Positions 1 through 64,000 of a DNA stretch of 64,000 nucleotides are shown here, piece after piece. Numbering within the stretch: the stretch's first letter is position 1; every line of letters begins with the position of its first letter. Origin of the DNA: Escherichia phage ECML-183-2; the sequence record OL631481.1; one strand, 5' to 3'. The notes below the pieces were generated by a model. It did no database searches, had not been told where the DNA came from, and saw nothing but the letters and a program-made list of their open reading frames with translations. The position numbers were made by a program, and so were the translations under genes.

Positions 1-1
1 A

Positions 2-100
2 TTAGAAGGTTTCTACCGGACTAATGGTGTTGAGGAACATGATATTTTAAACTTAAAAGGTTTTTGTGAAATAGTGGAGGATTTAAATGGCAGCAATTAA
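2..100 (+). CDS. 3' end of an unidentified upstream gene (partial at window edge)
   Basis: Frame open from window start to TAA at 98-100, overlapping nrdB start; too short to identify. Confidence 0.25.
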   Translation, partial: LEGFYRTNGVEEHDILNLKGFCEIVEDLNGSN

Positions 101-1175
101 TTTACATAACGAAGTTTACAAAACAGGAAAATATCCAGTATTTTTAGGGGAACAATTAGGGATTTTTGATTCTGTTAACGTAACTTATCCAGAAATGCAT
201 AAACTCTACAAACTTCAAAAAGCACAAGATTGGGATGAGAATGAAGTTAATCTGGATCAGACACGTAAAGATTTCGTAGCTTGTTCTAAAAACAACTATG
301 ATGTTATGATTAAAAACTTATCGTTCCAATGGGAAAATGATTCTCTTGCAAAATCAATCATCACTTTGTTCTCTCCATTCTTGAGTAACAATGAAGCCTG
401 TGCTATGATGATGAAGCAGAGTGAAATGGAAGTTCTCCATGCGTTAACGTATTCTGAAATAATCCGTCAATGTACTCCAGATCCAATTGAAGTCATCAAT
501 CAGATTATGATTAATGATAAAATTTTCAATCGTATGGGTATCATTGCTGATATCATGGGTCAGTTGGAAGAAGCTGGTCATAAGTATGCTCTAGGATTGA
601 TTGAAGCTAACGATGAACTTCGCTTGCTGATTCTTAAAGGGATGGTAGCCCTGATTGGATTAGAAGGTATTCAGTTTATATCTTCCTTCTCTGCTACTTT
701 TGCTATGGCAGAACAACAACTGTTTGTTGGGGCTTGTAAACTGATCCAGAAAATTATGCTAGATGAAATCTTGCATGTTAAGATGGACTATGCTGTAATT
801 GATGCATTGATGCATGACCCAATTTGGCGTAAAATTTACGAAGATAATATTGAAGAGTTGACTTTGATCCTCGACACTGTTGTTGAACAAGAGGAACAGT
901 GGTGTGACTACCTGTTTAGTGAAGGTCGTTTTATTGTAGGTCTTAACGCCGAATTGTCTAAACAGTGGGTTTATTTCAATGCTGCTCCTATTTATCGTCG
1001 ATTGAAAATGAAAGCCAAGTTTAAAGCACCTAAACATAGTCCTTTAGCTTGGATGGAAAAATGGTTGAATCCTGATTTGATTCAGTCAGCAGCCCAAGAG
1101 ATTCAGTTAACTAATTACAAATTGAATTCAGCTAACAAAGATCTCTCTGATGATGAGGAGCTTGACTTCGAATGA
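87..1175 (+). CDS. nrdB: ribonucleotide reductase class Ia small (beta) subunit
   Basis: 362 aa; diiron/tyrosyl-radical motifs align with E. coli NrdB (EVLHALTYSEIIRQ, DEILH, QEEQWCDYLF); GGAGG RBS. Confidence 0.9.
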   Translation: MAAINLHNEVYKTGKYPVFLGEQLGIFDSVNVTYPEMHKLYKLQKAQDWDENEVNLDQTRKDFVACSKNNYDVMIKNLSFQWENDSLAKSIITLFSPFLSNNEACAMMMKQSEMEVLHALTYSEIIRQCTPDPIEVINQIMINDKIFNRMGIIADIMGQLEEAGHKYALGLIEANDELRLLILKGMVALIGLEGIQFISSFSATFAMAEQQLFVGACKLIQKIMLDEILHVKMDYAVIDALMHDPIWRKIYEDNIEELTLILDTVVEQEEQWCDYLFSEGRFIVGLNAELSKQWVYFNAAPIYRRLKMKAKFKAPKHSPLAWMEKWLNPDLIQSAAQEIQLTNYKLNSANKDLSDDEELDFE

Positions 1176-1381
1176 TTTTGAAATGTGTTGGTATAATCGA
1201 CACATTCAAAGACGTTTTTGATAAAGGGGCTTCTTATGAAGCCTCTGAAATGAAGAATGGTTTTTGTGATGTATTCGGTAAACGCCTGAAGAAAAATGGC
1301 GATCCTTGGCTAGGAGTTATGTCTTGTGGTCATATTATTGTAAATGGTGTTGCCAAATTTGAAATAATTAAGGAGGAATAG
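1172..1381 (+). CDS. hypothetical protein (69 aa)
   Basis: ATGA overlap with nrdB stop; same-strand compact packing. Confidence 0.45.
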   Translation: MILKCVGIIDTFKDVFDKGASYEASEMKNGFCDVFGKRLKKNGDPWLGVMSCGHIIVNGVAKFEIIKEE

Positions 1382-1533
1382 TGGCTGAAAAACTTATTTT
1401 TTGTCCTGTGTGCGGTGGGACGGGACAGATGGAAGTGGAAATTATGGTAACATTTCCTTGCCTGAATTGTCATGGTGAGGGACGAGTAGTAGTCTTTGAA
1501 AAAGAAGGGTTGGAGGTAGAAGATGGAGAGTGA
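1381..1533 (+). CDS. small zinc-ribbon protein (50 aa, GTG start)
   Basis: Not in ORF track (<60 aa); CPVC..CLNC pairs; AGGAGG just upstream; coordinates hand-derived. Confidence 0.35.
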   Translation: MAEKLIFCPVCGGTGQMEVEIMVTFPCLNCHGEGRVVVFEKEGLEVEDGE

Positions 1534-1687
1534 AAAAGAGTATGTTCGCATTCCACGAGAATTAACAGATCACATTGCAGAAGCAATAGCTTTCGAAGCT
1601 AGATGTTGTGGAGGCATTGCTTACGATATTTATGAAGCAATTATTAAAGCTGCTCAAGAAGAGGAGGAGATGAAAAATGGGTATTGA
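1523..1687 (+). CDS. hypothetical small protein (54 aa)
   Basis: Not in ORF track; GGAGG RBS 6 nt upstream of ATG; fills gap before next gene. Confidence 0.3.
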   Translation: MESEKEYVRIPRELTDHIAEAIAFEARCCGGIAYDIYEAIIKAAQEEEEMKNGY

Positions 1688-2003
1688 TATCGAATGGCGT
1701 ATGTTACAGGGTGCACCTTTTAATAAGTGGGAAGAGGCTGTAGGAGAAGATCCTAGAATTGAAGAAGAATTTGATGGAGATTTTAACTGGTTCTTACAAG
1801 AAGGTCTTGACTTAAGTCGAATCTCTCCTTTCTACGATGCTGATGAGTCTTATTGCATATATGGTATTTATTTAGAAGGCGGAGAAGGAAGCGTAGCTGT
1901 AGATCTTGAGCAAGTAAATGAGAATGCAAAAGAAGCCTATGCAGAGCTACTTGAAAAATATAACATTAAAACGGAAACTATTATTTCTCAACATGTCTGG
2001 TAA
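1677..2003 (+). CDS. hypothetical protein (108 aa)
   Basis: ORF track; RBS GAGGAGGAG upstream; acidic protein. Confidence 0.5.
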   Translation: MGIDIEWRMLQGAPFNKWEEAVGEDPRIEEEFDGDFNWFLQEGLDLSRISPFYDADESYCIYGIYLEGGEGSVAVDLEQVNENAKEAYAELLEKYNIKTETIISQHVW

Positions 2004-2012
2004 GGAGAGAAA

Positions 2013-2579
2013 ATGAAAGTAGAAAAAACAAAAATTGAAGGTGCGGTAATTATCAAACCAGACGTTTATAAAGATGACCGTGGTTTCTTTTTAGAAACAT
2101 ATAATGAACAAAAATACGAAGATATCATTGGTAGACAAACTTTCGTTCAAGATAACATGTCTAAATCAAACTTCGGTGTTTTGCGAGGAATGCACTTTCA
2201 AACAAATAATCCGCAAGGTAAGCTTGTTCGTTGTGTAAGTGGTGAAGTATTGGATTTCGCTGTAGACTTACGTAAAGATAGTCCTACTTACGGTGCTTGG
2301 GACGGTGTTGTTCTTCGTGCACGACACCATACGCAGTTTTGGCTTCCACCTGGTTTGGCACATGGTTTTATAGTTTTGAGTATGGATGCTATCTTTGAAT
2401 ACAAATGCACAACTCCATACGACCCTTCTAGTGAAGAAAGTTTACGTTGGGATGATCCTGATATAGGGATCGATTGGGGCTTCGATATGATTTTTGATGA
2501 AGGTTTTAAACCTATCCTATCAACAAAAGATGCAATGGCTAAATCTTTTCAACAGTTACGTAGCGAGGGTGTATGCTAA
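2013..2579 (+). CDS. rmlC: dTDP-4-dehydrorhamnose 3,5-epimerase
   Basis: 188 aa; RmlC cupin signatures (DDRGFF.E, VLRGMHFQ, KLVRCV.GEV.DFAVDLRKDSPTYG, PPGLAHGF). Confidence 0.9.
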   Translation: MKVEKTKIEGAVIIKPDVYKDDRGFFLETYNEQKYEDIIGRQTFVQDNMSKSNFGVLRGMHFQTNNPQGKLVRCVSGEVLDFAVDLRKDSPTYGAWDGVVLRARHHTQFWLPPGLAHGFIVLSMDAIFEYKCTTPYDPSSEESLRWDDPDIGIDWGFDMIFDEGFKPILSTKDAMAKSFQQLRSEGVC

Positions 2580-3415
2580 CATATCTGGTATTGGGTGGTA
2601 ATGGACAACTGGGACAAGCTTTACGTAAAGTTGCCCCTGCAAATGTATCTTTAATTTATCCTAAAGAACGTGTAGATATTACAAATTTTGAAGCTGTGCG
2701 AAACGCTATTGTTGAAGATTATGTAGATGGTGTTATTAATTGCGCCGCTTATACGGCTGTAGATAAAGCCGAACAAGATTTTGCTACTGCTTTGGCTGTT
2801 AATGCTTATGGCCCTGCAAATATTGCGGCAGTGTGCAGCAAACTTAAAATTGATTTTGTGCATATTTCCACAGACTATATTTTTAATTATTCTCATCCTA
2901 TTTTTGAAGACACTGCACCTAACCCAATAAACAATTATGGGTATACGAAAGAACTTGGTGAAAAAATGGTGCGAGGAGTTAACCCAAATGCATATATTAT
3001 TCGAACAGCCTCGGTATATAGCGAATTTGGAAATAACTTTCTAAAAACCATGTTGTCTCGCTATAATGATGGACAACGTGATTTTATTATTGTTGCTGAT
3101 CAGTTCTCTTGTCCAACATATGCTCCAGATTTAGCAGAAGCTATTTTTGAAGTATTAAAAACAGGTTGGTCAAGGTCTGTTAAGACTTACCATTTTGCAG
3201 GAAGCCATCTTATTTCTTGGGCGGAGTTTGCGGAAAAGATCTTGACACAGATGCCAGAACCTGTTAAGATATCGGCGGTATCAGCTTCAACCTATAATGC
3301 TCCAGCAGCACGTCCGGTGAAGTCACAACTAATAACCAGTCACTATCTTACAAAATCAGATTTAAATAAAGGTATTGAACAGTCTTTAGCAGTATTACTT
3401 AATAAGGAGAGGTAA
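2573..3415 (+). CDS. rmlD: dTDP-4-dehydrorhamnose reductase
   Basis: 280 aa; N-terminal Rossmann GGNGQLG, STDYIF, catalytic YGYTK; overlaps rmlC stop. Confidence 0.9.
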   Translation: MLTYLVLGGNGQLGQALRKVAPANVSLIYPKERVDITNFEAVRNAIVEDYVDGVINCAAYTAVDKAEQDFATALAVNAYGPANIAAVCSKLKIDFVHISTDYIFNYSHPIFEDTAPNPINNYGYTKELGEKMVRGVNPNAYIIRTASVYSEFGNNFLKTMLSRYNDGQRDFIIVADQFSCPTYAPDLAEAIFEVLKTGWSRSVKTYHFAGSHLISWAEFAEKILTQMPEPVKISAVSASTYNAPAARPVKSQLITSHYLTKSDLNKGIEQSLAVLLNKER

Positions 3416-3675
3416 TGGAATTTGTAATTTTTGGTAAACCTAACTGTCAATTTTGCGAAATGTCAAAACAACTATTAACCATGCGCAATAAACAGTTTGA
3501 ATATTTAAGTCTTGATCAAGACTATGATTTAGAATCAATGACTAAAACAGTTGTTGATCTTACCGGAGTTCCTCCACGCACATTTCCACAAATTCTGTCT
3601 GAAGTGAACGGGGAGGTAACATACGTAGGCGGTTTTACCGAACTGCGTGATCTCATGGCTCAAATTGCGGAGTAA
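3415..3675 (+). CDS. nrdC: glutaredoxin/thioredoxin (T4 NrdC-like)
   Basis: 86 aa; CQFC active site, C-terminal GGFTELRDL resembles T4 NrdC GGFDQLREY. Confidence 0.75.
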   Translation: MEFVIFGKPNCQFCEMSKQLLTMRNKQFEYLSLDQDYDLESMTKTVVDLTGVPPRTFPQILSEVNGEVTYVGGFTELRDLMAQIAE

Positions 3676-3680
3676 CAATT

Positions 3681-3830
3681 ATGAAAAGTAAACAGAAACG
3701 TAAGATCTTTTCTCGTGCTTTGGCAAATGAGCTGAAGTCCAACATAAAGAAAACGAAACCAAAACGTGAAACTTCTCCAGAACATCTGTTGTTTAATGAG
3801 TTGGATCACGGAGTAGGAGACGACGAATAG
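3681..3830 (+). CDS. small basic protein (49 aa)
   Basis: Not in ORF track; Lys/Arg-rich; coordinates hand-derived. Confidence 0.3.
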   Translation: MKSKQKRKIFSRALANELKSNIKKTKPKRETSPEHLLFNELDHGVGDDE

Positions 3831-3837
3831 GAAGTAA

Positions 3838-4338
3838 ATGGCTAAAGTAGTAGATGAGTTTGATATGCTACGAGTCGATGAAGGACTGAAGCTTACTGTT
3901 TATCAAGATCATCTTGGTTATTGGACAGTTGGCATAGGACACCTTCTGACTAAAATAAAAGATAAAGCAAAGGCTATTCAAATCTTAGATAATCTCCTTG
4001 GTCGTAAGACCAATGGAGTTATCACAGAAAAAGAAGCCCGTCAAATCTTTGCTGACGATGTTGCAAAAGTGAAGAGAGACATAAAAAACAGTGCTATCTT
4101 ATCACCAATCTATGATAAGGTGAGTGATACTCGTAAATTGGGAATAATCAACATGGTTTTCCAGTTGGGGTTAAAAGGTGCTGAAGGGTTTAAAAATAGC
4201 TTGACTTTAATCAGCAATGCATATTATACTCAAGCAGGTAAAAACATGCGTAAAAGCCGATGGTATAGCCAGACGCCAAACCGTGCTGAACGAGTAATTA
4301 AAGTTCTGACTTCTGGAACTTTAGATGCTTACAACTAA
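3838..4338 (+). CDS. e: T4-type lysozyme (endolysin, gene e homolog)
   Basis: 166 aa; colinear with T4 lysozyme (MLRVDEGLKLTVYQDHLGYWTVGIGHLLTK, KSRWYSQTPNRAERVI, GTLDAY); catalytic E/D/T conserved. Confidence 0.9.
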   Translation: MAKVVDEFDMLRVDEGLKLTVYQDHLGYWTVGIGHLLTKIKDKAKAIQILDNLLGRKTNGVITEKEARQIFADDVAKVKRDIKNSAILSPIYDKVSDTRKLGIINMVFQLGLKGAEGFKNSLTLISNAYYTQAGKNMRKSRWYSQTPNRAERVIKVLTSGTLDAYN

Positions 4339-4342
4339 TAAA

Positions 4343-4356
4343 GGGGCTTCGGCCCC
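4343..4356 (+). terminator. GC stem-loop GGGGC-TTCG-GCCCC between e and phoH (weak terminator or stabilising hairpin)
   Basis: Perfect 5-bp stem with TTCG loop; only short T tract after. Confidence 0.4.
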
Positions 4357-4375
4357 TTCTAAAAGGAGTGCTACT

Positions 4376-5134
4376 ATGGGAAATAAAACCGCAGCTAAAA
4401 CACAACGGCAGAAACTGGCTAATTCAGCAAAGATTGAAAGCCGTTATGCAGCAAAAGCGGTAGGTAATGACGATTACCGTTTAGATGAATTTATGCCTGA
4501 AGGGGACCAAAATAAGATTGTTCAAAGCATGATTTGGAATGATCTGACTGTTGTAAATGCTCCGGCAGGGACTGGTAAAACCTCTGTTGCTTTATGGAAA
4601 GCTTTGCAGATGCTTCGTTCAGGAGACTTCCGTAAACTACTTTTTATCAAGAACCCTACTGAAGTCGGAGATGACCAGATTGGTTTCTTGTCTGGGGATA
4701 AAACAGATAAACTAGCAGCACACTATGAATCTACAAAACGTATTTTCCAGCAATTCATGACAGCCAACAAATTGGAAAACGATATTGGATCAGGTAAGAT
4801 CGAATTGAATATTCCTAACTATTTGTTGGGGGCTACCCTGGATAATACAATCGTCATTATTGACGAAGCACAACTTATGTCAACAGAAACACTTAAACTT
4901 CTTATTGAACGTGCAGGTATTAATACGCATGTTATTGTATTAGGCGATGTTCGCCAGACATATGCAATTAAAAAACGTAGCAATGGTCTGCATCAAATTT
5001 TGGAACTTTTATATCCAGAAAATGAAGAAGGTGTTCGTGAGCCAATTGTAGATTTTATTGGATACGTTGAACTGACAACGGACGATAATAAACGTGGACG
5101 TTTGTCTAAACTGATTACTGAAGTGTTTATTTAA
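4376..5134 (+). CDS. phoH: PhoH-like ATPase
   Basis: Start moved to internal ATG with AAGGAG RBS; Walker A APAGTGKTS, Walker B VIIDEAQ. Confidence 0.85.
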   Translation: MGNKTAAKTQRQKLANSAKIESRYAAKAVGNDDYRLDEFMPEGDQNKIVQSMIWNDLTVVNAPAGTGKTSVALWKALQMLRSGDFRKLLFIKNPTEVGDDQIGFLSGDKTDKLAAHYESTKRIFQQFMTANKLENDIGSGKIELNIPNYLLGATLDNTIVIIDEAQLMSTETLKLLIERAGINTHVIVLGDVRQTYAIKKRSNGLHQILELLYPENEEGVREPIVDFIGYVELTTDDNKRGRLSKLITEVFI

Positions 5135-5169
5135 TAATGTGGCAGGGAAGCCATTTATAAGGAGGATTG

Positions 5170-5670
5170 ATGGGTGTAGCAACAATAGCTATCGGAAGAA
5201 GCGGTATAGATGAGTGCTATCAAACGGGACTCGTAAAACCTAACGAATTTCGTCAAATTTGTGTAAACCATATTGAAAAAGAGATTGCTCTTACTTTAGA
5301 GAATATGACCCTCCGAGATAAACTGGAAATGTTTAAATGTTGGTGTCTAGGAGAAGATTGGCTTTTAAACCATTTTCAAGAACTTTCTGATAGTAAAGAA
5401 AGCTTGTTTGATTGTATAATAGGAATAGCTGGCTCCGATCCTAGCCTTCTGCACATAACAGAAGAAGAGGCGAAGTTACTGTTCTTAAGTAATTTGTTTA
5501 ATAAGAAAGCACTGCTTGTTCGTGATTGCAGTGATCTTCTTAATAACCCGCTCGCAACGTCTGATCAAATTTTTGTTGACAAAGAGACACTACGTGCGAT
5601 AGAATACATCTGCAAATATGTGAATGGCGGGAAAGCGGTTCTTAAAACATTAACAGAGGAGGAAGAATAG
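5170..5670 (+). CDS. hypothetical protein (166 aa)
   Basis: ORF track (start at ATG after TTG); AAGGAGG RBS. Confidence 0.5.
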   Translation: MGVATIAIGRSGIDECYQTGLVKPNEFRQICVNHIEKEIALTLENMTLRDKLEMFKCWCLGEDWLLNHFQELSDSKESLFDCIIGIAGSDPSLLHITEEEAKLLFLSNLFNKKALLVRDCSDLLNNPLATSDQIFVDKETLRAIEYICKYVNGGKAVLKTLTEEEE

Positions 5671-6362
5671 TGACGACAATTATTGCAACCAAAAATAAGA
5701 TTTTGAGTGACGGTAAGGTAACTTTTGGTGGACGTGTAGATTCTATTAATTTCAAAAAGGTCCGAAAAATTGGAGATTACCTTGTAGGTGGTGCTGGTCG
5801 TCTGACCTCCGTGCTTTCTTTCTTTCAATGGTTTGAACAAAATCTACAGTGCGAAGCAGCACGTGATGCTGTCCCTGGTTTGATGATTCACTCTGATCCA
5901 GATAAAGAAGATGAAGAGTTTATTGCACTTGTTGTTCATCCAGACGGACGTATTTTCCTGCACGAAGGTAACAACCCAACACGTGCATATCCGATTGATG
6001 AAGAATATTATGCAGTAGGAAGTGGGTCAGACTTTGCTTTAGCTGCTCTTGATGCAGGGGCAACACCAGAACAGGCTATGGAAGTAGCTAAAAAGCGAGA
6101 TGCTTTTTCTGGTGGTGAAACATTTATTGAAGAACAAGACGAGATTATTGAATTAACAGATGATGATTTAGAAAACTTCTCCAAAGAAGAATTGATCAAT
6201 CTTTTGAAATTCGGTAATCCCTACGGTGAAGAAGAACCTCGTAACGTGGCAGGTAACGAGGCGGATACTGAAGAAAAATCTGTTGCAGAAAACAACTTGA
6301 CTTCTAAATCTGAAAATATTAATCTCGTAAATGTGGCGGATTTCGAAGGAACCGCTATTTAA
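5670..6362 (+). CDS. HslV/proteasome-beta-like Ntn peptidase with acidic C-terminal extension
   Basis: GTG start then TTI (N-terminal Thr after fMet), GGAGRLTS and GSGSDFALAA motifs resembling HslV. Confidence 0.55.
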   Translation: MTTIIATKNKILSDGKVTFGGRVDSINFKKVRKIGDYLVGGAGRLTSVLSFFQWFEQNLQCEAARDAVPGLMIHSDPDKEDEEFIALVVHPDGRIFLHEGNNPTRAYPIDEEYYAVGSGSDFALAALDAGATPEQAMEVAKKRDAFSGGETFIEEQDEIIELTDDDLENFSKEELINLLKFGNPYGEEEPRNVAGNEADTEEKSVAENNLTSKSENINLVNVADFEGTAI

Positions 6363-6367
6363 CAAAC

Positions 6368-6389
6368 TGCCCCTTCGGGGGCATTTCTT
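6368..6389 (+). terminator. rho-independent terminator
   Basis: TGCCCC-TTCG-GGGGCA hairpin followed by TTTCTT. Confidence 0.55.
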
Positions 6390-6407
6390 AAACATAGGAG
6401 ATTAATA

Positions 6408-6842
6408 ATGTTACAAGTTCCTGCTAAGTTTGTTGAAGGCGCTATCCACTCTTACCGTCAAACATGTAAGAGGGCAAGAAACTGTTTAGATGGTCTGGTG
6501 GCAAAAACCTATACTGTTGAAAAGAAGAAACGTTGGTTTGGCAAAGATGTTTACGAAGTTAATATTTTTGGTGAACATAAACTAAACCACGATACTCCTG
6601 AAAACATGTTAGAAATATTTCTAAGAGATGACAAAATATCTCCTATGGATTACCAACTTTTAAAATTTTATGATTCTTCTTTGGCTATTGATAAGTTTGT
6701 TGAAGATATTCTGTCTAGAAAAACAGATAAAAACACTTATCCTCTAGAGGCTGATCAAATAGGATTATTAAACGAGATTTCATCCTTTAAAGAGTTGGAT
6801 AATATTACAAAAGAGGAGATTTTAGATGGCATTAGATTATGA
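6408..6842 (+). CDS. hypothetical protein (144 aa)
   Basis: ORF track; RBS AGGAG. Confidence 0.5.
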   Translation: MLQVPAKFVEGAIHSYRQTCKRARNCLDGLVAKTYTVEKKKRWFGKDVYEVNIFGEHKLNHDTPENMLEIFLRDDKISPMDYQLLKFYDSSLAIDKFVEDILSRKTDKNTYPLEADQIGLLNEISSFKELDNITKEEILDGIRL

Positions 6843-7335
6843 TCGCCCAACGAGCGATTATTATCCGACACCGCAAAAAGCAATCAATAGTTTGTTTAGT
6901 GTTATAGATTTCAAAAATCTAAAGGAAGAAGGTTGGGTTTTTGCAGAACCTTGCAGAGGTGAAGCTGAAGCGATTTATCGCCATTTTCCTGAAGGTTCAG
7001 AATATTGCGAACTTGAAGAAGGTAAAGATTATTTTAGTCACGAATGGGAAAATCGTCCCGACATTATAATCACAAATCCTCCATTTAAGTTAGCAATGGA
7101 GTTCTTGGAAAAGAGCTTAAAAGAGGCGGATGTTTGTATTTATCTTCTTCGGTTGGGCTTCTTGGAGTCAAAGAAACGACGAGAGTTCCATCAAAAGAAT
7201 CCACCAACAAACCTTATAGTCCTTTCAGAACGGCCTTCGTTTGTTGCAGGTGGAACAGATAAGACAGCATACGCTTGGTATGTATACGACCCAAAGAATC
7301 GTTTGGGCCTCTCTCAACCATTTTATTTTGTTTAA
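6826..7335 (+). CDS. putative DNA N6-adenine methyltransferase (NPPF motif)
   Basis: 169 aa; DYYPTP and IIITNPPF catalytic-motif-like segments; family not verified. Confidence 0.45.
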   Translation: MALDYDRPTSDYYPTPQKAINSLFSVIDFKNLKEEGWVFAEPCRGEAEAIYRHFPEGSEYCELEEGKDYFSHEWENRPDIIITNPPFKLAMEFLEKSLKEADVCIYLLRLGFLESKKRREFHQKNPPTNLIVLSERPSFVAGGTDKTAYAWYVYDPKNRLGLSQPFYFV

Positions 7336-7347
7336 GGAGTGTGAACT

Positions 7348-7584
7348 ATGGGTAAACTAATTATGACAGTGGCTATTGATTTTGATGAAGTAGATGAAAG
7401 CCTCAACCTTTCACTTTCTACTGACGTAGATGGCGAAATGGATAATATTGAAGCAGCTACTGCTCTTTTCTTCAAAAAAGCCATTGAAGTTTATGCCGAA
7501 CATGCTGCAAATCAGGCAGTAGATTACGGTGGTATCGTGCGAGCTTTAGTTCACTCTACCGAGGGCAATGACTGGGAAGATTAA
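7348..7584 (+). CDS. hypothetical protein (78 aa)
   Basis: ORF track; RBS AAGGAG. Confidence 0.45.
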   Translation: MGKLIMTVAIDFDEVDESLNLSLSTDVDGEMDNIEAATALFFKKAIEVYAEHAANQAVDYGGIVRALVHSTEGNDWED

Positions 7585-7787
7585 TGGCTTACAATTATTA
7601 CTGCATTTATGCACATGAGAAGAAAAAAGGTGACACTGGGACTAACGTTTATGCGGAGTCCGAATCTCATGCAAAAGAGATTGGTGCTATCCTTTTATCA
7701 CGCTGGACTGGAAATAATTACAGTGCAGAAGATATGTTTGCAGAAGTGGATTCTAGTATCCAAGAAGGCAACATAACAACTACGTGA
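7584..7787 (+). CDS. hypothetical protein (67 aa)
   Basis: ORF track; ATG overlaps upstream stop. Confidence 0.4.
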   Translation: MAYNYYCIYAHEKKKGDTGTNVYAESESHAKEIGAILLSRWTGNNYSAEDMFAEVDSSIQEGNITTT

Positions 7788-7795
7788 TATACTTA

Positions 7796-7821
7796 TACTC
7801 CCTTTTCGGAGGGAGTATTTT
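7796..7821 (+). terminator. rho-independent terminator
   Basis: TACTCCC-loop-GGGAGTA hairpin followed by TTTT. Confidence 0.55.
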
Positions 7822-7832
7822 AAGGAGGGATT

Positions 7833-8027
7833 ATGCAGAGCGGAGAAGAACTTTTAGAGAAACAATTCTCAACGCGTCAACAAGCTTTAAGTTATATGGT
7901 TTTTCTAAGCAATCTTGATGTGAATGAGATACTTTTACGGCGCGAAGGTAATTTCTGGAGCGTTAAATATCATGCAACAAGGTCTGTAATCTACCTGGAA
8001 GAGGCGGAATTCTCTTTGGTAGAATGA
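7833..8027 (+). CDS. hypothetical protein (64 aa)
   Basis: ORF track; RBS AAGGAGGG. Confidence 0.45.
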   Translation: MQSGEELLEKQFSTRQQALSYMVFLSNLDVNEILLRREGNFWSVKYHATRSVIYLEEAEFSLVE

Positions 8028-8041
8028 TCCGAGGAGTAGTT

Positions 8042-8614
8042 ATGCGTTCAACTTTCACTGGCAAAATAAATGCTGGTTTGATTTTTACAGCAGTAAGCAT
8101 TCTTAGCAAAAAGTTTAAAGTTGTTAACTTACCTGTGTGTGTCGATTTCGATCATGTTTTTGATCCTTCGAACCCCACTCGTTGCATAGTAAGGAGCAAT
8201 GTTGAAAACCCAACAGAAAATCTTTTTTATGTAACAAAACCATCTCAAAGCATACTTAACCAGGTTGAGGCGAAATTGATACCTAACGGTAAATATTACT
8301 CCTTTTTACCTTGTAAGTCGGTTGAAGTAGAGAATAGCAATACTTTCGCTAATAACTTGTCTGTATTCGTTTTCTTTGTTTCACAGGAAGACGAAACAGA
8401 TGAAATGGTAGCAACAGTGAGATCACTTTATGACTCTTTAGGGGTTGTTTATAGTCAACAAGTGTGCGAAAATAATAAAGCCTGTGTAGATTTCATTATC
8501 AACGGTATTTGTGTTTGTAGAGTAGAATCTTTTTGGCTGCACGATACATATGTGACTGTAGCAGAGGTTATATCTGAACCAAGATTTAGTCATGCGGTTT
8601 CGTTAATAATTTGA
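8042..8614 (+). CDS. hypothetical protein (190 aa)
   Basis: ORF track; start moved to ATG with GAGGAG RBS. Confidence 0.5.
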   Translation: MRSTFTGKINAGLIFTAVSILSKKFKVVNLPVCVDFDHVFDPSNPTRCIVRSNVENPTENLFYVTKPSQSILNQVEAKLIPNGKYYSFLPCKSVEVENSNTFANNLSVFVFFVSQEDETDEMVATVRSLYDSLGVVYSQQVCENNKACVDFIINGICVCRVESFWLHDTYVTVAEVISEPRFSHAVSLII

Positions 8615-8624
8615 GGAGGAAGGA

Positions 8625-8954
8625 ATGGAAATTACTACAGAACAAGCCCTTATCGACGAGGGTCGTAAAATCTTAGAAAAGTATTTAGGGGAGATTCATA
8701 AAACCCCTGGCTATTTGGGTTGGAGAATTGTTGAAGCTGTAGATTTCCTTCCTCGTAACAGTAAAAACGTCGAAATGCGATCTCTTTTCTTATTAGTAAA
8801 GGTGGATGGGGATACGCCTTTTAAAGATGCCGCAGAACATATTGAAAAAGTTGAAGAGAAAGCTTATGCAGAATTTGCCGATCTTGTTTTAGAACAAGAG
8901 ATTGAAGGAAAGGTGAATATTTTTATTTTCTTAGATTTTGAGGAGGATAAGTGA
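8625..8954 (+). CDS. hypothetical protein (109 aa)
   Basis: ORF track; RBS GGAGGAAGG. Confidence 0.5.
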   Translation: MEITTEQALIDEGRKILEKYLGEIHKTPGYLGWRIVEAVDFLPRNSKNVEMRSLFLLVKVDGDTPFKDAAEHIEKVEEKAYAEFADLVLEQEIEGKVNIFIFLDFEEDK

Positions 8955-9694
8955 TCATACACAGAGAAATTACTGTTAAAAGCGATCAAGATCTTTTTAT
9001 AATTGGAGATCTACACGGTTGTTATAATTTGTATGAAAAAGGAAAGGCAAAGTTAGGTATCCGAGATACAGATGTGGTTGTATCTCTAGGAGATCTTACT
9101 GACCGTGGAAAGCAAAACTTTCGTTGTGTTTTAGAATTTACTCGTAAACACAATCGCTACGCTATTCGTGGCAATCATGAAGACATGATGATTAAAGGTA
9201 TGCTGGAAGGAGATCGTAGCTACTACGAGTGTTGGTATCAAAATGGAGGATATACGGTCTTTGAAGAATGTGGTGAAGAAGGAGCTACAGCCTTAGCAAT
9301 GATGACAGAAGATTTACCTGTTGTTCTCATTGTTAACTACAGAGGCATGAAACTTGCGTTTATTCATGGTGGGTATCCATCTTCTTTGGAATATCTCCCT
9401 GTAACAGATATTCCAGAATACATTTCGAAGATGACAAAAACACAGGAAAACCGTTTTGCTGAAGCACTTATGTGGGACAGAGATATGGTAGACTGTGCTA
9501 AAGAGGGAATGAAACTTCCTGTTGTGATGGGTGTGGATTATGTGTTTCATGGACACTCTTATGTAAAAACACCTATTATCAATGCGAATCGTGTTTATAT
9601 GGATACTGGATCTGTGTTCAATAATAACTTAACATTTGCTTATTTCGATATGGACGGTGGTCTTCAATTTTATTCAACTCTTGAGGAGGATTAA
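8951..9694 (+). CDS. Ser/Thr protein phosphatase (lambda-PPase-like metallophosphoesterase)
   Basis: GDLHGC, GDLTDRG, GNHE metal-binding motifs; GTG start with GAGGAGG RBS. Confidence 0.8.
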   Translation: MIIHREITVKSDQDLFIIGDLHGCYNLYEKGKAKLGIRDTDVVVSLGDLTDRGKQNFRCVLEFTRKHNRYAIRGNHEDMMIKGMLEGDRSYYECWYQNGGYTVFEECGEEGATALAMMTEDLPVVLIVNYRGMKLAFIHGGYPSSLEYLPVTDIPEYISKMTKTQENRFAEALMWDRDMVDCAKEGMKLPVVMGVDYVFHGHSYVKTPIINANRVYMDTGSVFNNNLTFAYFDMDGGLQFYSTLEED

Positions 9695-10002
9695 TGTATA
9701 AGATTACAATTATTCAAAGTGTAGGTAATATCCGTAAAGAAGTTATCTTAGAAACAGAAGATGTTAATCTTGTTCGTGAGATTGTTTTTAAGGAAGATAA
9801 CCTGCAAACTGTAGAATCGGATGCACCGAATCTTATGGTGGATCAAGAATATTCTGAACTTCGTCGTATTTTTGAAGAGATTCAGAAGAAAGAAACACAA
9901 CCTACCATAAAACCTTTTGGTCCTTATGATCCGAGCAATCCTAGCAGTCCTTGGATCATGAGAAATACGGAACCCTATACACCTTTTGAAATTACTTGTT
10001 GA
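9694..10002 (+). CDS. hypothetical protein (102 aa)
   Basis: ORF track; RBS GAGGAGG. Confidence 0.5.
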   Translation: MYKITIIQSVGNIRKEVILETEDVNLVREIVFKEDNLQTVESDAPNLMVDQEYSELRRIFEEIQKKETQPTIKPFGPYDPSNPSSPWIMRNTEPYTPFEITC

Positions 10003-10009
10003 GGTGATT

Positions 10010-10591
10010 ATGGCAGAACTGTTCTATACGGGAGTTGGAAGTAGAGACATATCTGAAGAAGAGTGGGCTTTGATGGTAGGCATAGGGAAATGGCTTTCAA
10101 ACCTTGGGTTTAAATTAAGGTCTGGGAAGGCAGAGGGTAGTGATTCTGCTTTTGAAACAGGTGTCCAAGAGTCTGAAAATCCTACTAACAAGGAGATTTA
10201 TGTTCCTTGGGAAAATTTCAAAGGTAATCAGATTCCAGGTGATGTTATTGTTCTTGCAAAACCAGATACAATGAACTATGCTATCTCTGTGCAATGGATC
10301 AAAGATGTTCACCCAGCTTATGAAAAGCTTAAGCAGGGTGCTAGAAAATTGCACCAACGTAATGTGCATCAAGTGTTAGGCAGAGATTTGGAGAATCCTG
10401 CTCCATCATGTTTCTTGTTGGCTTGTGCTAATACTGATAAACATGGAGATGCAAAAGGTGGAACAGCTACGGCTTGGAAGATAGCTAAAGCCAATAATGT
10501 TCCTTGTTTAAACATTCGTGGGAAAACAAAACAAGAGATTTACGATTTTCTACGACCTTTGGTAATGAGGGCAATAACAAGTGATTCCTAG
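10010..10591 (+). CDS. DprA/Smf-like Rossmann-fold (SLOG-type) protein
   Basis: GVGSRD ... LRSGKAEGSDSAFETG resembles DprA core; start moved to ATG after GAGG. Confidence 0.4.
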   Translation: MAELFYTGVGSRDISEEEWALMVGIGKWLSNLGFKLRSGKAEGSDSAFETGVQESENPTNKEIYVPWENFKGNQIPGDVIVLAKPDTMNYAISVQWIKDVHPAYEKLKQGARKLHQRNVHQVLGRDLENPAPSCFLLACANTDKHGDAKGGTATAWKIAKANNVPCLNIRGKTKQEIYDFLRPLVMRAITSDS

Positions 10592-11093
10592 ACGTAAACG
10601 TGGTGAACAAAGAACAAACTTGGCAGAAATCTTAGATTACAACATGGTTAATGATGTGACAAAAGAAATTCTCCCTGTTGTAGAAGATATTCTTCGTAGA
10701 GGGTTACGATTCTGCTCTGATCGGGTGCATTTCATGTGGACACATAAAAGTGACTCCGCTTTGAATTTCTATCCTTTGGACTATACTCTGAACAATACGG
10801 AGATGAAAGATATCAACAAATACTTAATGGGATATAAAGATATAACAGAAACTGTTCTTGGAGAATTGGCAGAAATCTTGGCTAACGATATCCTTAGAAA
10901 TATTAATAAGGCTCTTGACAGAAGCCCAGCAGGAGTAGTAGTATCTTTTGCTGTGCCAGATATGGTTAAATATGAGTCTACAATACCTAATAAAGCTTAT
11001 GCCTTTCTTCGGAGAGACGTTCGTGGAAATGTGTTGGAGATGGAGTCAAACTACAAGATTGAGGAGGTTTTATGGCAGAGTTCGGATCAGTAA
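10581..11093 (+). CDS. hypothetical protein (170 aa)
   Basis: ORF track; GTG start. Confidence 0.45.
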   Translation: MIPRRKRGEQRTNLAEILDYNMVNDVTKEILPVVEDILRRGLRFCSDRVHFMWTHKSDSALNFYPLDYTLNNTEMKDINKYLMGYKDITETVLGELAEILANDILRNINKALDRSPAGVVVSFAVPDMVKYESTIPNKAYAFLRRDVRGNVLEMESNYKIEEVLWQSSDQ

Positions 11094-11362
11094 CAAGTTT
11101 TGAAAGTAACTTCGTTACCGCTTGGGAAGCTTGGGATGAAATGGGTGTTGGGGAACTTTATTTTTACAATGTAACACTACGTCCAGAGTATGCTTACCTG
11201 GTACCAGAAGGAACAGTTCAAATTGGCATGTATTTGTCTTCTCAAGACGGTGTTGTTCAATTTGAGTTTTATTCTAACACAACGGACAACGAATTTACAT
11301 ACCGCGCATTTCATGTCAACATGTCTTTAGGAGAGGAGAAATTTTATGACGACCAAGTTTAA
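11072..11362 (+). CDS. hypothetical protein (96 aa)
   Basis: ORF track; RBS GAGGAGG. Confidence 0.45.
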   Translation: MAEFGSVTSFESNFVTAWEAWDEMGVGELYFYNVTLRPEYAYLVPEGTVQIGMYLSSQDGVVQFEFYSNTTDNEFTYRAFHVNMSLGEEKFYDDQV

Positions 11363-11543
11363 AACAGTAGAAGAAGCCGTAAAAGCAGCTTATGAGGCTT
11401 TAGCGGAAGCAGAGCAGTTAGCAGATGAGACTGGTAAAGGTTTCCGTTTCTCCCCTGAATATGGGATGGGTGGTTATTATGATCCAGAAGACGAAAATGA
11501 GAACACTGGAACAAATTGGCATCCATCTTCTTTAAGTTGTTAA
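11346..11543 (+). CDS. small acidic protein with C-terminal W-H-P-S-S-L-S-C tail (paralog 1 of 3)
   Basis: 65 aa; helical N-terminus; ends NWHPSSLSC. Confidence 0.5.
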   Translation: MTTKFKTVEEAVKAAYEALAEAEQLADETGKGFRFSPEYGMGGYYDPEDENENTGTNWHPSSLSC

Positions 11544-11554
11544 TAGGAGGTAAA

Positions 11555-11824
11555 GTGGGAATCGAAGATATCAAAGGTTATAAACCGCATACCGATGACA
11601 AAATTGGTAAAGTGAATGCTATTAAAGATGCTGAAGTTCGATTAGGATTAATCTTTGATGCTCTAATGTCTGAATTGTGGGCTGAACTGGACGATTGTGA
11701 AGATTTGGAAGAGTCTACCAATATATCCACCCGCCTTGACCAAATTTCAATAGCAAAGACTAAGTTGAAAGAAGCTTCTATGTGGGCCTGTCGTTCCGTT
11801 TTCCAACCAGAGGAGAAATACTAA
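11555..11824 (+). CDS. hypothetical protein (about 89 aa, GTG start)
   Basis: Track ORF trimmed to GTG preceded by TAGGAGGT RBS. Confidence 0.4.
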   Translation: MGIEDIKGYKPHTDDKIGKVNAIKDAEVRLGLIFDALMSELWAELDDCEDLEESTNISTRLDQISIAKTKLKEASMWACRSVFQPEEKY

Positions 11825-12042
11825 TGAGTTATCGTAATGTTGAAGAATTAACTGAAAAAGCCCAAGCTATTATGGCTTTAGTGGACGAACTTACAAAAGA
11901 AGCTGAAGATGCTGGTTTTGGTCTTAGTTTGGAAGATGACGCAATCTGTTTTGAAGATTGGCAATCCTCTTCTTGTTATGGTGAAGGTGATGATGGTTTC
12001 GTCGTTAATTCTCAAGGCGTTTGGCACAGTAGTAGCTGTTAA
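11824..12042 (+). CDS. small acidic protein with C-terminal W-H-S-S-S-C tail (paralog 2 of 3)
   Basis: 72 aa; ATG overlaps upstream TAA; internal WQSSSC and terminal GVWHSSSC. Confidence 0.5.
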   Translation: MSYRNVEELTEKAQAIMALVDELTKEAEDAGFGLSLEDDAICFEDWQSSSCYGEGDDGFVVNSQGVWHSSSC

Positions 12043-12051
12043 GGAGAGATT

Positions 12052-12324
12052 GTGGAGTCTGAAGGCGAACTGCTGATAAAAAAGAAAGTTAAAGAGATGG
12101 AACAAGCACAAAGAAAGTTTCGTAAGGAAATTGAAGAACTTTGTGAACAGTTTCAGGAACAAGCTTGGATAGGTGACTACGGTAACGGAGAAACTTATTA
12201 CCCTACAGGAACACCAGCCGCAGATCACTATATTGATTTCATTTGTGAAGATTATGGTGTAGAGTTGGATGAAAATGGTTTAACCACAAGAGGTGTTTGG
12301 ATCTCTTCTTCCTCAATGTGTTAG
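12052..12324 (+). CDS. small acidic protein with C-terminal W-I-S-S-S-S-M-C tail (paralog 3 of 3)
   Basis: 90 aa; GTG start after AAGGAGAG; ends GVWISSSSMC. Confidence 0.5.
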   Translation: MESEGELLIKKKVKEMEQAQRKFRKEIEELCEQFQEQAWIGDYGNGETYYPTGTPAADHYIDFICEDYGVELDENGLTTRGVWISSSSMC

Positions 12325-12333
12325 TAAATAATA

Positions 12334-12355
12334 ACCCGCTTCGGCGGGTTTTTTA
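12334..12355 (+). terminator. rho-independent terminator
   Basis: ACCCGC-TTCG-GCGGGT hairpin followed by TTTTTT. Confidence 0.75.
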
Positions 12356-12384
12356 TTGACAGGAATCTGGAAGCTTGATAAACT
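12356..12384 (+). promoter_or_regulatory. sigma70-type promoter
   Basis: TTGACA - 17 bp - TAAACT directly after the terminator, 30 bp upstream of next gene. Confidence 0.5.
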
Positions 12385-12414
12385 TAACCTATCAACCAAT
12401 AGAGGAGAAATATT

Positions 12415-13356
12415 ATGGTGTTAATTGGTAGCCGTGCATTACAAATTCATGCTATGGACATGGGAAAAGACTTGTATCGCCCTTGTGTAGATTTAGATTA
12501 CCTGTGTACAGAACAAGAGTGGGAAGAATTATCAAAAATGTTCTCTCAAGATGAGTTTGTTGAACTTGTAGAACGTAAAGGGAACAAGGGCCATGTCAAA
12601 ATGATAGCTGGTGCACATTTGGAATACGATATTGCTTCTCAAGGAGATAGCACAGAAGCTTTGATTAGTTATTGTGAAGATTCTGATGATGTTCGTCGAA
12701 CTTACGCTGGACACGTTGTTGCTCCTTTAGATGTGCTCTACCTTCTTAAAATGAGTCATCGTTTTAAAAAGGATAGTCCTCACTTCTTTAAAACTATGAA
12801 AGATATTCATTTCATGCGATCACTAGGCGCAAAGATCCCAGAAAATCTTAAGAGTGTTTACGAGTTGCGTGAGAAAGAAACATACACTTACTCTCATCCA
12901 AACTTAAACGTGAGAAGTAAAGATTTCTTTAAAGGTGATGAGGTTCCGTATGTTTATGATCATGATTCTATCCATGAAGCAATCGCGGTAATGGATGCTC
13001 CGGCATATAAATCTTATATGAAAGATGGAAGTGAAGTTATGACCAGCAAAGAAAAGTTTTTTGCTCAACCAAAACATGTGCGCCTGTTAGGTGTTTATGA
13101 AGAAGCGTGTGTTTTGGCTTTGGAACGTTCACAAATTCCTTTCGGTGGAGAGATCGGAGGTCCAACCCCTAAGCAAAGTTTTATAATGGCTTTATCTAAA
13201 GTCTGCACATCCATCACTAGTGGTTGGTTTAGGGAATATGCTTGGGAAAACTTTTATGTTGTTATTAAGCTATATGAAAACATGGGCGAAAACGACTATG
13301 TTGAACGTTTTAAAGCTAATCAACATGTAGTAAAGCCTTTTGAAGGAGGTTATTAA
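12415..13356 (+). CDS. hypothetical protein (313 aa), possible nucleotidyltransferase-like N-terminus
   Basis: N-terminal GS ... DLD segment loosely resembles pol-beta-type NTase motif but spacing atypical. Confidence 0.5.
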   Translation: MVLIGSRALQIHAMDMGKDLYRPCVDLDYLCTEQEWEELSKMFSQDEFVELVERKGNKGHVKMIAGAHLEYDIASQGDSTEALISYCEDSDDVRRTYAGHVVAPLDVLYLLKMSHRFKKDSPHFFKTMKDIHFMRSLGAKIPENLKSVYELREKETYTYSHPNLNVRSKDFFKGDEVPYVYDHDSIHEAIAVMDAPAYKSYMKDGSEVMTSKEKFFAQPKHVRLLGVYEEACVLALERSQIPFGGEIGGPTPKQSFIMALSKVCTSITSGWFREYAWENFYVVIKLYENMGENDYVERFKANQHVVKPFEGGY

Positions 13357-13357
13357 T

Positions 13358-13753
13358 ATGTGTGGATATCTTTCAGAAAGTTATTTCAAAGTGACGCATG
13401 AGGATTTAGAAAAAGCACGATTGAAACTGACAGCTATTATTGAATACTCTAATACTGTTGATCACAGATTAAAGACTACTAAAGTATCTGTTCCTTGTTG
13501 GTTAGGTTTACGGCATAAAATAATGTCTCAACATGACCATGTTGTTCGAGAGATGCATGGTTGGTGTTGGTTTCACGATGTGGCTCTGCATTTTGGTTAT
13601 ATTACAGAAGAAGAGCATAGATTCTGTGAACTAACATATCGTATTCCAACCCTTCACGATTTAGATTTGTGGAAGAAAGCAAACGAGATTTTTCTTACAG
13701 AAAGTGATTGGCGTAAAGTTATGGCTTGTCTTGAATGGAGGGGTAATGAGTAA
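13358..13753 (+). CDS. hypothetical protein (131 aa)
   Basis: Track ORF trimmed to ATG with GGAGG RBS. Confidence 0.45.
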   Translation: MCGYLSESYFKVTHEDLEKARLKLTAIIEYSNTVDHRLKTTKVSVPCWLGLRHKIMSQHDHVVREMHGWCWFHDVALHFGYITEEEHRFCELTYRIPTLHDLDLWKKANEIFLTESDWRKVMACLEWRGNE

Positions 13754-14429
13754 AACAGTTTTGTCTATGTTTGACGGATCTGGGATCATGGTGTTACGTT
13801 ATGCCGAAGCAGGTCACAAGTGTTTTTGTGTAAACGCTGATGAAGGGGATCACGGTAAATACGAGGTTAGGATGGAGCACCCAAACATAACCTATGTGAA
13901 TGCCTGGATAGATTCTACATTCAACCCTGAAGATCATGGGATACCTAAACCCGATATTATTTTTGGATTTCCACCTTGCACTATGTTAGCAGGTAGTGGT
14001 AGCAAACACGAACGCAGCACAGAGGAATTGGATGAAGCTTTAGCTAATATTCGTGTAGTGGAAGCTTTGGGTAACAAATATAATGTTCCTTGGATGATTG
14101 AGAACCCAGTAGGTAAACTTTCAACCTTATGGCGTAAACCCGATTTTTACTTTGATCCTTATGAGTATGGTGGGTATTTGTTTGAAGAGGAAGGAAGCTT
14201 TCATCCTAAAATGCCTACCCGTGATGGGTATACAAAGAAAACTTGTATTTGGCACGGCAATGGTTTTGTTCAACCAGTGAAGAAACCAGTAGATCATATA
14301 GGCTGCTTCTGGGGTTGGAAAAGCTTAGGCGGAGCTAGTGCAAAAACAAAACAACTTAGATCCCTAACCGCACGTGGTTTTGCTCGTGCCGTGTTTTTGT
14401 CTAACAATCTTCTAGATAAGGAGAAATAA
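13746..14429 (+). CDS. cytosine-C5 DNA methyltransferase-like protein (atypically short)
   Basis: Motif I-like FDGSG, motif IV-like FPPCT, motif VI-like ENPVG; only ~227 aa, no obvious target-recognition domain. Confidence 0.5.
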   Translation: MSKTVLSMFDGSGIMVLRYAEAGHKCFCVNADEGDHGKYEVRMEHPNITYVNAWIDSTFNPEDHGIPKPDIIFGFPPCTMLAGSGSKHERSTEELDEALANIRVVEALGNKYNVPWMIENPVGKLSTLWRKPDFYFDPYEYGGYLFEEEGSFHPKMPTRDGYTKKTCIWHGNGFVQPVKKPVDHIGCFWGWKSLGGASAKTKQLRSLTARGFARAVFLSNNLLDKEK

Positions 14430-15046
14430 TGTCAAATTCAAAACCAGTAGTTGCTTATCAAGTAGATCGTAATGATGGTGAAGGTAGTGTTGTAGTTTTT
14501 GATACACATGGTCTTGCAGCAAGACGCAAAGGTGCTTGTCTACTGGACATTGGTGGTGAAGATGAATACTGCACTGTACGTAGAGTAAAAGAATTTGATC
14601 AATATGCTGAAAAAGGTTTTGTACCCGTGAAAGCACTATTAGAAGCTGGATGGTGGATACCTAGTGCACATGATTATGATATTTTGGAAGATACAGATGA
14701 ATTCAACAGTGAAGATTTTGTTTTTTCTCTGGATGAAAAATGCGTTTGGAAGGACTGGGATGAAATGGAACGCCATGCTTATTTTATAAACGAAGCATTA
14801 GATCGTAAAACTTGGTTTGAGAATACAGTTAAAGCAGCGTATCCTCAATTTACTTTTACACAGTTTTGGGGTGGCCCACATCATATTACTCATACAGCAT
14901 ATTTCGAGTTCCCAGGCTCACGTTATAAAGGTACTGTTTATTGGGATTGGGACGAGGACAAAGAACCTTCTGCTCAAGACTTCCGTTGCTATGTTTGTCA
15001 AGGTGATCAAGAAGCCCTTGACAAATACCTACAAAGTCTGGTATAG
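14429..15046 (+). CDS. hypothetical protein (205 aa)
   Basis: ORF track; RBS AAGGAG. Confidence 0.5.
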   Translation: MSNSKPVVAYQVDRNDGEGSVVVFDTHGLAARRKGACLLDIGGEDEYCTVRRVKEFDQYAEKGFVPVKALLEAGWWIPSAHDYDILEDTDEFNSEDFVFSLDEKCVWKDWDEMERHAYFINEALDRKTWFENTVKAAYPQFTFTQFWGGPHHITHTAYFEFPGSRYKGTVYWDWDEDKEPSAQDFRCYVCQGDQEALDKYLQSLV

Positions 15047-15063
15047 TGCCAACATCTGAACAA

Positions 15064-15092
15064 AGCCTCCTGTTTCAGGGGGCTTTTCTTTT
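15064..15092 (+). terminator. probable rho-independent terminator
   Basis: AGCCTCC-loop-GGGGGCT imperfect hairpin followed by TTTCTTTT. Confidence 0.5.
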
Positions 15093-15104
15093 ATAGGAGG
15101 GAAT

Positions 15105-15584
15105 ATGTTTCAAGTAAATGTCAATGTGCATAATAGTTACTCTGATTGTGAAACGTGTGGCTATAATTCATCTAATGTTGTTCGTATTAGTGGCGATTTA
15201 GGAGAAGCTTCTTTTGGAGAAGAAGCAAGTTGCTTTAGTGGTATGGATGCAGAATGGAATGATATTGCACATTGGTTGGTGAGCAAACTAAAAGAAAAAG
15301 AGAAACCATTTCCTACTCTGCTTGATCGTTCTCTTGTGGAAGACGCAGGTAAAGCATATGCAGACTATGCGTATGCAGACGGTAAATATTTGGAAGATGA
15401 TAAGGCTAACCATTTGCTTTATGTTTACTATGAAGCTGAATCTGCCTACGATAATTATTACAGCATGTCTAACATCCTACGTCTGTTTGCAGAGTTTGAT
15501 ATTTATTTCGAAGTAGAATTTTCAGAAGATGATGTTTATGAATATGATTCTTATGATCCATTTGAGGAGGAAGAGGGTGAATGA
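15105..15584 (+). CDS. hypothetical acidic protein (159 aa)
   Basis: ORF track; RBS AGGAGGG; highly acidic C-terminus. Confidence 0.5.
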   Translation: MFQVNVNVHNSYSDCETCGYNSSNVVRISGDLGEASFGEEASCFSGMDAEWNDIAHWLVSKLKEKEKPFPTLLDRSLVEDAGKAYADYAYADGKYLEDDKANHLLYVYYEAESAYDNYYSMSNILRLFAEFDIYFEVEFSEDDVYEYDSYDPFEEEEGE

Positions 15585-16168
15585 TAGAACGAAAACCCTT
15601 ACCAGATAGAGACTACTTGTTATCAAGGTTTAGTGTGGAGAATGGTCGTCTTGTTTGGAAACCTAAACCTTCTACAACAAAAGAGAACAAAAGATGGAAT
15701 AGCAGATACGCAGGGAAGATTGCAGGGACTATTGATAAAGCTGGTTACTCTCATGTCAAAATAGACGGTATTGTATACTTGGAGCACAGAGTTTGTTTTA
15801 AAATGTACCATAATTACTGTCCAGATGTTATAGATCATGATGACGGCAATAAGCTTAATAATGCGGAAAGTAATTTATTGGATAGTAACTATTTATTAAA
15901 TAATAACAATAGACATGTGGATGGGTTAGAAGGTATTTATGAAAAGGATGGTGTTTTTCTTTGGGTTATAAACTACAACCAAGAAACTTTCTCTGTTTCA
16001 GGTTTCAAAACTAAAGAGGAAGCTACTGTAGCTAGAGCTTTAGCAAAACAAGAAATTTTGAAAGGATCTTATATCAAAAAAGAAAAGAAGCGTATAGATA
16101 ACACTTCAGGATTAAGTTGTGTGTTTGTGGCAACAAGAGAGAACATTCTTTTTCAAGTTTGTGTTTGA
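15581..16168 (+). CDS. HNH homing-endonuclease-like protein with AP2-type DNA-binding domain (possibly frameshifted)
   Basis: HNH_3-like YLEHRV...IDHDDGNKLNN; AP2-like VSGFKTKEEATVARALA; C-terminus appears to continue in +1 frame after T5 run at 16149-16153. Confidence 0.65.
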   Translation: MIERKPLPDRDYLLSRFSVENGRLVWKPKPSTTKENKRWNSRYAGKIAGTIDKAGYSHVKIDGIVYLEHRVCFKMYHNYCPDVIDHDDGNKLNNAESNLLDSNYLLNNNNRHVDGLEGIYEKDGVFLWVINYNQETFSVSGFKTKEEATVARALAKQEILKGSYIKKEKKRIDNTSGLSCVFVATRENILFQVCV

Positions 16169-16308
16169 CAAGACCACGTATTGCAAATATGGTTTCAACG
16201 ATCCAGAGAGATGTGCTATAGCTCTGGAGAAGCTAAGGTTGAAGGTGATGAAAGAAAAATATAAACCTGCAAATAAAAGCATTTGCGAAAAACATAAGGA
16301 GGAGATTT

Positions 16309-17124
16309 ATGCCGCGTAGAGTCATATTCATAACTGGCGCAGGACTATCTGTGGATAGCGGTATCCCAGCTTTTAGAACAGATACTTCTTCAGGGGAGGC
16401 GTTATGGTCTTCTTATAATCTTTCTGAAGTCTGTGACATTTTCAACTTCCGTGACGGTTATCAGCAAGAACAAGGTATTCTGGATGCTATGGGCGGTTTA
16501 GATGCGGAAGGATATAACCTCTACCGTAAAACTCACGACTTTTACAATAAACGTCGCGCGGAATTAGAGAAAGTTGACCCGAATCCGGCACATCTTCAGA
16601 TTGGGGAATGGTTCAAAAAACATGGTGCAGAAAAGATTATTAACATCACTACTAACGTTGATGACCTCCTTGAACGAGCAGGAGTAGATAGGGAAGAAGT
16701 GCTACATGTGCATGGTTTTCTTCCTGAAATTACTTTTCAAAGAAAAGCTGGACAACCTACAATTGTAAAAGATGTTGGTTATCAAGCCATAGATGTAGAT
16801 GACTACCATTATGTAAAACCTAATGTAATCTTCTTTGGGGAAGCTGCTCCACTTTACACAGATATGTATCATATTTTTGATACACTGACGGCTCAAGATA
16901 TGGTTATCGTTGTAGGCTGCTCTAACCAAGTAATCAACTTCAACTGGGAACTCTTCCCTGCCCTGAATATTGGGGTTAAGATGGTTGTAGTTAACCCAGG
17001 TTTGAATTTTGTAGAACAAACTCTCTACGAAGAACGTGGAGTGCTTGTCTACCGAGAGAAAGCAGGAACAGTCTTCAGTGATGAAGGCTTTATCAAAATG
17101 GTTGAAGACCATTTAAACAAATAA
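16309..17124 (+). CDS. Sir2-family (sirtuin-like) NAD+-dependent protein, no zinc-ribbon
   Basis: GAGLSVDSGIPAFR, TTNVDDLLERAG, HG, VIFFGE, VVGCS motifs; the CxxC..CxxC Zn module is absent. Confidence 0.8.
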   Translation: MPRRVIFITGAGLSVDSGIPAFRTDTSSGEALWSSYNLSEVCDIFNFRDGYQQEQGILDAMGGLDAEGYNLYRKTHDFYNKRRAELEKVDPNPAHLQIGEWFKKHGAEKIINITTNVDDLLERAGVDREEVLHVHGFLPEITFQRKAGQPTIVKDVGYQAIDVDDYHYVKPNVIFFGEAAPLYTDMYHIFDTLTAQDMVIVVGCSNQVINFNWELFPALNIGVKMVVVNPGLNFVEQTLYEERGVLVYREKAGTVFSDEGFIKMVEDHLNK

Positions 17125-17133
17125 ACCACTCAA

Positions 17134-17153
17134 GGGGCTTCGGCCCCTTTCTT
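17134..17153 (+). terminator. rho-independent terminator
   Basis: GGGGC-TTCG-GCCCC hairpin followed by TTTCTTATT. Confidence 0.7.
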
Positions 17154-17167
17154 ATTAGGAGAATAAA

Positions 17168-17440
17168 ATGACTGAAGAAATCCGTGATTACTACCTTGCA
17201 CATTACGTTTACTACTTTGCCAATGCTACACAAAAAGGGGAAGGTAATCTTTACTTGGCAACAGGACATGGAACAGGCGTTAGGAAATCCAATATTGATA
17301 ATGCCTTGGCTCAAGTGGCTGCGGGGCTAGAAGATAAACTTCAAACACCTGTAGTTGTAGTGATGCAAAATATAAGTTACCTAGCAAGTTGTACTGAAAC
17401 CGAATTTAACGCGTCTGAGACGCAATCTAACGAAGAATAA
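17168..17440 (+). CDS. hypothetical protein (90 aa)
   Basis: ORF track; RBS AGGAG. Confidence 0.5.
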   Translation: MTEEIRDYYLAHYVYYFANATQKGEGNLYLATGHGTGVRKSNIDNALAQVAAGLEDKLQTPVVVVMQNISYLASCTETEFNASETQSNEE

Positions 17441-17445
17441 AACAA

Positions 17446-17470
17446 AGGCACCCAAGTGGGTGCCTTTTCT
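17446..17470. terminator. bidirectional rho-independent terminator at the plus/minus block boundary
   Basis: AGGCACCC-loop-GGGTGCCT hairpin with T-runs on both strands. Confidence 0.7.
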
Positions 17471-17509
17471 ATTTTAGAGCGTCTCTGTTCGATTTAGGTG
17501 GGTTCTAGC

Positions 17510-17740
17510 TTACTTGTGTAGTGCTCTCTCGTATAACTCAATAATTAATTCATCTTCTACTGTAATACGCGCCATTTGATCCGTCTTAAGGATTGTTGGT
17601 TGGTAGTGGTGCATTTCACTATTGATACTACAATCCCATTCGTCATAACCTAAATACTCTCCTACATGGACCTTAACCATAAAGGGAAACGGGTTATCTA
17701 CCAAAAATGCCATACAACCTTCTTCGATTTTATTTAACAC
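17510..17740 (-). CDS. hypothetical protein (76 aa)
   Basis: ORF track; last gene of minus-strand block. Confidence 0.45.
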   Translation of the reverse strand: MLNKIEEGCMAFLVDNPFPFMVKVHVGEYLGYDEWDCSINSEMHHYQPTILKTDQMARITVEDELIIELYERALHK

Positions 17741-17764
17741 ACGACCTCCTATTGCTACAGATAT

Positions 17765-17786
17765 GAAAAAACCCGCCGAAGCGGGT
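17765..17786 (-). terminator. rho-independent terminator (minus strand)
   Basis: rc reads AACCCGC-TTCG-GCGGGTT + TTTTTT. Confidence 0.7.
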
Positions 17787-17831
17787 TCTATTGCTACGAT
17801 AGGATCACTATCCTATAGTATTGTTTCTGTG

Positions 17832-18113
17832 TCAAGCCTTAGCGTAGAAAAACTTCTCATATTCAGATTTTGTTACGATTGTGGGGCAATCTTTTGTTCC
17901 ATCCTCGATAACAGGGGCTTCTACCATTCTGGTGTTGAATAAGCAATAAGTTCCACGCATGTAAATACCCAGTTTTGTTTCTACGATGTGCTCTTTACTT
18001 ACGCTTGAAAACTTAATCTCACCATCGGAGTCTCTTATAGCAATAAGCGCATGTTCGGGCCAATCTTTTCCTTTTGCTCCTAAAGCATTATACAATTCTT
18101 GAACGAGTTCCAT
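17832..18113 (-). CDS. hypothetical protein (93 aa)
   Basis: ORF track. Confidence 0.5.
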   Translation of the reverse strand: MELVQELYNALGAKGKDWPEHALIAIRDSDGEIKFSSVSKEHIVETKLGIYMRGTYCLFNTRMVEAPVIEDGTKDCPTIVTKSEYEKFFYAKA

Positions 18114-18125
18114 ATGACCTCCTTA

Positions 18126-18326
18126 TTAAATAACAAATTTTTCTTCTTCTGGCTTATCATAATCTGGAGAATAAACATGTGCGGGATTAAAACCTTTAAA
18201 ATTTCCGCGACCTTTACGTGGACAGTTGAATGTGCGAGCTTGATGATCCCCAAAAGATTTCCCACAATGCATACATTTAAAATCAGTGCGTTTAGTCATG
18301 CCATATCTCCTTTTAAAAGGCTGCAC
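18126..18326 (-). CDS. small zinc-binding protein (66 aa)
   Basis: CMHCGK ... FNCPRKG cysteine pairs. Confidence 0.5.
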   Translation of the reverse strand: MQPFKRRYGMTKRTDFKCMHCGKSFGDHQARTFNCPRKGRGNFKGFNPAHVYSPDYDKPEEEKFVI

Positions 18327-18351
18327 CTGTTGAAGATGCAGCTTTGATAGA

Positions 18352-18453
18352 TTATTTAGATGAGTCTAAAATGTCTTTTACTTTTGCCGTGATAACGTCT
18401 TGATATTTGTTAATAAGATAGCCTACAACTACACCTACGATAAATGAAACCAT
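18352..18453 (-). CDS. small membrane protein (33 aa)
   Basis: Not in ORF track; AAGGAG RBS; single hydrophobic helix; coordinates hand-derived. Confidence 0.4.
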   Translation of the reverse strand: MVSFIVGVVVGYLINKYQDVITAKVKDILDSSK

Positions 18454-18462
18454 TATTTCTCC

Positions 18463-19071
18463 TTATTTAAGTGGTGAGAGAACAATCTCTCGGTTTTTTA
18501 AGAACCAAAGCACGTCATCTTGATCATAGTCTGATCCCTCTGTAGTAGAATTTTTGATAGAATCAAAAAACCAACGAGGTATACCAAAACAACTTCCAGA
18601 TGACTGCATGTCTTTCTGCGACATTTTAAATGTGATTGGAAAATCACAATTATCAATCTCTCGGATATCTGCTGAAGATAAGATTGTAACTTCAACCAGT
18701 TCGTCGTTAGATGTAGTATCGTTGTCTTCCTGAATAATGTCAAATGCTTTTTGCACATCTTTTGCATCTAATGTTAAACCTGTGGCTTTCTGAAAAGCCG
18801 AAACAAAAATTAGAGCTTCTTCAGAGCAAGGGGCTTCCAGCAAATGAGCCATAATAGGTGACAAGCAAATGTTAAGATCTTTGTCATACCAACGAACAAT
18901 CCACACAGGCGTTGCTCCGTTTTGTTTGTCACGAGCCAAAATTGTAACGTGCTGACCTTCTTCTGGTATATGATACAAACCAGAAAAACCAGGACCTGTA
19001 GTAGATTTTTTGACACGTGCTACGTGTCCAACTTCTAAAGGATCTTTACCATCCCAAATCTTCTCTTCCAT
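18463..19071 (-). CDS. hypothetical protein (202 aa)
   Basis: ORF track. Confidence 0.55.
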   Translation of the reverse strand: MEEKIWDGKDPLEVGHVARVKKSTTGPGFSGLYHIPEEGQHVTILARDKQNGATPVWIVRWYDKDLNICLSPIMAHLLEAPCSEEALIFVSAFQKATGLTLDAKDVQKAFDIIQEDNDTTSNDELVEVTILSSADIREIDNCDFPITFKMSQKDMQSSGSCFGIPRWFFDSIKNSTTEGSDYDQDDVLWFLKNREIVLSPLK

Positions 19072-19079
19072 ATAACCTC

Positions 19080-19343
19080 CTAAATAACATCTTTGAAATA
19101 GTGAATCACTTCAATATTATGGTACAAAGTGCTTCGCTCTTTTGTGTACTCTGTTTTAGTAACAAACACTTTTGCAATACCGTACTTATGTGCTGGTAGG
19201 TTTGGATTGGTTTGCATAATTTCTTTCACTACATTTATAGTTTCGTGCTCGGATTCCCAATAAGTGAAGTAACCCTCACTATCAACGATTAAAGACTCGT
19301 TTTCAAGATCTACAAAACAGAAAAATATTGACGGATGGCTCAT
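19080..19343 (-). CDS. hypothetical protein (87 aa)
   Basis: ORF track; ATGA overlap with upstream gene. Confidence 0.5.
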   Translation of the reverse strand: MSHPSIFFCFVDLENESLIVDSEGYFTYWESEHETINVVKEIMQTNPNLPAHKYGIAKVFVTKTEYTKERSTLYHNIEVIHYFKDVI

Positions 19344-19507
19344 TCTTTTTCTTCAACCTTCCTCAAAGCTTTTTGATCGAATATGGCGTGTTGCAATTCC
19401 CCGTTTTCATCGAACCAAGTTACTTTACAAGATTCACCATAACTTTCTATTACTGTCATTCGTTTGTTTGCACCTTTAAGGCAAACCACATCACCTACTT
19501 GCATCAT
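19340..19507 (-). CDS. DUF2158 (YodC-like) small protein (55 aa)
   Basis: Not in ORF track; GDVVCLKGANKRMTV ... CKVTWFDENGELQ resembles YodC family; ATGA overlaps both neighbours. Confidence 0.45.
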   Translation of the reverse strand: MMQVGDVVCLKGANKRMTVIESYGESCKVTWFDENGELQHAIFDQKALRKVEEKE

Positions 19508-19953
19508 GATTGAGTTCCTTTTTGTTTTTCAATAGCTGCACGAATTTCTGCTAAAGGTTCTGCTACCAAGTCTTCAACTTCTTGGATTTGTTCATTCATC
19601 ACATCACGAACCATTTGAATACGCTCTTCAAGGGAAACAGCAAGTTCATCTGCATAAGCCATATTAAGAACGTGGTAGAAATTTTCTTGTGCACTTAAAG
19701 CACCAGATAACAAATAATCCTGATCTTCCTCTGGTAAAAGCATGTGTTGCTCATATTCAGCAAAAGTGTTTTTGTTAATCTCAAGCAAAGCACCCATCAT
19801 AACATCATACTGATAATTTTTATGACCAGGATTGTTTAAAATAATATCTTCAAAGATATTAAGAAGAATCTTAGTAACAAAAGCATTGTTTTCGGCACCT
19901 TCCATCTGACGGATTACCGTGATTACTTCTTTTTCTTTAGCGTTTTGGCTCAT
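19504..19953 (-). CDS. hypothetical protein (149 aa)
   Basis: ORF track. Confidence 0.5.
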   Translation of the reverse strand: MSQNAKEKEVITVIRQMEGAENNAFVTKILLNIFEDIILNNPGHKNYQYDVMMGALLEINKNTFAEYEQHMLLPEEDQDYLLSGALSAQENFYHVLNMAYADELAVSLEERIQMVRDVMNEQIQEVEDLVAEPLAEIRAAIEKQKGTQS

Positions 19954-20143
19954 AGTGTTTCTCCTCTGATTCTATTTCGATATAGCCTGTGGTTTTGCAC
20001 GGGTTACACTCGTAAATTTGACCTACATCCGCCATAACATATCCTTCACCACCACAATAGGGGCAAGGCATAGGAGGACAAGGTATGGACGTAATGATTG
20101 TTACGACATTATCAATTTTCAACATTTTCGCCATTATTACCAT
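19937..20143 (-). CDS. small zinc-ribbon protein (68 aa)
   Basis: CPYCGGEG ... CNPCKTTG. Confidence 0.45.
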   Translation of the reverse strand: MVIMAKMLKIDNVVTIITSIPCPPMPCPYCGGEGYVMADVGQIYECNPCKTTGYIEIESEEKHYEPKR

Positions 20144-20385
20144 TCCGCTATTAACGTCAAACCAAGTGCATCGTTAAAACGCTCAACATTTGAGTATAGG
20201 TATGGAGGGGTTATTTGCTCTAAAATCTGTGCTGCTTCCACTTGGTGCTCTATGTTTTGAGAAGTTCGGGCATAAACTAAGACACCCATTTTATTCAAAA
20301 TAAAAACAGAATCAGACCCATCCAGCTTATCAACGGCTGCATACATTTTAGTCATATCTTCTCCTGGATTACCATTCAGCAACAA
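20137..20385 (-). CDS. hypothetical protein (82 aa)
   Basis: ORF track; C-terminus LIAEW. Confidence 0.45.
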   Translation of the reverse strand: MLLNGNPGEDMTKMYAAVDKLDGSDSVFILNKMGVLVYARTSQNIEHQVEAAQILEQITPPYLYSNVERFNDALGLTLIAEW

Positions 20386-20584
20386 GACTAGGATTCATAG
20401 CAAAAGCTTTGAAAGTTGTTATGTCATGACTAACATTAAAACTAACACCTTTTACTTTCTCTAATATTTGAACTTTCGTCTCTCCGTCCCACGGTAGGAT
20501 GATAACACCATCTTCTGTGATCAACCACCAATGGTTCTCTCCATCTCGTGAATCTTTTGCTTTGTATAGAAAATTGGAACTCAT
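20369..20584 (-). CDS. hypothetical protein (71 aa)
   Basis: ORF track; C-terminus LVAEW similar to neighbour. Confidence 0.45.
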   Translation of the reverse strand: MSSNFLYKAKDSRDGENHWWLITEDGVIILPWDGETKVQILEKVKGVSFNVSHDITTFKAFAMNPSLVAEW

Positions 20585-20786
20585 TCTTCCTCCTGTTCGG
20601 TATTATTCACCTGTGAGACACAATGTAACACAAGCTTTGTGAGTTTGTCAAGGATCTAATTACATTCTACACAAGAAGAGGGGTTAATAACTATAGGAAT
20701 AGTCTCACTATAGGTGCAATACTAGTTAAGAGTTAGATTGATAGGTAAGACTTATCTTAAACAGATAATTGATAGGTGAGTCACCA

Positions 20787-20815
20787 TTGACTTTTTCAAA
20801 AAAGTATGGTACCCT
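20787..20815 (+). promoter_or_regulatory. extended -10 promoter-like element (copy A of a repeated ~60-bp unit)
   Basis: TTGACT-N14-TGg-TACCCT followed by conserved GAGCGATAGCGAGTA at 20830-20844; near-identical copy at 55124-55181. Confidence 0.4.
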
Positions 20816-20945
20816 AAACATATGTTTACGAGCGATAGCGAGTAGTAGATTTCTATATAATAATGTTTCATGTTACTCACGACAGTGAGGTATGAAACGT
20901 AAGTTAAGGTAGATAAACTATGATCATCTATCTACCATCTATTAA

Positions 20946-21155
20946 TCAATATAGATCTAATGTTAGACTAACAGTTATCCAACAAACAATAGCAGTCCAT
21001 ATAACAAGTAATGATCTACAAACTACATCCCATTCAAATACATTGTATGTTAACCATTCTCCCATCACAACAGAAGAACCTAACCAACATCCAACAATAA
21101 CTATAATCCAATAAAAGAATCCTACAGTAGAGTATACAGCAAAAGCTTTTAACAT
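20946..21155 (-). CDS. small membrane protein (69 aa)
   Basis: GGAGG RBS; hydrophobic; overlaps start of next gene. Confidence 0.45.
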   Translation of the reverse strand: MLKAFAVYSTVGFFYWIIVIVGCWLGSSVVMGEWLTYNVFEWDVVCRSLLVIWTAIVCWITVSLTLDLY

Positions 21156-21568
21156 CTTTCCTCCAAAAGTTGTTCAACAGTTTGACGAGTATGATTGTCC
21201 CAGTAAACCTTAGTGAAGTCAAGAGTTCCTTGTTCGTTTCTCTTAGTTTCGAAGAAGTATCCGCCTTCTCTTTCTACTCTGTCTCTAATGTGCTCTATGA
21301 GGTGCTTTTTACAAGATGCTGATAAACAGTGGTCATATTCCCCACGAAGCAATGCTATAGCTGCAAGCCTGTTATCACCAACTTGAGATATTGTCCAAGA
21401 AAGCATACTACCTTTTATACCTAAAGGTGTTTGTCGAATGGAATATCCACCATGCCTACTGATAGAAATTATGGCAAGTGGTTCTCCTGTTAGGGATCTT
21501 CCTAATGCACCTTCTGTTGGACTTCCTTCAATAACACGTTTGAAAAAGGCTTTGATCTTACCTAACAT
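21149..21568 (-). CDS. hypothetical protein (139 aa)
   Basis: ORF track; no confident domain. Confidence 0.5.
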   Translation of the reverse strand: MLGKIKAFFKRVIEGSPTEGALGRSLTGEPLAIISISRHGGYSIRQTPLGIKGSMLSWTISQVGDNRLAAIALLRGEYDHCLSASCKKHLIEHIRDRVEREGGYFFETKRNEQGTLDFTKVYWDNHTRQTVEQLLEERC

Positions 21569-21712
21569 AAGTCCCCCTTAAAAATTTACTTGTTTAAAGT
21601 ATCTCTTACTTGTTCTGCTTGACGTTTAGTAATAAAAGTCCCAACCGAAACGTTAAACTCATTGACTACAGAGAACGATCCATCACGGTTCTCACGAATA
21701 TTAAACAATTTC

Positions 21713-22240
21713 TTACTCATTTCTACCTCCTTCAATGCTTTGTGCCGTACCATCCCAAGCCATTAGAATGTTTTCCAATAGTTCACGAGGCTCTTTAAAC
21801 CAAACTTCCATTTCATCAAGGATCTCGTCCGTGTCGTAAGTATAACCTGGAACACCAAGTTCACATTTCTTAAGATAGCTTTCTAACCAGCGGTGATAAT
21901 TCTTAACCCATTCATACTGTGCTACCTTTTCTTTTACCCAATCTACACGATCTTTATCATAATGTTGAGTGCCAAGGAAAAAACCATTGTGGAAACTTTC
22001 CTCACCGAAAGGATAAATTGGATCTAAACCATCTTCTTCAAATAACATTTTTAATCTGTTTGATGTAGATTTCTTAGTTTCTGAATTGTAGTTTGTGGTT
22101 ATAAGCCAATCTTCCAAACAACGACACAAACCTTGACGAGAATCCCAAGGAAAAACACAATCTCCGACAGGAGCTTGTTTCGCCCATTTCAACCAGCCTT
22201 TAAAAAAGTTATACAGTATGTAGTCTTCAGTGTAATACAT
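21713..22240 (-). CDS. member of a six-copy paralogous family (FY..WL..GAP ... CHLN ... WVK)
   Basis: Start moved to ATG with AAGGAGG RBS; shares N- and C-terminal family motifs. Confidence 0.5.
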   Translation of the reverse strand: MYYTEDYILYNFFKGWLKWAKQAPVGDCVFPWDSRQGLCRCLEDWLITTNYNSETKKSTSNRLKMLFEEDGLDPIYPFGEESFHNGFFLGTQHYDKDRVDWVKEKVAQYEWVKNYHRWLESYLKKCELGVPGYTYDTDEILDEMEVWFKEPRELLENILMAWDGTAQSIEGGRNE

Positions 22241-22291
22241 TATCTCCTCCTTTACGTATACAATAACACCCCGAAGAACGGGGTGCAACTG

Positions 22292-22903
22292 TTATTTAAT
22301 CTGTTTGAAAATTTCGTTTGGAACGGTACCGTTTAAAATACCTTCTACGATCTCTTGTGCAGATGTGTAAGAGAGTCCAAAAGAAGCTACGCCTAAAATT
22401 GCCTCCTTCAAAGGATCTGGCAGGGGTTCAAAATTACCTGCAACAAAGCCACCTGCACAAGCAGCGCCTTCATCATCCCAGAAAACAACTGCTACATCGT
22501 TACCATGCGAAGTTGTGCGATGTGCAATAACTTCAACTTCGGTGCCTTCTTTAGGAACAGAATAAGAACTGTCCCAAGAATATCTTTCCAAGTCAGGAAC
22601 AAAGATAACCTTTTCACCTACTGGCGGCAGTTCACAACGATAATACCAAGAATTTTTTTCGTTCATTGCTTTATTTTCCTCCACGTCTTCAAAAGTAACG
22701 ATCCAATCGTAGCCGTAAGAAAACGGATATTTTAGATCTAAAGAATAAGTTTGACCTAGATCGTCCTCAACAAGAACCATCCTGTCAAAGTTTGCGATGT
22801 TAGGATTATGTTTAATGACAGGGTATGTTTCCCCTACAGTAAATTGTCCTAAATGGTAAAGTTCATCTCTCCAAGTAATTTGGACATAAGTGCATTGAAT
22901 CAT
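22292..22903 (-). CDS. hypothetical protein (203 aa)
   Basis: ORF track. Confidence 0.5.
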   Translation of the reverse strand: MIQCTYVQITWRDELYHLGQFTVGETYPVIKHNPNIANFDRMVLVEDDLGQTYSLDLKYPFSYGYDWIVTFEDVEENKAMNEKNSWYYRCELPPVGEKVIFVPDLERYSWDSSYSVPKEGTEVEVIAHRTTSHGNDVAVVFWDDEGAACAGGFVAGNFEPLPDPLKEAILGVASFGLSYTSAQEIVEGILNGTVPNEIFKQIK

Positions 22904-22907
22904 AAAA

Positions 22908-23180
22908 TCACCCCCAAGAAATATTTATATATCTTACAATGTTTGCACTGTCTAAAGCCATGTTTGCACCACACCCACGCTCGCGCCAGTAACTAACAAT
23001 ACCTTCACAGATACTCTCTTGTATCTTCTTATCACTTGGCATTTCTAGTATAAGACTTGGGTTGTGGATGTTTATGTTATAATATCCTTCCTCTGCGGCT
23101 TGAGCTACCAATTTACTTACTTTTTCAAAGTACGGGGAATTAGTGGCATCTGCTATTGTTTTTAAGGTTTGTCTATCCAT
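22908..23180 (-). CDS. hypothetical protein (90 aa)
   Basis: ORF track. Confidence 0.5.
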   Translation of the reverse strand: MDRQTLKTIADATNSPYFEKVSKLVAQAAEEGYYNINIHNPSLILEMPSDKKIQESICEGIVSYWRERGCGANMALDSANIVRYINISWG

Positions 23181-23545
23181 TATTCTGCCTCATCATAGAA
23201 GAAATCCAACTCTTGTTCCAGTTGTTTAACTTGATCCTTAACCCACTGTACACGTTTTTCATTAAACATGCAACGTTTTTCCTTACACTCTTGCTCAAAA
23301 GATTTTGCTGTGTTAAACGGGAAAGTTGTATCTAAACCAGCATTTTCAAAACTGGCTAATTGCATACCATAAACAGAATATGCTAAAGAATGATCGGCTC
23401 GAAATTCATCACTTATATACATACGTAGACCTCGGCATAAGCCAACATCAGCGTAACCACTTTCTCTTGGAAAGAGACGGAGGTGTTCTAACCAATTATT
23501 ATAGAAATCTAAAAGAATCCTCTTACACTTCAAATCGATTGTCAT
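23180..23545 (-). CDS. member of six-copy paralogous family
   Basis: LLDFYNNWLEHL ... TFPFN ... RVQWVKDQV; start moved to ATG with AAGGAG RBS. Confidence 0.5.
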   Translation of the reverse strand: MTIDLKCKRILLDFYNNWLEHLRLFPRESGYADVGLCRGLRMYISDEFRADHSLAYSVYGMQLASFENAGLDTTFPFNTAKSFEQECKEKRCMFNEKRVQWVKDQVKQLEQELDFFYDEAE

Positions 23546-23945
23546 AAAAAGTTTCTCCTTCATCGAACAAGTTGGCAAGATTGTTCACGGCAATCTGGGT
23601 GGAAAGAAGACAACTGTTTGCAGACACATAAGCACGAGCTATTTTGTAAACATAGGCTTTCGTATTACAATTGTCTAGGATCGGAAGACTTTCGTCGATA
23701 GCATCTATAACACTAAACATCACATCTAAAACTTTAATTGTAAGTATTGTATCTATATCTTCGTAACCTTTTTCAATCCGACCTGAATAGAAAGCATAGT
23801 CCTCAACAGTTCGTCGTTTAAACTGGCGCATAAAATCGGAACCATCTGTAGTAGAATTGAACAAATTTTCAAAAAATACCTCCCATCCGGCAAAAAGGGC
23901 TGACAGCATGATTAAGTGATCTACAGATTCATTTTCTTGTTTCAT
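23523..23945 (-). CDS. hypothetical protein (140 aa)
   Basis: ORF track. Confidence 0.5.
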   Translation of the reverse strand: MKQENESVDHLIMLSALFAGWEVFFENLFNSTTDGSDFMRQFKRRTVEDYAFYSGRIEKGYEDIDTILTIKVLDVMFSVIDAIDESLPILDNCNTKAYVYKIARAYVSANSCLLSTQIAVNNLANLFDEGETFYDNRFEV

Positions 23946-23953
23946 ATCCTCTC

Positions 23954-24631
23954 CTATTTAATGTTCAATCTAGCACACAAGCGAGAAACAGTTTTAGCAT
24001 CCCACTTACCACCACGTGCTGTTGCGATTTTCTTACTATTGAATTTTTCAGCAATAGTTTTGTAAGGTGTATTTAAATCTCTAAGGATCTCCAAGCGTTC
24101 ACGAAATGTCTCTGCAAAAGCGTCTGCTTTAACAGAATTGTATTCCATTTTTCCTTTTCTACGTGCAGCGGCAGTTTTAGGATTAGCACTGCCTAACAAA
24201 ACACCTTTGCTTTTTGCTACAGCAAGACCCTTTTTAATACGATCAGCAATACCTCTAACTTCTTGTTCAGCCAGAACAGACAGAAGCTGTATAACCATTT
24301 TATCTGCGTCTGGCATGATGGCTATCTTAACATCGATCATTTCTAGAAGAGTTGCTACGGAGGCGTTGTTACGACCCAAGCGGTCAACTTTAGCTACCAA
24401 TAAAGTTGCTCCGGTAGCTTTACACATTTCAACCGCTTTAACCAGTTCCTTACGTTGCTTCCAATCGCCCTTACCAGAATAGTATTCAGAAAATTGACCA
24501 ATAACTTCAGCATCAGGCACAGAGTCTAAGAAGTAACGGATATCGTTCTCTTGGCTCTCCATACCATATTGTGCCTCACCTTTTTTCTGTTTAGAAAGAC
24601 GACTGTAAACAACAAACTTTTTCATAACCAC
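23954..24631 (-). CDS. serine recombinase (resolvase/invertase family)
   Basis: VVYSRLSK with nucleophile Ser, LLVAKVDRLGRN, LAEQEVRGIADRIKKGL, C-terminal RGGKW..TVSRL. Confidence 0.8.
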   Translation of the reverse strand: MVMKKFVVYSRLSKQKKGEAQYGMESQENDIRYFLDSVPDAEVIGQFSEYYSGKGDWKQRKELVKAVEMCKATGATLLVAKVDRLGRNNASVATLLEMIDVKIAIMPDADKMVIQLLSVLAEQEVRGIADRIKKGLAVAKSKGVLLGSANPKTAAARRKGKMEYNSVKADAFAETFRERLEILRDLNTPYKTIAEKFNSKKIATARGGKWDAKTVSRLCARLNIK

Positions 24632-24654
24632 TCCTAAACCATTGCTGTATTCTC

Positions 24655-24683
24655 ACTTTACAAAACGAATAAACACTTGTCAA
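24655..24683 (-). promoter_or_regulatory. sigma70-type promoter for the recombinase gene
   Basis: rc reads TTGACA - 17 bp - TAAAGT. Confidence 0.5.
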
Positions 24684-24695
24684 GGTATTTATTAT

Positions 24696-24908
24696 TTACA
24701 GCCATTCTACTTTTAAGCAGTATTCTTCGACATGTTGTTTACGCTTGTTTTTGTCTATGTAAGTGTATTCAACAAATGTCCCAAGATAATCCTTGTCCAC
24801 ATTGTGTTGGCTATTAATTGGACATTTAGTACGACAAACCCGTTGCCACTGACGAAGAATTACGGCTTTGTTTTTAGGATCAAAGGGATGAGGGTAATGT
24901 GCCTTCAT
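24696..24908 (-). CDS. hypothetical protein (70 aa)
   Basis: ORF track. Confidence 0.45.
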   Translation of the reverse strand: MKAHYPHPFDPKNKAVILRQWQRVCRTKCPINSQHNVDKDYLGTFVEYTYIDKNKRKQHVEEYCLKVEWL

Positions 24909-25232
24909 TCACGCCTCCTGTTTTAGTCGAAAAATATTTTGAATAACGAGAGATGTATAGTTATCACTTAGTCCCATAAGTTCTACTTCCAAGTTTCGAA
25001 TATCTTCCACCGTAGGAGGATATGTTGGTAAAAATGCTTGAGCATTGCCAGATCCAACCTCATTGCTGTAAGCAGTTGTAAAATTGTAAGATACAAAACA
25101 TGAAACACCTTTTTGTCGGTACCCGATTAATCGACGAATACACCAGATAAGAGCCAAACCTATGAGAACACCTCCTAAACCAGCTAACAAGAAGGATAAG
25201 TTCATAATAGCTTCGTTAACAACTGCTTGCAT
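24909..25232 (-). CDS. membrane-anchored protein (107 aa)
   Basis: N-terminal hydrophobic segment LSFLLAGLGGVLIGLALIW. Confidence 0.5.
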   Translation of the reverse strand: MQAVVNEAIMNLSFLLAGLGGVLIGLALIWCIRRLIGYRQKGVSCFVSYNFTTAYSNEVGSGNAQAFLPTYPPTVEDIRNLEVELMGLSDNYTSLVIQNIFRLKQEA

Positions 25233-25242
25233 TCTTTTCTCC

Positions 25243-25542
25243 TTAGTTATGTAAACCCAAATGTGCTACAACTTCTCTACGATAAGATAACTGCATAGCG
25301 ATTTTATAGCCAGGATGAAAACCATTTACATCAATGTCATCAAACCAAACCTCAAACGAACCGTGCTTAAGAGTCATTAAGTTGATATACCATTCGATAA
25401 TATAATGATCGTCAGCAATACCTTCGATGTAAAATTCTCGGCAACAGTGAGATAGGTCTTCACTTGTTTCACGTTTCCAGTCTTTGATAGCACCCTTCTC
25501 TTTGGCTTTATTCAGAATCTTGATCAGGTCTTCAACTTGCAT
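25243..25542 (-). CDS. hypothetical protein (99 aa)
   Basis: ORF track; sigma70 promoter upstream. Confidence 0.5.
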   Translation of the reverse strand: MQVEDLIKILNKAKEKGAIKDWKRETSEDLSHCCREFYIEGIADDHYIIEWYINLMTLKHGSFEVWFDDIDVNGFHPGYKIAMQLSYRREVVAHLGLHN

Positions 25543-25596
25543 GTTTCTCTCCTTTTGTGGTTAATCTTTATATTTTAAATATTGTACCGTCTTCTG

Positions 25597-26010
25597 TCAA
25601 ATAGCCTCTTTCTCTAAAACAACTCTTTGGATCACAACATCTTCAATGTTTGCCAAACAATGACCCAAAGTCAATCCTGCCTTGAAAGGTGCTTGTAGTT
25701 TGGATTCGGCTTCTACGCGAACAGAATGTTCCGCTCCGCACATGGTGTAATCTACACGGTAAACATTTAAACCTAAGAACATAGATTCTTCTTCTTCACA
25801 ACAAGGATTGAGTTCAGCCCATTCCCAAGCATCTCCTTCTAAAGCAAATGGAGTGTTGTAATTGAAGAAAGTGCAGCGCGGATATTCCCCGTTGAAAGAA
25901 TCTTTCAACAGGATATATTTCTTACCATTTGCATGGAAGAGTTCTCCTTTGATAACCTTACCTACAAGGATATCACTGTTAGTGGAACGGGTGCAAATAA
26001 ATTTTTTCAT
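25597..26010 (-). CDS. hypothetical protein (137 aa)
   Basis: ORF track; sigma70 promoter upstream. Confidence 0.5.
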   Translation of the reverse strand: MKKFICTRSTNSDILVGKVIKGELFHANGKKYILLKDSFNGEYPRCTFFNYNTPFALEGDAWEWAELNPCCEEEESMFLGLNVYRVDYTMCGAEHSVRVEAESKLQAPFKAGLTLGHCLANIEDVVIQRVVLEKEAI

Positions 26011-26064
26011 GATTTTCTCCTCTCTGTTTCGATGAGATGATTATGACAAAGACAGATCCTTCTG

Positions 26065-26391
26065 TCAACCAATTATTTCTTCTGCTACACGTTCTTTTAC
26101 CCAGTTCACACGATCCACATTCAAATGACAACGGCTTTTTTCCGCTTCTAAGGTGTACTTTCCAAAATTACTGTTGAAAGGCAACACCATAACCAAACCT
26201 TTGAGGTAGAACTGCTCATGCATTTCATCCAGTACAGGTTCGTATCGTTCGCTTTCTCCTATGTCGTAAAAATCATAGAGGTTCGTGCACAAACCTGTGC
26301 AACGGGTGAACGGTTCACCTTCAGGAGCACCAGCTTCCAACCATGCCAAATACGTGCGGTAAAATGTTAATAGTTCTTCGCTCATTTCCAC
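26065..26391 (-). CDS. member of six-copy paralogous family
   Basis: LLTFYRTYLAWLEAGAPEGEPF ... LPFN ... CHLNVDRVNWVKERVA. Confidence 0.5.
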   Translation of the reverse strand: MEMSEELLTFYRTYLAWLEAGAPEGEPFTRCTGLCTNLYDFYDIGESERYEPVLDEMHEQFYLKGLVMVLPFNSNFGKYTLEAEKSRCHLNVDRVNWVKERVAEEIIG

Positions 26392-26594
26392 TCTCCTTCG
26401 TGATAGTAAACCTCAAAAGAATAGTAAGTGAACATGCTCATTGTAACACCTGCCATTTCTGGATCAAAGGGGGTGTTGTTATACATGTCAACTACTGCCT
26501 GACCCGCTGCTTTGGCATGTGCTGCTGAATCACAGGCACAAACATCTTTCTCCCACGGAAACTTGCCATCATACTTAAGACGGACAATCCACAT
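26382..26594 (-). CDS. hypothetical protein (70 aa)
   Basis: ORF track. Confidence 0.45.
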   Translation of the reverse strand: MWIVRLKYDGKFPWEKDVCACDSAAHAKAAGQAVVDMYNNTPFDPEMAGVTMSMFTYYSFEVYYHEGEWK

Positions 26595-26596
26595 GC

Positions 26597-26824
26597 TTAT
26601 TCCTCCATCTCAAACCATTCAGGGAACACTTTATGGAAGACACGGGTTGTTTCCAAAAGGAATTCCAATTCTTTTTCCAGATCTGCGTTCCAATCGTGCA
26701 CTTTAACATTGATTGCCAATGCACTTGCACGGCGACTTAATTCTTGACAGATTGGATCACGCAGAACTATTGAGTCGTAAAACTGACAAACAGCTTCAAG
26801 TTCATACCAGTTATAATCCGACAT
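26597..26824 (-). CDS. hypothetical protein (75 aa)
   Basis: ORF track. Confidence 0.45.
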   Translation of the reverse strand: MSDYNWYELEAVCQFYDSIVLRDPICQELSRRASALAINVKVHDWNADLEKELEFLLETTRVFHKVFPEWFEMEE

Positions 26825-27150
26825 TATTCATCCTCCTCTGCAATACGATCTCTTACCCAATTAATTCTGTCCACGTTCAGGTGACAGGCATCTGCATCTG
26901 ACTCTAAGACATATGCATCGTAGTTCTCATTGAAAGGGAGTTCTTGATTCAACACTTTATGGTAAAACTGTGCGTGCATTTCATCTGACAAGGTTGTTAT
27001 AATGGGGTTGTAATTACCTCTGTGCACATAATCGAACAAGTTGGCACACAAACCACAATCCCGCCGAAAAGGTTTACCATCAGGAGCACCAACATCAATC
27101 CATGCTAGATAAATTTTATAAAACTCCATCAACCTTGCGCTTGTTTTCAT
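26824..27150 (-). CDS. member of six-copy paralogous family
   Basis: LMEFYKIYLAWIDVGAPDGKPF ... LPFN ... CHLNVDRINWVRDRIA; GAGGTGG RBS. Confidence 0.5.
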   Translation of the reverse strand: MKTSARLMEFYKIYLAWIDVGAPDGKPFRRDCGLCANLFDYVHRGNYNPIITTLSDEMHAQFYHKVLNQELPFNENYDAYVLESDADACHLNVDRINWVRDRIAEEDE

Positions 27151-27388
27151 TTAGCCACCTCGTTAGTTTTTCTTGCTCTTTGTTTGCGCGTTCTAAGCTT
27201 CTGAACTTTAAACAGAGGGAACGAGAATCCCTACCCATGCACAAGCTTTCATCTAAGCTGTGCTCCCCAACCAACCAAAGAGAGTATGTTTGAACATCTA
27301 ACCCATAGTTTCTGTCTTTCCATAATCTCACCCCAAGAACATCAAAAGGAGCTTCCGCGACTAAAGAAAGGAACCGATCTTTATTCAT
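27116..27388 (-). CDS. hypothetical protein (90 aa)
   Basis: ATG with AAGGTGG RBS and sigma70 promoter upstream; 35-nt overlap with next gene. Confidence 0.4.
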   Translation of the reverse strand: MNKDRFLSLVAEAPFDVLGVRLWKDRNYGLDVQTYSLWLVGEHSLDESLCMGRDSRSLCLKFRSLERANKEQEKLTRWLNENKRKVDGVL

Positions 27389-27450
27389 ATTACACCACCT
27401 TACTCACGTTGATAATGTATGTATACCATACATAAAATAAATGTCAAGGC

Positions 27451-27651
27451 TTATCGACACAGATAGTTGTAACGATCTGCTTTATCCTCTGCTTCAGCAA
27501 AGTCAGCAATCAAGGAAGTTTTAAGTTCTTCCAACTCTTTCACCCAAGAGTCGTAATCGTTCTGTGTTTCTCCAATAGTTTGGAGAAAACAATCGTCGTA
27601 GCCAATAGACATGGCTAACTCGATAATACGTTCCAGTTTTTCTTCCATCAC
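27451..27651 (-). CDS. hypothetical protein (66 aa)
   Basis: ORF track. Confidence 0.45.
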   Translation of the reverse strand: MMEEKLERIIELAMSIGYDDCFLQTIGETQNDYDSWVKELEELKTSLIADFAEAEDKADRYNYLCR

Positions 27652-28010
27652 TTCTCTCCTTCTACAGACTTCTGTTTAACATAGAAGTAAGCACCACGAG
27701 CAAGATACAAATCATGTTCAATATCGCTCACAGGAAAACCATTTGGATTTTTAAAACCATCTTCTACAGCCAAAATGAGAGATCGTAAACTGATAGCTAA
27801 CAACTCCATTTGATCTTGTAGTTTTCTATTTTCTGCGTAAAGGTTTTTGCATTTTTGTTCTGCATTTTTCCATTGTTCTAATGCATGATCATAGCGGTGC
27901 ATAAGAATAGCTTTTTCTTGTTCACGCTTAAAAGTTTCTTCACAAATGAAACCTGTGCCTAAACCAGTTTCTTCGTCTTTGACAAACACTTCAACAAAAT
28001 CTTTAGACAT
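27648..28010 (-). CDS. hypothetical protein (120 aa)
   Basis: Track ORF trimmed to ATG with AGGAG RBS just after upstream stop. Confidence 0.5.
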   Translation of the reverse strand: MSKDFVEVFVKDEETGLGTGFICEETFKREQEKAILMHRYDHALEQWKNAEQKCKNLYAENRKLQDQMELLAISLRSLILAVEDGFKNPNGFPVSDIEHDLYLARGAYFYVKQKSVEGEK

Positions 28011-28011
28011 A

Positions 28012-28275
28012 TTATCTCCTATTTGCTTTCGGATACTCCCAACCCTCTGGGAGATCTTCTTTACACATCCACTCAAAAGGCCAGCGACAATAACTGTGCC
28101 ACTTTCCATCGAGATACAAACAATCTTCATCTACTGGTCCACAAGGGTTGATAACTACAACACACCCTTTCGCTCGCCAATATTGAACTATTTCAGGGTA
28201 AAAACAAGAAACGTCGGTCCACTCCCAAATACGTTCATCATTCAGACGGTAGGCTGCTGGTAATGTTTCTTTCAT
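28012..28275 (-). CDS. hypothetical protein (87 aa)
   Basis: Track ORF (GTG) trimmed to first ATG. Confidence 0.45.
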   Translation of the reverse strand: MKETLPAAYRLNDERIWEWTDVSCFYPEIVQYWRAKGCVVVINPCGPVDEDCLYLDGKWHSYCRWPFEWMCKEDLPEGWEYPKANRR

Positions 28276-28279
28276 AGTA

Positions 28280-28516
28280 TTAAACCTGAGCCAAGGAGTC
28301 ACGCCAATTACGGCTATCTCCTTCTCCTAAATACCAGTAATCCGCAGCATTAAAAACTTGATAAGGAATACGCCACGCATAAGCGAAATCTGGAATCTCC
28401 GGTTTATGACTGTAACCATAACGCTCGCCACTCGAATCTGTTGCAATATAATTAACAAATTCAGGAACCTCTAAAATTTCACCTTGATACTCTACACGCT
28501 TGAAGCCATCTTCCAC
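28280..28516 (-). CDS. hypothetical protein, 3' part of a gene split by a homopolymer frameshift
   Basis: GTG-start ORF whose frame joins the upstream ORF if the G5 (plus C5) run at 28524-28528 were one base shorter. Confidence 0.4.
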   Translation of the reverse strand: MEDGFKRVEYQGEILEVPEFVNYIATDSSGERYGYSHKPEIPDFAYAWRIPYQVFNAADYWYLGEGDSRNWRDSLAQV

Positions 28517-28736
28517 TTGTTCCTCCCCCTTCTACCAGAAGGGCAAGAAGTTTGATGTGAGGGCAAGTGAAATCTTGTCCTGGATAACGTGAACGGATAT
28601 CAGTTAACAATGCGATCACAGCATCCGATAACTCTTTATAATCCTCATATCTTACAAATGTGCCTTCTGTCGGATCATCAGGACACAAACGCCAAACATC
28701 GTTGCAGTTTACAGCATAATGTCGCACTTTAGTCAT
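28479..28736 (-). CDS. hypothetical protein, 5' part of a gene split by a homopolymer frameshift
   Basis: Overlaps downstream ORF by 38 nt; improbable C-terminal tail after the G5 run. Confidence 0.4.
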   Translation of the reverse strand: MTKVRHYAVNCNDVWRLCPDDPTEGTFVRYEDYKELSDAVIALLTDIRSRYPGQDFTCPHIKLLALLVEGGGTSGRWLQACRVSR

Positions 28737-28745
28737 AAATACCCC

Positions 28746-29144
28746 TTATCGTTGCGTACAATCAGCTTCTAGAGTAAGAACATTCGTTATTGTTTTATCA
28801 TTTTTTAGAAATGCAAACCAAGCCAAAGTGTCTCGATACTCTGTGCGCATCATTACTACTTCAGTAGTGCCAATAAATTGTTGTGAACCGTACATAGCAC
28901 TACCATCTTTACTTTTTTCTCCTGTGTATTGCAGAATGCCACTCATCAAAGCACCGCCTGAATTTTTAAGGATAAAGGAGTTATCTTTATTAATGACAAC
29001 AGAAGCCATTTTCTTAGGACCAGAAATCACTTCACCTTTCAGATTTTTAACAACCACATCTGACACACACTCATAAACTTGAGACGCACTTGCTGTTCCA
29101 AGTGATGCAATGAGTAACAACAAACCTACGATGATCTTTTTCAT
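28746..29144 (-). CDS. secreted protein with signal peptide (132 aa)
   Basis: MKKIIVGLLLLIASLGTASA signal-peptide-like N-terminus. Confidence 0.55.
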   Translation of the reverse strand: MKKIIVGLLLLIASLGTASASQVYECVSDVVVKNLKGEVISGPKKMASVVINKDNSFILKNSGGALMSGILQYTGEKSKDGSAMYGSQQFIGTTEVVMMRTEYRDTLAWFAFLKNDKTITNVLTLEADCTQR

Positions 29145-29240
29145 ATAAACTCTCCTCTTTGTTTACCCGATGCGCCCCCTGTTGGGCGGAAAGGGTTGTA
29201 CGCAAAATTTTTAGCTCCAATCGTCGGGTGTCCCGACTCC

Positions 29241-29447
29241 TTACGCTTTTAATGTTTTAACAGAATGACAAGCTTTGCAAACAATAACCGGAACAAGTTC
29301 ATCTCCATTATCCGCATAAATCACTGTTTTCTTCATTCTGCCACCACATGAACAATACTCTGTATGATCCGCTGGAATATTAAATATTCCGTAATCACTT
29401 TCATACTGTTTCTTACATATGGACACTGCTTTCGTAAAACAAGACAT
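29241..29447 (-). CDS. small zinc-ribbon protein (68 aa)
   Basis: CSCGG ... CKACH. Confidence 0.45.
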   Translation of the reverse strand: MSCFTKAVSICKKQYESDYGIFNIPADHTEYCSCGGRMKKTVIYADNGDELVPVIVCKACHSVKTLKA

Positions 29448-29449
29448 GC

Positions 29450-29671
29450 CTACTCCGCAAGAACCTTCACTTCGTCAGAGAAGAATACGTAATCACAACC
29501 TTCCCAAACATCTTCTTCAAACCACTCCCATCCCTCGACTTTGGACATTTCTTCTATCGTAACAAAGAATGTTGTCATATCCTCACTAACAAGATGTGCT
29601 TCAACAACAAAAGGAATCTGAACATTCTCAAAACCAACATAACCCAATACATCACAAACTCTAATTTTCAT
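29450..29671 (-). CDS. hypothetical protein (73 aa), paralog of 33785..34015
   Basis: Shared WEW.E..W.G.DYVFF segment. Confidence 0.45.
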   Translation of the reverse strand: MKIRVCDVLGYVGFENVQIPFVVEAHLVSEDMTTFFVTIEEMSKVEGWEWFEEDVWEGCDYVFFSDEVKVLAE

Positions 29672-29672
29672 A

Positions 29673-29861
29673 TTATGCTCCTCTGTAGATTATGTTGGTG
29701 CGTTCACACTCTGCTACCAGCAAGCGATTAGCAATGTTATCCATAGGAACATCAATCTCTACACTCCAGGCATTGATACACACTTCTTCAATCTTTGCTC
29801 CCAACGTTTGTGCGATCAGAGCAACAGCCCCAGCATATTCAAGTTTAATCTCAATTACCAT
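29673..29861 (-). CDS. hypothetical protein (62 aa)
   Basis: Track ORF trimmed to internal ATG. Confidence 0.4.
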   Translation of the reverse strand: MVIEIKLEYAGAVALIAQTLGAKIEEVCINAWSVEIDVPMDNIANRLLVAECERTNIIYRGA

Positions 29862-29875
29862 TTTGCACCTCAAGG

Positions 29876-30106
29876 TTATTTGTCTTGCTTGTATCTTACA
29901 AGGCGATCACACTCCAGGTCAAGAAATTTCTCCGCATTTCGTTCATGTTTGAGCACAATACATTGTTCTTTCCAGTCTGTAGCTCTTTGCTGCGCTGCTC
30001 CTGGGTCAAAATCCCAAAGCCATGCCGCGAAAAGAACAACTACCCAAAGCCATACCGCGAAAAGAACAACTATAACAATTACTAAGAAACTAAACACTAT
30101 TGGCAT
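29876..30106 (-). CDS. small membrane protein with internal 10-aa duplication
   Basis: Hydrophobic core VVLFAVWLW VVVLFAAWLW encoded by a 2x30-bp tandem repeat. Confidence 0.45.
   Translation of the reverse strand: MPIVFSFLVIVIVVLFAVWLWVVVLFAAWLWDFDPGAAQQRATDWKEQCIVLKHERNAEKFLDLECDRLVRYKQDK
30003..30062. repeat. 2 x 30-bp in-frame tandem duplication
   Basis: cccaaagccat[g/a]ccgcgaaaagaacaacta repeated head-to-tail, 1 mismatch. Confidence 0.8.
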
Positions 30107-30411
30107 TGCACATCCTCCTGTGTAGCATGATCTTTTACCCATTTTATACGGGCAGCATTCAAATGCAATAGCCCGTTTCTTTGTGCAAAATCATATTTAA
30201 ACCAGTCTCCGTCATCAAACGGGTATTCTTCAGACAACCCTGCTTCTCGAAATTGCATTTGCATTTCATAATTTAGATCATCGTAACCACCAGTCCAAAG
30301 GTAGAGGCAACTGCACAAACCTTTATCGTGCCAGAAAGGATTATTATCTGGAGCACCAGCTAACAGCCAATTATGATAGGCTTGATAAAATTCTTTAAGT
30401 TCTTCTGACAT
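30097..30411 (-). CDS. member of six-copy paralogous family
   Basis: LKEFYQAYHNWLLAGAPDNNPF ... YPFD ... LHLNAARIKWVKDHA. Confidence 0.5.
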   Translation of the reverse strand: MSEELKEFYQAYHNWLLAGAPDNNPFWHDKGLCSCLYLWTGGYDDLNYEMQMQFREAGLSEEYPFDDGDWFKYDFAQRNGLLHLNAARIKWVKDHATQEDVQCQ

Positions 30412-30609
30412 TTAACCCCCTGTGTACAGTGTTGAAAGATACACAGCAAAAGCATTCTCGGCTGTTTTAACCTCCTCTTCAAGATCTTCACGCTCTGTTG
30501 GCGTTAGCGCATTTCGCACAGCAGCGTCTGCTTCTCGGATTTTTCTTACTAAACGTGAAACATCTTTCAGTTGTTGAAAAGTAGCCATAATCTTCCTCCT
30601 TTTAGTCAA
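30412..30609 (-). CDS. hypothetical protein (65 aa)
   Basis: ORF track. Confidence 0.45.
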   Translation of the reverse strand: MTKRRKIMATFQQLKDVSRLVRKIREADAAVRNALTPTEREDLEEEVKTAENAFAVYLSTLYTGG

Positions 30610-30835
30610 ACCAGTTGTATTCGGAAGGGTAACGAGCGTAGTTTGGCTTGTACCCCAGTCTTTTCATCTTAACAGACATACGAGTGAAGCCAAAGGTTGT
30701 TTTGCCCTTAGACATAAACTTCTTCCCACTCTTCATTGGCTTCTTAGGGTTTTTGATCGTCTGGTGTAACGCTCGCGCAAGCCACAGAGTGTATGCGCTC
30801 GGCACTTGATTAACTTTCATCTTGTTACCTTTCAT
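30602..30835 (-). CDS. small basic protein (77 aa)
   Basis: Track ORF trimmed to ATG with AAGGAGG RBS; Lys-rich. Confidence 0.45.
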   Translation of the reverse strand: MKGNKMKVNQVPSAYTLWLARALHQTIKNPKKPMKSGKKFMSKGKTTFGFTRMSVKMKRLGYKPNYARYPSEYNWFD

Positions 30836-30845
30836 CGAAACCTCC

Positions 30846-31055
30846 TTAGTGAACTTCGTGCCAAGTGCCAAACTCTTCTGCTGATACTTTAGGAACGGCA
30901 TGAGTTTCTCGATATTTGTTTAAAGCTTTCTCAATGGCTGTAGCAAAAACATCTTGTGATTTATAAGGCATATAATAAGAGCGTCCCATGTATGCCACTG
31001 CATCACGTAATTCTTCTGCTTGCTCTTGTGTAACTGTCAATGTGATAGTAACCAT
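30846..31055 (-). CDS. hypothetical protein (69 aa)
   Basis: Track ORF trimmed to internal ATG. Confidence 0.45.
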   Translation of the reverse strand: MVTITLTVTQEQAEELRDAVAYMGRSYYMPYKSQDVFATAIEKALNKYRETHAVPKVSAEEFGTWHEVH

Positions 31056-31354
31056 TATTTCACCTCCGACCAATCAATAGTGATCCACTCGTATGCCCCG
31101 TTCAGATCCATTTCTTTATAAACAATAAGCCCACGCTCACGAAGAATTGCTACTGCTTCATCCATCCACTTCACCTGATTGTAGATCGCCCCTGGGTGGG
31201 TAGGGGAATTATCTAGACCAAAATCAGATGGCGTGAAATTTCTTGAAGAGTTTCCCGCTCGTGCTTCAGCAAAACATGTCTCGATCACTTCTTCAACAGG
31301 GAAGTTGAAGGAAGCTTCTTTTGCAATACGGCGTAACTGTTCAGTCAGATTCAT
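31055..31354 (-). CDS. hypothetical protein (99 aa)
   Basis: ORF track. Confidence 0.5.
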   Translation of the reverse strand: MNLTEQLRRIAKEASFNFPVEEVIETCFAEARAGNSSRNFTPSDFGLDNSPTHPGAIYNQVKWMDEAVAILRERGLIVYKEMDLNGAYEWITIDWSEVK

Positions 31355-31381
31355 CTTATTCTCCTTTCGTTGTGTGAAACA

Positions 31382-31819
31382 TTACAGCAGATCTAATGCT
31401 TTCAACTCTTCTTTCAATGATTCAGGCAGGTCACATTCAATGTCAATCAGAGATAACAAGTGACCAACAATGCCTTCCAGATGTTGATACTCACTATAAC
31501 TTATAAATTCAGAATTGTAAACAGAAACATCCTTAGTTTCTTTCACAACTTCCCCCGCAGACACACACATAAAAAAGTTACGCTCTCCGCGAGCTAACAA
31601 TATCTCCCAACTCCTGAACGGATACTGTCCAGCTTCAATAATATCTCCGCTGTCCAATAAAGTCAATGAGCAAACAGACCCTGATTCACTAACATCTTCG
31701 ACGCGGAAACAAGACCCTTCAATCAAAGCTGCCATTTTGAAATTTTCATCAGAAATCATAGAGAAAGCTTCACATGCAGCTTTGCTTTTGAAACAGTAAA
31801 CAGCATTAACTTTGAACAT
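31382..31819 (-). CDS. hypothetical protein, MFK-family paralog 1 of 3
   Basis: N-terminus MFKVNAVYCFKS shared with two tandem neighbours. Confidence 0.5.
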   Translation of the reverse strand: MFKVNAVYCFKSKAACEAFSMISDENFKMAALIEGSCFRVEDVSESGSVCSLTLLDSGDIIEAGQYPFRSWEILLARGERNFFMCVSAGEVVKETKDVSVYNSEFISYSEYQHLEGIVGHLLSLIDIECDLPESLKEELKALDLL

Positions 31820-31828
31820 AATAGCTCC

Positions 31829-32614
31829 TTATTTTATTACCGCAGTAGGCTCAATACTAACAACACCAATACGCTCATAGATCTCAACAGTAGAAATTGG
31901 ATATTCTTCCTTCATCTTTTTTGCTTCCGTGGCGATCTCTTCATAAGAATGTGACACCAATTGGACATTCATGCCTTTAACAATAGCATAGTGTTTAAAA
32001 TTCGCTGCGGATTCCTCTTGTTTAGGCTCAACAACATCTTTAATATTTTTAAAATAAGGGTTATCGCTTTTGATTAGCAGTGCACAAGCTTCCTTGAACC
32101 AGCCTTCACCTGCTACATGATTTGTATTACATACAAGCCTACGGATTGCTGTTACATCTTGTCCAACCATCTTTGTGATCACGAAAGGATCATCGCCAAT
32201 AAGATCGGAAATTTTTCGGTTTACATTGTTTGTCGTTTGTCCTCCGTCAATATAATTGGCGAAAAGCTTACGATCTTGTTCACTTGCAAACTTATAGACA
32301 CCACCTTCTACAAAGACACAGCCTCCTGTAGGAGAATCTTCATAATCTTCAGGAGTATGTTCTTCAAAACGAGCATAATCCATACAACTTACAAGCTTAT
32401 AACCTTCAGGGAAAAGCCCAGAACCAGCTTCGATGATTTTATTTGTGTCTAATACCTTCACCTTAGATACAGAACCAAGAAAATCAACATCCAAAACTTT
32501 AAACTTGCTATCTTGAATGCAACCTACAAAGAAAGCGTTACCAATACTAGCTTTACCAAAATTCTTTTTGGTATCTTCCGATTTGAAATTATAAATAAAA
32601 CCTACTTTAAACAT
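31829..32614 (-). CDS. hypothetical protein, MFK-family paralog 2 of 3 (261 aa)
   Basis: N-terminus MFKVGFIYNFKSED. Confidence 0.5.
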   Translation of the reverse strand: MFKVGFIYNFKSEDTKKNFGKASIGNAFFVGCIQDSKFKVLDVDFLGSVSKVKVLDTNKIIEAGSGLFPEGYKLVSCMDYARFEEHTPEDYEDSPTGGCVFVEGGVYKFASEQDRKLFANYIDGGQTTNNVNRKISDLIGDDPFVITKMVGQDVTAIRRLVCNTNHVAGEGWFKEACALLIKSDNPYFKNIKDVVEPKQEESAANFKHYAIVKGMNVQLVSHSYEEIATEAKKMKEEYPISTVEIYERIGVVSIEPTAVIK

Positions 32615-32626
32615 AACATTCCCCTT

Positions 32627-33082
32627 TTAAACAAAAGATACGCCGATGGTAGCAACAACCATACGTTTATAAACTTCAACCTCTTCTGTAGGATTAGCCA
32701 TTTTATGCTCTGCTGCTTCTTTCAAAGCTTCTTCATAACTTTCAAATCCAGAAATACAGGTGTCATCAGTCATTACAACATACCACTCTTCTTTTGTTGT
32801 ATCAACAGGTTCTTCTTGGGGTTTTCCACGACCACCACGAACACCACCGTCAACAAAATAATCTATATGAGCAGAATTGATTATGTAACGATCCCCATCA
32901 CTAGCAGTGATAATACCGTCTCTCCCTATCACAACAATTGACAAGATATTACCATTTGCATCAGTGCTCAACACCTCGAAAAAATTCTCTCCAATGATAG
33001 CAGCAATACTGTTATCAAAGGTAGAATATAATCGCATATAGTCTTCATCCTGGAAACGGTAGACATGACCTTCTTTAAACAT
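32627..33082 (-). CDS. hypothetical protein, MFK-family paralog 3 of 3
   Basis: N-terminus MFKEGHVYRFQDED. Confidence 0.5.
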   Translation of the reverse strand: MFKEGHVYRFQDEDYMRLYSTFDNSIAAIIGENFFEVLSTDANGNILSIVVIGRDGIITASDGDRYIINSAHIDYFVDGGVRGGRGKPQEEPVDTTKEEWYVVMTDDTCISGFESYEEALKEAAEHKMANPTEEVEVYKRMVVATIGVSFV

Positions 33083-33536
33083 TGCTCTCTCCTCCTAGTT
33101 CATCATACCATTTCAAAGCGTCTTTTGGAAGCATACCAAAATCTTCTTTTAGTTCTTTTTCAATCTCTTCTTGCATTTCCATCAGCATTTTCAATTGACG
33201 AACTTTTTTGTGCATAGCCACATTTCTTTCATTAAGATTTGTCACTACATTATTTGCACGACTTGGTGGAAATGACAAAGGTTTCACGGGAAGATAATCT
33301 TCAATATTATCTAGTGCGTTACGAAAATTATGATCCAAGAAACGCACATCTACACGATTGTAATCGGCAGCTACAACAGTGAACACTTTAAACGGCACAT
33401 TGGATAAAGTATGTTGCACACAGACAGTACCCATATTACCTTCAATTTTACTGGTAACTTCCAGCAAACCTGTATGAGCACTAACATAATCGTGAACACA
33501 TTGCACATAAGCTGCCAGTATAGTGAATTGTCTCAT
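33075..33536 (-). CDS. hypothetical protein (153 aa)
   Basis: ORF track. Confidence 0.5.
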   Translation of the reverse strand: MRQFTILAAYVQCVHDYVSAHTGLLEVTSKIEGNMGTVCVQHTLSNVPFKVFTVVAADYNRVDVRFLDHNFRNALDNIEDYLPVKPLSFPPSRANNVVTNLNERNVAMHKKVRQLKMLMEMQEEIEKELKEDFGMLPKDALKWYDELGGESNV

Positions 33537-33781
33537 TTTCTACCTCCCCATAATGCTAACATTTTATTGAAAATGGAAACGCGTCGTGCGCGAGATGCCA
33601 TATCATAATTCATTCTTTCCGTCTCTGCAAGAAATTGATCTACGGTAATCAACGCTTCTGTCTTCTCTTTCAGAGTTTGCATATTCATCCATTCACATTC
33701 AGAGTACCAATTATCGAAATACAAACTATCAAGAAGATCCATTGCTGCTTCATTCTGTTGTGGTGTGATCATTGCACACAA
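33533..33781 (-). CDS. hypothetical protein (82 aa)
   Basis: ORF track. Confidence 0.45.
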   Translation of the reverse strand: MCAMITPQQNEAAMDLLDSLYFDNWYSECEWMNMQTLKEKTEALITVDQFLAETERMNYDMASRARRVSIFNKMLALWGGRK

Positions 33782-33784
33782 CCC

Positions 33785-34015
33785 TTAATAGACAATTTCA
33801 TATTCGTGAGGAAAGAAAACATAATCTTCCCCTTCTCGTGCATCTATCTCGTCCCAAAACCATTCCTGCACTTCCATCATCTTCGAGAATCGCACATGAG
33901 CAAGCCCACTGTATTCCACAGTAGCTTCCAACACAAGTGGAAATTTTGCATGGACAAGTCCTTTATAACCACCATCATTCTCAATACGAATTTTCATGCG
34001 TTTCATGTTATGCAT
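33785..34015 (-). CDS. hypothetical protein (76 aa), paralog of 29450..29671
   Basis: Shared EDYVFF segment. Confidence 0.45.
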   Translation of the reverse strand: MHNMKRMKIRIENDGGYKGLVHAKFPLVLEATVEYSGLAHVRFSKMMEVQEWFWDEIDAREGEDYVFFPHEYEIVY

Positions 34016-34217
34016 CCTTCAGACCCTTAATAAAGTAACGACCAACCGGATTCCCTCGGAAGTATTCGTTAATGAAATCGATAACACACGTTTCACTGCC
34101 TGTCACAACGGACGGCTTAAAGTTTTGGAATTCTACAGCTACACGGCTGGCTTTAGCCAGTGCTTGCACACGTGTAGGATCAGTCAAGAACATTGTGACA
34201 GTTTTCAAATTCTTCAT
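34008..34217 (-). CDS. hypothetical protein (69 aa)
   Basis: ORF track. Confidence 0.45.
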   Translation of the reverse strand: MKNLKTVTMFLTDPTRVQALAKASRVAVEFQNFKPSVVTGSETCVIDFINEYFRGNPVGRYFIKGLKDA

Positions 34218-34266
34218 TTCATCTCCTCATTGGCTATCTGTTATGTCGTCCATTATACAAACATCT

Positions 34267-34605
34267 TTATTCAATGCAAGCATTATTTGCATCTTCAATG
34301 CGATCTTTCACCCACTGAAGACGTAACTCGTTGGTATGACACGCTAAACCTATGCACTCTGAAAGGTAATCCATGCAATCTGCATTAAACGGGAAATTGT
34401 AATCTAGTCCTGCACCAATAAACTGGGATTTCATCTCTTGTTGTAGACGAGGTAACAGTTCATCAGGGTATGTTCCCTCTACATACTTAATCAAACATAT
34501 GCACAAACCACTCGTTGTGTGACCTTCTACCTCACCAGCAAGCCAAGCTTTGTAAAACTTCATTAGACGTAAACTACTTAACGGAACATTTTTACTCTCT
34601 TGCAT
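34267..34605 (-). CDS. member of six-copy paralogous family
   Basis: LMKFYKAWLAGEVEG ... NFPFN ... CHTNELRLQWVKDRIE; GAGGAG RBS. Confidence 0.5.
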   Translation of the reverse strand: MQESKNVPLSSLRLMKFYKAWLAGEVEGHTTSGLCICLIKYVEGTYPDELLPRLQQEMKSQFIGAGLDYNFPFNADCMDYLSECIGLACHTNELRLQWVKDRIEDANNACIE

Positions 34606-34944
34606 GACAATCTCCTCTCATCGTTAGCCATCTTTCATGGCAATCATCAATCACCAACATCATACGATCAATCTTAAGGAATTACAATCGAATTATCATA
34701 GGGGATTCCTATCAATTATCCCATATATACCGATTATTTTTGACACCCCATTCTTGTATAAAAAGTAACCCAAAATATCCACGGGGAGAGATTATTTCGA
34801 CACACCCTGTTTCATGGCAATCATGGCAAGAATATCTAATAGAATCAATATCATATGGCAAAAATCATGGCGCATACGTAAGAAGTGCTTAACGCGAATT
34901 TTCGGGCCGTCAGGTCCACGCAGCGACAATTCCCAAATATCATG

Positions 34945-34967
34945 CGAATGAGAATAATTATCATTCG
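34945..34967. promoter_or_regulatory. Fur-box-like palindrome
   Basis: cgaatgagaataattatcattcg; near-perfect dyad, ~13/15 match to TGATAATCATTATCA. Confidence 0.3.
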
Positions 34968-35126
34968 TATTCAATGACTTATGCAAGGCTCATGCCAACA
35001 TAGCGACAAGGTGGGCCACCTGATTATAAATCACACAAACACTTATTTATCAATGGTTTGGCAACTTCATCATATGACGGAACAATGTCAACTAATCCCG
35101 CTCATGACAGACGGACTATTATTTAT

Positions 35127-35145
35127 ATGAGAATGATTATTATTT
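35127..35145. promoter_or_regulatory. Fur-box-like site
   Basis: atgagaatgattattattt. Confidence 0.25.
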
Positions 35146-35379
35146 AAACGTTTATTAACATATAAACTAAAATAAATCAAGAATTTTCTGATTTTATTTA
35201 CGTTTAAGAGAAGGTGCTCAACATCCTACCGGATCGCCGTTGGCAATCCTCGGATATTTACGCCCCCATGATTAAGGTTTATCTCTTTTATAGCTCAACA
35301 TTCCCGCCTGTGGCGGTAACATTTCGCCCCCAAAATTATTGACTTTTATTCTATTATGTGCATAGTGTGCAATGTATCG

Positions 35380-35397
35380 GAATGATGATAATCATCC
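35380..35397. promoter_or_regulatory. Fur-box-like site
   Basis: gaatgatgataatcatcc; ~13/14 match to ATAATGATAATCAT. Confidence 0.3.
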
Positions 35398-36181
35398 TCC
35401 CATTGCCCCCATAATTATTGCCATGCTAATTGTTTCATTACGTAATTATTACAATGACTATTGTTATTGCGCTAATGTTATGATCTTGGTAATTACATAT
35501 AATGCTAATAATAAGCCAGCGCAATAAGTGTAAGCGTCATTACGCTTGCAATTATTGCAAGCTACGCAGTAACAAGAAATAACCATCACCGATGGTTATG
35601 ATTGTTGGGGTGTAGTTGGCTTATTATTAGCTCGCTATGTGTCCGGCATAGCGTGCTAATGATGACTCTGTGAATGATTCGTTTTGTAATGATTTCATTC
35701 AGGCACTATTTTGCTAATAGTTATTATTTTAATGGTTTCGTTTGTTATTGTTCGTTAGTTGGTTGTTTTGTCGTGTTATCGTTATTTTGCTTAGTATTTA
35801 TCATGGTTTGATTGTTTGTCGTTATCAATCATCTTGCTATTATTCCTTTGATTATGATTAGTTTGCTTATTGTTTTATGTTGTTTGTTGGTTAGTTGTTG
35901 CGAACTATTATCAACATTATAATTATGCGCTTATATTGCATAGATAATCATGGGTAGATGATAATGGTTATCATTGCACTAGAAAGGAGGTAAAAGGGTG
36001 TTTTTGATGGTTTGTTGTTGGTTGTTGATCGATTTTAACCGCTCTAAATAGCTCTCTAACAGCCTGTTGCCCTGGGATGTATGGTTATTCGTTTAATGGT
36101 CGATTAGCTCGATACCGTGATTTATTCAGTTTTGTTCTGTGTCGGTTTTTCATAGGCGAAAGCTATCAACATTGTTCGGGC

Positions 36182-36208
36182 AAAAAGAAAGGGCGCTTTG
36201 TGCGCCCT
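36182..36208 (-). terminator. rho-independent terminator closing the cassette array
   Basis: rc reads AGGGCGC-loop-GCGCCCT + TTTCTTTTT. Confidence 0.6.
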
Positions 36209-36223
36209 GGTATGAAATGTTAT

Positions 36224-36607
36224 TTACTGATAAGCTGGATCGTTTGTTATATCAATCCAATGAGATAAATTAATTTTATTTTTTGCTTTCATTTTCTCGA
36301 TCAAACGTTCGGCTAATGTCTCGGAACGAATATAAACGTTTTCGCTAAAATCTTGCCCCGTTTCTTCGTCGATCATCTCACGATATTCGATTTTTCCGAT
36401 AAACGCGTGATTCAGCGCATAAGTTTTACCCGTGTACCAGTTATGCAAATGGATCTCACATTTATAATCATCGCTATACCCTTCGGTTGTTCTAACTTCA
36501 ACCAGGTCGCCTTTAAACACTGATAAGCACCACATAGGATCACGGTCTACAGCGCCGTTAAAGTCTTTACCGTTTACAGTCGCTGCCAGGTTGATGATAT
36601 TGCTCAT
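36224..36607 (-). CDS. hypothetical protein (127 aa)
   Basis: Track ORF trimmed to ATG after promoter; N-terminal track extension runs through leader. Confidence 0.5.
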   Translation of the reverse strand: MSNIINLAATVNGKDFNGAVDRDPMWCLSVFKGDLVEVRTTEGYSDDYKCEIHLHNWYTGKTYALNHAFIGKIEYREMIDEETGQDFSENVYIRSETLAERLIEKMKAKNKINLSHWIDITNDPAYQ

Positions 36608-36653
36608 GGTGATTCCTCGTTTACCGTTTAAAATGATTTGCCCTACGTGATAA

Positions 36654-36682
36654 ATAATAATGCAAGCGTGATCCGGTGTCAA
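36654..36682 (-). promoter_or_regulatory. sigma70-type early promoter (first cassette of array)
   Basis: rc reads TTGACA - 17 bp - TATTAT. Confidence 0.5.
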
Positions 36683-36856
36683 TAGGTAAAATTGTAAAGA
36701 TTTGATAGTTTGTTCCTTTGATGTTTTGTTGTTTGATAGGCGTTAGTTATCAATATATAGCGGGGTCTTCCGGTGATTATCTTCCCCTGCTCCCAGGTGC
36801 CGCCCGTTCAATAAGTATAACAAAAAATAGGACTATTGCAAGCCCTATTTATTATC

Positions 36857-36991
36857 TTAAAACCAGGTGCCAACCGTTTCCAATAGGTCACTGACTACAA
36901 GGACAACACTGATCAGCACATGTTCAACCATGAAAGGGATAAGCGCCAGCGTTGCTACTACGATCCCCATTGTGATGATTACCTTTCTCAT
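36857..36991 (-). CDS. small membrane protein (44 aa)
   Basis: Not in ORF track; hydrophobic; no clear RBS; coordinates hand-derived. Confidence 0.3.
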   Translation of the reverse strand: MRKVIITMGIVVATLALIPFMVEHVLISVVLVVSDLLETVGTWF

Positions 36992-37278
36992 TGTTGGCGG
37001 TTTACGTAAGCTTTACCGTTTACGGTCATCGGTATGGCCTCAAGGTCTGGATCTTCCTTAAGGTCGCGTGCAAGCTCACCGCAGCGGATACCCTCGAATC
37101 CGTAGTACTCTGTTGTGCCGTCCTGGAAAGTTTTAGCGGCAAGGCATAGGCGATAATTAACGCCGATCCGGTTTATTGCGTTGATATCGGTTAGCGTGAT
37201 GGATTCTGGCAACTCATTAGCCAGTACAGGCGCGTTAATACCAACAACCAGGGCAACTACTGCGATCATCTTTTTCAT
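36988..37278 (-). CDS. secreted protein with signal peptide (96 aa)
   Basis: MKKMIAVVALVVGINAPVLA signal-peptide-like. Confidence 0.5.
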   Translation of the reverse strand: MKKMIAVVALVVGINAPVLANELPESITLTDINAINRIGVNYRLCLAAKTFQDGTTEYYGFEGIRCGELARDLKEDPDLEAIPMTVNGKAYVNRQQ

Positions 37279-37332
37279 GCGTCTATCCTCTTCCTATTGC
37301 GTTTAATGGGGCGTTACCGCCCCGCTTATGGT

Positions 37333-37569
37333 TTATTGATTGATGTTATGATGAAAGTTATTTTCTTCAATAGCTTTTAAAATAAAAGCCGTGATCGCTT
37401 TCGTGTCTACTTGTTCGAACGTATCAGAATAAGCCCAATAATAATCATCCCCTACTTTCGGCGGGTAAACCTGGACAAGGAGATCGCCACCTGGTTGATC
37501 TATAAGCTCAACATGTAAGCCGGATGATTCAGCGGTTTTAACGGCGTTTAATACTGTTGCAATACTCAT
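37333..37569 (-). CDS. hypothetical protein (78 aa)
   Basis: ORF track; GC hairpin 37307-37322 downstream. Confidence 0.5.
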   Translation of the reverse strand: MSIATVLNAVKTAESSGLHVELIDQPGGDLLVQVYPPKVGDDYYWAYSDTFEQVDTKAITAFILKAIEENNFHHNINQ

Positions 37570-37613
37570 AATCTTTTCCTTTCTGATGTGGGGCGTTGCC
37601 GCCCCTTTGTTGA

Positions 37614-37913
37614 TTAGATCGCTGTTTCCAGTAGTTCGGCTAACGTCTTACCGCCTGATAGTTGGTCTAACGTTTGCTCTTCTGGCAAGAAATTAGCTGA
37701 TATTAATCCGACTTGATTTCCTTTGTGCCAATTAGCTTGACGGATGATTCCATCCTTTAAAGATTTTACCGCCATTGTGCAACCGTCGCCAAATGATTCA
37801 TTTTTATGATCCATTACTTCATAAGCGCCCAGCTTGCTGCTGTTAGGCACCATTAACGCGAATACATCACCAACAACCAGCTTTTCTACGGTAACAATAG
37901 CGATAGTTTCCAT
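37614..37913 (-). CDS. hypothetical protein (99 aa)
   Basis: ORF track; GC hairpin 37590-37605 downstream. Confidence 0.5.
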   Translation of the reverse strand: METIAIVTVEKLVVGDVFALMVPNSSKLGAYEVMDHKNESFGDGCTMAVKSLKDGIIRQANWHKGNQVGLISANFLPEEQTLDQLSGGKTLAELLETAI

Positions 37914-37930
37914 TTTACTTTCCTCATTAT

Positions 37931-37986
37931 CGGCGGCACCATTGCCGCCCTACGCATTAAATATAAGTTATCTAAGAGATTAGATC
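37931..37986 (-). promoter_or_regulatory. PeSL-like cassette (early promoter + 5' stem-loop)
   Basis: rc: TTGATC-17-TATATT then GGCGGCA-ATGG-TGCCGCC hairpin. Confidence 0.5.
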
Positions 37987-37991
37987 AAGGA

Positions 37992-38183
37992 TTATTTTGT
38001 AAAGATTACAGCTTCATCAAAATTTTCAACATAGTAAGCAAGCTCTTCATTTGCTGCAACCATTCCTAAAAGTTGGCTATAAGATAAACCTTTGATCCCT
38101 TCCTCGTTGTTTAATGCTTCGATGATTTCATCAACGGGCGCAAAAAACATGTTATTCGATTCCAGGTAGGAGATGGTTTTCAT
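37992..38183 (-). CDS. hypothetical protein (63 aa)
   Basis: ORF track; own cassette upstream. Confidence 0.5.
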   Translation of the reverse strand: MKTISYLESNNMFFAPVDEIIEALNNEEGIKGLSYSQLLGMVAANEELAYYVENFDEAVIFTK

Positions 38184-38204
38184 AATGTTTACCTTTTTCG
38201 GGGA

Positions 38205-38260
38205 GCGGCACCATTGCCGCCCTACGTGGTAAATATTAGCACACTGGCGATCTGTGTCAA
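38205..38260 (-). promoter_or_regulatory. PeSL-like cassette
   Basis: rc: TTGACA-16-TAATAT then GCGGCA-ATGG-TGCCGC hairpin. Confidence 0.55.
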
Positions 38261-38266
38261 TACTTT

Positions 38267-38653
38267 TTATTCAATATAAATCAAATTATCTTCACCAATG
38301 TAAGCCGACACGTTCGGCATAAACTTAGCTGCATTGGTTAGGCGGTTCGCCGTGTTAGTGGTGTATATTTCAGGGCGATCCCAAAAGCCTACGCCGTGAC
38401 CGTTACGGGTAAAATGTAAATCATTCCCGATCTGGTTGGCTGTTGCGCCGTCGCTCATTGCCTCAGAGATAGCGGCAAGATTAGCATTAATAAAGGCTGT
38501 TACATCCTGGGCGATCCGTTGATGGGCTTGATCTGAAAAATCATAATCAGTCATGTCATCTATAAAATTACCTTCATGATCCCTTGCGGATTCAGCAAAA
38601 ATAAAGGCTTCTTTATAACCGTTGATGATTTCAATAATGATTTCTGTTTTCAT
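38267..38653 (-). CDS. hypothetical protein (128 aa)
   Basis: ORF track; conserved-looking GHGVGFWDR segment, family unknown. Confidence 0.5.
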   Translation of the reverse strand: MKTEIIIEIINGYKEAFIFAESARDHEGNFIDDMTDYDFSDQAHQRIAQDVTAFINANLAAISEAMSDGATANQIGNDLHFTRNGHGVGFWDRPEIYTTNTANRLTNAAKFMPNVSAYIGEDNLIYIE

Positions 38654-38874
38654 GCTGTACGCTCGACAATAATAATAGTTTGCGGGATCTCGTTTTCTAC
38701 TACTAACAAGGCTTTTTTCTGTGTGATAGATATTTTAACACGTTGTAAAGTAGCGGTGAAATCTTTCATTTCATTATGCGCGGACTTCGTGCAATGCCAG
38801 ATCTCAGGCTTACCAACTTGTAAGCCGCGTAAAAATTCCGTTTTGCCTGTTTTGTTCGTGATCATTTGTTTCAC
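38650..38874 (-). CDS. hypothetical protein (74 aa)
   Basis: ORF track. Confidence 0.45.
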   Translation of the reverse strand: MKQMITNKTGKTEFLRGLQVGKPEIWHCTKSAHNEMKDFTATLQRVKISITQKKALLVVENEIPQTIIIVERTA

Positions 38875-38875
38875 C

Positions 38876-38980
38876 TTAACCGATACCGTGGGAAGATAGG
38901 ATCATGTTAGCCATAGTTGCAACCACTCCAACCGATAACGCCAGGCCCACTATTACAACCGTGAAAATTTTCTCTAACAT
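38876..38980 (-). CDS. small membrane protein (34 aa)
   Basis: Track ORF trimmed to ATG with GAGGG RBS; upstream part is hairpin read-through. Confidence 0.45.
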   Translation of the reverse strand: MLEKIFTVVIVGLALSVGVVATMANMILSSHGIG

Positions 38981-38996
38981 GATTCTACCCTCATTA

Positions 38997-39059
38997 ATGG
39001 GCGTTGCACCATTGCCCCGCCCTACGTAATACACTTTACCAGATAACAAATTATTGTCA
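38997..39059 (-). promoter_or_regulatory. PeSL-like cassette
   Basis: rc: TTGACA-16-TAAAGT then GC hairpin. Confidence 0.5.
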
Positions 39060-39124
39060 AGGTTTATTTTACTTCCCAAACGGAAAATTCACTGCGTGGC
39101 GGGAAGTATTCCCCGCCTTATTAA

Positions 39125-39295
39125 TTACTCTTCATCGTCGCCGTTATAGTATTCAATGCCGTTTTCATCGGTTACGGTGATGTTAACGCCACCGATAGCA
39201 ACACGATCACGGGCAAACGTCATAGCTTCATTTAAATCTTCAGACCAAAAAATATTGTGACCTTTGCGCGATACATAAAACATAGTCGGGATCAT
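39125..39295 (-). CDS. hypothetical protein (56 aa)
   Basis: Track ORF trimmed to internal ATG; GC hairpin 39097-39116 downstream. Confidence 0.45.
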   Translation of the reverse strand: MIPTMFYVSRKGHNIFWSEDLNEAMTFARDRVAIGGVNITVTDENGIEYYNGDDEE

Positions 39296-39318
39296 GATTT
39301 GTTTCTCTTCTGTTGTGA

Positions 39319-39379
39319 GCGGTGGACCATTCCGCCGCCCTATGTGGTAAACTTTACTACGTTGTTTGCCTGTTGTCAA
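39319..39379 (-). promoter_or_regulatory. PeSL-like cassette
   Basis: rc: TTGACA-17-TAAAGT then GGCGG-loop-CCGCC hairpin. Confidence 0.5.
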
Positions 39380-39380
39380 A

Positions 39381-39665
39381 TTATTTTTTAATGTTTTGCC
39401 CTACAAAATTGATCACTTCCTTAAGCTGTCTCTCTGTCATGATCGTACCTGGTAACTCTTCTTTAATTTCTTCCGGTAAATAGATATTACCGCGCCAGGT
39501 TAACAAACAACCGTTTTGATCTTCGCAGATAGAATAAGAAAACATCCACTCGCAATCATTTTCAAGCTCCCAAAAACACAAAAAGTCTTCTTTCCCTAAG
39601 TTTTCAACGGTTAAACATAATCCGCGACGTGCTGCATAATTAGTCAGGCTTTTTGTGATTTTCAT
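39381..39665 (-). CDS. hypothetical protein (94 aa)
   Basis: Track ORF trimmed to internal ATG. Confidence 0.5.
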   Translation of the reverse strand: MKITKSLTNYAARRGLCLTVENLGKEDFLCFWELENDCEWMFSYSICEDQNGCLLTWRGNIYLPEEIKEELPGTIMTERQLKEVINFVGQNIKK

Positions 39666-39686
39666 GATTTTTCTCTCTTCTTGTGA

Positions 39687-39742
39687 GCGGCACCATTGCC
39701 GCCCTACAAGATACATATTATCAGACTAGGCGGACTTGTCAA
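39687..39742 (-). promoter_or_regulatory. PeSL-like cassette
   Basis: rc: TTGACA-16-TAATAT then GCGGCA-ATGG-TGCCGC hairpin. Confidence 0.55.
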
Positions 39743-39743
39743 A

Positions 39744-39854
39744 CTATTTTTTCTTTTTCTTTGCTTCCAACCGTCTAAGGTTACGGCTTGACTTATTTCG
39801 CAAGGCGCTTAGATCGTCGTACCCTTTCCATGCTTGCATATCTTTCGGATTCAT
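39744..39854 (-). CDS. small basic protein (36 aa)
   Basis: Not in ORF track; AAGGGG RBS; hand-derived coordinates. Confidence 0.3.
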   Translation of the reverse strand: MNPKDMQAWKGYDDLSALRNKSSRNLRRLEAKKKKK

Positions 39855-39863
39855 GTTATCCCC

Positions 39864-40025
39864 TTACTTGTTAGCCGGATCATATACCAGGACCGCGCCG
39901 CTTGCTTTCACGCTTTCCGCTTCATAGTTGCGCAGATCGTTTTCTGTAAGGTTGAGCGCGATCACTTCCTCGATCTCAACGTCAGCGGCAAGGGCGATCT
40001 CTTTGATAATGTCTGTTGTTTTCAT
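39864..40025 (-). CDS. small acidic protein (53 aa)
   Basis: Not in ORF track; AAGGTG RBS; hand-derived coordinates. Confidence 0.35.
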   Translation of the reverse strand: MKTTDIIKEIALAADVEIEEVIALNLTENDLRNYEAESVKASGAVLVYDPANK

Positions 40026-40035
40026 AGTACGCACC

Positions 40036-40155
40036 TTATAAGATGATTGATAAGATAGTGATAACGAAAGCGATTATACTGATGGCAAATGTCATCTTTT
40101 TACCTTCGGATACTGCCGGATTTTCTACCGTGTATTCTACTGTGTACTTGCTCAT
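40036..40155 (-). CDS. small membrane protein (39 aa)
   Basis: Not in ORF track; C-terminal hydrophobic helix; directly after cassette. Confidence 0.35.
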   Translation of the reverse strand: MSKYTVEYTVENPAVSEGKKMTFAISIIAFVITILSIIL

Positions 40156-40178
40156 CGTGTAATCCTCTCGTTTGCTTT

Positions 40179-40235
40179 GGGAACTATTCCCGCCGCCTTA
40201 TGAATTAAATATACACTATCTCAAAATGATTGCAA
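40179..40235 (-). promoter_or_regulatory. PeSL-like cassette
   Basis: rc: TTGCAA-16-TATATT then GGGAA-TAG-TTCCC hairpin. Confidence 0.5.
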
Positions 40236-40252
40236 GCCTTTTTCTAAATTAT

Positions 40253-40537
40253 TTATGCAGTAAACAAACCATCATTTACAACGGCGGCGATGATCTCCCG
40301 TGCCATTGATTCAGGGAAAGGGGCGCTATAGTCCTGGCTTGTCTCATCGGTATCAGTGATCCAATGATAAGCTAACGAGTAAAAGCCTTTACTAACTGTT
40401 TTCAGTGAGATGATGATCACTCGGTCAAGCTTATTGGTGAATGTTGCCGTTAATGTGTTACCCTCCTGCGTCATGTTGGACAAGTAAGCGGGATCATTAA
40501 TCAGGGAAAACATTAGCACGGTGTTAGCTTTACTCAT
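40253..40537 (-). CDS. hypothetical protein (94 aa)
   Basis: Track ORF trimmed to internal ATG; the track ATG lies inside the hairpin loop. Confidence 0.5.
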   Translation of the reverse strand: MSKANTVLMFSLINDPAYLSNMTQEGNTLTATFTNKLDRVIIISLKTVSKGFYSLAYHWITDTDETSQDYSAPFPESMAREIIAAVVNDGLFTA

Positions 40538-40557
40538 GATTGCATCCTCAAAGGGGC

Positions 40558-40612
40558 GCGGCACCATTGCCGCCCTACACGATAACTATAACACAATGTA
40601 AAACAGGATCAA
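40558..40612 (-). promoter_or_regulatory. PeSL-like cassette
   Basis: rc: TTGATC-16-TATAGT then GCGGCA-ATGG-TGCCGC hairpin. Confidence 0.5.
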
Positions 40613-40815
40613 CCTTTATTTTTCCACGGTGTCAGCTTGTTAATCATTGGTGATAAATAGCGTTTACCAACGTAAAACAGTACGCCAACTGATGCAACGG
40701 CGGCGATCTCATGTAAGGAGGAAGGTCGCGCGGTGTCATAATAGGTACCAATAATAGCAATAGCGGCTACTGCGGCAATGTCTGTAATAATTTTTTCTTG
40801 TTTTGCGGTGATCAT
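40609..40815 (-). CDS. small membrane protein (68 aa)
   Basis: Track ORF trimmed to internal ATG; two hydrophobic segments. Confidence 0.5.
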   Translation of the reverse strand: MITAKQEKIITDIAAVAAIAIIGTYYDTARPSSLHEIAAVASVGVLFYVGKRYLSPMINKLTPWKNKG

Positions 40816-40838
40816 AATATTTACCTTTTTGTATGGTG

Positions 40839-40895
40839 GGGGAACTATTCCCCGCCTGATGTAATACAGTTTAACAGGTCCGGTTATGGTGTCAA
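40839..40895 (-). promoter_or_regulatory. PeSL-like cassette
   Basis: rc: TTGACA-15-TAAACT then GGGGAA-TAG-TTCCCC hairpin. Confidence 0.5.
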
Positions 40896-40901
40896 CCACT
40901 T

Positions 40902-41087
40902 TTAAAGATATTTTATATTGATAACGTTTTCAGGTTTAACCTTGTTGTGATGTGCATCAACATAGATCAAACCATCGTCAGAAAAGCCCAGGATCACGCC
41001 CTGCGCAATAAAACCGTATTCGTCACGGTAACGCACGGCTATTTTTAACGTTGCGTTGTAGGCTGTTTTAAGCTCGTTTAAAGTCAT
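40902..41087 (-). CDS. hypothetical protein (61 aa)
   Basis: ORF track. Confidence 0.45.
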   Translation of the reverse strand: MTLNELKTAYNATLKIAVRYRDEYGFIAQGVILGFSDDGLIYVDAHHNKVKPENVINIKYL

Positions 41088-41108
41088 TTTTGTTTATCCT
41101 CTACATGT

Positions 41109-41136
41109 AAAAAGAAAGGGCGCTTGGTGCGCCCTT
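41109..41136 (-). terminator. rho-independent terminator inside the array
   Basis: rc reads AAGGGCGC-ACCAA-GCGCCCTT + TCTTTTT. Confidence 0.6.
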
Positions 41137-41142
41137 GTTATG

Positions 41143-41289
41143 TTAATCCTCTAAATCCATCCAATTATATTTGTCACTCTTCCCGCGCTTTGTTTTATTA
41201 CGCTTGTCGCCTTTTCGGATCACTTCCTCGTTCCAGGCCTTGCGGATCTTGGAAGATTGAATTTTTTCTGCGCGATTAGATGTATTCAT
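41143..41289 (-). CDS. small basic protein (48 aa)
   Basis: Not in ORF track; AAGAGGA RBS; Lys/Arg-rich. Confidence 0.4.
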   Translation of the reverse strand: MNTSNRAEKIQSSKIRKAWNEEVIRKGDKRNKTKRGKSDKYNWMDLED

Positions 41290-41309
41290 TTTGTTTCCTC
41301 TTTATATGA

Positions 41310-41362
41310 GCGGCACCATTGCCGCTATATTATTAATTTAAACTGTTTTGTAAAATTGTCAA
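41310..41362 (-). promoter_or_regulatory. PeSL-like cassette
   Basis: rc: TTGACA-16-TAAATT then GCGGCA-ATGG-TGCCGC hairpin. Confidence 0.5.
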
Positions 41363-41368
41363 GGTTTA

Positions 41369-41722
41369 TCATTGATAAGAGCAAGCAAGGATCACGCCTG
41401 CAATATAAAGCCAATAATTTTCCCTTTCTCGTTGGATTTTATCATCGCTGCTATTCTCTTTAATGTATCCCCAGGATGTTAACAGGCGATCAATTTCCCA
41501 ATATTCGAAAGCGATATTGATATCTGATGGCAAGCCTTGTAACCATGATGCAAGTGCTTTAACAATACTATAATTAAAACGTGATTGGTTATCAGGGTAC
41601 CAGTACTCGGAATTAAAACGGTGCATCAATTCCGCGATCTTCTCTTTTTCGGTTGTAATACCGTAATCATTAAAATCGATAGCGGCAAGGATGTACTCTT
41701 TAATTGCATTTTGTGCTTTCAT
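41369..41722 (-). CDS. hypothetical protein (117 aa)
   Basis: ORF track. Confidence 0.5.
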   Translation of the reverse strand: MKAQNAIKEYILAAIDFNDYGITTEKEKIAELMHRFNSEYWYPDNQSRFNYSIVKALASWLQGLPSDINIAFEYWEIDRLLTSWGYIKENSSDDKIQRERENYWLYIAGVILACSYQ

Positions 41723-41741
41723 GGTCTTTCTCTCTTTTTGA

Positions 41742-41798
41742 GCGGGAACTATTCCCGCCCTACGTGTAACAGTTTACTAAAAATTAAATCCGTGTCAA
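41742..41798 (-). promoter_or_regulatory. PeSL-like cassette
   Basis: rc: TTGACA-16-TAAACT then GCGGGAA-TAG-TTCCCGC hairpin. Confidence 0.55.
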
Positions 41799-41801
41799 GC
41801 T

Positions 41802-42023
41802 TTATTTTGTTACTACCATTTGGTACCCTGTTTCAATGTTAGTAAATACTGTTATCCCGTCCTGGCGTTCACTCATTAGCATACAAGGCGCTAACATCCT
41901 TTCTACTGCCTTGCACTCATTGTAAACGGCGGTTATGTCTCCTGCGGCCTTGTCTTCTGTGGTGAATGTATCGTTTACGTAAACCTGACCAGCGACAACG
42001 GCGACAATAGCGAAAGTGATCAT
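41802..42023 (-). CDS. hypothetical protein (73 aa), shares MITFA 5' end with next-upstream gene
   Basis: ORF track; first ~20 nt of CDS plus RBS duplicated at 42245-42270. Confidence 0.5.
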   Translation of the reverse strand: MITFAIVAVVAGQVYVNDTFTTEDKAAGDITAVYNECKAVERMLAPCMLMSERQDGITVFTNIETGYQMVVTK

Positions 42024-42054
42024 GATGTTTCCTTGTTAGTAGTGGTTTCTCTTC

Positions 42055-42095
42055 TCTATAGCGCCCATTGTAAGGCGCTATAACGAAAAGTCAAC
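42055..42095 (-). promoter_or_regulatory. variant cassette (promoter overlapping TATAGCGCC hairpin)
   Basis: rc: TTGACT-16-TACAAT with 9-bp-stem hairpin overlapping. Confidence 0.4.
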
Positions 42096-42097
42096 GA

Positions 42098-42265
42098 TTA
42101 TTTTTTAAGGCTTAAAGTACCTAACTTGTCAGCATGACGCAGACCAGGGAAGATCCATTTGCCTGATTCATCTTTCACCGGGGCTTTAAGCGTAGCGCCC
42201 AGGTTGGCGGCGTTAACTTTACGTGCAACGTTGCGAGCGGCTTCACGGGTAGCGAAAGTGATCAT
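42098..42265 (-). CDS. small protein (55 aa) starting MITFA
   Basis: Not in ORF track; hand-derived; same 5' end as 41802..42023. Confidence 0.4.
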   Translation of the reverse strand: MITFATREAARNVARKVNAANLGATLKAPVKDESGKWIFPGLRHADKLGTLSLKK

Positions 42266-42289
42266 GATATTTTCCTCTTCTCTTTGTTA

Positions 42290-42351
42290 GGCGGTGGACC
42301 ATTCCGCCGCCTTGATGTAATACAGTTTACTTTATTTTTGCAGTATTGCAA
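42290..42351 (-). promoter_or_regulatory. PeSL-like cassette
   Basis: rc: TTGCAA-16-TAAACT then GGCGG-loop-CCGCC hairpin. Confidence 0.5.
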
Positions 42352-42357
42352 GCGGTT

Positions 42358-42570
42358 TTATGAAATAATCGTCAAAGTAAAATTGTAATCACCTGATTGA
42401 TACAATACTTTATCACCGAACGTTCCAACACGTTTAACATTGCAATATATACCCATAACACTTTTTACATCTTTGATATTCTTCACGCCTGTAATATCTT
42501 TATTAAAATGATCGTGATCAGAAAATAAAACTTGTTTTGCATTTTTCAACAAGGTGCGGATATTAGCCAT
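42358..42570 (-). CDS. hypothetical protein (70 aa)
   Basis: ORF track. Confidence 0.5.
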   Translation of the reverse strand: MANIRTLLKNAKQVLFSDHDHFNKDITGVKNIKDVKSVMGIYCNVKRVGTFGDKVLYQSGDYNFTLTIIS

Positions 42571-42595
42571 CGTGATAATCTCTCTTCTGTTGTGA

Positions 42596-42651
42596 GCGGC
42601 ACTATTGCCGCCCTACGTAATACAGTTTACTCTTTTTCTTTCCCGTGTCAA
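42596..42651 (-). promoter_or_regulatory. PeSL-like cassette
   Basis: rc: TTGACA-16-TAAACT then GCGGCA-ATAG-TGCCGC hairpin. Confidence 0.55.
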
Positions 42652-42660
42652 CAATCTTTT

Positions 42661-42888
42661 TCAGATTAATTCATCCAGGCATAACAGGCGATCAACGTTG
42701 AGATCGGTTAGGCTGATGGTTGGCACCTGGTAGGATTCGATGTACTCGACGCTCGCATATTCTCCAAAATTAGCAATAGCCCACTTATTCAAGATCTCAC
42801 ATACATCATTAATCTTTTTGTTTGTTACAACTGCTACAACCTGGGAACTGCCAACGGTGCCGGATACACGAACAATATTGATAGCCAT
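42661..42888 (-). CDS. hypothetical protein (75 aa)
   Basis: ORF track. Confidence 0.5.
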   Translation of the reverse strand: MAINIVRVSGTVGSSQVVAVVTNKKINDVCEILNKWAIANFGEYASVEYIESYQVPTISLTDLNVDRLLCLDELI

Positions 42889-42911
42889 AATCTTTAATCT
42901 CTCTGTTGTTG

Positions 42912-42970
42912 GCGGGAAACCATTTCCCGCCCTATGTGATACATCTTACACTAATTTTAAACGTTGTCAA
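42912..42970 (-). promoter_or_regulatory. PeSL-like cassette
   Basis: rc: TTGACA-16-TAAGAT then GCGGGAAA-TGG-TTTCCCGC hairpin. Confidence 0.55.
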
Positions 42971-42980
42971 CTGTTTTTTA

Positions 42981-43220
42981 TTACATTCCAACCATCGCGG
43001 CACGGATCGCAGTAGTGCTATATTTGAAACCGTCTGGAGTTTTATCTTGTCCAGTTTGTTCCAGAAAAAGCATCATATCCCGCGCCGCATCATTACGATT
43101 AGCATTAGCGTTAATAAAATCCAAGGCCAACCGATACAATGATTCATCGTTATTAATCCAAAGGCTTACATTCCAATGAGTTTTGTTTTTGTGACCGTTG
43201 TACATTTTAGATTTAGCCAT
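42981..43220 (-). CDS. hypothetical protein (79 aa)
   Basis: ORF track. Confidence 0.5.
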   Translation of the reverse strand: MAKSKMYNGHKNKTHWNVSLWINNDESLYRLALDFINANANRNDAARDMMLFLEQTGQDKTPDGFKYSTTAIRAAMVGM

Positions 43221-43244
43221 GATTTTTCTCTCTTTTTCAGTGAG

Positions 43245-43303
43245 GCGGGAAGTGTTCCCGCTCTCTATGTAATACAGTTTACTCTTTTTATTCGTGCTGT
43301 CAA
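43245..43303 (-). promoter_or_regulatory. PeSL-like cassette
   Basis: rc: TTGACA-16-TAAACT then GCGGGAA-CACT-TCCCGC hairpin. Confidence 0.55.
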
Positions 43304-43309
43304 TGCTTT

Positions 43310-43675
43310 TTATAAATCTTTTTTACGTTTTACATCGCTTGCATGACTGTATACAGTGATCCCATTGTCACGGCAAAAACGGGAAAGATACGCGCCGCGT
43401 GAAAATTCCTTGCCCTCAAGGTTGATAACCTTGCTAAATTCTTCCAGGGCGACGGTATCAAAATGATCACCATAGCCATATTGAAACGGAACGTTAACCA
43501 CCTCGATCAGTTTACCGCCGATCTCAACGTCAACCAGTAAAGAAAAATATGTGTTACCGTAGGACTGTTGAAACCAGCGACGGGCACTAATATGCACCGC
43601 CTCAATGCTGGATAATTCAATTTTAGCCGTGTTAGCCAGGGTAGCATAAGCGGAAACATTGATATTAATAGCCAT
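43310..43675 (-). CDS. hypothetical protein (121 aa)
   Basis: ORF track. Confidence 0.5.
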   Translation of the reverse strand: MAININVSAYATLANTAKIELSSIEAVHISARRWFQQSYGNTYFSLLVDVEIGGKLIEVVNVPFQYGYGDHFDTVALEEFSKVINLEGKEFSRGAYLSRFCRDNGITVYSHASDVKRKKDL

Positions 43676-43701
43676 GGTGTCACTCTCTCTTTTTGGTTAG
43701 T

Positions 43702-43753
43702 GGGAAGTATTCCCGATAAAAGTTATTATGCTTATACTATCACTCATTGTCAA
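43702..43753 (-). promoter_or_regulatory. PeSL-like cassette
   Basis: rc: TTGACA-17-CATAAT then GGGAA-TAC-TTCCC hairpin. Confidence 0.5.
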
Positions 43754-43772
43754 TAGTATAAGACTAAAACTT

Positions 43773-43952
43773 TTAACGATAATCATTATAGGCTTTATTG
43801 ACCTGGCGAATGTAACATTCGAAAGCAAGATCAATGTATTCGTATTCACGCACATAATCACCATAGGTCACTACATACATTTTTAAAGTTTCCTCATAAG
43901 CCAGGAGGATCGAATCTAAACCTATAATCTCAGTTTTTGCAATGATAGCCAT
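43773..43952 (-). CDS. hypothetical small protein (59 aa)
   Basis: Not in ORF track; AAAAGG RBS; hand-derived coordinates. Confidence 0.4.
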   Translation of the reverse strand: MAIIAKTEIIGLDSILLAYEETLKMYVVTYGDYVREYEYIDLAFECYIRQVNKAYNDYR

Positions 43953-43974
43953 GATGTTAACCTTTTATTGTTGG

Positions 43975-44029
43975 CGGCACCATTGCCGCCCTACGTGATA
44001 AACTATACCAGAAGTTTAAACAGTGTCAA
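43975..44029 (-). promoter_or_regulatory. PeSL-like cassette
   Basis: rc: TTGACA-15-TATAGT then GCGGCA-ATGG-TGCCGC hairpin. Confidence 0.5.
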
Positions 44030-44035
44030 CCGTTT

Positions 44036-44398
44036 TTATTCGTAAATTTTACCGCTTTCGGCCCATACCATAACGCGGCGCATACTATCCCAAGTGTTTT
44101 GATCCAGGTTTAAGCCGTGCAACTCTTCGGTACTTCCCAGACCAGGTACCGCTTTGTTGTAAGTCGCATATAAGCGCCCTTGATACTCATACGCCAGAGT
44201 AAGATCCGTTTGAATCATCTTTTTAAGCATAGCATTAAGCATCATATTAGCGGCATGTTGATCACGTTTTAGCGGTAACATGTCAATAAGGGCGCGATAA
44301 GCTGAAACATGAATATCAACCGTTTCACGTGGTAAATTTTTCATATCATCGCGGAAGGACACCAGGTTTAACATGATAGTATTGATTTGCTTGCTCAT
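44036..44398 (-). CDS. hypothetical protein (120 aa)
   Basis: ORF track; AAGGG RBS. Confidence 0.5.
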   Translation of the reverse strand: MSKQINTIMLNLVSFRDDMKNLPRETVDIHVSAYRALIDMLPLKRDQHAANMMLNAMLKKMIQTDLTLAYEYQGRLYATYNKAVPGLGSTEELHGLNLDQNTWDSMRRVMVWAESGKIYE

Positions 44399-44419
44399 TG
44401 TGTTACCCTTTTTTGTTTT

Positions 44420-44480
44420 GGCGGGGAAGTATTCCGCCGCCCTATGTGATACATCTTATCAGATTAAAAAACGTTGTCAA
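44420..44480 (-). promoter_or_regulatory. PeSL-like cassette
   Basis: rc: TTGACA-16-TAAGAT then GGCGG-loop-CCGCC hairpin. Confidence 0.55.
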
Positions 44481-44488
44481 GAATATTT

Positions 44489-44584
44489 TTAGAAAATAAT
44501 AGCCGCTACTACAATCCAAAATGGAACGGCTAGAATGATAGCGTTAATCGTTCCAACCGTCAAGCTATTTTCTTTATTAATCAT
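44489..44584 (-). CDS. small membrane protein (31 aa)
   Basis: Not in ORF track; AAGAGG RBS; hydrophobic C-terminus. Confidence 0.35.
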   Translation of the reverse strand: MINKENSLTVGTINAIILAVPFWIVVAAIIF

Positions 44585-44613
44585 TGTAAGCCTCTTGCAT
44601 AATTTCACTATGA

Positions 44614-44670
44614 GCGGCACCATTGCCGCCCTACGTGGTAAATATTATGCCAGTGGCGGCGATATGTCAA
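44614..44670 (-). promoter_or_regulatory. PeSL-like cassette
   Basis: rc: TTGACA-17-TAATAT then GCGGCA-ATGG-TGCCGC hairpin. Confidence 0.55.
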
Positions 44671-45224
44671 AGACTATTTTCAAAGTTTTCTAGTGCGATC
44701 CTTTTTTCTTCCTCTGTCGGCTGATAATCAGGAAAAGCATCAACACACAACAACGGCGGGATCTCTTCGTACTCTTCCTCTTCCGTTGTCTCCTCGTCTT
44801 CCTCCTGGGCTATGGCTGCAATTTTGGCTAATTTTCTTTCAGCTTGAATCAATTTACCATCAAGTACGTTTTTTGCCATGTTGTAAGCGGTCCAGGTGAT
44901 GCGCTTACTTTCCAGTGCTTGATCAAGCGCCGCTATCTTGCTGGGGTATTCATCCAGGACACGAAAAGCCGGATCAACTTTGTACAAAGGATTATCTTTC
45001 GCGCCGTCGCTCGCATCTTCCGCACTGGATAAATCAGCGTTACCATTTGCCAGCCAGCCAGGGCGCACATAACGCGCTTTTACGTTGCCGTTACTACGTG
45101 CTAATCTGTTACCTATTTGCTCACCACTATATCCCGTGGATTCATCGATAAGATGATCGGGAATGATGCGCGGATCATCTGCTTCATGTTTTACCCAAGA
45201 CTGGATCACATATTCGCGGCCCAT
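44667..45224 (-). CDS. hypothetical protein (185 aa), acidic C-terminus
   Basis: Track ORF trimmed to ATG; no cassette of its own, coupled to upstream gene. Confidence 0.5.
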   Translation of the reverse strand: MGREYVIQSWVKHEADDPRIIPDHLIDESTGYSGEQIGNRLARSNGNVKARYVRPGWLANGNADLSSAEDASDGAKDNPLYKVDPAFRVLDEYPSKIAALDQALESKRITWTAYNMAKNVLDGKLIQAERKLAKIAAIAQEEDEETTEEEEYEEIPPLLCVDAFPDYQPTEEEKRIALENFENSL

Positions 45225-45225
45225 A

Positions 45226-45483
45226 TTAACCACCTTTTTTCAACAATTGGCATACTTTAAAAAGACTTGCTGAATCCTTGCAAGGGTAGAAAGATGTACG
45301 ATAATCACGTACGCCAACCTTGCGGATCTCGATGTTCTCGCATGTTGTTTGATCAAAGATATTTATTTCATCACGCCCCCTTATATAAACATAGTGGGGA
45401 TGTATTAACGCATATTTTGCTAATCTGTAAAAAGCGTTATCTTTGAACGCGATCACGTGACCTTTTAATTTGATGTAAAACAT
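45226..45483 (-). CDS. hypothetical protein (85 aa)
   Basis: ORF track. Confidence 0.5.
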   Translation of the reverse strand: MFYIKLKGHVIAFKDNAFYRLAKYALIHPHYVYIRGRDEINIFDQTTCENIEIRKVGVRDYRTSFYPCKDSASLFKVCQLLKKGG

Positions 45484-45501
45484 TCTACCACCTTACAAAT
45501 A

Positions 45502-45556
45502 GCGGGAACTATTCCCGCTTTATGTAACATATTAACAAATTATTCGTTAATGTCAA
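45502..45556 (-). promoter_or_regulatory. PeSL-like cassette
   Basis: rc: TTGACA-16-TAATAT then GCGGGAA-TAG-TTCCCGC hairpin. Confidence 0.55.
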
Positions 45557-45559
45557 ACC

Positions 45560-45832
45560 TTAAAGCAAAAACGCTACATCTTGCGCTTTTAGTGTAGTAT
45601 CAACCATTTTCGGGCTTTTATAATCAACAAAGCGCGCGGTTTTTTCAATAGCGAAACCGAGATAATCTTGTTTATTGAATTTACATTCTTTCTTAAATGT
45701 TTCCCGCGCCACGGTGATCGCTGCGTCCAGGGATAAACGCCCGTCAATGTTGATATTTGCGAAAGATCCGCCACCGCTCATAGGTTTACCAGTGGTGCCA
45801 GCTACGATCATTGTTGCGCTATATGATGCCAT
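45560..45832 (-). CDS. hypothetical protein (90 aa)
   Basis: Track ORF trimmed to internal ATG. Confidence 0.5.
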   Translation of the reverse strand: MASYSATMIVAGTTGKPMSGGGSFANINIDGRLSLDAAITVARETFKKECKFNKQDYLGFAIEKTARFVDYKSPKMVDTTLKAQDVAFLL

Positions 45833-45857
45833 GATTATAATCTCTCTTCTGTTGTGA

Positions 45858-45918
45858 GCGGCTGGACCATTCCGCCGCCCTATGTGATACATCTTATCAG
45901 GTTGTTGTTTGTTGTCAA
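45858..45918 (-). promoter_or_regulatory. PeSL-like cassette
   Basis: rc: TTGACA-16-TAAGAT then GGCGG-loop-CCGCC hairpin. Confidence 0.55.
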
Positions 45919-45924
45919 TACTTT

Positions 45925-46122
45925 TTATTCTATTCCTGCAATTTGATTAACGCGCTTGCATTTTGTAGCGTGCTGGTCTTCTGTAATGACTCCCATTTCT
46001 AACAGGGAATCAATGAAAGATAAAACCGTTTCATGATCATCCTGGGGATGACTGAACTCAGTAAAACCGTTTACCACGACGCTGATTTGTCCTGCTTTCG
46101 CTACTATGTGCAATGTTGCCAT
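45925..46122 (-). CDS. hypothetical protein (65 aa)
   Basis: Track ORF trimmed to internal ATG with GGAG RBS. Confidence 0.5.
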   Translation of the reverse strand: MATLHIVAKAGQISVVVNGFTEFSHPQDDHETVLSFIDSLLEMGVITEDQHATKCKRVNQIAGIE

Positions 46123-46143
46123 GATTTTAACTCCAAATAATGA

Positions 46144-46200
46144 GCGGCACCATTGCCGCCCTACGTGGTAAATATTATGCCGCCACCTGGCGAACGTCAA
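46144..46200 (-). promoter_or_regulatory. PeSL-like cassette (last/upstream-most of array)
   Basis: rc: TTGACG-17-TAATAT then GCGGCA-ATGG-TGCCGC hairpin 46144-46159. Confidence 0.55.
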
Positions 46201-46309
46201 TCACTTTTTCAATCTTTTTTATTTTCTTTTTGCTTGCTATATATAAAAGAAAGGGCTATCATCTTTCTACCGCGCCAACCAGGGCGCACATCAAAGAAAG
46301 GGCGATACC

Positions 46310-46576
46310 ATGACAAATACTACATTACACCTTATGCACTCATTGGGCTGGCAAGGCGGCACGGTGCACCAGGTAGCAAGCGCAACGGGCTTAAAGGTTG
46401 AAACAGTTCTCAACCTGGGCGATCATAAGGTGGAAGAAATAGATCATTTTGATACGTTCGCAAATGGTTATCTATGGGCTTGCAGTGGCGGCGGGGAAAG
46501 CAAGATACCACCAGGGGCGCGGGGCGATATGTATTTTTGGTTAGGTGTCCTATCCTGGCAAGAAAACAAAAAATAA
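46310..46576 (+). CDS. hypothetical protein (88 aa) in GC-rich island
   Basis: Only plus-strand ORF in the minus block; weak RBS; local composition unlike surrounding DNA. Confidence 0.3.
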   Translation: MTNTTLHLMHSLGWQGGTVHQVASATGLKVETVLNLGDHKVEEIDHFDTFANGYLWACSGGGESKIPPGARGDMYFWLGVLSWQENKK

Positions 46577-46578
46577 TC

Positions 46579-46607
46579 TTGACAAGCCCAGGGATCGGGC
46601 TTATACT
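46579..46607 (+). promoter_or_regulatory. sigma70-type promoter of unknown target
   Basis: TTGACA-17-TATACT; downstream ~100 nt GC-rich with long-range complementarity, no ORF. Confidence 0.4.
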
Positions 46608-46838
46608 GTTTTACATACAGAAGAGGAAGCGCCACCCCACGGCGTAAAGGCGGGGCTAACATACCAGGGGGGGCACTGGTTGGAAGGTTGATCGCCGGTA
46701 GGCTGGGCGCTATATATTTGTAAAGAAATGTAAAGATAAAATAATCGCTTGCTTTCCTGGCTGGATCTGTTATTCTTATTACATGGCGAGGGGACACGGG
46801 AGCGCGAGACAAACACCGCCCCTGCGCGTCATTCTCTA

Positions 46839-46858
46839 AATGAGAATGATTATCATTT
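46839..46858. promoter_or_regulatory. Fur-box-like site
   Basis: aatgagaatgattatcattt; ~15/17 match to TGATAATGATAATCATT. Confidence 0.3.
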
Positions 46859-46898
46859 ACCTTATCAAATAAGAATCAATCTCATTTATAAACCTAAA

Positions 46899-46919
46899 TG
46901 CGAATCATTATCATTTGCA
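46899..46919. promoter_or_regulatory. Fur-box-like palindrome
   Basis: tgcgaatcattatcatttgca; contains AATCATTATCA. Confidence 0.3.
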
Positions 46920-46967
46920 TTTCCATATGAGAACTCTTCTCATTCCCATCTGCATAAATTTTTGTAA

Positions 46968-47146
46968 ACTTTAAATTTTGCTTTTGTACTTTCATTTTTG
47001 TAAAAGCAAAAAAACTTTAAATACTGTGGGCGCGCAAAATTTTTAAAATTTTCCTTGACTTTTGAGTTTTGTTTTGTATCTAACATTTTAAGATAATTTT
47101 CCTAAACTTTAAATTTTGGTTTTCAACTTTCACTTTTGTAAATTCT
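46968..47146. repeat. AT-rich direct repeats (two ~40-bp units) with inverted AAACTTTAAA/TTTAAAGTTT elements
   Basis: aaactttaaattttgcttttgtactttcatttttgtaaa vs aaactttaaattttggttttcaactttcacttttgtaaa. Confidence 0.6.
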
Positions 47147-47303
47147 TAAAAAGTTTAAATAATTTGAGGGATTTTTGAGATAATAGGTAGTGGGAATTTG
47201 AGATAACCTTTAATCTTATTAGTAGACCTTCAGGAACCCACTCAGATCGAATCCTAGTGATGCAAACTGAAAAAGACAAGGGTTTGTATAGGACAAAATA
47301 ACA

Positions 47304-47328
47304 GGCTCTCTACGGTGCTGTAGGAGCC
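47304..47328. terminator. hairpin terminator downstream of NADAR gene
   Basis: GGCTC ... GAGCC stem with T-rich tracts on both strands. Confidence 0.45.
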
Positions 47329-47384
47329 TTATTTCTGTGCTACAAAGTGACACCTTTGTTCTAAAAATGAAAAAAGTTAAAATA

Positions 47385-47927
47385 TCACAAATATCGTCTT
47401 TGCGGTATTTTGTCTGGGAAAAGTATTTCGATCAGTTTGTTATGATATTTACCTAAAAGATTTTGCCCTTTCCAGTTGACCGGATTTAGCACCCCTGGTT
47501 CATACATTCCCATTCCAATACCGTAAACCTTATCGTAAGGACTTGCTTCAACAAACGTTTTGTATTGGTAAAGGTGTAAGTCTGCATACAAATCTGGATT
47601 CTGTACATATTTCAAGCATAAACCTCGCATAACAATACGCTCACGGTTCTCTTCCCATACGTTGTTATCAAAATCCGACACTGCCCTACCCATACGTTTG
47701 TAATAAGCTTGAATCTTCTCATCTTTCCGTATCAAACTATGAGTCAGAATAGCCTGTGCAGTGTTGTGATCATTAAAAAGCAAAGCTTTACGCCACATTA
47801 TGTATTGTTCGACACAATTAAATGTCTGATTGTAACCTGGTTCGGTTTCTGTAAAGGGTGCAATATACCAATTACTAAAAACATCTTTATGTGAAAAGAA
47901 GAATACATAATCATCAGTTATTCGCAT
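47385..47927 (-). CDS. NADAR-domain (YbiA-like) protein
   Basis: 180 aa; FSNWY, EQYIMWRKA, WEENRERIVMRGL..KY.QNP.L, VEASPYD, GQNLLGK colinear with E. coli YbiA. Confidence 0.75.
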   Translation of the reverse strand: MRITDDYVFFFSHKDVFSNWYIAPFTETEPGYNQTFNCVEQYIMWRKALLFNDHNTAQAILTHSLIRKDEKIQAYYKRMGRAVSDFDNNVWEENRERIVMRGLCLKYVQNPDLYADLHLYQYKTFVEASPYDKVYGIGMGMYEPGVLNPVNWKGQNLLGKYHNKLIEILFPDKIPQRRYL

Positions 47928-48138
47928 TTTTCATACTCTCCAAAATTTCACGTTGCCCTTGCTGATAGGCTTTCATCAGAACTACTTTAAGGTTTGTCTC
48001 CAAGAGGTCTTCATTGTAATTATACCGCTCCACAACATATGTCAATTCATCATAAAGATGAAGAACGGGGTAGAATACAGGGTTATCTGCTAAACGTGCC
48101 ATAGTTTCTCCTTTGTTAATCCATCCACCAGTAGCCAT
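47914..48138 (-). CDS. hypothetical protein (74 aa)
   Basis: ORF track. Confidence 0.45.
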   Translation of the reverse strand: MATGGWINKGETMARLADNPVFYPVLHLYDELTYVVERYNYNEDLLETNLKVVLMKAYQQGQREILESMKNANN

Positions 48139-48481
48139 AAACTGCGTCTGCGTCGATGAGTTTGTGTTTGTTGTTCCGCATGTAGTCTAAGATAAGTAGA
48201 CGTTTATTGTATCTGGAGAGATTATGACCCTCTTTTCCGCCATAGTCAAAATATTTTGCAAGATCTTTACACTCAAACAAAATCAGTTCGGGAGTTTCTT
48301 CACACTGGTCTGTCTGGTACACTTGACGAATGATCATGTATACATCGTCGTCTTCCGCTAAATGCTCTACTGGTCCACATCCAGCAGGAACAAATTCATA
48401 GTCCCATCTGATCAGATGTTTCTCTACTGCTTCAAAGAAGTCCATTCTTTCGTTGCGCATAATTTGAACGTCAACTAACAT
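48116..48481 (-). CDS. hypothetical protein (121 aa)
   Basis: ORF track. Confidence 0.45.
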   Translation of the reverse strand: MLVDVQIMRNERMDFFEAVEKHLIRWDYEFVPAGCGPVEHLAEDDDVYMIIRQVYQTDQCEETPELILFECKDLAKYFDYGGKEGHNLSRYNKRLLILDYMRNNKHKLIDADAVYGYWWMD

Positions 48482-49659
48482 GTTTCCTCCTGTAATGTTC
48501 CACCATAAAGTTTATAAATGTTTTGTATTGATGCCATGCAAGATAACTCCGCTGTCTCTGTGTAGCCATCTGGCATAGCATATTTGCTCACTGCTTCCGT
48601 GTGAAGGACACGCTTACAACGCTTTTCTGCATCTTTGCATTGCTTCACAGTAGGGAAGTGCCACACTTGGCCCTGTTTCATAGTAAACACATTACGACTA
48701 TTTTGTTCTTTGATACGGCGATTACTATTATTAGCAATACCAAACTTCAGTGCACAGATAATATCTTGCTCATCGTAAATATAATTAATGTAGGCTTGTT
48801 GTTGATTTTTGTTAGCACACTGCGGACAACCTTGTCCTATGTTTAAAAGGTTGTTTGCAGTTCCTTTTTGTTCCCCATGACTCTTACATACGTATTTAAA
48901 CTTACCTATAGAAGATGGTTTGGTAATCCATCCTATCCAAACATACCCTTTCTTTTCTATTTTCTTTCTTACTTTATACGTAATCTGTTCCGCTGTATAC
49001 CTATAAGATGCAGAGCAACGGCAGGGTAAGTGTCCATATTTAAGATTGCTACGCGTCATATAAAACTTACCATCACATAGTCCAGCTTTAACATATTCAT
49101 CATGAGAACAAACAGGACACTGAACCATCCATACTGGATCACACCCTTTACGTTCCCCCGTGTTGGTGAAAATAGTGCCTTCCTTAAACTTCCCTGTAGA
49201 AAAGAAATCTGCAATATGTTGATCGTCGGGTATTGTTTGTGACCTCCTTGTGTTCTCATACCTACATATAAGACAACCACTGCCATGTTTAAAACTATCA
49301 AAACTACATGTATTCCATTCATGACCATACCTACAACGTAGCATCATTTTCGTACGCGCACCTTTAAACGGTTCTACGATACCTATGATGGTAATCCCCT
49401 TAGCTTCCGCTATTGGTTTACATTCAGTAAGGTATGTTTTTAAATCTTTAATTTGACCTGCACACATAGGACAACCACTACCACGTTTAAAACTGTTAAT
49501 ACTTGTAGTATCCCATTTATAACCACAATGACACAACAAATCAAGTTTTGTATTAACCCCTTTCCATTCTCCCGTCCATCCTAAGATTTGGATTTGCTTA
49601 CTCTCTGCTATTGGTTGACACTCTTCTTTATATTGTTCCCATGATTTTGGTGCTGCCAT
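48475..49659 (-). CDS. T5orf172 (GIY-YIG-like) domain protein with four N-terminal CxxC zinc-ribbon repeats
   Basis: Repeated W..F..GSGCP.C units; C-terminal YINYIYDEQD..KFGIANN..RR ... GYTETAEL. Confidence 0.5.
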   Translation of the reverse strand: MAAPKSWEQYKEECQPIAESKQIQILGWTGEWKGVNTKLDLLCHCGYKWDTTSINSFKRGSGCPMCAGQIKDLKTYLTECKPIAEAKGITIIGIVEPFKGARTKMMLRCRYGHEWNTCSFDSFKHGSGCLICRYENTRRSQTIPDDQHIADFFSTGKFKEGTIFTNTGERKGCDPVWMVQCPVCSHDEYVKAGLCDGKFYMTRSNLKYGHLPCRCSASYRYTAEQITYKVRKKIEKKGYVWIGWITKPSSIGKFKYVCKSHGEQKGTANNLLNIGQGCPQCANKNQQQAYINYIYDEQDIICALKFGIANNSNRRIKEQNSRNVFTMKQGQVWHFPTVKQCKDAEKRCKRVLHTEAVSKYAMPDGYTETAELSCMASIQNIYKLYGGTLQEETC

Positions 49660-49693
49660 CTGTTGCTCCTCTTATTAATCTGATATCCATACA

Positions 49694-49716
49694 AGAGAAA
49701 ACCCGCCGAAGCGGGT
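49694..49716 (-). terminator. rho-independent terminator
   Basis: rc reads AACCCGC-TTCG-GCGGGTT + TTCTCTT. Confidence 0.6.
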
Positions 49717-49734
49717 TTAATAAATCTCAACTTA

Positions 49735-50874
49735 TTAGAACACGCTACCTAATGTGGTGGAACGTTGTGTTACAGGCTCCAGCACCACTCGCAGAGTGTT
49801 TCCTGGTGTAGTGCTCATCACCAGGATCTTACCACCTTCAATCAGATCACAAGTTAGACCATCAGCAGTTGCACATAGATCAATATGTGGATCACCATCT
49901 TCATCCAGGATAACATAACTGTTGGTTTCCATTGCTTCAACTTCATCATCTTTCAAGCTTTGCAGATAGATGTTCAGGGAACAAGCACCCGACAAAAACT
50001 TAGTAGGGGTGAAGTCGTGCCAGTTATTGATCCAATTCACCTTCAGAGTTTTGCCATTAGCTACGATAGAAGCCACATTCCATTTAGCATCATTGCCTAA
50101 AGAAATACCCATCATTTCAAGGCATTCTTTAAAAGTCATTTTTGGATAGAAATTCAATTCTTCTACAATGCCTTGAATAACATCGAAAGACAACTCTGTG
50201 CTAACATCCCATAAACGTTGGAAGTTATCTACGTGTTTTTTATTTACCAAGTTCTTATCCAAGTAATCTAACATAGTTTCACTAGACAGTTTATCGTAAT
50301 TGAAACTGTAATAGATACGACTAGGACGGTTTACAAAATATTCCGAGATATAGCCGCTATTTTTAGTGAGGATGTAAAGTTTATTTCCACTTCCTGTTCC
50401 ATCCAACAAGGTCAACAGTGCTTCCTGATCTTCTTTCTTAGCGTACACTTTATCAAATTCGTCAAATAAAACAACAGCACGATCTGTAATTTTACTCATA
50501 AATTCTAAGAATCCAGCATCTGTGTAAGGCTGTGTCACCAAAATGGTTGGAATACCTAAACCTTCTGTGGACATTAGGGACATGCTAATTAGTTTAGCCA
50601 ACATCGTCTTACCACTGCCTTTTGTCCCTGTCAGTAACACCCCAGTATTTTTACCTTCTTTACTACGACGAGCAAATGTTTTAATAACATGTGCGGCGCG
50701 ATCTTTAGTTTCCCCATAAAGAGTGTTCGGAAGAGAGAAACTTTCACCACGCACTAAAGAGTAGTTACCGTGCGGATCGCAGTTGACAACCCAAACTCCA
50801 GCAGGAAGTTTATTAGCTTCAACGCCATATTCCTTATTTACAACAGCTACATCTCCAAAAATAGTGTATTTCAT
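49735..50874 (-). CDS. AAA+ ATPase
   Basis: Walker A GTKGSGKT, Walker B VVLFDEFD; ~170-aa C-terminal domain of unknown function. Confidence 0.7.
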   Translation of the reverse strand: MKYTIFGDVAVVNKEYGVEANKLPAGVWVVNCDPHGNYSLVRGESFSLPNTLYGETKDRAAHVIKTFARRSKEGKNTGVLLTGTKGSGKTMLAKLISMSLMSTEGLGIPTILVTQPYTDAGFLEFMSKITDRAVVLFDEFDKVYAKKEDQEALLTLLDGTGSGNKLYILTKNSGYISEYFVNRPSRIYYSFNYDKLSSETMLDYLDKNLVNKKHVDNFQRLWDVSTELSFDVIQGIVEELNFYPKMTFKECLEMMGISLGNDAKWNVASIVANGKTLKVNWINNWHDFTPTKFLSGACSLNIYLQSLKDDEVEAMETNSYVILDEDGDPHIDLCATADGLTCDLIEGGKILVMSTTPGNTLRVVLEPVTQRSTTLGSVF

Positions 50875-51230
50875 TAGAACGTTTCTCCTTTTAAAATAAT
50901 TACTGTAAACTTTGCAGTTTTTTCACTCTTAATATTCTTGACTAATAAGTATTCTCCTCCAAGGGCATCTTTGTATTGTTTAATAGCTACTATTTCATTT
51001 TTGCAAGTAGCTATAATCGAATAAAAAGGACGTTCCGTGTTATCTTCTTTTCCTGTATATGCCTCAACATCTTTGCACTCTTCTAGAACACCATTCCCAG
51101 GTGTATAGTAAAACTTGTTGCCTGTGATCACAACATCTTTACCAATATCCGTTTTAACTGCTACAAATTTTTGAGCGTAAGTGGTGAAGCTTACGGTAGC
51201 CAGCAATGTGGCTAAGATTAATTTTTTCAT
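50874..51230 (-). CDS. secreted/lipoprotein-like protein
   Basis: Trimmed to ATG with AGGAGGG RBS; MKKLILATLLATVSFTTYA signal-peptide-like. Confidence 0.5.
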   Translation of the reverse strand: MKKLILATLLATVSFTTYAQKFVAVKTDIGKDVVITGNKFYYTPGNGVLEECKDVEAYTGKEDNTERPFYSIIATCKNEIVAIKQYKDALGGEYLLVKNIKSEKTAKFTVIILKGETF

Positions 51231-51241
51231 AAACTTCCCTC

Positions 51242-51406
51242 CTATTCCCACAACATACAAATCGCAGCGACAAACATATTAGCAATAGCCGCACCAAGAA
51301 CTATAAACATCGCCAGTTCAGAACAATATTCACCAACCAGAGGGGATACTATTGCACAAAGTAGTCCCAATGTCAAACACAAATTGATGATGAAGTTTAA
51401 AATCAT
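51242..51406 (-). CDS. small membrane protein (54 aa)
   Basis: Not in ORF track; AAGGAGAG RBS; two hydrophobic segments. Confidence 0.4.
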   Translation of the reverse strand: MILNFIINLCLTLGLLCAIVSPLVGEYCSELAMFIVLGAAIANMFVAAICMLWE

Positions 51407-51415
51407 ATTCTCTCC

Positions 51416-51580
51416 TTACAACCAACCCTTTGCCTGGTAGCCTTTAGAAAATCCATCTTCCCATTCTTCGAATTCCTTTTTGTGTGTCATTGGACAATAT
51501 GGATTTACTTTATTAAACATACCAAACTTGAACCCTGCGGTATACCCCTTCTTAAAAGCTATTGATTCTAAAGAGATCAT
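51416..51580 (-). CDS. hypothetical protein (54 aa)
   Basis: Track ORF trimmed to internal ATG with AGGAGA RBS. Confidence 0.4.
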   Translation of the reverse strand: MISLESIAFKKGYTAGFKFGMFNKVNPYCPMTHKKEFEEWEDGFSKGYQAKGWL

Positions 51581-51593
51581 ATTCTTTCTCCTC

Positions 51594-51845
51594 TTAGAAC
51601 TCGACAATTATTTTGTCTAAGTGTTCTGCTTCAACTTGGGATAATGTTAACACCTGCACCAAACCTCTGTCAATGCCTAATTTGATCACTTGCAAATAAT
51701 CGCCAAAAAGATCAGAGATTTCAATCTGGTGTTCAGTAACCACCACGACCTCGTTACCCTTGGTATACTCTCTCCAGATTCGTCCACACTTGTAAATGAA
51801 ATCTTTCTGGTCTTCACTGATCATCTTAGGCTTAACGCTTAACAT
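51594..51845 (-). CDS. hypothetical protein (83 aa)
   Basis: ORF track. Confidence 0.45.
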   Translation of the reverse strand: MLSVKPKMISEDQKDFIYKCGRIWREYTKGNEVVVVTEHQIEISDLFGDYLQVIKLGIDRGLVQVLTLSQVEAEHLDKIIVEF

Positions 51846-52183
51846 TACATACTCCCGTATTCTGGTTCAATATTATGTTTACGACAAATGGTATCCCAAC
51901 GTTCATTACCAAAACTTCTTCCATGTAGAGCGTTAAATGCGAAATGCTCTGCCAACCACAATACTACATCATCAGGATCTGTGTCAAGAGGAATTCTAAA
52001 CTCTCGATCATAACGCATACGCAGAATAAAATCCTTATCATCTTCAAGGAGATACATGTGACTTTTAGCCCGTGATGCCAAATCAAAGAAAGGAGGCTCG
52101 TCTTTCCAAACGTGACGCTCAACTTCAACACCATGATCAACTACCAGAGTAGCGATCACCTCTCTCATTTCTTTACTAAACAT
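51845..52183 (-). CDS. hypothetical protein (112 aa)
   Basis: Track ORF (TTG) trimmed to ATG with GGAGG RBS. Confidence 0.5.
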   Translation of the reverse strand: MFSKEMREVIATLVVDHGVEVERHVWKDEPPFFDLASRAKSHMYLLEDDKDFILRMRYDREFRIPLDTDPDDVVLWLAEHFAFNALHGRSFGNERWDTICRKHNIEPEYGSM

Positions 52184-52193
52184 ATTACCTCCA

Positions 52194-52370
52194 TTAACCA
52201 ATTAGTTCAACCGATTTGCAAATGTAGATCCAAACTGGAGTGAGCATAAGAGTTATACCGAATGCACAATTCCACTTAATTCCCATTTCCTCTATTAGAG
52301 ACATGATTAAGCCAACAGCACTAATAATCAGATAAATCCCTAAGAAAGCCATTGTGAAGAATTCAGACAT
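52194..52370 (-). CDS. small membrane protein (58 aa)
   Basis: Track ORF trimmed to ATG; hydrophobic. Confidence 0.45.
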   Translation of the reverse strand: MSEFFTMAFLGIYLIISAVGLIMSLIEEMGIKWNCAFGITLMLTPVWIYICKSVELIG

Positions 52371-52372
52371 AT

Positions 52373-52729
52373 TTAGCTCCAAAGATTATCAAAATAACTA
52401 GCGAATAAAAGACGGCCCTCTAACCGTGCCTTCCTTTGATCTTCAGCATACACGATTTCTGGATTACCACTATCAATAAAAGCATTCTCCATCTTTTCTA
52501 AAATATTTAACCACTCTCTTCTACCTGTCTCCTCTTCTTCATCTGTATACGGCGCACTTCTATTTGGATACAAAACACGCATCAGTTTAGTGGGGATCAT
52601 GACAAACGTGCTATTGTTTGTCTTCTCACGGAAGGCTTTAATTCCTGCATAGATTACCTTCCCCAAAGCTGCATCCAAATCCATCAGGTCACTTTCTTCT
52701 ATTTGAATTTCATCGTGTACAATTTTCAT
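52373..52729 (-). CDS. hypothetical protein (118 aa)
   Basis: ORF track. Confidence 0.5.
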   Translation of the reverse strand: MKIVHDEIQIEESDLMDLDAALGKVIYAGIKAFREKTNNSTFVMIPTKLMRVLYPNRSAPYTDEEEETGRREWLNILEKMENAFIDSGNPEIVYAEDQRKARLEGRLLFASYFDNLWS

Positions 52730-53013
52730 CGTGCCTTCTCCCGATCTGCATCTAATTTCAACAAGAAAGCTGTATACTCTTCCGAACCTTGGTGTAAAAA
52801 CATGTGATAAGAGCTTACCAGTTTCTTCGTTGTCGTATAACGTTCCATTTCCCCAACAACACCTCCACCTAGTGTGTAGAGCACAATACCTTCAACTCCA
52901 ACATGGGTTACTACTTCAACCAAATCTCTGTTATCCCAATAGTAGTTAGGTGACACAATAAGATCTCCCACTGCCAGTTTAATGTTTGCTACTTCGTCTT
53001 GTGAATAGTACAT
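52726..53013 (-). CDS. hypothetical protein (95 aa)
   Basis: ORF track. Confidence 0.5.
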   Translation of the reverse strand: MYYSQDEVANIKLAVGDLIVSPNYYWDNRDLVEVVTHVGVEGIVLYTLGGGVVGEMERYTTTKKLVSSYHMFLHQGSEEYTAFLLKLDADREKAR

Positions 53014-53025
53014 TTTGTTCTCCTC

Positions 53026-53319
53026 TCACATTAAGACACGTTTTGTATCGATGGGTGCATTATCAAACATGTTAAGAACATTGTCAAGCAGTTTTACTAA
53101 TTCATTTGTAATTTGTTCTTTTGAACGGGAGGAAGTGAGCACTTTGCTTTCACCAATGATATGCATAACTTTTATAGGGGCATCTAAAATAATGTTGTGT
53201 TGACGATCCTCTTCAAAAGAAGCCAACCATTTCTCATTGTTACCGTGCAAGGCTACAATCACACCAAAACCGTTAATTGTTTCAGAAATATTCTTAGTTG
53301 CTAAAGTAATGTTCATCAT
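53026..53319 (-). CDS. hypothetical protein (97 aa), first gene of minus block
   Basis: ORF track; divergent promoter region upstream. Confidence 0.5.
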   Translation of the reverse strand: MMNITLATKNISETINGFGVIVALHGNNEKWLASFEEDRQHNIILDAPIKVMHIIGESKVLTSSRSKEQITNELVKLLDNVLNMFDNAPIDTKRVLM

Positions 53320-53342
53320 CTACCTCTCTTGTTAATGTTCAT

Positions 53343-53370
53343 ACATGATACCTGAAAATAATTTCAGATC
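53343..53370 (-). promoter_or_regulatory. sigma70-type promoter (leftward)
   Basis: rc reads TTGATC-16-TATCAT. Confidence 0.4.
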
Positions 53371-53373
53371 AAG

Positions 53374-53401
53374 TATTGACATACTTTTTAATCTTGTTAA
53401 G
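53374..53401 (+). promoter_or_regulatory. sigma70-type promoter (rightward)
   Basis: TTGACA-16-TAAGAT about 30 bp upstream of 53434. Confidence 0.45.
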
Positions 53402-53433
53402 ATCAACTCCTACCAAACAAAAGGAGAAAACAA

Positions 53434-53877
53434 ATGCAAAACATCCAAAACATCAAACTGACTTGGCCCGAAGCTAAAGAAGCAATGAAGGAAGGTAGAC
53501 GTGTTGAGCACCGCCATTTTTGTGGTGGCGAATGGTTTGAGATGCGAGATGGTGTTATTCTCGACGAACAAGGTTATAACATGGAAACTTGGTTCAGAGG
53601 GGAAGCTTGGCAGGAAGAGGGTTGGTCTGTAATTGAAAAAGAAGACAGTAAGGAAGAAGGCGTGTTGTCTAATGTAGAACGCGAGATGAGGGAAACAAAG
53701 ATACCTGCTTTGGATTTTGTATACCTGGAAGAACTTGTGGCAGCATCTTTTGTAGCAGGAAACCTTTGGAATACACCTGTTAGCCGACTGGAGAACCAAA
53801 ATAACCCGTCTACTCGTAATCACAAGCTTTATAAGGGTAAAGGTCACAACAAATTAAAGAAAGGAAAGAAGAAATGA
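53434..53877 (+). CDS. DUF2829-like protein (Tad2-like candidate) with Lys-rich C-terminal tail
   Basis: N-terminal ~65 aa W.EAKEAMKEGRRV ... GEAWQEEGWSVIE resembles DUF2829 pattern; remainder unassigned. Confidence 0.4.
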   Translation: MQNIQNIKLTWPEAKEAMKEGRRVEHRHFCGGEWFEMRDGVILDEQGYNMETWFRGEAWQEEGWSVIEKEDSKEEGVLSNVEREMRETKIPALDFVYLEELVAASFVAGNLWNTPVSRLENQNNPSTRNHKLYKGKGHNKLKKGKKK

Positions 53878-54020
53878 TCTACAAAAACAAGTTCACTGGT
53901 TGTCTTCGTAAATTTATCGATAAGAAAGGGTATGTTTCTCTTGACAACGGGGCTACATGGATAGAGAATGGCGCTTCAGAACAATTGATTAAAGCTTTGC
54001 CTTACTACGAGGAGGTTTAA
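53874..54020 (+). CDS. hypothetical small protein (48 aa)
   Basis: Not in ORF track; ATGA overlap with upstream stop; hand-derived. Confidence 0.35.
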   Translation: MIYKNKFTGCLRKFIDKKGYVSLDNGATWIENGASEQLIKALPYYEEV

Positions 54021-54344
54021 ATGTCAAACAGTCTGTTTAGCGTGTCAATTGCACCACGTGTCAATATCCGTTGTCAGTTTGTTACTTTACCTGGTGTAAC
54101 GCATATCACATTAGAATACGATCCTCGCTCACGAGACAACCCAATCACAGGGAAAATTGATTGTGCTTATGGAGACTTTGTTATGGATCACCAAACCCTC
54201 TTATGCTGTGTGCAACGCTTACAGGCAGGATCTTTATACATCTTTAAGAAAACAGTGTTCCAAGAGATTGCTCAAGCAGTTGAAAGCGGTATGGAGACTC
54301 TTAACGTTATGATTGAAGCAGCCAACAAGAAGGAGGTTTTATGA
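54021..54344 (+). CDS. hypothetical protein (107 aa)
   Basis: ORF track; GAGGAGG RBS. Confidence 0.5.
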   Translation: MSNSLFSVSIAPRVNIRCQFVTLPGVTHITLEYDPRSRDNPITGKIDCAYGDFVMDHQTLLCCVQRLQAGSLYIFKKTVFQEIAQAVESGMETLNVMIEAANKKEVL

Positions 54345-54601
54345 CACTTTATCACGTAACTACAGAAGGCGACTGTGAAGGCCGCACTACAAAAGATTTG
54401 GGGTATGTTGAAGCAGATTCACCTGAACATGCTATCAAATACCTGCATTCCATCGGGAAGTATGCGGGTTATGAGTATACTATCTACGAGGTTGAAATTA
54501 TTAACCTTATACAAGTGGCAACTCCTATGGCAGAGTTGAAACATCTTAAGGCAAAAGTAAGACCTGGTATAGTGTCCGATTACAAAGGGGAAGTAAAGTG
54601 A
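54341..54601 (+). CDS. hypothetical protein (86 aa)
   Basis: ORF track; AAGGAGG RBS. Confidence 0.5.
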   Translation: MTLYHVTTEGDCEGRTTKDLGYVEADSPEHAIKYLHSIGKYAGYEYTIYEVEIINLIQVATPMAELKHLKAKVRPGIVSDYKGEVK

Positions 54602-54810
54602 GTGGATGGATTAAAGTATCTGGTACCGAGGATGTTCCTATCGGAGAGTGGCTTGTAATCATGGCAAACGGCAAGAAGGGATTCTGTGAAGTTAACAAAA
54701 CACGCAATGGCACGATAGCTGTTATCAATGGTCATTTTTATTTTGACTTGGCACCTGTGATCGCATACCATGCACTACCAACATATGAAGAGGAGATTAA
54801 CAATGGCTAA
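54598..54810 (+). CDS. hypothetical protein (70 aa)
   Basis: ORF track. Confidence 0.5.
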   Translation: MSGWIKVSGTEDVPIGEWLVIMANGKKGFCEVNKTRNGTIAVINGHFYFDLAPVIAYHALPTYEEEINNG

Positions 54811-55120
54811 CAAAGAACCACATGTATATACTGCACTGGTAAAGCACTTGAACAAAGAACGTAACAGGATCATTGCAGATTATCGTAAATTTAAACGTAG
54901 TAGTCTAAATCGTAAATACATGCCACATGCAGCTTTTGACGCTACACGTGCAGTATTTCGTGCAAAGATTGCGGAAATGGATAATCTGCTTAAGCTTGCA
55001 CGATTATCTATTCATGCATCCAAAGTAACAGGAGTCACTCACTTCTTTGACTTCGATACTAAAGCACTATATGCACCAGAAGCAGGTGAACAATTGATTT
55101 ATCTACTTACCAAAAAATAA
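54803..55120 (+). CDS. hypothetical protein (105 aa)
   Basis: Track ORF trimmed to ATG overlapping upstream stop. Confidence 0.5.
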   Translation: MANKEPHVYTALVKHLNKERNRIIADYRKFKRSSLNRKYMPHAAFDATRAVFRAKIAEMDNLLKLARLSIHASKVTGVTHFFDFDTKALYAPEAGEQLIYLLTKK

Positions 55121-55123
55121 GTG

Positions 55124-55152
55124 TTGACTTTTTTCAAAAAATATGCTACCCT
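55124..55152 (+). promoter_or_regulatory. extended -10 promoter-like element (copy B of repeated unit)
   Basis: TTGACT-N14-TGc-TACCCT then GAGCGATAGCGAGTA at 55167-55181; long structured leader before 55297. Confidence 0.45.
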
Positions 55153-55296
55153 AACCCCGAAGGGTCGAGCGATAGCGAGTATAGATTATGTAATAGATTA
55201 ATCTCTATCGTTAGATGTTCGAAGAACAGAGATTTAAGTACTTGTTCTTATCGGTAGATGATCGTAAGATCAAGAACAATAATAGGAGAGTGTGTT

Positions 55297-55494
55297 ATGT
55301 TAGTCAGTGAAATACTACCTGACTCTAATGGTAATCAGATCACTGTTGATTGGTTTCCTGGTACTGGTACACTAGATCTAACTGCTGAATGGTCTGGTGA
55401 TATTTATGGAGAAGGTGTATTATCATTGTCTACAGAACAAATGATCATCCTTCGTGACTTCTTAATTAGTTTAGATCTAGGAGAAAACAAATGA
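55297..55494 (+). CDS. hypothetical protein (65 aa)
   Basis: Track ORF trimmed to ATG with AGGAGAG RBS. Confidence 0.45.
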   Translation: MLVSEILPDSNGNQITVDWFPGTGTLDLTAEWSGDIYGEGVLSLSTEQMIILRDFLISLDLGENK

Positions 55495-55760
55495 GTAAAA
55501 CTTCTGTTGAGTTTATCGAGAAATCCCCTGTTCCAAAGTTATACCGTTTATCTGAAATTGAACCTATGTCTGTTTTCTACTATTACATTGCAGAAGTAGA
55601 TGAACAAGAACGGGAATACTATTTGGCTACAGATACAGGTGCAGTGTGCTTAACAGGTTCTCGTGCAGGAGAATACATTGTGAATAGTCGTTTTAATGAA
55701 GCAGACTCCTGTTGGGCTAAGGTTGAAACTAAGATTGTCATCAACATCACCAATCATTAA
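55491..55760 (+). CDS. hypothetical protein (89 aa)
   Basis: ORF track. Confidence 0.5.
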   Translation: MSKTSVEFIEKSPVPKLYRLSEIEPMSVFYYYIAEVDEQEREYYLATDTGAVCLTGSRAGEYIVNSRFNEADSCWAKVETKIVINITNH

Positions 55761-55842
55761 GACTAATCTGACAAAGAGTTACTTGACATGTGCAAAGCTC
55801 TTTGTGTAGAATAAAGATTCACTTACTAAGGAGATTTTATAA

Positions 55843-56040
55843 ATGGCTACAAAGAAACAGAAAATGAAATGTCTTACTCTCACTGAACTGGGTCAAGCTT
55901 CCAACTGCGTTACTGTTGGTAAGATTTATTCTACAGTTCTTGATAAAGACAACAACAGTTTTACTTTCAAAGATGATAACGGAAACCCTCAAGTTGGAAT
56001 CTACCCTTCCTGTGCTTTTGGTACTTGGGAAAAAGTTTAA
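55843..56040 (+). CDS. hypothetical protein (65 aa)
   Basis: ORF track; AAGGAG RBS. Confidence 0.45.
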   Translation: MATKKQKMKCLTLTELGQASNCVTVGKIYSTVLDKDNNSFTFKDDNGNPQVGIYPSCAFGTWEKV

Positions 56041-56058
56041 TTAACTGATCGGAGGGAG

Positions 56059-56233
56059 TATGCAAGACAAGAAAAACAATGTTCGTTATGCTTTGTACGG
56101 ACGTATGGGCGTAGACTGTGAATGGAGACTTCTGTTACAGCGTATTCCCTCTTATCAAGAAGCTATGACGAAGCGAGAACATTATAAGAAGACGTGGAGA
56201 CACGTTGTTTGCAAACATTACGAGGAGGCATGA
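56059..56233 (+). CDS. hypothetical small protein (57 aa)
   Basis: Not in ORF track; GGAGGGAG RBS; stop overlaps next start. Confidence 0.35.
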
Positions 56234-56541
56234 TGAGCACATTATCAACAGCAGTCAAGTTCCACCAGGATTATGAAGAAGCTGTCAAAGATGCTGACAA
56301 TCCTTCCTCATTAGTGTTTGAGGATCGTACAGGTTTGAAGTGGGTTAAATCTTTCGATGAGATCTATTTCTGGTATCCGCAGGGAGCCACAAGCGATAGT
56401 TCTCTGTATAGCTACGAACTGGAATACCGTGGCCCTGTAGACGAAGATGAAAACTTTATCATGTATTTCGTAAATAATGGTTGCGGTGAAACGTTTAATG
56501 TTGTATTCTCTAAAGCAGATGAGTCTGACGAGGAGGTGTAA
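56230..56541 (+). CDS. hypothetical protein (103 aa), tandem paralog 1
   Basis: Trimmed to ATG with GAGGAGG RBS; shares FIMYFVNNGCGETFNVVF with next gene. Confidence 0.5.
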   Translation: MMSTLSTAVKFHQDYEEAVKDADNPSSLVFEDRTGLKWVKSFDEIYFWYPQGATSDSSLYSYELEYRGPVDEDENFIMYFVNNGCGETFNVVFSKADESDEEV

Positions 56542-56846
56542 TGTTGTATAATCCGACTTTAAGCTTGGCAGTTGCAGCCCACATGCTGTACAATGATTCT
56601 GTGAAGGATGAGTTGTCGCCTGTGAGTTTAGCTTTCTATCTGATAGACAGGGATTGGATGTTCTCTGGTGAGGATGAAATCTACTACGTAAATTCACGAG
56701 GTTTTATTGAAAGTTTTGAACTTGAACATCGCGCACCAACAGCAGAAGATGATCGTTTTATTATGTTCTGTGTAAATGATGGTTACGGAGAGGTATATGA
56801 CGTAGTATTCTTCAAAAACCGACAGAAGACTGAAGAGGAATTCTAA
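56541..56846 (+). CDS. hypothetical protein (101 aa), tandem paralog 2
   Basis: FIMFCVNDGYGEVYDVVF matches upstream gene. Confidence 0.5.
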   Translation: MLYNPTLSLAVAAHMLYNDSVKDELSPVSLAFYLIDRDWMFSGEDEIYYVNSRGFIESFELEHRAPTAEDDRFIMFCVNDGYGEVYDVVFFKNRQKTEEEF

Positions 56847-57209
56847 ATGAAAAGGCTACTTTGTGTCCTGATGTTGATGATTGCCACCAATGCTACAGCC
56901 GCCCGTGATGGTTTCAAGATTGGGGTGGAAGGTAGCCAATTCTTCACTTGGTATGGTGGTGAAGCTGTCTACCAGGTGGATGATAAAAAGTATAACTGCA
57001 AGTTTGATCGTATAGATCGTGGAGTGGATAATTGGGGTGACGCTTACAAAGCCACAGGTTTCTATTGCACAAAAGATTTATATATTACAGTCAAAGAACC
57101 ACAAGACAATAGAAAGGTGTTGTTCATTGTGGTAAACCCTGCTAAATTTGAAGAACGTAAAGCTTACTATGCAGATATGTTCATTGAATACAAAAAGGAG
57201 GAAAAATGA
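56847..57209 (+). CDS. secreted protein with signal peptide (120 aa)
   Basis: MKRLLCVLMLMIATNATAA signal-peptide-like. Confidence 0.5.
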   Translation: MKRLLCVLMLMIATNATAARDGFKIGVEGSQFFTWYGGEAVYQVDDKKYNCKFDRIDRGVDNWGDAYKATGFYCTKDLYITVKEPQDNRKVLFIVVNPAKFEERKAYYADMFIEYKKEEK

Positions 57210-57568
57210 GAGAAACAATCGTAGATGTTGTTATTAATGGTCAACGTTATGTGCCTGTTGTAGAGAAAGCTGAACCAGACGCTTTAGATGTTGTTTTTGA
57301 AGACGATGATCTTGGAACTGTTACTGTGCGTGAATATTTCAGACGACTGCTCTCTACACTTTGGGAAGAAGAAGATAGTTTCAGTGGTAAACGTCCATTC
57401 GGTAACTCTTGCTGGCAGTTTGATTTGATTATCGGTTTGATCGATGCTGGTTATCTGGAGGGTAAAGTTTATCGTGATGAAGATGGTGGTATAGAAGATA
57501 CCGACTATGATCGTGAAGAAGCAGATAAACTCATCCAAGGTCTGATCGCACGTATGTGTTTAGGTTAA
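57206..57568 (+). CDS. hypothetical protein (120 aa)
   Basis: ORF track; AAGGAGG RBS. Confidence 0.5.
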   Translation: MRETIVDVVINGQRYVPVVEKAEPDALDVVFEDDDLGTVTVREYFRRLLSTLWEEEDSFSGKRPFGNSCWQFDLIIGLIDAGYLEGKVYRDEDGGIEDTDYDREEADKLIQGLIARMCLG

Positions 57569-57569
57569 T

Positions 57570-57938
57570 ATGAAGGTATTAAACTTTTACCATTTAGGCA
57601 AAACAATCCCAGAAGGTGCTGTTTATATTGGTAGAGCTATGCCTCACATGGGGCTAAAAGCCTCCAAGTTCGCAAATCCTTTTAAGTTAAAAGAGGATGA
57701 ACCACGAGGATCAACTATACAAAGGTATAAAGAGTGGTTGTGGGAGCAAATTCGTTGTGGTAAGATCACTCTTGAAGATTTATTAGAGTTAGAAGGGAAA
57801 GATTTAGTTTGCTTCTGCTCACCTCAACCTTGTCATGGAGATGTATTGGTAGCAGCCGTAGCTTGGGCTAGAAAAGAGTGGGACAAAAGGCATCCTACTT
57901 ATGTAGACAATTATTGGATTTGGGAGGAGAATTTTTGA
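57570..57938 (+). CDS. DUF4326-like protein
   Basis: VYIGR ... SKFANPF ... LVCFCSPQPCHGDVL pattern typical of DUF4326. Confidence 0.5.
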   Translation: MKVLNFYHLGKTIPEGAVYIGRAMPHMGLKASKFANPFKLKEDEPRGSTIQRYKEWLWEQIRCGKITLEDLLELEGKDLVCFCSPQPCHGDVLVAAVAWARKEWDKRHPTYVDNYWIWEENF

Positions 57939-58288
57939 AAAATATTATTGATGTAGATGTGTTTGGTATCACAACACTACAAGACAAACAAGCAACATTG
58001 TATTATCATAAAAAAGAGGACCAAGCTTACATCTACATCGGGGCAGAAAAGTTTGGTGTCGGAGATATGGTTTTAAATGTTGAAGGAGATCTTCCTTTAG
58101 AACAAAAGTTGAAAGTTTTTCGTTTCACAGGAGATGTTAAACTAGACGGCGTTATCGCAATCCTACAAGAAGACCATTATTATATGGTAACTTTCGTTAC
58201 TCCTGCTTTCTCTGGCCTTAATGGAGAAGACGCTCTTAATGATGTTATTATCTTAAAGATTGGTAATGCTCTAAACGATGTAAACTAA
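57935..58288 (+). CDS. hypothetical protein (about 117 aa, TTG start)
   Basis: Track ORF trimmed to TTG with GGAGGA RBS; TTGA overlap with upstream stop. Confidence 0.4.
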   Translation: MKNIIDVDVFGITTLQDKQATLYYHKKEDQAYIYIGAEKFGVGDMVLNVEGDLPLEQKLKVFRFTGDVKLDGVIAILQEDHYYMVTFVTPAFSGLNGEDALNDVIILKIGNALNDVN

Positions 58289-58301
58289 AGGGGGAGTGAG
58301 T

Positions 58302-58811
58302 ATGTTCTTTGATGCAAATTCTCTTTTTGTATCTACAGCAGGGCAGTCTGCTGTTAATGCAGAATTTGAGGAAAGAGAAGAATGGATTGATAATCACAAC
58401 TACGATCCAGGTAATTTAAACTGGTGCAGTTTGGATGTTGGTAATCTTAGTCGAGATAATGCACTTAGAGCATACTACTCTGTATATACTGTTGACAATC
58501 TTTATCAATACTACGTGTTTCGTAGTCTTATTGTTAATCTTAATTTAGCTGGACGTTTAAAGAACAATAAGGCATTCACATTGGGACATTATATTCCCTT
58601 CCGTAAAGGGGGTGTGCATTTTCCATGTAATTGGATCATTCAAACACGAAAAGAAAACAGTTTAGCAGGAGACACCATGCCAAGATTTAAAGATAAGTGG
58701 ACATGGGAAAAACAAATGGGATACATTAATGCACATTTGCCACCTAATCTAAAAGAACCTTACGCCAGCAGAGCTAAGGAAATGATGAGGATTGTCAAGA
58801 GTTTTTATTAA
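58302..58811 (+). CDS. hypothetical protein with HNH-nuclease-like motif
   Basis: GHYIPFRKGG ... N ... ENS segment resembles an HNH core; low certainty. Confidence 0.4.
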   Translation: MFFDANSLFVSTAGQSAVNAEFEEREEWIDNHNYDPGNLNWCSLDVGNLSRDNALRAYYSVYTVDNLYQYYVFRSLIVNLNLAGRLKNNKAFTLGHYIPFRKGGVHFPCNWIIQTRKENSLAGDTMPRFKDKWTWEKQMGYINAHLPPNLKEPYASRAKEMMRIVKSFY

Positions 58812-58825
58812 GAGAGGAGAAATAC

Positions 58826-60418
58826 GTGTCTACACAATTGAGTTTTACACCTACCGATGAACAATACGCTATTGAAAGTGGGTATCAAGAAAATCGTTTC
58901 GTTACAATTCAAGCTAAATCTGGATCAGGTAAAACGTCAACACTGTATATGTTGGCTAATGGCACAAATGATAGTATTCTATACTTGGCGTTTAACAAAA
59001 GTATGGCAGAGGAAGCTCGACGTAAAATGCCGCCTAATGTTATGTGCCGAACGCTACATTCAATCTGTTACCAGCGTCTTCCACAAAACCTTCGACACAA
59101 ATTGTCTCGTCCAGAAGGTCAATATGTTAACGTAGCTGGAACTGGTAGTGAGATTGCCAAAAAATTCAAGATTCAGAATTTGATTGATAAGAATGGTAAA
59201 GTGCTACTGACTCGTGCAATGATCGGGTTAATGGTAAAACAAACTTTAGCTAAATATGAGTTTTCTGACGATGAACATATTGGACATAAACATTTTCCTA
59301 AAGTGCATATGTCAGATCTTAAACGTAAGAACATCAACGAACAAAAACTTATTAATGAAGTTGTTAAATATGCGAAGCAACTTTGGCGTGAGCGTATTGA
59401 TCCTAAATCAGAAACCATTATGACTCATGACACCTATGTGAAACTCTTTGAATTGAGTAAAGAAGATTTAGGATACGATATTATTTTTGGAGATGAATTC
59501 CAGGATGTTAACCCTGCATTCCTGTCTATCCTTCGCAATGCTAAATCGGCTAAACGTATTGTTGTTGTGGGTGATGAATTTCAGAGTATTTATCAGTTCC
59601 GTGGAAGCCAGAACATGATGAAGCAAACGGCTACATATGGGGTTGAGTTGCCTCTGACAGCTTGTTTTCGCTTTGGTCCTAAAGTTGCGGACATTGCCAA
59701 TGCGATCCTTTCTGATCGCTCACCTCTGAAGCATCCGCTGGTAGGCAAAGGTTATGATACTGTCACTGGAAGTTTTCATTCTGATGTGGTAGATTATAGT
59801 AAACCTTACACCATTATTTTCCGTAAGAATTTGACCCTGTTGCTCGAAGCTATGGATCGAATCGCTAACGGAGAAGAGATTATTATTAACGTAGATACCA
59901 AAGATTTCATTTCTATGGTTGATAGTGTTAATGCTTTACGTAGAGGTGATTTGGACAAAGTTAAGCATGAGACAGTTCTACCTTACACTTCTTGGGAAGA
60001 ATTTGTAGAGTGTGCAGAATCAGATCCTGATGCAAAACGACTTTTAAACATTGTTGTTTCTGGTAAAGCTAATAATATTGCATACACTTTACGTATGCAC
60101 CGTAACTCTCCAACGGCTAAAGTTACTTTAACTACGGCCCATAAATCAAAAGGTTTGGAGTGGGATCAGGTTATTGTTGCAAATGACTTTCCTTCTAATT
60201 ATGATAAGAAGGGTGAGTGGGTAGGTCTTGAAGAATCAGAACGAAATCTTCTGTATGTTGCACATACACGTTGTATTAAATGTCTACAATGGAACCGGAC
60301 TGTTCAAGAGATTCTAGACATGCATCGTTTAGGTAAGAGCACGGCTCCTGTATCCGAAGAAGATAAACTTATAGCTGCCCTTGCTCGTAAGATTAATCAA
60401 ATCAGAGAGGATCGTTAA
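58826..60418 (+). CDS. UvrD/Rep-like superfamily 1 DNA helicase
   Basis: 530 aa; Walker A AKSGSGKTS, motif II FGDEFQDV, motif III VVGDEFQSIYQFRGS, motif V TAHKSKGLEWD, motif VI YVAHTR. Confidence 0.8.
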   Translation: MSTQLSFTPTDEQYAIESGYQENRFVTIQAKSGSGKTSTLYMLANGTNDSILYLAFNKSMAEEARRKMPPNVMCRTLHSICYQRLPQNLRHKLSRPEGQYVNVAGTGSEIAKKFKIQNLIDKNGKVLLTRAMIGLMVKQTLAKYEFSDDEHIGHKHFPKVHMSDLKRKNINEQKLINEVVKYAKQLWRERIDPKSETIMTHDTYVKLFELSKEDLGYDIIFGDEFQDVNPAFLSILRNAKSAKRIVVVGDEFQSIYQFRGSQNMMKQTATYGVELPLTACFRFGPKVADIANAILSDRSPLKHPLVGKGYDTVTGSFHSDVVDYSKPYTIIFRKNLTLLLEAMDRIANGEEIIINVDTKDFISMVDSVNALRRGDLDKVKHETVLPYTSWEEFVECAESDPDAKRLLNIVVSGKANNIAYTLRMHRNSPTAKVTLTTAHKSKGLEWDQVIVANDFPSNYDKKGEWVGLEESERNLLYVAHTRCIKCLQWNRTVQEILDMHRLGKSTAPVSEEDKLIAALARKINQIREDR

Positions 60419-60670
60419 ATGGCAGGGTATCACATAACAGACATTAAGAAACAACCTTATGGCAGCATAGAAAAGATTAAAGAGGAAGTAGAAGAACTTT
60501 TTGATGCTGTTGAACAGGATTGCAAAATAATGCAACTTGTTGAATTATCAGATATTATAGGGGCTGTTGAAGGAGTTTTAGAACAACAGTTCCCAGATAT
60601 GACTTTACAAGATTTAATCATTATGTCCGGCATTACTAAACGCGCTTTCCGCACAGGAGGAAGATCATGA
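60419..60670 (+). CDS. hypothetical protein (83 aa), possibly MazG-like all-alpha NTP pyrophosphohydrolase
   Basis: EEVEELFDAV ... ELSDIIGAVEGVL pattern; weak. Confidence 0.4.
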   Translation: MAGYHITDIKKQPYGSIEKIKEEVEELFDAVEQDCKIMQLVELSDIIGAVEGVLEQQFPDMTLQDLIIMSGITKRAFRTGGRS

Positions 60671-61221
60671 ACGTAGCTGTTATTGCTCAAGCTATTGATT
60701 ACTACGGGCGATTTGCGGAGATGTTGGAAGTCCCTTATCTTGTAGATGCGGATATCCTTGCATATACATTACCAGAAGGTAAAGAGGATCGCCCCTTGGG
60801 GCATCCTAATGGTAAGTTCTACGTAGCCAGTGCAGAGCAGTCTTTCCTCCAGATGGAGAAAGATGGGTTTGAATTTTCAACAGATCATCCTTATATGGCT
60901 CTAACACCTTGCTACCGAACAGAAGAAGAGTTGGATGATGCTCATTTTAACATTTTCTTAAAGTTGGAAATTATTGAGTTTTATCCAGGAGCGTCCGTCA
61001 AAGAATATGCCGAAACTATGCGCTATTTCTTTTGGACGTATTACAAAGTTCAAACTCAAATCATAGAGACAGATATTGGTCTTGACGTGGAAGATATGTA
61101 TGGGTTAGAATTAGGTTCGTTTGGGATGAGAACTTCTCCACAAGGTCATCCATATTTATACGCCACTGGTATCGCAGAGCCTAGGGCATCTATTGCAATA
61201 AAACGAGGAGGGTTATTATGA
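60667..61221 (+). CDS. hypothetical protein (184 aa)
   Basis: ORF track; CYRTEEELDDAHFNIFLKLE and GLELGSFGMR loosely resemble class II aaRS motifs 2/3, unverified. Confidence 0.5.
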   Translation: MNVAVIAQAIDYYGRFAEMLEVPYLVDADILAYTLPEGKEDRPLGHPNGKFYVASAEQSFLQMEKDGFEFSTDHPYMALTPCYRTEEELDDAHFNIFLKLEIIEFYPGASVKEYAETMRYFFWTYYKVQTQIIETDIGLDVEDMYGLELGSFGMRTSPQGHPYLYATGIAEPRASIAIKRGGLL

Positions 61222-62579
61222 ATGTATATGCACATAAGCAAGATTTGGTAACAGCGGCAAACAATCGGGGCTTGTTCGATAGGCTTTGCAAAGCTATTGA
61301 GATTGCATATGGTTGGACTAAAGAGACAGATCCTAAACTTACAGGACAATATGCTCTTTTACACGGTTGCACAAATTTTCCATACATCTGTCACACAGTC
61401 GGGACCGATGAATTTTCTGGAGAGCCGACAATAGGAGATAATGAACTACGTTTTACAGGAGATGCAATGCTAGATTTAATTTTTAAGAAAACTAAAATGC
61501 TAAAAATTGAAGATGTTTACACAGACACTAGTAACCTTTCTGAAGAAGAAATTGGAGAAATGATTACTACTTTCAATAATACAACAGGGAAGAGTTTTTG
61601 GACTAAAAGCGATGCTTCCCGTCTTAAACGAGTAGACCCTGCTATTCCAGAAGACGGTAAGAAGTATCGAAAAGTTATCTTTTACGATAAAATGGCAGGT
61701 CTGGATGCTCTACATCTTGAGTGTGGAAGCCTTGTGCCTCCGGCTGTTAGAGAACATGAATTTGCAGTTGAGGTTGAAGCACAGGAGTTTAAAGATATGT
61801 TTTATACTAAGCATGTAAGAAAAGTGGAAGATGTGGAACAACAAAAAGAGACTTTTGAACCAGAAGACACAGAGCCTACCTATATTCCTAATACAGGTGT
61901 TATGCCTTCAGAAGATTTCGTGCAGGTTCGCTTCAACAACGGTAAAACAGAGGTTGCTAAGGGGACAGTATTCAACTGGAGTGTTGACAATAATCACGAT
62001 CTGGAAGAATGGGCGATTAAAGAATACTTCATTCTCCCGCGCACGGCAAAATACAACTATCATAATGGTGGACACCGCCCTTGTGGTGGTCACGTAGAAG
62101 TTCTCTTCCGTGACGGAACTACGGATAGTGGATCGGCTACGCATTTCACTTGGGGTCATCATGAACAGGATCGGGATATTGTTGGTTGGCTTCCAACTAA
62201 CAACCCTAAACCACGTTACCGCAAGCGTCGTCAGAAGCCGCCAGTAGGTAAGAAGAGTGTCGTTCGTGTCCTCTACACTACACAACAGACCTACACATTT
62301 AAAAATGTGGTAGACGTGCAAGTGACTGAGGAGCGAGTTTATATCCAATATGATCGTGAAGTTACAGAGGGTATCAAAGAATCGGTTACTACCGAAATTG
62401 AAAATAAGCTTGTTATGGCGATCATTGTGGAAGAAAGTAAAGTAGAGAACGGTAAAGCCTACACTGTTCGTGATAGCTTCTTGCGTAATATCGATGGAAC
62501 TTGGGATTATAATGGACATGATGGGACCGCTGTAAAGAACGGTAAGATTATGGGAAGACAATTCCTCTCCAAACGATAA
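61218..62579 (+). CDS. hypothetical protein (453 aa)
   Basis: ORF track; no confident motif. Confidence 0.5.
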   Translation: MNVYAHKQDLVTAANNRGLFDRLCKAIEIAYGWTKETDPKLTGQYALLHGCTNFPYICHTVGTDEFSGEPTIGDNELRFTGDAMLDLIFKKTKMLKIEDVYTDTSNLSEEEIGEMITTFNNTTGKSFWTKSDASRLKRVDPAIPEDGKKYRKVIFYDKMAGLDALHLECGSLVPPAVREHEFAVEVEAQEFKDMFYTKHVRKVEDVEQQKETFEPEDTEPTYIPNTGVMPSEDFVQVRFNNGKTEVAKGTVFNWSVDNNHDLEEWAIKEYFILPRTAKYNYHNGGHRPCGGHVEVLFRDGTTDSGSATHFTWGHHEQDRDIVGWLPTNNPKPRYRKRRQKPPVGKKSVVRVLYTTQQTYTFKNVVDVQVTEERVYIQYDREVTEGIKESVTTEIENKLVMAIIVEESKVENGKAYTVRDSFLRNIDGTWDYNGHDGTAVKNGKIMGRQFLSKR

Positions 62580-62680
62580 AACTTAAAGGCGCACTTTGCG
62601 CCTTTTTTTGATTTTACTCAAAGCTTTTTTCGGTTGGAAGAGGTAGAATAATAGTTCTACTCACAAAATAAGGATTAATA

Positions 62681-64000
62681 ATGAAAGATTTGTACCAAGA
62701 TGTTTTTTCTTTTTTAGATCGTACTTCAGAAACATACACTAGAGAGAATGCAAACAAACCTTCCCACCTCGTTAACACGCATAGGGATCTCTTGGCGGGG
62801 ATTTTAAGCAAACATATGGCAATGACACAGATACTGCCAAAAAACTTGTCAGAGTGGCATACAGAAGGTTTTGGACATATTCACGACTTGGATTATCTAC
62901 TCTCTCCTCTTACAAACTGTTGTCTTGTTAATTATCAAGATATGTTAGAGAATGGTTTTAAGATCGGAGCCGCACAGATAGAAAAACCAAAATCTATTGG
63001 GGTAGCTACCACAGTACTAACTCAAATTATCCAAGCTGTTGCCTCCAGTCAGTATGGAGGTCAGACGTGTGCGCACATTGATAAAGGTCTTAGTCCTTAT
63101 GTTGAAGCTAGTTTCCTTAAAAACATGGAGATAACCAAACGTCGCTACGGTTGTTATGCAAGGAAAGAAGCCCTAGAAATGACCGAACAAGATGTATATG
63201 ATGCTATGCAAACTCTCTTGTATCAGGTTAATACTTTAATGAGTGTTAATGGACAATCTCCTTTTATTACAATCAGTATGGGTCTGGATACCTCTGTTTT
63301 TGGCAGAATGATCACAGCTAACTATCTTAAAGTGCATAGTAACGGTCTAGGCAAAGATCATGTAACACCTGTATTCCCTAAAGTTATTTTCTTTTTACAA
63401 GAAGGTGTTAACATGAAACCTAGTGATCCTAATTATGACCTTAAGCAACAAGCTTTGGCATGTTGTGCTGATCGTATTTATCCAGATTTTATTTCTGTTC
63501 CTTTGAACAAAGAAGTTACGGGATCAGCAGATGGTACTGTTACGAGTATGGGTTGTCGTTCCTTTTTGTCGTACTATGCCACCGAACAAGGAGAAAAATA
63601 TGATGGACGATTCAACCTTGGAGTAGTTTCTATCAATTTACCTCTGATGGCTGCGGAAGCGAGAAGTAAAGGAGAATCTTTCACCGACCTCCTTAATAAA
63701 CATATGGAGATAGCCTACGATGCTCACATGTTACGTGTAAACCGTATTAGGCATACCAAAGCATCTGAAAACCCTATTCTTTTCATGGAAGGGGCTTTAG
63801 CGCGTTTAAATGCCAATGATGAAATTGGTGTTTTGTTTGAAGGTGGTTATGCTTCTATTAGTATTGGTTATGTAGGTCTTGCCGAAGCTTTGGAAATCCT
63901 TTATCCAGAAGAAAAAGATAAAAAGGAACTTGGTAAAAGCATTCTGCAACATATGAAAGATGTGTGTGCTGTGTTTAAAGAACGATCTAATTTGGCGTTT
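62681..64000 (+). CDS. nrdD: anaerobic ribonucleotide reductase class III large subunit (5' partial, runs off window)
   Basis: Open frame from ATG 62681 to window end (440 codons, no stop); colinear with T4 NrdD (RDLLAGI, HIHDLDY, NCCLV, PKSIGVAT, MGCRSFLS). Confidence 0.85.
   Translation, partial: MKDLYQDVFSFLDRTSETYTRENANKPSHLVNTHRDLLAGILSKHMAMTQILPKNLSEWHTEGFGHIHDLDYLLSPLTNCCLVNYQDMLENGFKIGAAQIEKPKSIGVATTVLTQIIQAVASSQYGGQTCAHIDKGLSPYVEASFLKNMEITKRRYGCYARKEALEMTEQDVYDAMQTLLYQVNTLMSVNGQSPFITISMGLDTSVFGRMITANYLKVHSNGLGKDHVTPVFPKVIFFLQEGVNMKPSDPNYDLKQQALACCADRIYPDFISVPLNKEVTGSADGTVTSMGCRSFLSYYATEQGEKYDGRFNLGVVSINLPLMAAEARSKGESFTDLLNKHMEIAYDAHMLRVNRIRHTKASENPILFMEGALARLNANDEIGVLFEGGYASISIGYVGLAEALEILYPEEKDKKELGKSILQHMKDVCAVFKERSNLAF

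Follow-up and report, generated by a model that had tools for sequence, protein, structure and literature searches.

The 64,000-nucleotide stretch of Escherichia phage ECML-183-2 (OL631481.1) analyzed here, called the window, carries the dTDP-L-rhamnose genes rmlC and rmlD as the remainder of a four-gene operon from which rmlB and rmlA were deleted. Its source is a Phapecoctavirus (phAPEC8-like, Stephanstirmvirinae). We consider it probable that this deletion allele, the action of the retained RmlC and RmlD on an intermediate made by the host, and the use of their product by phage glycosyltransferases jointly explain the locus, which is composed as follows.

87..1175, plus strand: nrdB, class Ia ribonucleotide reductase small subunit (PF00268, E 6.3e-33), start of a same-strand gene run including rmlC and rmlD
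1677..2003, plus strand: 108-aa ORF, function unassigned, directly left of the deletion junction (ORF list, SNP comparison)
2004..2012, plus strand: deletion junction and ribosome-binding site GGAGAGAAA (alignment with both phAPEC8 junctions; sequence)
2013..2579, plus strand: rmlC, dTDP-4-dehydrorhamnose 3,5-epimerase, 188 aa (TIGR01221, PF00908)
2573..3415, plus strand: rmlD, dTDP-4-dehydrorhamnose reductase, 280 aa (TIGR01214, PF04321)
3415..3675, plus strand: glutaredoxin, NrdC-like electron donor, 86 aa (PF00462, 38.1 bits versus a cut-off of 22.9)

An earlier note on this DNA had described rmlC and rmlD without rmlA and rmlB, between nrdB and nrdC. The pair was confirmed, with both ORFs exactly at the positions listed and profile matches above the cut-offs. 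The placement was correct as far as nrdB lies upstream and a glutaredoxin gene downstream; however, four small ORFs (1172-2003) intervene between nrdB and rmlC, and the name nrdC applies by function only. rmlC and rmlD share 7 nt, the rmlD ATG lying inside the end of rmlC, and the glutaredoxin ATG overlaps the rmlD stop by 1 nt (TAATG); rmlC, rmlD and the downstream glutaredoxin gene are translationally coupled. No terminator-like site was detected on the plus strand between positions 1 and 6368, and a promoter scan performed no better than chance.

Gene identity was assigned with the NCBIfam equivalog models TIGR01221 and TIGR01214, which have curated cut-offs. TIGR01221 (rmlC) matched ORF 2013-2579 with 224.3 bits (cut-off 155.75), covering residues 2-181 of 188, and PF00908 gave 223.7 bits (E 1.4e-66). 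For ORF 2573-3415 the TIGR01214 (rmlD) score of 238.1 bits exceeded the cut-off of 224.05 by a narrow margin, and PF04321 matched with an E of 2.6e-73. The enterobacterial model NF007440 yielded only 120 bits for the phage RmlD, against 308. The closest solved structure to the phage RmlC was Salmonella RmlC 1DZR (E 4.4e-56). By hand-counted numbering of this alignment, His61, Lys70, Tyr130 and Asp173 of the phage protein correspond to His63, Lys73, Tyr133 and Asp170 of 1DZR, comprising the catalytic His/Asp dyad, Lys and Tyr. For RmlD the closest structures were 3SC6 and 1VL0 (E about 1e-44), and both the nucleotide-binding motif G8-x-x-G11-x-x-G14 and the SDR catalytic triad, Thr100 (STDY) and Tyr122-x-x-x-Lys126, are present and align with them. 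Judged from these alignments, rmlC and rmlD are intact genes with their catalytic residues kept. RmlC is a predicted 3,5-epimerase of dTDP-4-keto-6-deoxy-D-glucose. The predicted product of RmlD is L-rhamnose, with homologous reductases yielding L-rhamnose or 6-deoxy-L-talose.

Compared to the bacterial dTDP-L-rhamnose pathway (E. coli K-12, rfbB-rfbD-rfbA-rfbC; Salmonella RmlC 1DZR and RmlD 1KBZ), enzyme families, catalytic residues and predicted chemistry are alike. In contrast to the bacterial pathway, the phage genes lie outside any O-antigen locus and do not cover the first two steps, and the phage RmlD is nearer to the Bacillus/Clostridium enzymes (3SC6, 1VL0) than to Salmonella RmlD. 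A recent capture of the two genes from the host was ruled out by identities to the K-12 proteins of only 48% (RmlC) and 33% (RmlD). Both genes are under purifying selection and selectively maintained. The pN/pS values were 0.02-0.07 for rmlC and 0.13-0.30 for rmlD in five of six pairs, the sixth pair giving 0.74 on 7 differences only.

Using the phAPEC8 proteins as tblastn queries, neither rmlA nor rmlB was found in the 64-kb window, the sole match being the SDR similarity between RmlB and RmlD (E 3e-4). The relative iGC_PHA_EC001, which shares the junction, also lacks both genes in its complete genome. Because the same-junction relatives lack both, rmlA and rmlB are presumably missing from the rest of this phage genome as well. 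The window thus does not encode a complete RmlABCD pathway; phAPEC8 and others possess both RmlA and RmlB. These results agree with the earlier proposal of a phage limited to the final two steps of dTDP-L-rhamnose synthesis.

The order rmlB-rmlA-rmlC-rmlD was found at the same site in two thirds of the Phapecoctavirus relatives. Four-gene loci at this place are present in phAPEC8, ESCO13, DE16, phiWec188, Justusliebigvirus PHB05 and Klebsiella phage 05F01. In phAPEC8, ESCO13 and the other four-gene Phapecoctavirus the locus is likewise flanked by the 108-aa ORF and the glutaredoxin gene, with rmlC-rmlD at 98-99.7% nucleotide identity to the window; the RmlC proteins of the window and ESCO13 are 100% identical. 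Relative to these phages, 1.87 kb with rmlB and rmlA is seamlessly missing from the window between two GGAGA ribosome-binding sites. In four-gene phages this motif, a 5-nt microhomology, stands ahead of rmlB as well as rmlC; the junction falls inside the shared site. Recombination between the two GGAGA sites would have removed rmlB and rmlA cleanly and would have placed rmlC behind the ribosome-binding site of rmlB.

The identical junction was detected in 21 of 63 matching records, representing 17 distinct phages. Junction and gene order are the same in the rmlC/rmlD-only Phapecoctavirus (ZCKP1, ESCO37, Mt1B1_P17, iGC_PHA_EC001, SF1-1, anhysbys, nepoznato, WPEC1/2/4/6 and others), although none of these records equals the window in full. 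Using a cutoff of at least 95%, rmlCD was found in 64 records, and rmlBA at a cutoff of at least 90% in 43; RmlC occurred in 167 phage records versus 139 for RmlA. Independent events were visible as a 0.8-kb deletion damaging rmlB/rmlA in DIJ07P2 and as the loss of both genes in Klebsiella phage KP13-26, which carries rmlC-rmlD only. In every case rmlC and rmlD were retained, while rmlB and rmlA were lost repeatedly. A derived origin of the four-gene state by insertion of rmlBA was rejected, because the outgroups (PHB05, phiWec188 and 05F01, the last an outgroup by NrdB identities) carry four genes. The two-gene state is a derived deletion allele of an operon kept by most relatives, and not a designed minimal pathway. 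The arrangement is real and already recorded in related phages, and the window holds no new kind of element. For ESCO37 the lack of the two genes was already stated, and recombination of ESCO5 with ESCO37 in the laboratory was described in the same report (PMC10269720). An IMG/VR scan with RmlC gave two loci only, of which one was of four-gene type and the other a stranger with 40% identity.

The two flanks of the junction differed in their affiliation. Within the 108-aa ORF, nine SNPs at 1817-1944 are common to the window, ZCKP1 and iGC_PHA_EC001 and differ from the four-gene phages phAPEC8 and ESCO13. On the left the window matches other two-gene phages exactly, and on the right it matches ESCO13, a four-gene phage, almost exactly. 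The rmlC-rmlD allele is of the ESCO13 type and not of the ZCKP1/iGC type, which makes the window a recombinant around the junction. A second, independent origin of this deletion in the window lineage was rejected on the basis of the 130-bp left flank, which carries the same nine SNPs as the other two-gene phages. The deletion allele probably had a single origin and has since moved among phage backgrounds by homologous recombination.

The frequencies of the corresponding host genes were determined in 5,426 complete E. coli genomes. The pair rffG-rffH was found in 5,309 (98%), and rfbC was detected in 2,348 (about 43%). Host RffH and RffG, which act in enterobacterial common antigen synthesis, would provide dTDP-4-keto-6-deoxy-D-glucose, the RmlC substrate, as would RfbA and RfbB in some strains; phage RmlC and RmlD would convert it to dTDP-L-rhamnose. 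The wecE product is annotated as dTDP-4-dehydro-6-deoxy-D-glucose transaminase and uses the same intermediate for the common antigen. Since the host makes the intermediate and many E. coli are without rmlC/rmlD, the phage rmlB and rmlA would be redundant and rmlC and rmlD would not. The proposal that the phage draws on the host dTDP-4-keto-6-deoxyglucose is supported by the near-universal rffG-rffH and by a phage encoding the last two steps only, and we infer a flux from the host pool into phage RmlC/RmlD.

The dTDP-L-rhamnose is most probably consumed by a conserved module of four glycosyltransferases. These are encoded in tandem in iGC_PHA_EC001, and the module is present in all relatives about 13 kb beyond the window, adjoining primase/helicase and DNA polymerase genes. 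At a cutoff of at least 95%, the glycosyltransferase GT-c was found as often as rmlCD, in 64 records, and among Escherichia phages GT-c was counted 106 times and RmlC 105 times. A distant phage contig has an RmlB-like 4,6-dehydratase gene directly adjoining its GT-c homologue. None of the four enzymes has a clear membrane segment (maximal 19-residue hydropathy 0.76-1.65, with GT-b borderline at 1.65), and all four are predicted to be soluble. GT-a resembles glycosyltransferases of lipid-linked oligosaccharide and LPS synthesis (PglA, WlaC, PimA, WaaG), while a PDB sequence search with GT-c gave no match. A search for rmlA/rmlB and glycosyltransferases elsewhere, as the earlier note had suggested, led to no rmlA/rmlB in the window or in iGC_PHA_EC001 and to a glycosyltransferase cluster in relatives that is not an ordinary polysaccharide locus. 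Its idea of a sugar donor for DNA or virion modification is strengthened in the donor part by this module in every relative.

Concerning the acceptor, we infer that a protein or glycan, for example on virion proteins, is more likely than DNA. For the Stephanstirmvirinae as a whole we tentatively propose that phage-made or host-completed dTDP-L-rhamnose and the four glycosyltransferases form a rhamnose glycan on virion proteins, and less likely on DNA. Glycosylation of virion or other proteins, altering stability, adsorption or immune recognition, is the preferred acceptor version and appears possible, if rather doubtful. In mycobacteriophage Che8, phage glycosyltransferases reportedly glycosylate the virion; as in the present phages, tandem glycosyltransferase genes lie outside the structural module. 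To our knowledge no rml genes are involved in Che8-type glycosylation. GT-c is distantly GT-A-similar to enzymes of cluster F and cluster C phages, with tblastn E values of 1e-8 to 1e-4 against about 360 mycobacteriophages. However, this similarity covers the generic GT-A core only (23-28% identity), the match to Che8 gp108 is weak (E 4e-4, 23% identity), and Che8 gp109 and gp110 showed no similarity. Further points against virion glycosylation are the position of the genes outside the structural module and the lack of any literature report of glycosylated Stephanstirmvirinae virions among those found. Mimivirus and chloroviruses synthesize UDP-L-rhamnose for virion glycans. They also combine virus-encoded activated rhamnose with glycosyltransferases, but with a UDP-linked sugar, eukaryotic hosts and an unrelated gene context.

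DNA glycosylation, with transfer of rhamnose from dTDP-rhamnose onto a modified phage base for T4-like nuclease evasion, is a published guess that we weakly disfavour and regard as unlikely. Similar to T4, which glucosylates hydroxymethylcytosine by means of a dCMP hydroxymethylase and alpha- and beta-glucosyltransferases, the glycosyltransferase genes lie among early DNA-metabolism genes, and GT-a and GT-b show the GT-B fold. In contrast to T4 DNA glucosylation, the sugar nucleotide is dTDP-linked and phage-made, and a hydroxymethylase was not found. No enzyme for hydroxymethylated pyrimidines (ThyA-family hydroxymethylase, or methyltransferase plus TET/JBP) appeared in the annotation of the relative, in which many genes are unannotated, and its 'thymidylate synthase' was found to be ThyX-like (TIGR02170, 31 bits). 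Related phages were reported to be restriction-sensitive (PMC8594841).

Manipulation of host metabolism without any phage acceptor is improbable. In this case dTDP-rhamnose would inhibit RmlA/RffH and spare dTTP, or its synthesis would starve the common antigen or O-antigen. The position of the genes in a deoxynucleotide cluster, co-oriented with nrdB and the glutaredoxin gene and with no terminator between, as well as the WecE intermediate shared with common antigen synthesis, is in agreement with such a role. That dTDP-rhamnose feedback-inhibits RmlA is well established in biochemistry. However, phage-encoded, dTTP-consuming RmlA and RmlB are found in two thirds of the Phapecoctavirus records, in all examined Justusliebigvirus, in phiWec188 and in 05F01, and the strict co-occurrence with the four-glycosyltransferase module suggests that the product is used. 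Sparing of dTTP, put forward in the earlier note, is an unlikely purpose, because the four-gene relatives, which are the majority, encode their own thymidylyltransferase (RmlA). Equally improbable is transfer of the sugar to host lipopolysaccharide, common antigen or capsule, blocking superinfection or the trapping of progeny on debris: rhamnose is common in O-antigens, these phages recognise several surface glycans and GT-a has the likeness described above, but near the module the relative's genome has no annotated flippase, polymerase, initiating or bactoprenol-linked transferase or Gtr-type membrane protein, the transferases are without clear membrane segment, the phage is strictly lytic, and an effect of this kind is not reported.

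On the experimental function of these rml genes, the literature yielded speculation on DNA glycosylation and the ESCO37 note only. They are unmentioned in the Durham phage DNA-modification paper, a DNA-glycan preprint, and the phiWec and Sichuanvirus papers. To this the present analysis adds rmlC/rmlD as the retained core, a host common-antigen pathway that would explain the pattern, and the four-glycosyltransferase module that always accompanies the rml genes. A vague annotation is turned into a testable system, with natural two-gene and four-gene variants at hand. The phAPEC8-like and phi92-like phages have a broad host range and are hence widely proposed for therapy and biocontrol; if the acceptor is the virion, the modification would matter for how stable these phages are, how they adsorb and how antibodies recognise them. 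A rhamnose glycan on virion proteins would, if true, be the first glycosylated coliphage virion, and the DNA version a new rhamnosyl DNA hypermodification. The rmlB/rmlA-deleted variants would in turn depend on the host for their modification. In phAPEC8-like and phi92-like phages, the rml genes have carried the label 'peculiar' since 2020.

Both enzymes catalyzing the last two steps of dTDP-L-rhamnose synthesis, RmlC and RmlD, were found encoded near the left end of the window. As the earlier note had claimed, rmlA and rmlB are absent: the ORF list and protein models above their cut-offs confirmed rmlC and rmlD at their coordinates, and RmlA and RmlB were not found in the 64-kb window by tblastn with the proteins of a relative as queries. 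The following genes were considered:

87-1175, plus strand, nrdB, upstream of rmlC with four small ORFs in between
2013-2579, plus strand, rmlC, 188 aa; NCBIfam RmlC equivalog 224.3 bits (cut-off 155.75), PF00908 E 1.4e-66
2573-3415, plus strand, rmlD, 280 aa; RmlD equivalog 238.1 bits (cut-off 224.05), PF04321 E 2.6e-73

Alignment with Salmonella RmlC (1DZR, E 4.4e-56) placed His63, Lys73, Tyr133 and Asp170 at phage His61, Lys70, Tyr130 and Asp173. RmlD contained the G-x-x-G-x-x-G motif, Thr100 and Tyr122-x-x-x-Lys126, with the Bacillus anthracis (3SC6) and Clostridium (1VL0) enzymes as nearest solved relatives. The rmlD ATG overlaps the 3' end of rmlC, the ATG of an 86-aa glutaredoxin overlaps the rmlD stop codon, and no terminator-like sites were found on the plus strand of the window before 6368. 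The relative iGC_PHA_EC001 carries an HNH endonuclease gene between nrdA and nrdB (L003:16450-17106, a stretch of its genome), which is absent from phAPEC8 and ZCKP1. Further genes of the run that contains nrdB, rmlC and rmlD in the window (5670-6362, 6826-7335 and their neighbours) were assigned by the annotation of relatives to an HslV-like peptidase, PhoH, a T4-type lysozyme, small NPPF-motif DNA methyltransferases, a DprA-like protein and a NinI-like phosphatase.

The first 6 kb of the window showed 98-99% identity to dozens of Phapecoctavirus genomes (phAPEC8-like, Stephanstirmvirinae), and in many of these the match was interrupted by approximately 1.9 kb of extra DNA. At this site phAPEC8 carries rmlB-rmlA-rmlC-rmlD, with RmlB and RmlA both above their equivalog cut-offs, and ZCKP1 carries rmlC-rmlD only, as does the window. 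In the junction alignment (junction marked by a slash) the window reads ...TAAGGAGA/GAAAATG, and phAPEC8 reads ...TAAGGAGA/ACTGATG before rmlB and ...GCGGAGA/GAAAATG before rmlC. Thus, 1.87 kb are absent from the window, flanked by the 5-nt direct repeat GGAGA, a Shine-Dalgarno sequence. A loss with these boundaries bears the signature of a microhomology-mediated deletion, after which rmlC is still properly positioned 3' of a ribosome-binding site. The two-gene arrangement is real, but was already known as an observation, since it is annotated in many public genomes, the difference between ESCO37 and its four-gene relatives was stated before (PMC10269720), and the rml genes in the DNA-metabolism region were remarked as odd in 2020 (PMC7552041). 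Added here are the exact deletion mechanism, the single origin and spread of the deletion allele, the recurrent loss of rmlB/rmlA versus strict retention of rmlC/rmlD with its explanation by host redundancy, and the link of the rml genes to a module of four glycosyltransferases.

Using a 240-nt probe spanning the junction, 63 phage records were matched. The junction was uninterrupted in 21 of them (17 distinct phages after removal of GenBank/RefSeq duplicates), and the other records were split exactly at GGAGA. At 95% identity or more rmlC-rmlD was found in 64 records, at 90% or more rmlB-rmlA in 43; on the protein level 167 phage records contained RmlC, against 139 for RmlA. Four genes also occupy this locus in Justusliebigvirus PHB05, phiWec188 and the distant Klebsiella phage 05F01. 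As 05F01 is the outgroup by NrdB identity (60% versus 84-89% among the others), four genes represent the ancestral state. rmlB/rmlA were lost or damaged more than once: in DIJ07P2 a separate 0.8-kb deletion took away most of rmlA together with the 3' end of rmlB, only rmlC-rmlD are present in Klebsiella phage KP13-26, the majority of the Klebsiella members are positive for RmlC and negative for RmlA, and rmlA of AV125 is one base short, possibly by sequencing error. rmlC and rmlD were intact in all examined genomes with the sole exception of P3322, in which the loss of 1 nt from an A7 run, perhaps a sequencing error, splits rmlD. pN/pS values were 0.02-0.07 for rmlC, two-gene pairs included, and 0.13-0.30 for rmlD in five of six pairs, the sixth reaching 0.74 with only 7 differences.

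RffH and RffG of E. coli make dTDP-4-keto-6-deoxy-D-glucose for enterobacterial common antigen, and WecE, the enzyme of the following step, has the annotation dTDP-4-keto-6-deoxy-D-glucose transaminase. Of 5426 complete E. coli genomes, 5309 contained K-12 rffG-rffH, while K-12 rfbC was detected in only 2348, a lower bound due to the nucleotide search. Therefore, practically all hosts can provide the RmlC substrate, whereas the last two steps are often missing. Such host redundancy fits the loss of rmlB/rmlA and the retention of rmlC/rmlD. The phage pull on the host intermediate proposed before is supported by the host gene frequencies; the flux itself we infer.

In the left flank (130 bp, 1817-1944) the window and the two-gene phages ZCKP1 and iGC_PHA_EC001 have nine SNPs in common that set them apart from phAPEC8 and ESCO13, both with four genes. 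Over the first kb of the right flank the window showed 0-1 differences per 250 nt to the four-gene phages ESCO13 and DE16, versus 5-10 differing sites per 250 nt to ZCKP1 and iGC_PHA_EC001, and its RmlC protein was 100% identical to that of ESCO13. It follows that the deletion allele arose once, with the left flank as marker, and was recombined onto different rmlC-rmlD backgrounds; in the window the crossover lies no more than about 70 nt from the junction. Recombination between four-gene ESCO5 and two-gene ESCO37 was directly observed in co-infection (PMC10269720). The breakpoint of this recombination, at the rml junction, falls within 1677-2450. DE16 has a strongly divergent allele of the 108-aa ORF at 1677-2003 (approximately 130 differences). 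The stretch 14535-17200, around a Sir2-like gene, shares no more than about 78-79% identity with iGC_PHA_EC001, versus 98-99% in its flanks, and marks a further mosaic segment.

The search for rmlA/rmlB and glycosyltransferases in the rest of the genome, as suggested in the earlier note, was performed in the complete genome of iGC_PHA_EC001, which shares the junction of the window. No RmlA or RmlB was found in it, and four tandem glycosyltransferase genes adjoin its primase/helicase and DNA polymerase genes:

L004:37378-40522 (iGC_PHA_EC001 record 87378-90522), glycosyltransferase module, mapping approximately 13 kb past the right end of the window

The module encodes two paralogous GT-B enzymes (314 and 315 aa) and two small GT-A enzymes (227 and 187 aa) with DDD and DTD motifs; hydropathy analysis revealed no clear membrane segment in the four proteins, with the member GT-b borderline at 1.65. 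All rml-carrying Stephanstirmvirinae conserve the four-gene module. For its member GT-c, 64 records reached 95% or more, a number equal to that for rmlC-rmlD, and GT-c also occurred in phiWec-like, Justusliebigvirus and Klebsiella members; among Escherichia phages GT-c was counted 106 and RmlC 105 times. In a distant 135-kb phage contig (L017:2667-3737) a GT-c homologue lies directly 3' of an RmlB-like NDP-sugar 4,6-dehydratase (TIGR01181 171 bits, below cut-off), both upstream of primase/helicase and polymerase genes in the gene order of iGC_PHA_EC001. Based on these associations, the module is the probable consumer of the sugar.

Regarding the acceptor of the rhamnose, GT-c matched GlfT2, polypeptide GalNAc-transferase, SpsA, Listeria RmlT and chlorovirus A64R, and the module member GT-a matched sucrose-phosphate synthase, PglA, BshA and PimA, followed further down by the T4 alpha- and beta-glucosyltransferases. 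The matches of GT-c beyond its own subfamily were almost exclusively to glycosyltransferases from mycobacteriophages of the Che8 and Myrna groups, and the capsids of some of these phages are glycosylated (PMC11256854). This similarity, although distant, suggests protein or virion glycosylation. DNA glycosylation, as proposed by Olsen et al. (PMC7552041), is weakened because a hydroxymethylase was not found, with a ThyX-like enzyme as the thymidylate synthase of the relative, because high sensitivity to restriction has been reported for related phages (PMC8594841), and because the TAGT and T-even matches were short and weak. The sparing of dTTP through feedback inhibition, also put forward in the earlier note, is hard to reconcile with relatives carrying their own rmlA, and surface-glycan modification lacks any membrane machinery.

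Elsewhere in the window, among the minus-strand genes at 37900-46200, an intergenic module recurs at least 13 times 5' of the many small ORFs. Each copy comprises a GC-rich hairpin, GGCGGCACCATTGCCGCC or GCGGGAACTATTCCCGC, and an adjoining conserved stretch, which on the minus strand consists of TTGACA, a spacer and then TAATATTTACCACGTAG. These modules look like repeated cassettes of an early promoter and a stem-loop.

Follow-up and report, generated by a model that had tools for sequence, protein, structure and literature searches.

The window, a stretch of 64,000 nucleotides from Escherichia phage ECML-183-2 (OL631481.1), belongs to Phapecoctavirus (Stephanstirmvirinae). Its bases 4300-8000 share 99.8% identity with Phapecoctavirus Escherichia phages, e.g., vB_EcoM_Schickermooser, phAPEC8, and ESCO13. 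On the plus strand, positions 5670..6362 (GTG start, stop codon included) encode a proteasome-family Ntn threonine peptidase of 230 aa. In RefSeq this ORF is HOV53_gp078 (Schickermooser gp078), identical to phAPEC8_0094. Since RefSeq labels phAPEC8_0094 'peptidase HslV family' (phrog_1040), the HslV-like identification is already public. The gene is annotated in dozens of genomes, and proteins of its kind have already been described by bioinformatics.

A Shine-Dalgarno sequence read as GAGGAGG (5656..5662, plus strand) is located 7 nt ahead of the GTG, and GGAGGAAG is kept in relatives whose start at the same position is ATG. The product begins with M-T-T-I-I, and the N-terminus of E. coli HslV likewise reads (M)TTIV. 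Downstream, a terminator-like hairpin, TGCCCC-TTCG-GGGGCA followed by TTTCTT, occupies 6368..6390 (plus strand), 6 nt past the stop codon. The hairpin copy in phiWec179 is identical, while PD06 has a different GC hairpin in the same place. A candidate sigma-70-like promoter, TTGACA-18-TAGAAT with 11/12 matching positions, is found at 5576..5605 (plus strand) inside the upstream ORF. Its conservation is limited to Phapecoctavirus, and it is regarded as tentative because promoter-like sites are, in total, no more numerous than expected by chance.

The upstream ORF (5170..5670, plus strand) encodes 166 aa and is assigned to phrog_14834. The ORF and the translationally coupled peptidase gene share bases of the TAG stop and the GTG start (TAGTG), an overlap that takes the form ATGA in phiWec179 and PD06 and is lost in KP13-16. 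The ORF is restricted to Stephanstirmvirinae, where it always adjoins the peptidase gene. Relatives were found neither in the PDB nor in Pfam, and a single-sequence AlphaFold2 (AF2) model is all-helical with low confidence (pLDDT 44). Aeromonas phage 2L372D contains two adjacent proteasome-family genes, which prompted the idea that the ORF at 5170-5670 is an inactive divergent paralogue of the peptidase. This was rejected, as BLASTP returned nothing and hhalign gave a probability of 0.2%. No second proteasome-family gene was found in the phage, and the PADLOC defence-system models gave no match.

The peptidase matches the Pfam Proteasome family (PF00227) with 25.6 bits, slightly above the gathering score (22.4), and this small margin is backed by the match to phrog_1040 at 1.6e-63. 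By sequence, the best relative of solved structure is HslV from T. maritima (4.9e-9). An AF2 monomer computed with an alignment has a mean pLDDT of 85, with core blocks mostly above 90. The predicted model has the alpha-beta-beta-alpha arrangement of the Ntn fold, comprising the core strands, helices H1 (45-67), H3 (120-128), and H4 (133-143), and a last strand at 151-155. A Foldseek search against the PDB with this model retrieved, at probability 1.0, the Betaproteobacteria proteasome homolog BPH (1.5e-10; PDB 5ovs/5ovt), HslV (~3e-10), and 20S beta subunits, with a target-normalised TM of ~0.65.

As judged from the alignments, the full catalytic set of the proteasome is present: Thr1, Asp17, Lys33, Gly47, Ser129, Asp166, and Ser169. 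Conservation was counted over 133 sequences, namely those starting with MT or LT among the 150 closest representatives of 50%-identity clusters, and was also read from an alignment of 42 homologues. The Thr2 codon, which would specify the catalytic Thr1 once Met is removed, lies at 5673..5675 (this and the following sites being on the plus strand); T is present in 133/133 sequences. Asp14 (5709..5711; D in 131/133) corresponds to proteasome Asp17 and aligns with Asp17 of both E. coli HslV and human beta5. Lys30 (5757..5759; K in 133/133) is the equivalent of proteasome/HslV Lys33 in the HslV and beta5 alignments, and Gly43 (5796..5798; G in 133/133) is that of the oxyanion-hole Gly47. The motif G117-S118-G119 (6018..6026) contains the counterpart of HslV Ser124 and proteasome Ser129. 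Both glycines are found in 133/133 sequences, and the central position is S in 117 and T in 14 of the 133. T2, T3, I4, D14, K30, G43, G117, S118, and G119 are invariant in the 42-homologue alignment. The Asp166/Ser169 'second triad' and the role of Ser129 were described by Huber et al. (PMC4792962). In the peptidase, this second triad is represented by D144-A-F-S147-G-G (6099..6116), with D144 conserved as D in 122/133 and S147 as S or T in 125/133 (S 74, T 51). By BLASTP, RDAFSGG of the peptidase aligns with RDAYSGG of human beta5. Against phiWec179, the core is under strong purifying selection (pN 0.05 vs pS 0.80).

The first-pass annotation of this DNA had described an HslV-like Ntn peptidase with an fMet-Thr-Thr start, a GSG motif, and an acidic extension of ~70 aa. 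The start is as described, the GSG motif is present at residues 117-119, and the extension comprises residues 156-230 (~75 aa, net charge -15). Thr1 and the catalytic Lys and Ser, whose loss would have spoken against the assignment, are all retained on alignment. Membership in the proteasome/HslV superfamily as an Ntn threonine peptidase is thus supported by Pfam, phrog_1040, the fold, and the conserved Thr1, Asp, Lys, and GSG Ser. The term 'HslV-like' holds at the level of this superfamily but fails in the sense of orthology. With the NCBIfam HslV equivalog models NF003964 (cut-off 137 bits) and TIGR03692 (cut-off 157.75 bits), the peptidase scored 32.2 and 31.4 bits, respectively; E. coli HslV, run as a control, reached 303.8 and 288.2 bits. 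Because the cut-offs are missed by more than 100 bits, the peptidase is not an HslV orthologue, and the label 'ATP-dependent protease subunit HslV' should not be used for 5670..6362.

The nearest relatives point in another direction. By BLASTP, the peptidase scores 64 bits to the 142-aa protein gp060 of Caulobacter phage CcrPW and 41 bits to E. coli HslV; between the CcrPW protein and E. coli HslV, BLASTP detected nothing. In an exhaustive search of 1.84 billion representatives, 71 of the nearest 150 were shorter than 160 aa and 67 had at least 180 aa. The remaining 12 fell into the range of 160-179 aa, which is where HslV-sized proteins (~175 aa) are expected. Accordingly, there are two kinds of nearest relatives, namely proteins of 180-350 aa with a core of ~150 aa and an extension, and minimal proteins of 135-160 aa.

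PPH and RPC were described by Fuchs, Alva, and Lupas in 2021, with loss of helix H2 as their hallmark (PMC8665760). RPC is a relative of PPH with a C-terminal extension and is listed there in Proteobacteria only, not in phages. In the predicted model of the peptidase, H2 is likewise missing. Its place is taken by the non-helical segment VPGLMIHSDPDKEDEE (residues 68-83; 5871..5918, plus strand), which AF2 models as coil with pLDDT 79-93. The end of this segment, KEDEE, aligns with the pore segment RMLRK of E. coli HslV, and acidity at this position is kept across the peptidase family (133 representatives). Further features shared with PPH and RPC are Thr1, Asp17, Lys33, and Gly47 and the lack of a propeptide. 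As in PPH, the occurrence is in tailed phages of Proteobacteria, and the nearest relatives by sequence are the phage proteins of 135-160 aa. As in RPC, the C-terminal extension matches no known domain (no Pfam match). PPH differs in its length of ~140 residues, compared with 230 aa including a 75-aa extension here. Also in contrast to the 142-aa CcrPW protein, the core of the peptidase has ~155 aa, and its H1-to-S5 connection is 13 residues longer. The compact group-I core of PPH and RPC lacks S12/H5; the core of the peptidase ends after S10, but its conserved helices 164-181 could be an H5-like element. The protein thus fits a phage-specific PPH-type core with an RPC-like extension, an assignment made by features, with the 64-bit match to CcrPW gp060 as a stand-in for the reference sequences WP_042125023.1 (PPH) and WP_140207863 (RPC). 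The literature search found genome notes and the 2021 bioinformatic survey only, and no functional work on phage HslV or PPH.

The C-terminal extension (residues 156-230) contains 20 D/E and 5 K/R. It is bipartite, consisting of a conserved two-helix motif and a disordered tail. The two-helix element LTDDDLENFSKEELINLL covers residues 164-181 (6159..6212, plus strand), for which AF2 predicts helices at 164-169 and 172-181 with pLDDT ~90. The corresponding motif, LT(K/R)E-x5-(M/L)(S/T)KE(E/Q)(L/I)(L/I)-x2-(L/I)(F/L), occurs in most of 62 extended relatives and is recognisable even at 30-40% core identity, the proximal part of the extension spanning ~160-181. It is under purifying selection, with pN 0.09 vs pS ~0.98 against phiWec179. 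The proximal extension with its helices 164-181 aligns weakly with the H5 region of beta5. The element may be an H5-like clamp or a docking element.

The distal tail (residues 182-230; 6213..6359, plus strand) is acidic and predicted to be disordered, with pLDDT decreasing from 76 (181-190) to 45-54 (191-230). Its residues 196-230 show 7% identity across 60 Stephanstirmvirinae homologues, and the pN/pS ratio of the tail is ~0.9 against phiWec179. Despite this sequence drift, the net charge of the tail stays between -11 and -19 in most of the 60 homologues. Across more distant members, almost every extension (35-200 aa) is acidic, with charges of -10 to -36, and in other clades the tail is replaced by unrelated domains without Pfam match. 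Selection thus appears to act on charge and not on sequence, which suggests a flexible, outward-facing acidic arm.

Several named systems offer a comparison. HslV shares the fold, the Thr1/Asp17/Lys33/Ser124 chemistry, and the MTT N-terminus with the peptidase, at 27% identity for E. coli HslV. It differs at the second triad, where the peptidase has RD-x-x-SGG of the proteasome-beta type and E. coli HslV has GDICIYTN. Unlike HslV, the phage protein has no accompanying HslU gene, lacks H2, carries an acidic instead of a basic pore segment, and possesses a C-terminal extension. The 20S beta subunits have both catalytic triads in common with it (RDAFSGG vs RDAYSGG), but the peptidase has no propeptide and no alpha-subunit partner, is much smaller, and shares 23% identity with beta5. 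BPH, the top Foldseek match, is a stand-alone HslV descendant that has no apparent partner unfoldase and whose pore loop and inner surface are highly acidic. The acidic pore segment is a trait that the peptidase shares with this unfoldase-independent enzyme. At ~21% identity, BPH departs from the peptidase by retaining H2, by its elongated pore loop, and by the absence of an acidic C-terminal tail; it is cellular, not viral. BPH forms tetradecamers, and HslV is a dodecamer built from two hexameric rings that HslU activates with ATP; the phage peptidase is known here from a monomer model.

The first-pass annotation had also stated that HslU has no counterpart near the gene. This is borne out by tblastn with E. 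coli HslU (E<=10), which found nothing meaningful in the window or in the complete genome of the 99%-related phage OZ035743; the search with E. coli HslV finds the peptidase gene. The lone AAA+ ATPase that had been placed 44 kb away was confirmed at 49738..50874 (minus strand) as the sole PF00004 match among the ORFs tested. This protein was considered as a dedicated unfoldase and rejected. It belongs to phrog_2376, with weak similarity to clamp loaders and classic AAA proteins. This family is common in Enterococcus, Bacillus, Staphylococcus, and Lactococcus phages, none of which appears in the organism tally of peptidase carriers.

One alternative is that the HslV-like rings capture host HslU, which would unfold and feed substrates, redirecting a host ATP-dependent protease for the benefit of the phage. 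This had been suggested in the first-pass annotation, and it draws on the clear homology with HslV, a beta-hairpin (16-28) that is present at normal length, and the combination of a phage that encodes no unfoldase with proteobacterial hosts that carry HslU. In HslV, the C-terminal tails of HslU insert in inter-subunit pockets formed by Phe54 and Phe57 (H1), Ala79 and Lys80 (H2), and Gln114 (PMC6429459), and the groove for these tails has been described as well (PMC7468587). In our mapping, the H1 hydrophobic positions are retained in the peptidase as L49 and F52, and therefore part of the pocket could survive. In the predicted model, however, the loss of H2 removes the second half of the pocket, and Gln114, replaced by Pro108, is not conserved. 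HslV Lys28, which we take to be a further HslU-tail contact (a literature search did not confirm this role), corresponds to the variable Ser25. The idea that the peptidase's own C-terminus imitates the HslU tail (EDLSRFIL) in cis was rejected, as C-termini vary even between close homologues.

The wider PPH family extends to Actinobacteria, where HslV is absent (PMC8665760, table). HslU-like genes are carried by Erwinia and Salmonella jumbo phages, Prevotella phages, and others. The peptidase family is found in Escherichia, Vibrio, Caulobacter, Aeromonas, Klebsiella, and Rhizobium phages, and the two sets of carriers scarcely overlap. Distribution alone cannot settle host dependence, because all known hosts of the subfamily have HslU. 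Taken with the loss of H2, the acidic, not basic, pore segment, and the failure of the HslV equivalog models, the presence of PPH in Actinobacteria without HslVU argues against recruitment of host HslU. It is the less likely mechanism, and we rate it as unlikely. The other suggestion of the first-pass annotation, that the protease processes phage or host proteins, is speculative.

We favour, with somewhat better than even confidence, an active, HslU-independent accessory Thr peptidase of a phage proteasome branch, composed of a PPH-type core without H2 and an RPC-like extension. The GTG-initiated Met-Thr-Thr product would be trimmed by the host methionine aminopeptidase, exposing Thr1; the E. 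coli enzyme cleaves off Met preceding Thr. By homology with HslV and BPH, the subunits are expected to form a homo-oligomeric ring that encloses the active sites. The peptidase would need no unfoldase from the phage and, most likely, no HslU from the host. Its substrates may be peptides or unfolded proteins that reach the acidic pore, probably basic ones, a preference read from charge only. For the two-helix element behind the core, a role in structure or docking is proposed. The disordered acidic tails would point outwards, where they could attract substrates or partners or regulate entry. If confirmed, a functional proteasome-like protease of a virus that acts unaided by an unfoldase would be a new tool for host takeover or counter-defence, and identifying the binding partners of its acidic tails would offer, in minimal form, a model of how proteasomes evolve and are regulated.

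In a more far-reaching version of this scheme, which we consider improbable, the extended subfamily would be a viral proteasome that is self-sufficient and independent of ATP. Through the acidic pore and a crown of acidic, nucleic-acid-like disordered tails, it would capture basic host proteins early in infection and degrade them, with nucleoid proteins, RNA- or DNA-binding defence proteins, and ribosomal proteins as candidate targets. The two-helix element would act in cis, replacing the activator or clamp role that HslU tails have on HslV.

A non-degradative role is conceivable at low probability. The peptidase could be a specific processing enzyme, a transpeptidase, a ligase of the connectase kind, or an amidohydrolase with a substrate other than protein. 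Connectase, a ligase, belongs to the superfamily, as do many homologues whose activity is unknown, some of them seemingly ring-incompatible (PMC8665760), and the variable C-terminal modules suggest specific partners. Against this stand the complete two-triad proteasome active site, the absence of the connectase-type S3/S4 insertion from the predicted model, and the nearest solved folds, BPH and HslV, which are self-compartmentalising.

It is very improbable that catalysis is irrelevant and that the rings or acidic tails serve as a decoy or inhibitor that titrates HslU, a different host protease, a DNA-binding protein, or a similar host factor. Inhibition of host proteases by phages has precedents, such as T4 PinA acting on Lon, and the strong acidity of the tail is retained by composition. 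A pure decoy, however, would not need the catalytic residues, which are invariant or nearly so family-wide, and the minimal relatives of 135-160 aa have no tail at all.

Phage-encoded proteasome homologues are widespread. In the phage collection searched, 233 records match the peptidase, and the core matches 2,642 cluster representatives at E<=0.001, a count that includes cellular HslV. In the window, the gene is part of a plus-strand block that encodes NrdAB, ThyX, the dTDP-rhamnose pathway, glutaredoxin, lysozyme, PhoH, methyltransferases, a Ser/Thr phosphatase, DprA, and Sir2. Genes of nucleotide metabolism and host interaction surround the peptidase gene, which is located outside the virion module and would be an accessory function. 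The order NrdAB-Grx-lysozyme-PhoH-x-peptidase is seen again in distant relatives, and lysozyme-PhoH-(1-5 small genes)-peptidase also occurs in Klebsiella, Aeromonas, and Vibrio phages and in metagenomic contigs. The recurrence of PhoH-x-peptidase may simply reflect inherited synteny rather than a partnership with PhoH.

That the peptidase is a virion (prohead) maturation protease is hardly credible, as nothing specific beyond its being a phage-encoded protease points that way, while the gene lies far from the structural genes, among those for nucleotide metabolism and host interaction, is flanked by its own terminator-like hairpin, and is apparently deleted in the isolated phage VEcB. The VEcB record shows an in-frame fusion, possibly an assembly artefact, of PhoH 1-115 to the peptidase from residue 63 to its end. 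It implies that ~1.4 kb has been lost, with Thr1, Asp, and Lys among the residues removed; a genuine fusion would mean that the peptidase is dispensable for plaque formation.

The 230-aa proteasome-family peptidase is encoded directly downstream of the phrog_14834 ORF (window 5170-5670, plus strand; 166 aa), whose stop codon overlaps the peptidase start. The motifs GLVKPNEFRQ, LVRDCSD and VDKETLRAIEYL are under strong conservation in the phrog_14834 product, and searches of Pfam and PDB returned no relatives. Its distribution is restricted to the Stephanstirmvirinae, and the product could either partner the peptidase or regulate it. Within this upstream ORF lies a match to a sigma-70 promoter (11/12; window 5576-5605, plus strand), while a conserved terminator-like hairpin is located directly 3' of the peptidase stop (window 6368-6390, plus strand). 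Taken jointly, these two signals suggest that the peptidase may also form its own short transcription unit.

In Escherichia phage VEcB, residues 1 to 115 of PhoH are joined in-frame to the peptidase from residue 63 to its end. This fusion protein (P0066) maps to window 4325-5134 and 5670-6362, and its arrangement implies a natural deletion of approximately 1.4 kb. The putative deletion would take in the C-terminal half of PhoH, the peptidase's catalytic N-terminus and, between them, the phrog_14834 ORF. Aeromonas phage 2L372D carries two proteasome-family genes side by side, gp210 and gp211 (positions 4432-5885 of its locus L004). The gp210 product (183 aa) has the N-terminus MTCII and GCG in place of GSG, and that of gp211 (294 aa) has the N-terminus MTTIA. 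Together, the two could make up a viral proteasome-like complex of two subunits.

The window also encodes an AAA ATPase of 379 aa (phrog_2376; 49738-50874, minus strand), adjoining a CapR-domain HNH-like endonuclease (48478-49659, minus strand). Among PDB entries, this ATPase weakly resembles Rix7 and AFG2, both AAA proteins of the classic clade, and its family is frequent among Herelleviridae-type phages. The genes for a NADAR-domain protein (47388-47927, minus strand), a Sir2-family protein (16309-17124), a Ser/Thr metallophosphatase (8951-9694), and a DprA-like protein (9986-10591), the latter three on the plus strand, lie in one genome arm and are candidates for host manipulation or counter-defence. 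This lytic coliphage furthermore contains a dTDP-ʟ-rhamnose biosynthesis set, namely RmlB, RmlA, RmlC and RmlD homologues (87-3415, plus strand; named after the annotation of the Schickermooser genome, which is near-identical), followed by a glutaredoxin gene.

Several records named as Campylobacter or Acinetobacter phages are nearly exact matches to E. coli Stephanstirmvirinae. Campylobacter phage B15 (MG065650) shares 99.7% DNA identity in the compared region, Acinetobacter phage ABPW7 (OP562383) shows 99.1% identity in the peptidase protein, and the protein identities of A145 (MG065645) and A150 (MG065639) equal those of the Justusliebigvirus records from E. coli. For all four records, the host label looks doubtful.

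Follow-up and report, generated by a model that had tools for sequence, protein, structure and literature searches.

Two probable solitary DNA methyltransferases, one Dcm-like C5 and one gamma-type N6-adenine, in the phAPEC8-like Escherichia phage ECML-183-2

Examination of a window of 64,000 nucleotides from Escherichia phage ECML-183-2 (OL631481.1) revealed two small genes, ORF A (6826..7335, 169 aa) and ORF B (13746..14429, 227 aa), both on the + strand and each preceded by a good ribosome-binding site, exactly where a preliminary description had placed two methyltransferase-like reading frames. We consider it quite likely that both code for solitary DNA methyltransferases, ORF B for a Dcm-like cytosine-C5 enzyme and ORF A for a gamma-type N6-adenine enzyme, which would mask phage DNA in a site-specific manner. 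Both are already known and unremarkable, each belonging to a very large family of small solitary phage methyltransferases. The window belongs to a phAPEC8-like E. coli phage with 99% identity to many Phapecoctavirus genomes; in several near-identical published Phapecoctavirus genomes the two genes are already labelled as DNA methylases, and they coincide with 'DNA methylase' coding sequences of phAPEC8_ev052 (99% identity).

ORF B is predicted to encode a minimal Dcm-like DNA cytosine-C5 methyltransferase. Its ATG at 13746 is preceded by the ribosome-binding site GGAGGGG (13737..13743, + strand); a longer reading frame from a GTG at 13704 was rejected because the homologues begin at MSK. A profile search, proposed earlier for this C5-like protein, matched residues 1-225 of 227 to PHROG 757 ('DNA methyltransferase', E 1.8e-84). 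The gene had been called unusually short, but every one of over 870 homologues identified has 210-270 aa and the family is present in 1,487 phage records, so that the length is typical of the family and no anomaly.

The motifs I, IV (PPC) and VI (ENP) previously read in ORF B are all present and form a genuine C5 signature. In an alignment of 28 diverse homologues (A1), residues D10, G11, S12 and G13 of the AdoMet-binding motif I, FDGSG (residues 9-13, 13770..13784), are invariant. Motif IV, FPPCT (residues 75-79, 13968..13982), carries the predicted catalytic nucleophile Cys78; immediately before this Cys, family members have P, D, S or Q. Motif VI is ENPVGK (residues 119-124, 14100..14117), and a motif VIII-like segment, YTKKTC (residues 162-167, 14229..14246), stands in place of the canonical QxRxR. 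C78, E119 and K164 are invariant in A1 and K165 is nearly so. A short insert (residues 171-200, 14256..14345) occupies the position of the recognition domain, between the motif VIII-like strand and a motif IX-like helix, TKQLRSLTARGFARAV (residues 201-216, 14346..14393); all these features lie on the + strand. With about 30-35 residues in this interval, the earlier remark that ORF B has no clear target-recognition domain was essentially right. The insert is conserved as strongly as the catalytic motifs (mean 0.78). No recognisable motif X was found in ORF B, the protein ending shortly after the motif IX-like helix.

Comparison with characterised enzymes supports the C5 assignment. The preliminary description had made this assignment depend on the alignment of the motif IV Cys, and a phmmer comparison places Cys78 opposite the catalytic Cys71 of M.HaeIII, FDGSG and PPC being aligned too. 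The AF2 model of ORF B (pLDDT 84.9) has a methyltransferase fold and was matched by Foldseek to DNMT3B, DNMT3A and M.HaeIII with probability 1.0, E 3e-7 to 4e-6 and TM 0.43-0.54. ORF B shares with the PF00145 enzymes M.HaeIII, M.HhaI and E. coli Dcm the motif I FxGxG, the motif IV Cys, the motif VI Glu-Asn, a motif IX-like helix and the overall fold. It differs from them in being about 100 residues shorter, in lacking motif X and in having YTKKT instead of QxRxR; its recognition region is a conserved segment of about 30 residues, whereas theirs is large and variable, and the Pro preceding the Cys is not conserved in its family. The scores fall under the Pfam threshold: ORF B has no match to PF00145 at E<=0.1, and just 2 of its 28 relatives match this family (best E 3.1e-6). 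Neither a match in NCBIfam nor, with the profile of the ORF B family, a match among PDB sequences was found, and the PADLOC type II and DruM C5-methyltransferase models match the N-terminal half of ORF B weakly. The structures closest to the model are the catalytic domains of DNMT3A and DNMT3B (Foldseek E 3e-7, TM about 0.5); their sequence identity with ORF B is just 14-19%, and ORF B lacks their regulatory domains. In DNMT3 enzymes the recognition domain is small and the target short.

Among the relatives is the 'Dcm-like' protein bas06_0055 of phage KarlJaspers (Bas06), a 236-aa protein which is 50% identical to ORF B over its full length (E 1e-71) and also belongs to PHROG 757 (E 6.2e-86). 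The dcm gene of phage K42, of 711 bp, is 95% identical to that of KarlJaspers; its product raises 5mC on msDNA, as measured by LC-MS, and triggers retron Ec86 (Retron-Eco1), and a C82A/E128A/K175A/K176A mutant does neither (10.1101/2023.08.16.553469, later Cell Rep 2024;43:114857 according to reference 12 of PMC12746101). The authors of that study superposed K42 Dcm on DNMT3A and DNMT3B. In our alignment C82, E128, K175 and K176 of K42 Dcm correspond to C78, E119, K164 and K165 of ORF B. The K42 and KarlJaspers proteins are in the same size class as ORF B, with identical C, E and KK residues and the same short conserved insert, and the KarlJaspers dcm gene, like ORF B, is solitary among small early genes, although KarlJaspers is a 51-kb siphovirus of the Drexlerviridae and the phage carrying ORF B a 150-kb myovirus. 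The earlier suggestion that ORF B might act on a different substrate finds no support in these data, in which a 50%-identical homologue makes 5mC in DNA in vivo through the aligned residues. By analogy with the K42 homologue, for which 5mC formation and retron triggering were seen, ORF B is probably a DNA cytosine-C5 methyltransferase. Its Cys78 would attack C6 of a flipped-out cytosine, Glu119 of the ENP motif would activate the ring, and Lys164 and Lys165 would replace the motif VIII arginines.

ORF A, which belongs to PHROG 799, is predicted to encode a minimal amino-methyltransferase that stands alone and follows the gamma-class motif order X-I-IV. Its ribosome-binding site, AAGAGGAG (6811..6818, + strand), lies 7 nt 5' of the start codon, and the start of the gene overlaps the 3' end of the upstream reading frame 6408-6842. 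Residues 4-163 match PHROG 799 ('DNA methyltransferase', E 2.8e-59), a profile also matched by homologues from rV5-like, K139-like, Streptococcus and Bacillus phages; literature searches did not find a characterised member of PHROG 799. The family counts 7,040 cluster representatives (cut-off E<=1e-10), nearly all single-domain proteins of 160-220 aa, and a zinc-ribbon insertion occurs in some homologues. The DYYPTP and NPPF segments seen earlier are confirmed as an amino-methyltransferase signature within a methyltransferase fold, their residues being invariant or nearly so among 28 diverse homologues (alignment A2). In the motif X-like DYYPTP (residues 11-16, 6856..6873, + strand) T15 is invariant and Y13 and P16 nearly so, and in the catalytic motif IV, TNPPF (residues 83-87, 7072..7086, + strand), T83, N84, P85 and P86 are invariant. 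A motif I-like segment absent from the preliminary description, EPCRG (residues 41-45, 6946..6960, + strand), is the predicted AdoMet-binding loop. Given the PHROG E-values of both proteins and the conservation in 28 homologues each, the motifs of ORF A and ORF B are real methyltransferase motifs and not chance resemblances.

The AF2 model of ORF A (pLDDT 89.8) consists of the catalytic domain and nothing beyond it. Its fold resembles those of the gamma-class enzymes M.TaqI, MmeI, HsdM and CamA, and also those of METTL5 and Erm. ORF A shares the X-I-IV order and the NPPF catalytic motif with M.TaqI, MmeI, M.BseCI, CamA and HsdM, but it differs from such gamma-class N6-adenine enzymes in being a catalytic domain alone, with no C-terminal recognition domain in the model and no partner specificity subunit nearby or among neighbours co-conserved in distant phages. 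ORF A scores below the thresholds of the Pfam families N6_Mtase, Eco57I and EcoRI_methylase. Like the phage Dam proteins of PF05869 (T1-like phages and bas06_0042 of KarlJaspers) and Hia5/Hin1523, it is small, solitary and phage-borne with a (N/D)PP(Y/F) motif; Hia5 and its relatives are, in contrast, Dam-like DPPY enzymes of 281 aa with a recognisable, divergent recognition region. Assignment of ORF A to PF05869 was rejected: it has no match to this family, its relatives reach E 0.001-0.06, under the cut-off, hhalign gives a probability of 18% against KarlJaspers Dam, and PF05869 corresponds to PHROG 111, not 799.

Such a single-domain protein could instead be an RNA enzyme, methylating N6-adenine of rRNA or tRNA or another amino group in the translation apparatus of host or phage. 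The rRNA m6A methyltransferases PH1948, METTL5, ErmC' and KsgA match the fold of ORF A as well as the DNA enzymes do, and ORF A is close to these single-domain proteins in size and has no DNA-recognition domain; some members of its family have weak Pfam MTS (RsmC-type) matches, and the phage carries tRNA-related genes. We nevertheless regard an RNA substrate as unlikely. The succession (Y/F)(Y/F)xTP, (D/E)PCxG and NPPF is one which we take to correspond to motifs X-I-IV of HsdM, Eco57I and TaqI-type DNA enzymes, and the commonest weak Pfam matches among 28 family members, centred on motif IV TNPPF, are to EcoRI_methylase (21), Dam (9) and Eco57I (6). In temperate relatives the homologue lies in the replication or early region, the usual location of phage DNA methylases, as does kp12 of Vibrio phage Kappa, directly 5' of rep, and the zinc-ribbon insertion of some homologues suits nucleic-acid recognition. 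Motif order and fold make N6-adenine in DNA the likely target of ORF A. As a minimal gamma-type enzyme, it would bind AdoMet through YYPTP and EPCRG and catalyse transfer through NPPF; it has no recognition domain and would most probably mark phage DNA at a short motif.

Some motifs of both proteins depart from the canonical ones, as could be expected of degenerate remnants that have lost methyl transfer. In the clade of ORF A the AdoMet loop reads GEAEA, with another residue in place of the second Gly of the GxG and with one residue inserted, and ORF B, which has neither motif X nor the usual arginines of motif VIII, remains under the PF00145 threshold. Decay of either gene is however highly improbable: the catalytic and cofactor-binding residues are invariant over hundreds to thousands of homologues of equal length, unlike in decaying genes, both models fold confidently, and K42 Dcm, which shares the non-canonical motifs of ORF B, functions in vivo. 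We infer that both proteins are active methyltransferases.

Both genes had been described as orphans without a restriction partner, and this holds: no nuclease partner lies beside either of them, their neighbours belong to PHROG families of unknown function without a PADLOC match, and no neighbour is co-conserved with either gene in distant phages. The only nuclease gene nearby is that of a free-standing homing-type HNH endonuclease (15581-16168), within a segment missing from phAPEC8_ev052. For relatives with orthologues of both ORF A and ORF B, the BASEL study reports exceptional sensitivity to the restriction-modification systems tested, among which EcoKI, EcoRI, EcoRV, EcoCFT_I, EcoCFT_II and EcoP1_I are named; any protection by the two enzymes would therefore be narrow and site-specific. 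In the window GATC and CCWGG are not avoided (observed/expected 1.10 and 1.09), and there is strong avoidance of GGCC, CCGG and GTAC (0.31-0.39). To our knowledge, none of the six systems named above is CCWGG-specific, and how effective they are therefore reveals little regarding ORF B.

The near-invariant insert of 30 residues would substitute for a recognition domain in ORF B. Its conservation throughout the family suggests that all members share one target, possibly CCWGG-like. The same insert, nearly invariant across phages of Escherichia, Vibrio and Arthrobacter, is also compatible with an enzyme that acts on single-stranded or hairpin DNA, such as replication intermediates and msDNA, or with very relaxed specificity, and that serves regulation or anti-defence rather than protection from restriction; the DNMT3-like fold and the sensitivity of related phages in the BASEL study point the same way. 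For K42 Dcm, CCWGG specificity was taken over from host Dcm as an assumption, mutation of the msDNA site being its only test; a dcm+ host alone gives low msDNA 5mC and the phage enzyme high msDNA 5mC (10.1101/2023.08.16.553469). The phage enzyme thus does something that host Dcm does not, and its true specificity may differ from CCWGG. On the other hand, retron defence was lost when the CCTGG site in the stem of the msDNA was mutated (10.1101/2023.08.16.553469), in agreement with an enzyme that acts at a specific site in duplex DNA, and the tolerance of CCWGG in a genome avoiding other 4-bp sites fits CCWGG masking. Action on single-stranded DNA or with relaxed specificity appears quite unlikely to us.

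Of the protective and regulatory roles suggested earlier for both enzymes, we tentatively favour protection by site-specific masking. As solitary AdoMet-dependent DNA methyltransferases encoded among the early or middle genes of a Phapecoctavirus, ORF A and ORF B would likely mask replicating phage DNA at specific sites from particular restriction enzymes. For enzymes of the ORF B type this would come at a known cost, that of being sensed by retron Ec86/Eco1.

ORF A (6826-7335, + strand), which codes for a 169-aa protein resembling N6-adenine methyltransferases, and ORF B (13746-14429, + strand), which codes for a 227-aa protein resembling cytosine-C5 methyltransferases, were both found exactly where the preliminary description had placed them, each preceded by a strong Shine-Dalgarno sequence on the same strand (AAGAGGAG at 6811-6818 for ORF A, GGAGGGG at 13737-13743 for ORF B). 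An upstream GTG at 13704 was ruled out as the start of ORF B because its homologues begin with MSK(V/A)V..., which leaves the ATG at 13746 originally proposed. All of the motifs quoted earlier were present (DYYPTP and TNPPF in ORF A; FDGSG, FPPCT and ENPVGK in ORF B), and chance resemblance is excluded by profile matches of ORF A to PHROG 799 (E 2.8e-59) and of ORF B to PHROG 757 (E 1.8e-84). Pfam and NCBIfam gave no significant match for either ORF, which explains why both look odd to a motif-based reader. A Pfam scan of every member of the two family alignments returned weak matches only, to PF00145, EcoRI_methylase, Dam and Eco57I.

Both genes are ordinary, and published phage genomes nearly identical to this one already label them as DNA methylases. 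Many Phapecoctavirus genomes (Stephanstirmvirinae), phAPEC8 and ESCO13 among them, share 99.0-99.4% identity with positions 6400-14500 of the window across that whole interval, and several of their records give the two ORFs as "DNA methylase", "DNA methyltransferase", "Dcm" or "DNA N-6-adenine methyltransferase". Phage phAPEC8_ev052 is collinear with the window over 2004-14535 at 99% identity. Upstream of 2004 the two are not collinear: phAPEC8_ev052 carries rmlB-rmlA-rmlC-rmlD (dTDP-rhamnose synthesis), while the window (1-3415) has a 362-aa ORF (87-1175) that by eye resembles a ribonucleotide-reductase beta subunit, four small ORFs, and then only rmlC-like (2013-2579) and rmlD-like (2573-3415) genes.

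The interpretation of the two genes as orphan methyltransferases stands, but the short length of ORF B is neither unusual nor a sign of the different substrate that had been suggested as a possibility. More than 870 homologues from a large protein collection are essentially all 210-270 aa long, and tblastn gave 1,487 phage records with a family member, among them Drexlerviridae, Vequintavirus, Krischvirus and Dhillonvirus-type phages, so that a short length is the family norm. Even when the phages and prophages are unrelated (those of Salmonella, Serratia, Pantoea, Erwinia, Citrobacter and Bdellovibrio), identity to ORF B is still 60-70%. Across 28 diverse aligned members, DGSG, F-P-x-C-T, E-N-P-V-G, Y-x-K-K-T-C and TKxLRSLTxRG are invariant or nearly so; Cys78 is invariant and the residue preceding it varies (P, D, S or Q). 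Searching the PDB with a profile of this family gave no match. A phmmer search of PDB sequences aligned motifs I and IV of ORF B with M.HaeIII, so that C78 falls on the catalytic Cys71. Since sequence links to solved structures were weak or absent, a fold search was used for both ORFs. The structures that best matched the AlphaFold model of ORF B (pLDDT 84.9) were DNMT3B, DNMT3A and M.HaeIII (E 3e-7 to 4e-6, probability 1.0, TM ~0.5), and the PADLOC models for type II and DruM C5-methylases matched the N-terminal half of ORF B weakly.

The decisive functional link for ORF B comes from the literature, through the Dcm-like protein of phage K42, described in a preprint on retron Ec86 (10.1101/2023.08.16.553469; later Cell Rep 2024;43:114857 according to reference 12 of PMC12746101). 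This phage is 95% identical to the BASEL phage KarlJaspers (Bas06), and all of its escape mutants had a disrupted 711-bp "Dcm-like" gene, expression of which was toxic only in the presence of retron Ec86 and raised the 5-methylcytosine (5mC) content of the retron msDNA, as measured by LC-MS; a C82A/E128A/K175A/K176A mutant of the protein was inert (10.1101/2023.08.16.553469). The KarlJaspers genome (MZ501090) contains a PHROG 757 gene of exactly 711 bp, bas06_0055, to which ORF B is 50% identical over its whole length (E 1e-71), and a 123-sequence alignment places C82, E128, K175 and K176 of KarlJaspers on C78, E119, K164 and K165 of ORF B. The evidence lends no support to another substrate, as the PHROG 757 relative from K42 methylates DNA cytosine. 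Combined with the independent sequence and fold evidence, the K42/KarlJaspers link places ORF B in a known family of minimal phage DNA C5-methyltransferases whose function has been demonstrated and published.

Compared with textbook C5 enzymes, ORF B is ~100 residues shorter, has YTKKT in place of the QxRxR of motif VIII, and lacks a recognisable motif X. Its motif VIII-like strand is separated from its motif IX-like helix by only ~30 residues (171-200). Mean conservation reaches 0.78 in this insert, 0.75-0.88 in the motifs and 0.46 in a surface helix (91-112). Ordinary C5 methylases vary in their recognition domain, whereas the insert of ORF B is as conserved as the motifs, which suggests that the whole family may have one common target. 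For the K42 enzyme a CCWGG target was assumed by analogy with host Dcm, and retron defence is lost when CCTGG in the stem of the msDNA is mutated (10.1101/2023.08.16.553469). A dcm+ host on its own leaves little 5mC in msDNA, which the K42 enzyme does methylate (10.1101/2023.08.16.553469); the two enzymes must therefore differ in site, in efficiency or in the form of their substrate. This activity on msDNA that stays mostly unmethylated with host Dcm is a hint that ORF B may be targeted non-canonically. That both minimal enzymes would choose their targets in such a manner, through DNMT3-like oligomerisation, through structural features of DNA such as single strands or hairpins, or through very short motifs, with perhaps an RNA substrate or a new specificity mechanism in the ORF A family, seems to us unlikely.

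For the ORF A family, an exhaustive profile search gave 13,590 cluster representatives when the cut-off was E<=0.001 and 7,040 when it was E<=1e-10; these ~7,000 clusters are defined at 50% identity, and nearly every one is 160-220 aa long. The homologues of ORF A are almost all 160-230 aa long, and the best 150 representatives are nearly all single-domain proteins of 130-260 aa, two fusions (448 and 560 aa) being exceptions. Members occur in 543-618 phage records, covering Stephanstirmvirinae, Vequintavirinae, PVP-SE1-like phages, K139/Kappa-like temperate vibriophages, large vibriophages of ~245-255 kb, large Listeria and Staphylococcus myoviruses (LMSP-25, Twillingate), and Streptococcus and Bacillus phages. 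The conserved order of a motif X-like (Y)Y-x-T-P, a motif I-like E-P-C-(R/K)-G and a motif IV I-I-T-N-P-P-F is that of the gamma class. The phAPEC8/phi92 clade departs from the consensus after EPCRG, with a substituted second glycine and one extra residue (GEAEA instead of GxG-A), which is to be read as a caveat and not as evidence of inactivity. Some homologues, ORF A not among them, have a CxxC...CxC zinc-ribbon insertion after RPSF.

Sequence comparison of ORF A with the PDB gave sub-threshold matches only, around NPPF. Its AlphaFold model is confident (pLDDT 89.8) and, save for the uncharacterised lmo1582 and PH1948, its fold matches are N6-adenine methyltransferases, so that this chemistry is well supported. 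The fold alone does not separate a DNA from an rRNA substrate. DNA is favoured because the motif X pattern appears to resemble that of HsdM and Eco57I-type enzymes, because the commonest weak Pfam matches of the family are DNA methylases, and because temperate relatives carry the gene in their early or replication region. Kinship with Hia5/Hin1523-type non-specific adenine methylases was rejected, these being 281-aa Dam-like DPPY enzymes; comparison with the phage Dam family PF05869 reached an hhalign probability of only 18%, with no demonstrable relationship; and no link was established to the 141-aa S. aureus prophage protein PamA, the Staphylococcus member of the family coming from Twillingate, a large lytic myovirus and not a phi11-type prophage. 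Literature searches yielded no characterised PHROG 799 member and nothing relevant on Phapecoctavirus or Vequintavirus methylomes.

ORFs 6408-6842, 13340-13753 and 14429-15046 overlap or abut the two genes and, like all their neighbours, belong to PHROG families of unknown function with no PADLOC match. A specificity or partner protein among these three was rejected, as none travels with distant homologues: overlapping neighbours were absent near the homologous methyltransferases of KarlJaspers, Bas11, and rV5-like, K139-like, Streptococcus and Bacillus phages. The sole nuclease nearby, an HNH gene at 15581-16168 (phrog_99, E 4.7e-32), was also rejected as a restriction partner, being of a homing-endonuclease family and located in an indel relative to phAPEC8_ev052. 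With neither a nuclease partner nor a neighbour accompanying distant homologues, both genes are true orphans, as had been proposed.

The indel is a 1.24-kb segment (15575-16812) missing from the otherwise collinear phAPEC8_ev052, and a SIR2-family gene (16309-17124) lies immediately downstream of the HNH ORF. Two genes upstream of ORF B, 12415-13356 (+) encodes a 313-aa protein with DUF7277 (E 8e-14) and DUF7275 (E 2.5e-75), which is not co-conserved with the ORF B homologues of KarlJaspers or Bas11. Three consecutive small acidic ORFs (11346-11543, 11824-12042 and 12052-12324, all +) share a C-terminal W-x-(P)-S-S-x-C, ending in NWHPSSLSC, GVWHSSSC (with an internal DWQSSSC) and GVWISSSSMC, and are apparent paralogues with a conserved C-terminal Cys. 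The 196-aa product of 8024-8614 (+) matches phrog_4806, "histidyl tRNA synthetase" (E 3e-64), a label that is probably misleading; the protein is far too short and Pfam support is absent.

In the 64-kb window, GATC and CCWGG are as frequent as expected (observed/expected 1.10 and 1.09), while GGCC (0.31), GTAC (0.38), CCGG (0.39) and CTAG (0.46) are depleted and CTGCAG and GGATCC are absent (9 and 13 expected). As circumstantial evidence, these counts fit masking of GATC and CCWGG by host or phage methylation and avoidance of other sites. Vequintavirus phages have orthologues of both genes (EmilHeitz bas49_0177, for example, is 48% identical to ORF A), and the exceptional sensitivity to the RM systems tested that the BASEL study reported for relatives with both orthologues argues against non-specific adenine methylation by ORF A-type enzymes and against broad protection. 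Narrow, site-specific masking of phage DNA is the best-supported role for both genes, and would carry a documented cost in that ORF B-type enzymes trigger retron Ec86 (Retron-Eco1). Both minimal families are extremely abundant in phages, and phAPEC8-like phages with the Dcm-like gene are predicted to be sensed by hosts carrying retron Ec86/Eco1, such as E. coli BL21, a prediction that bears on host range and on the choice of strains for phage therapy.
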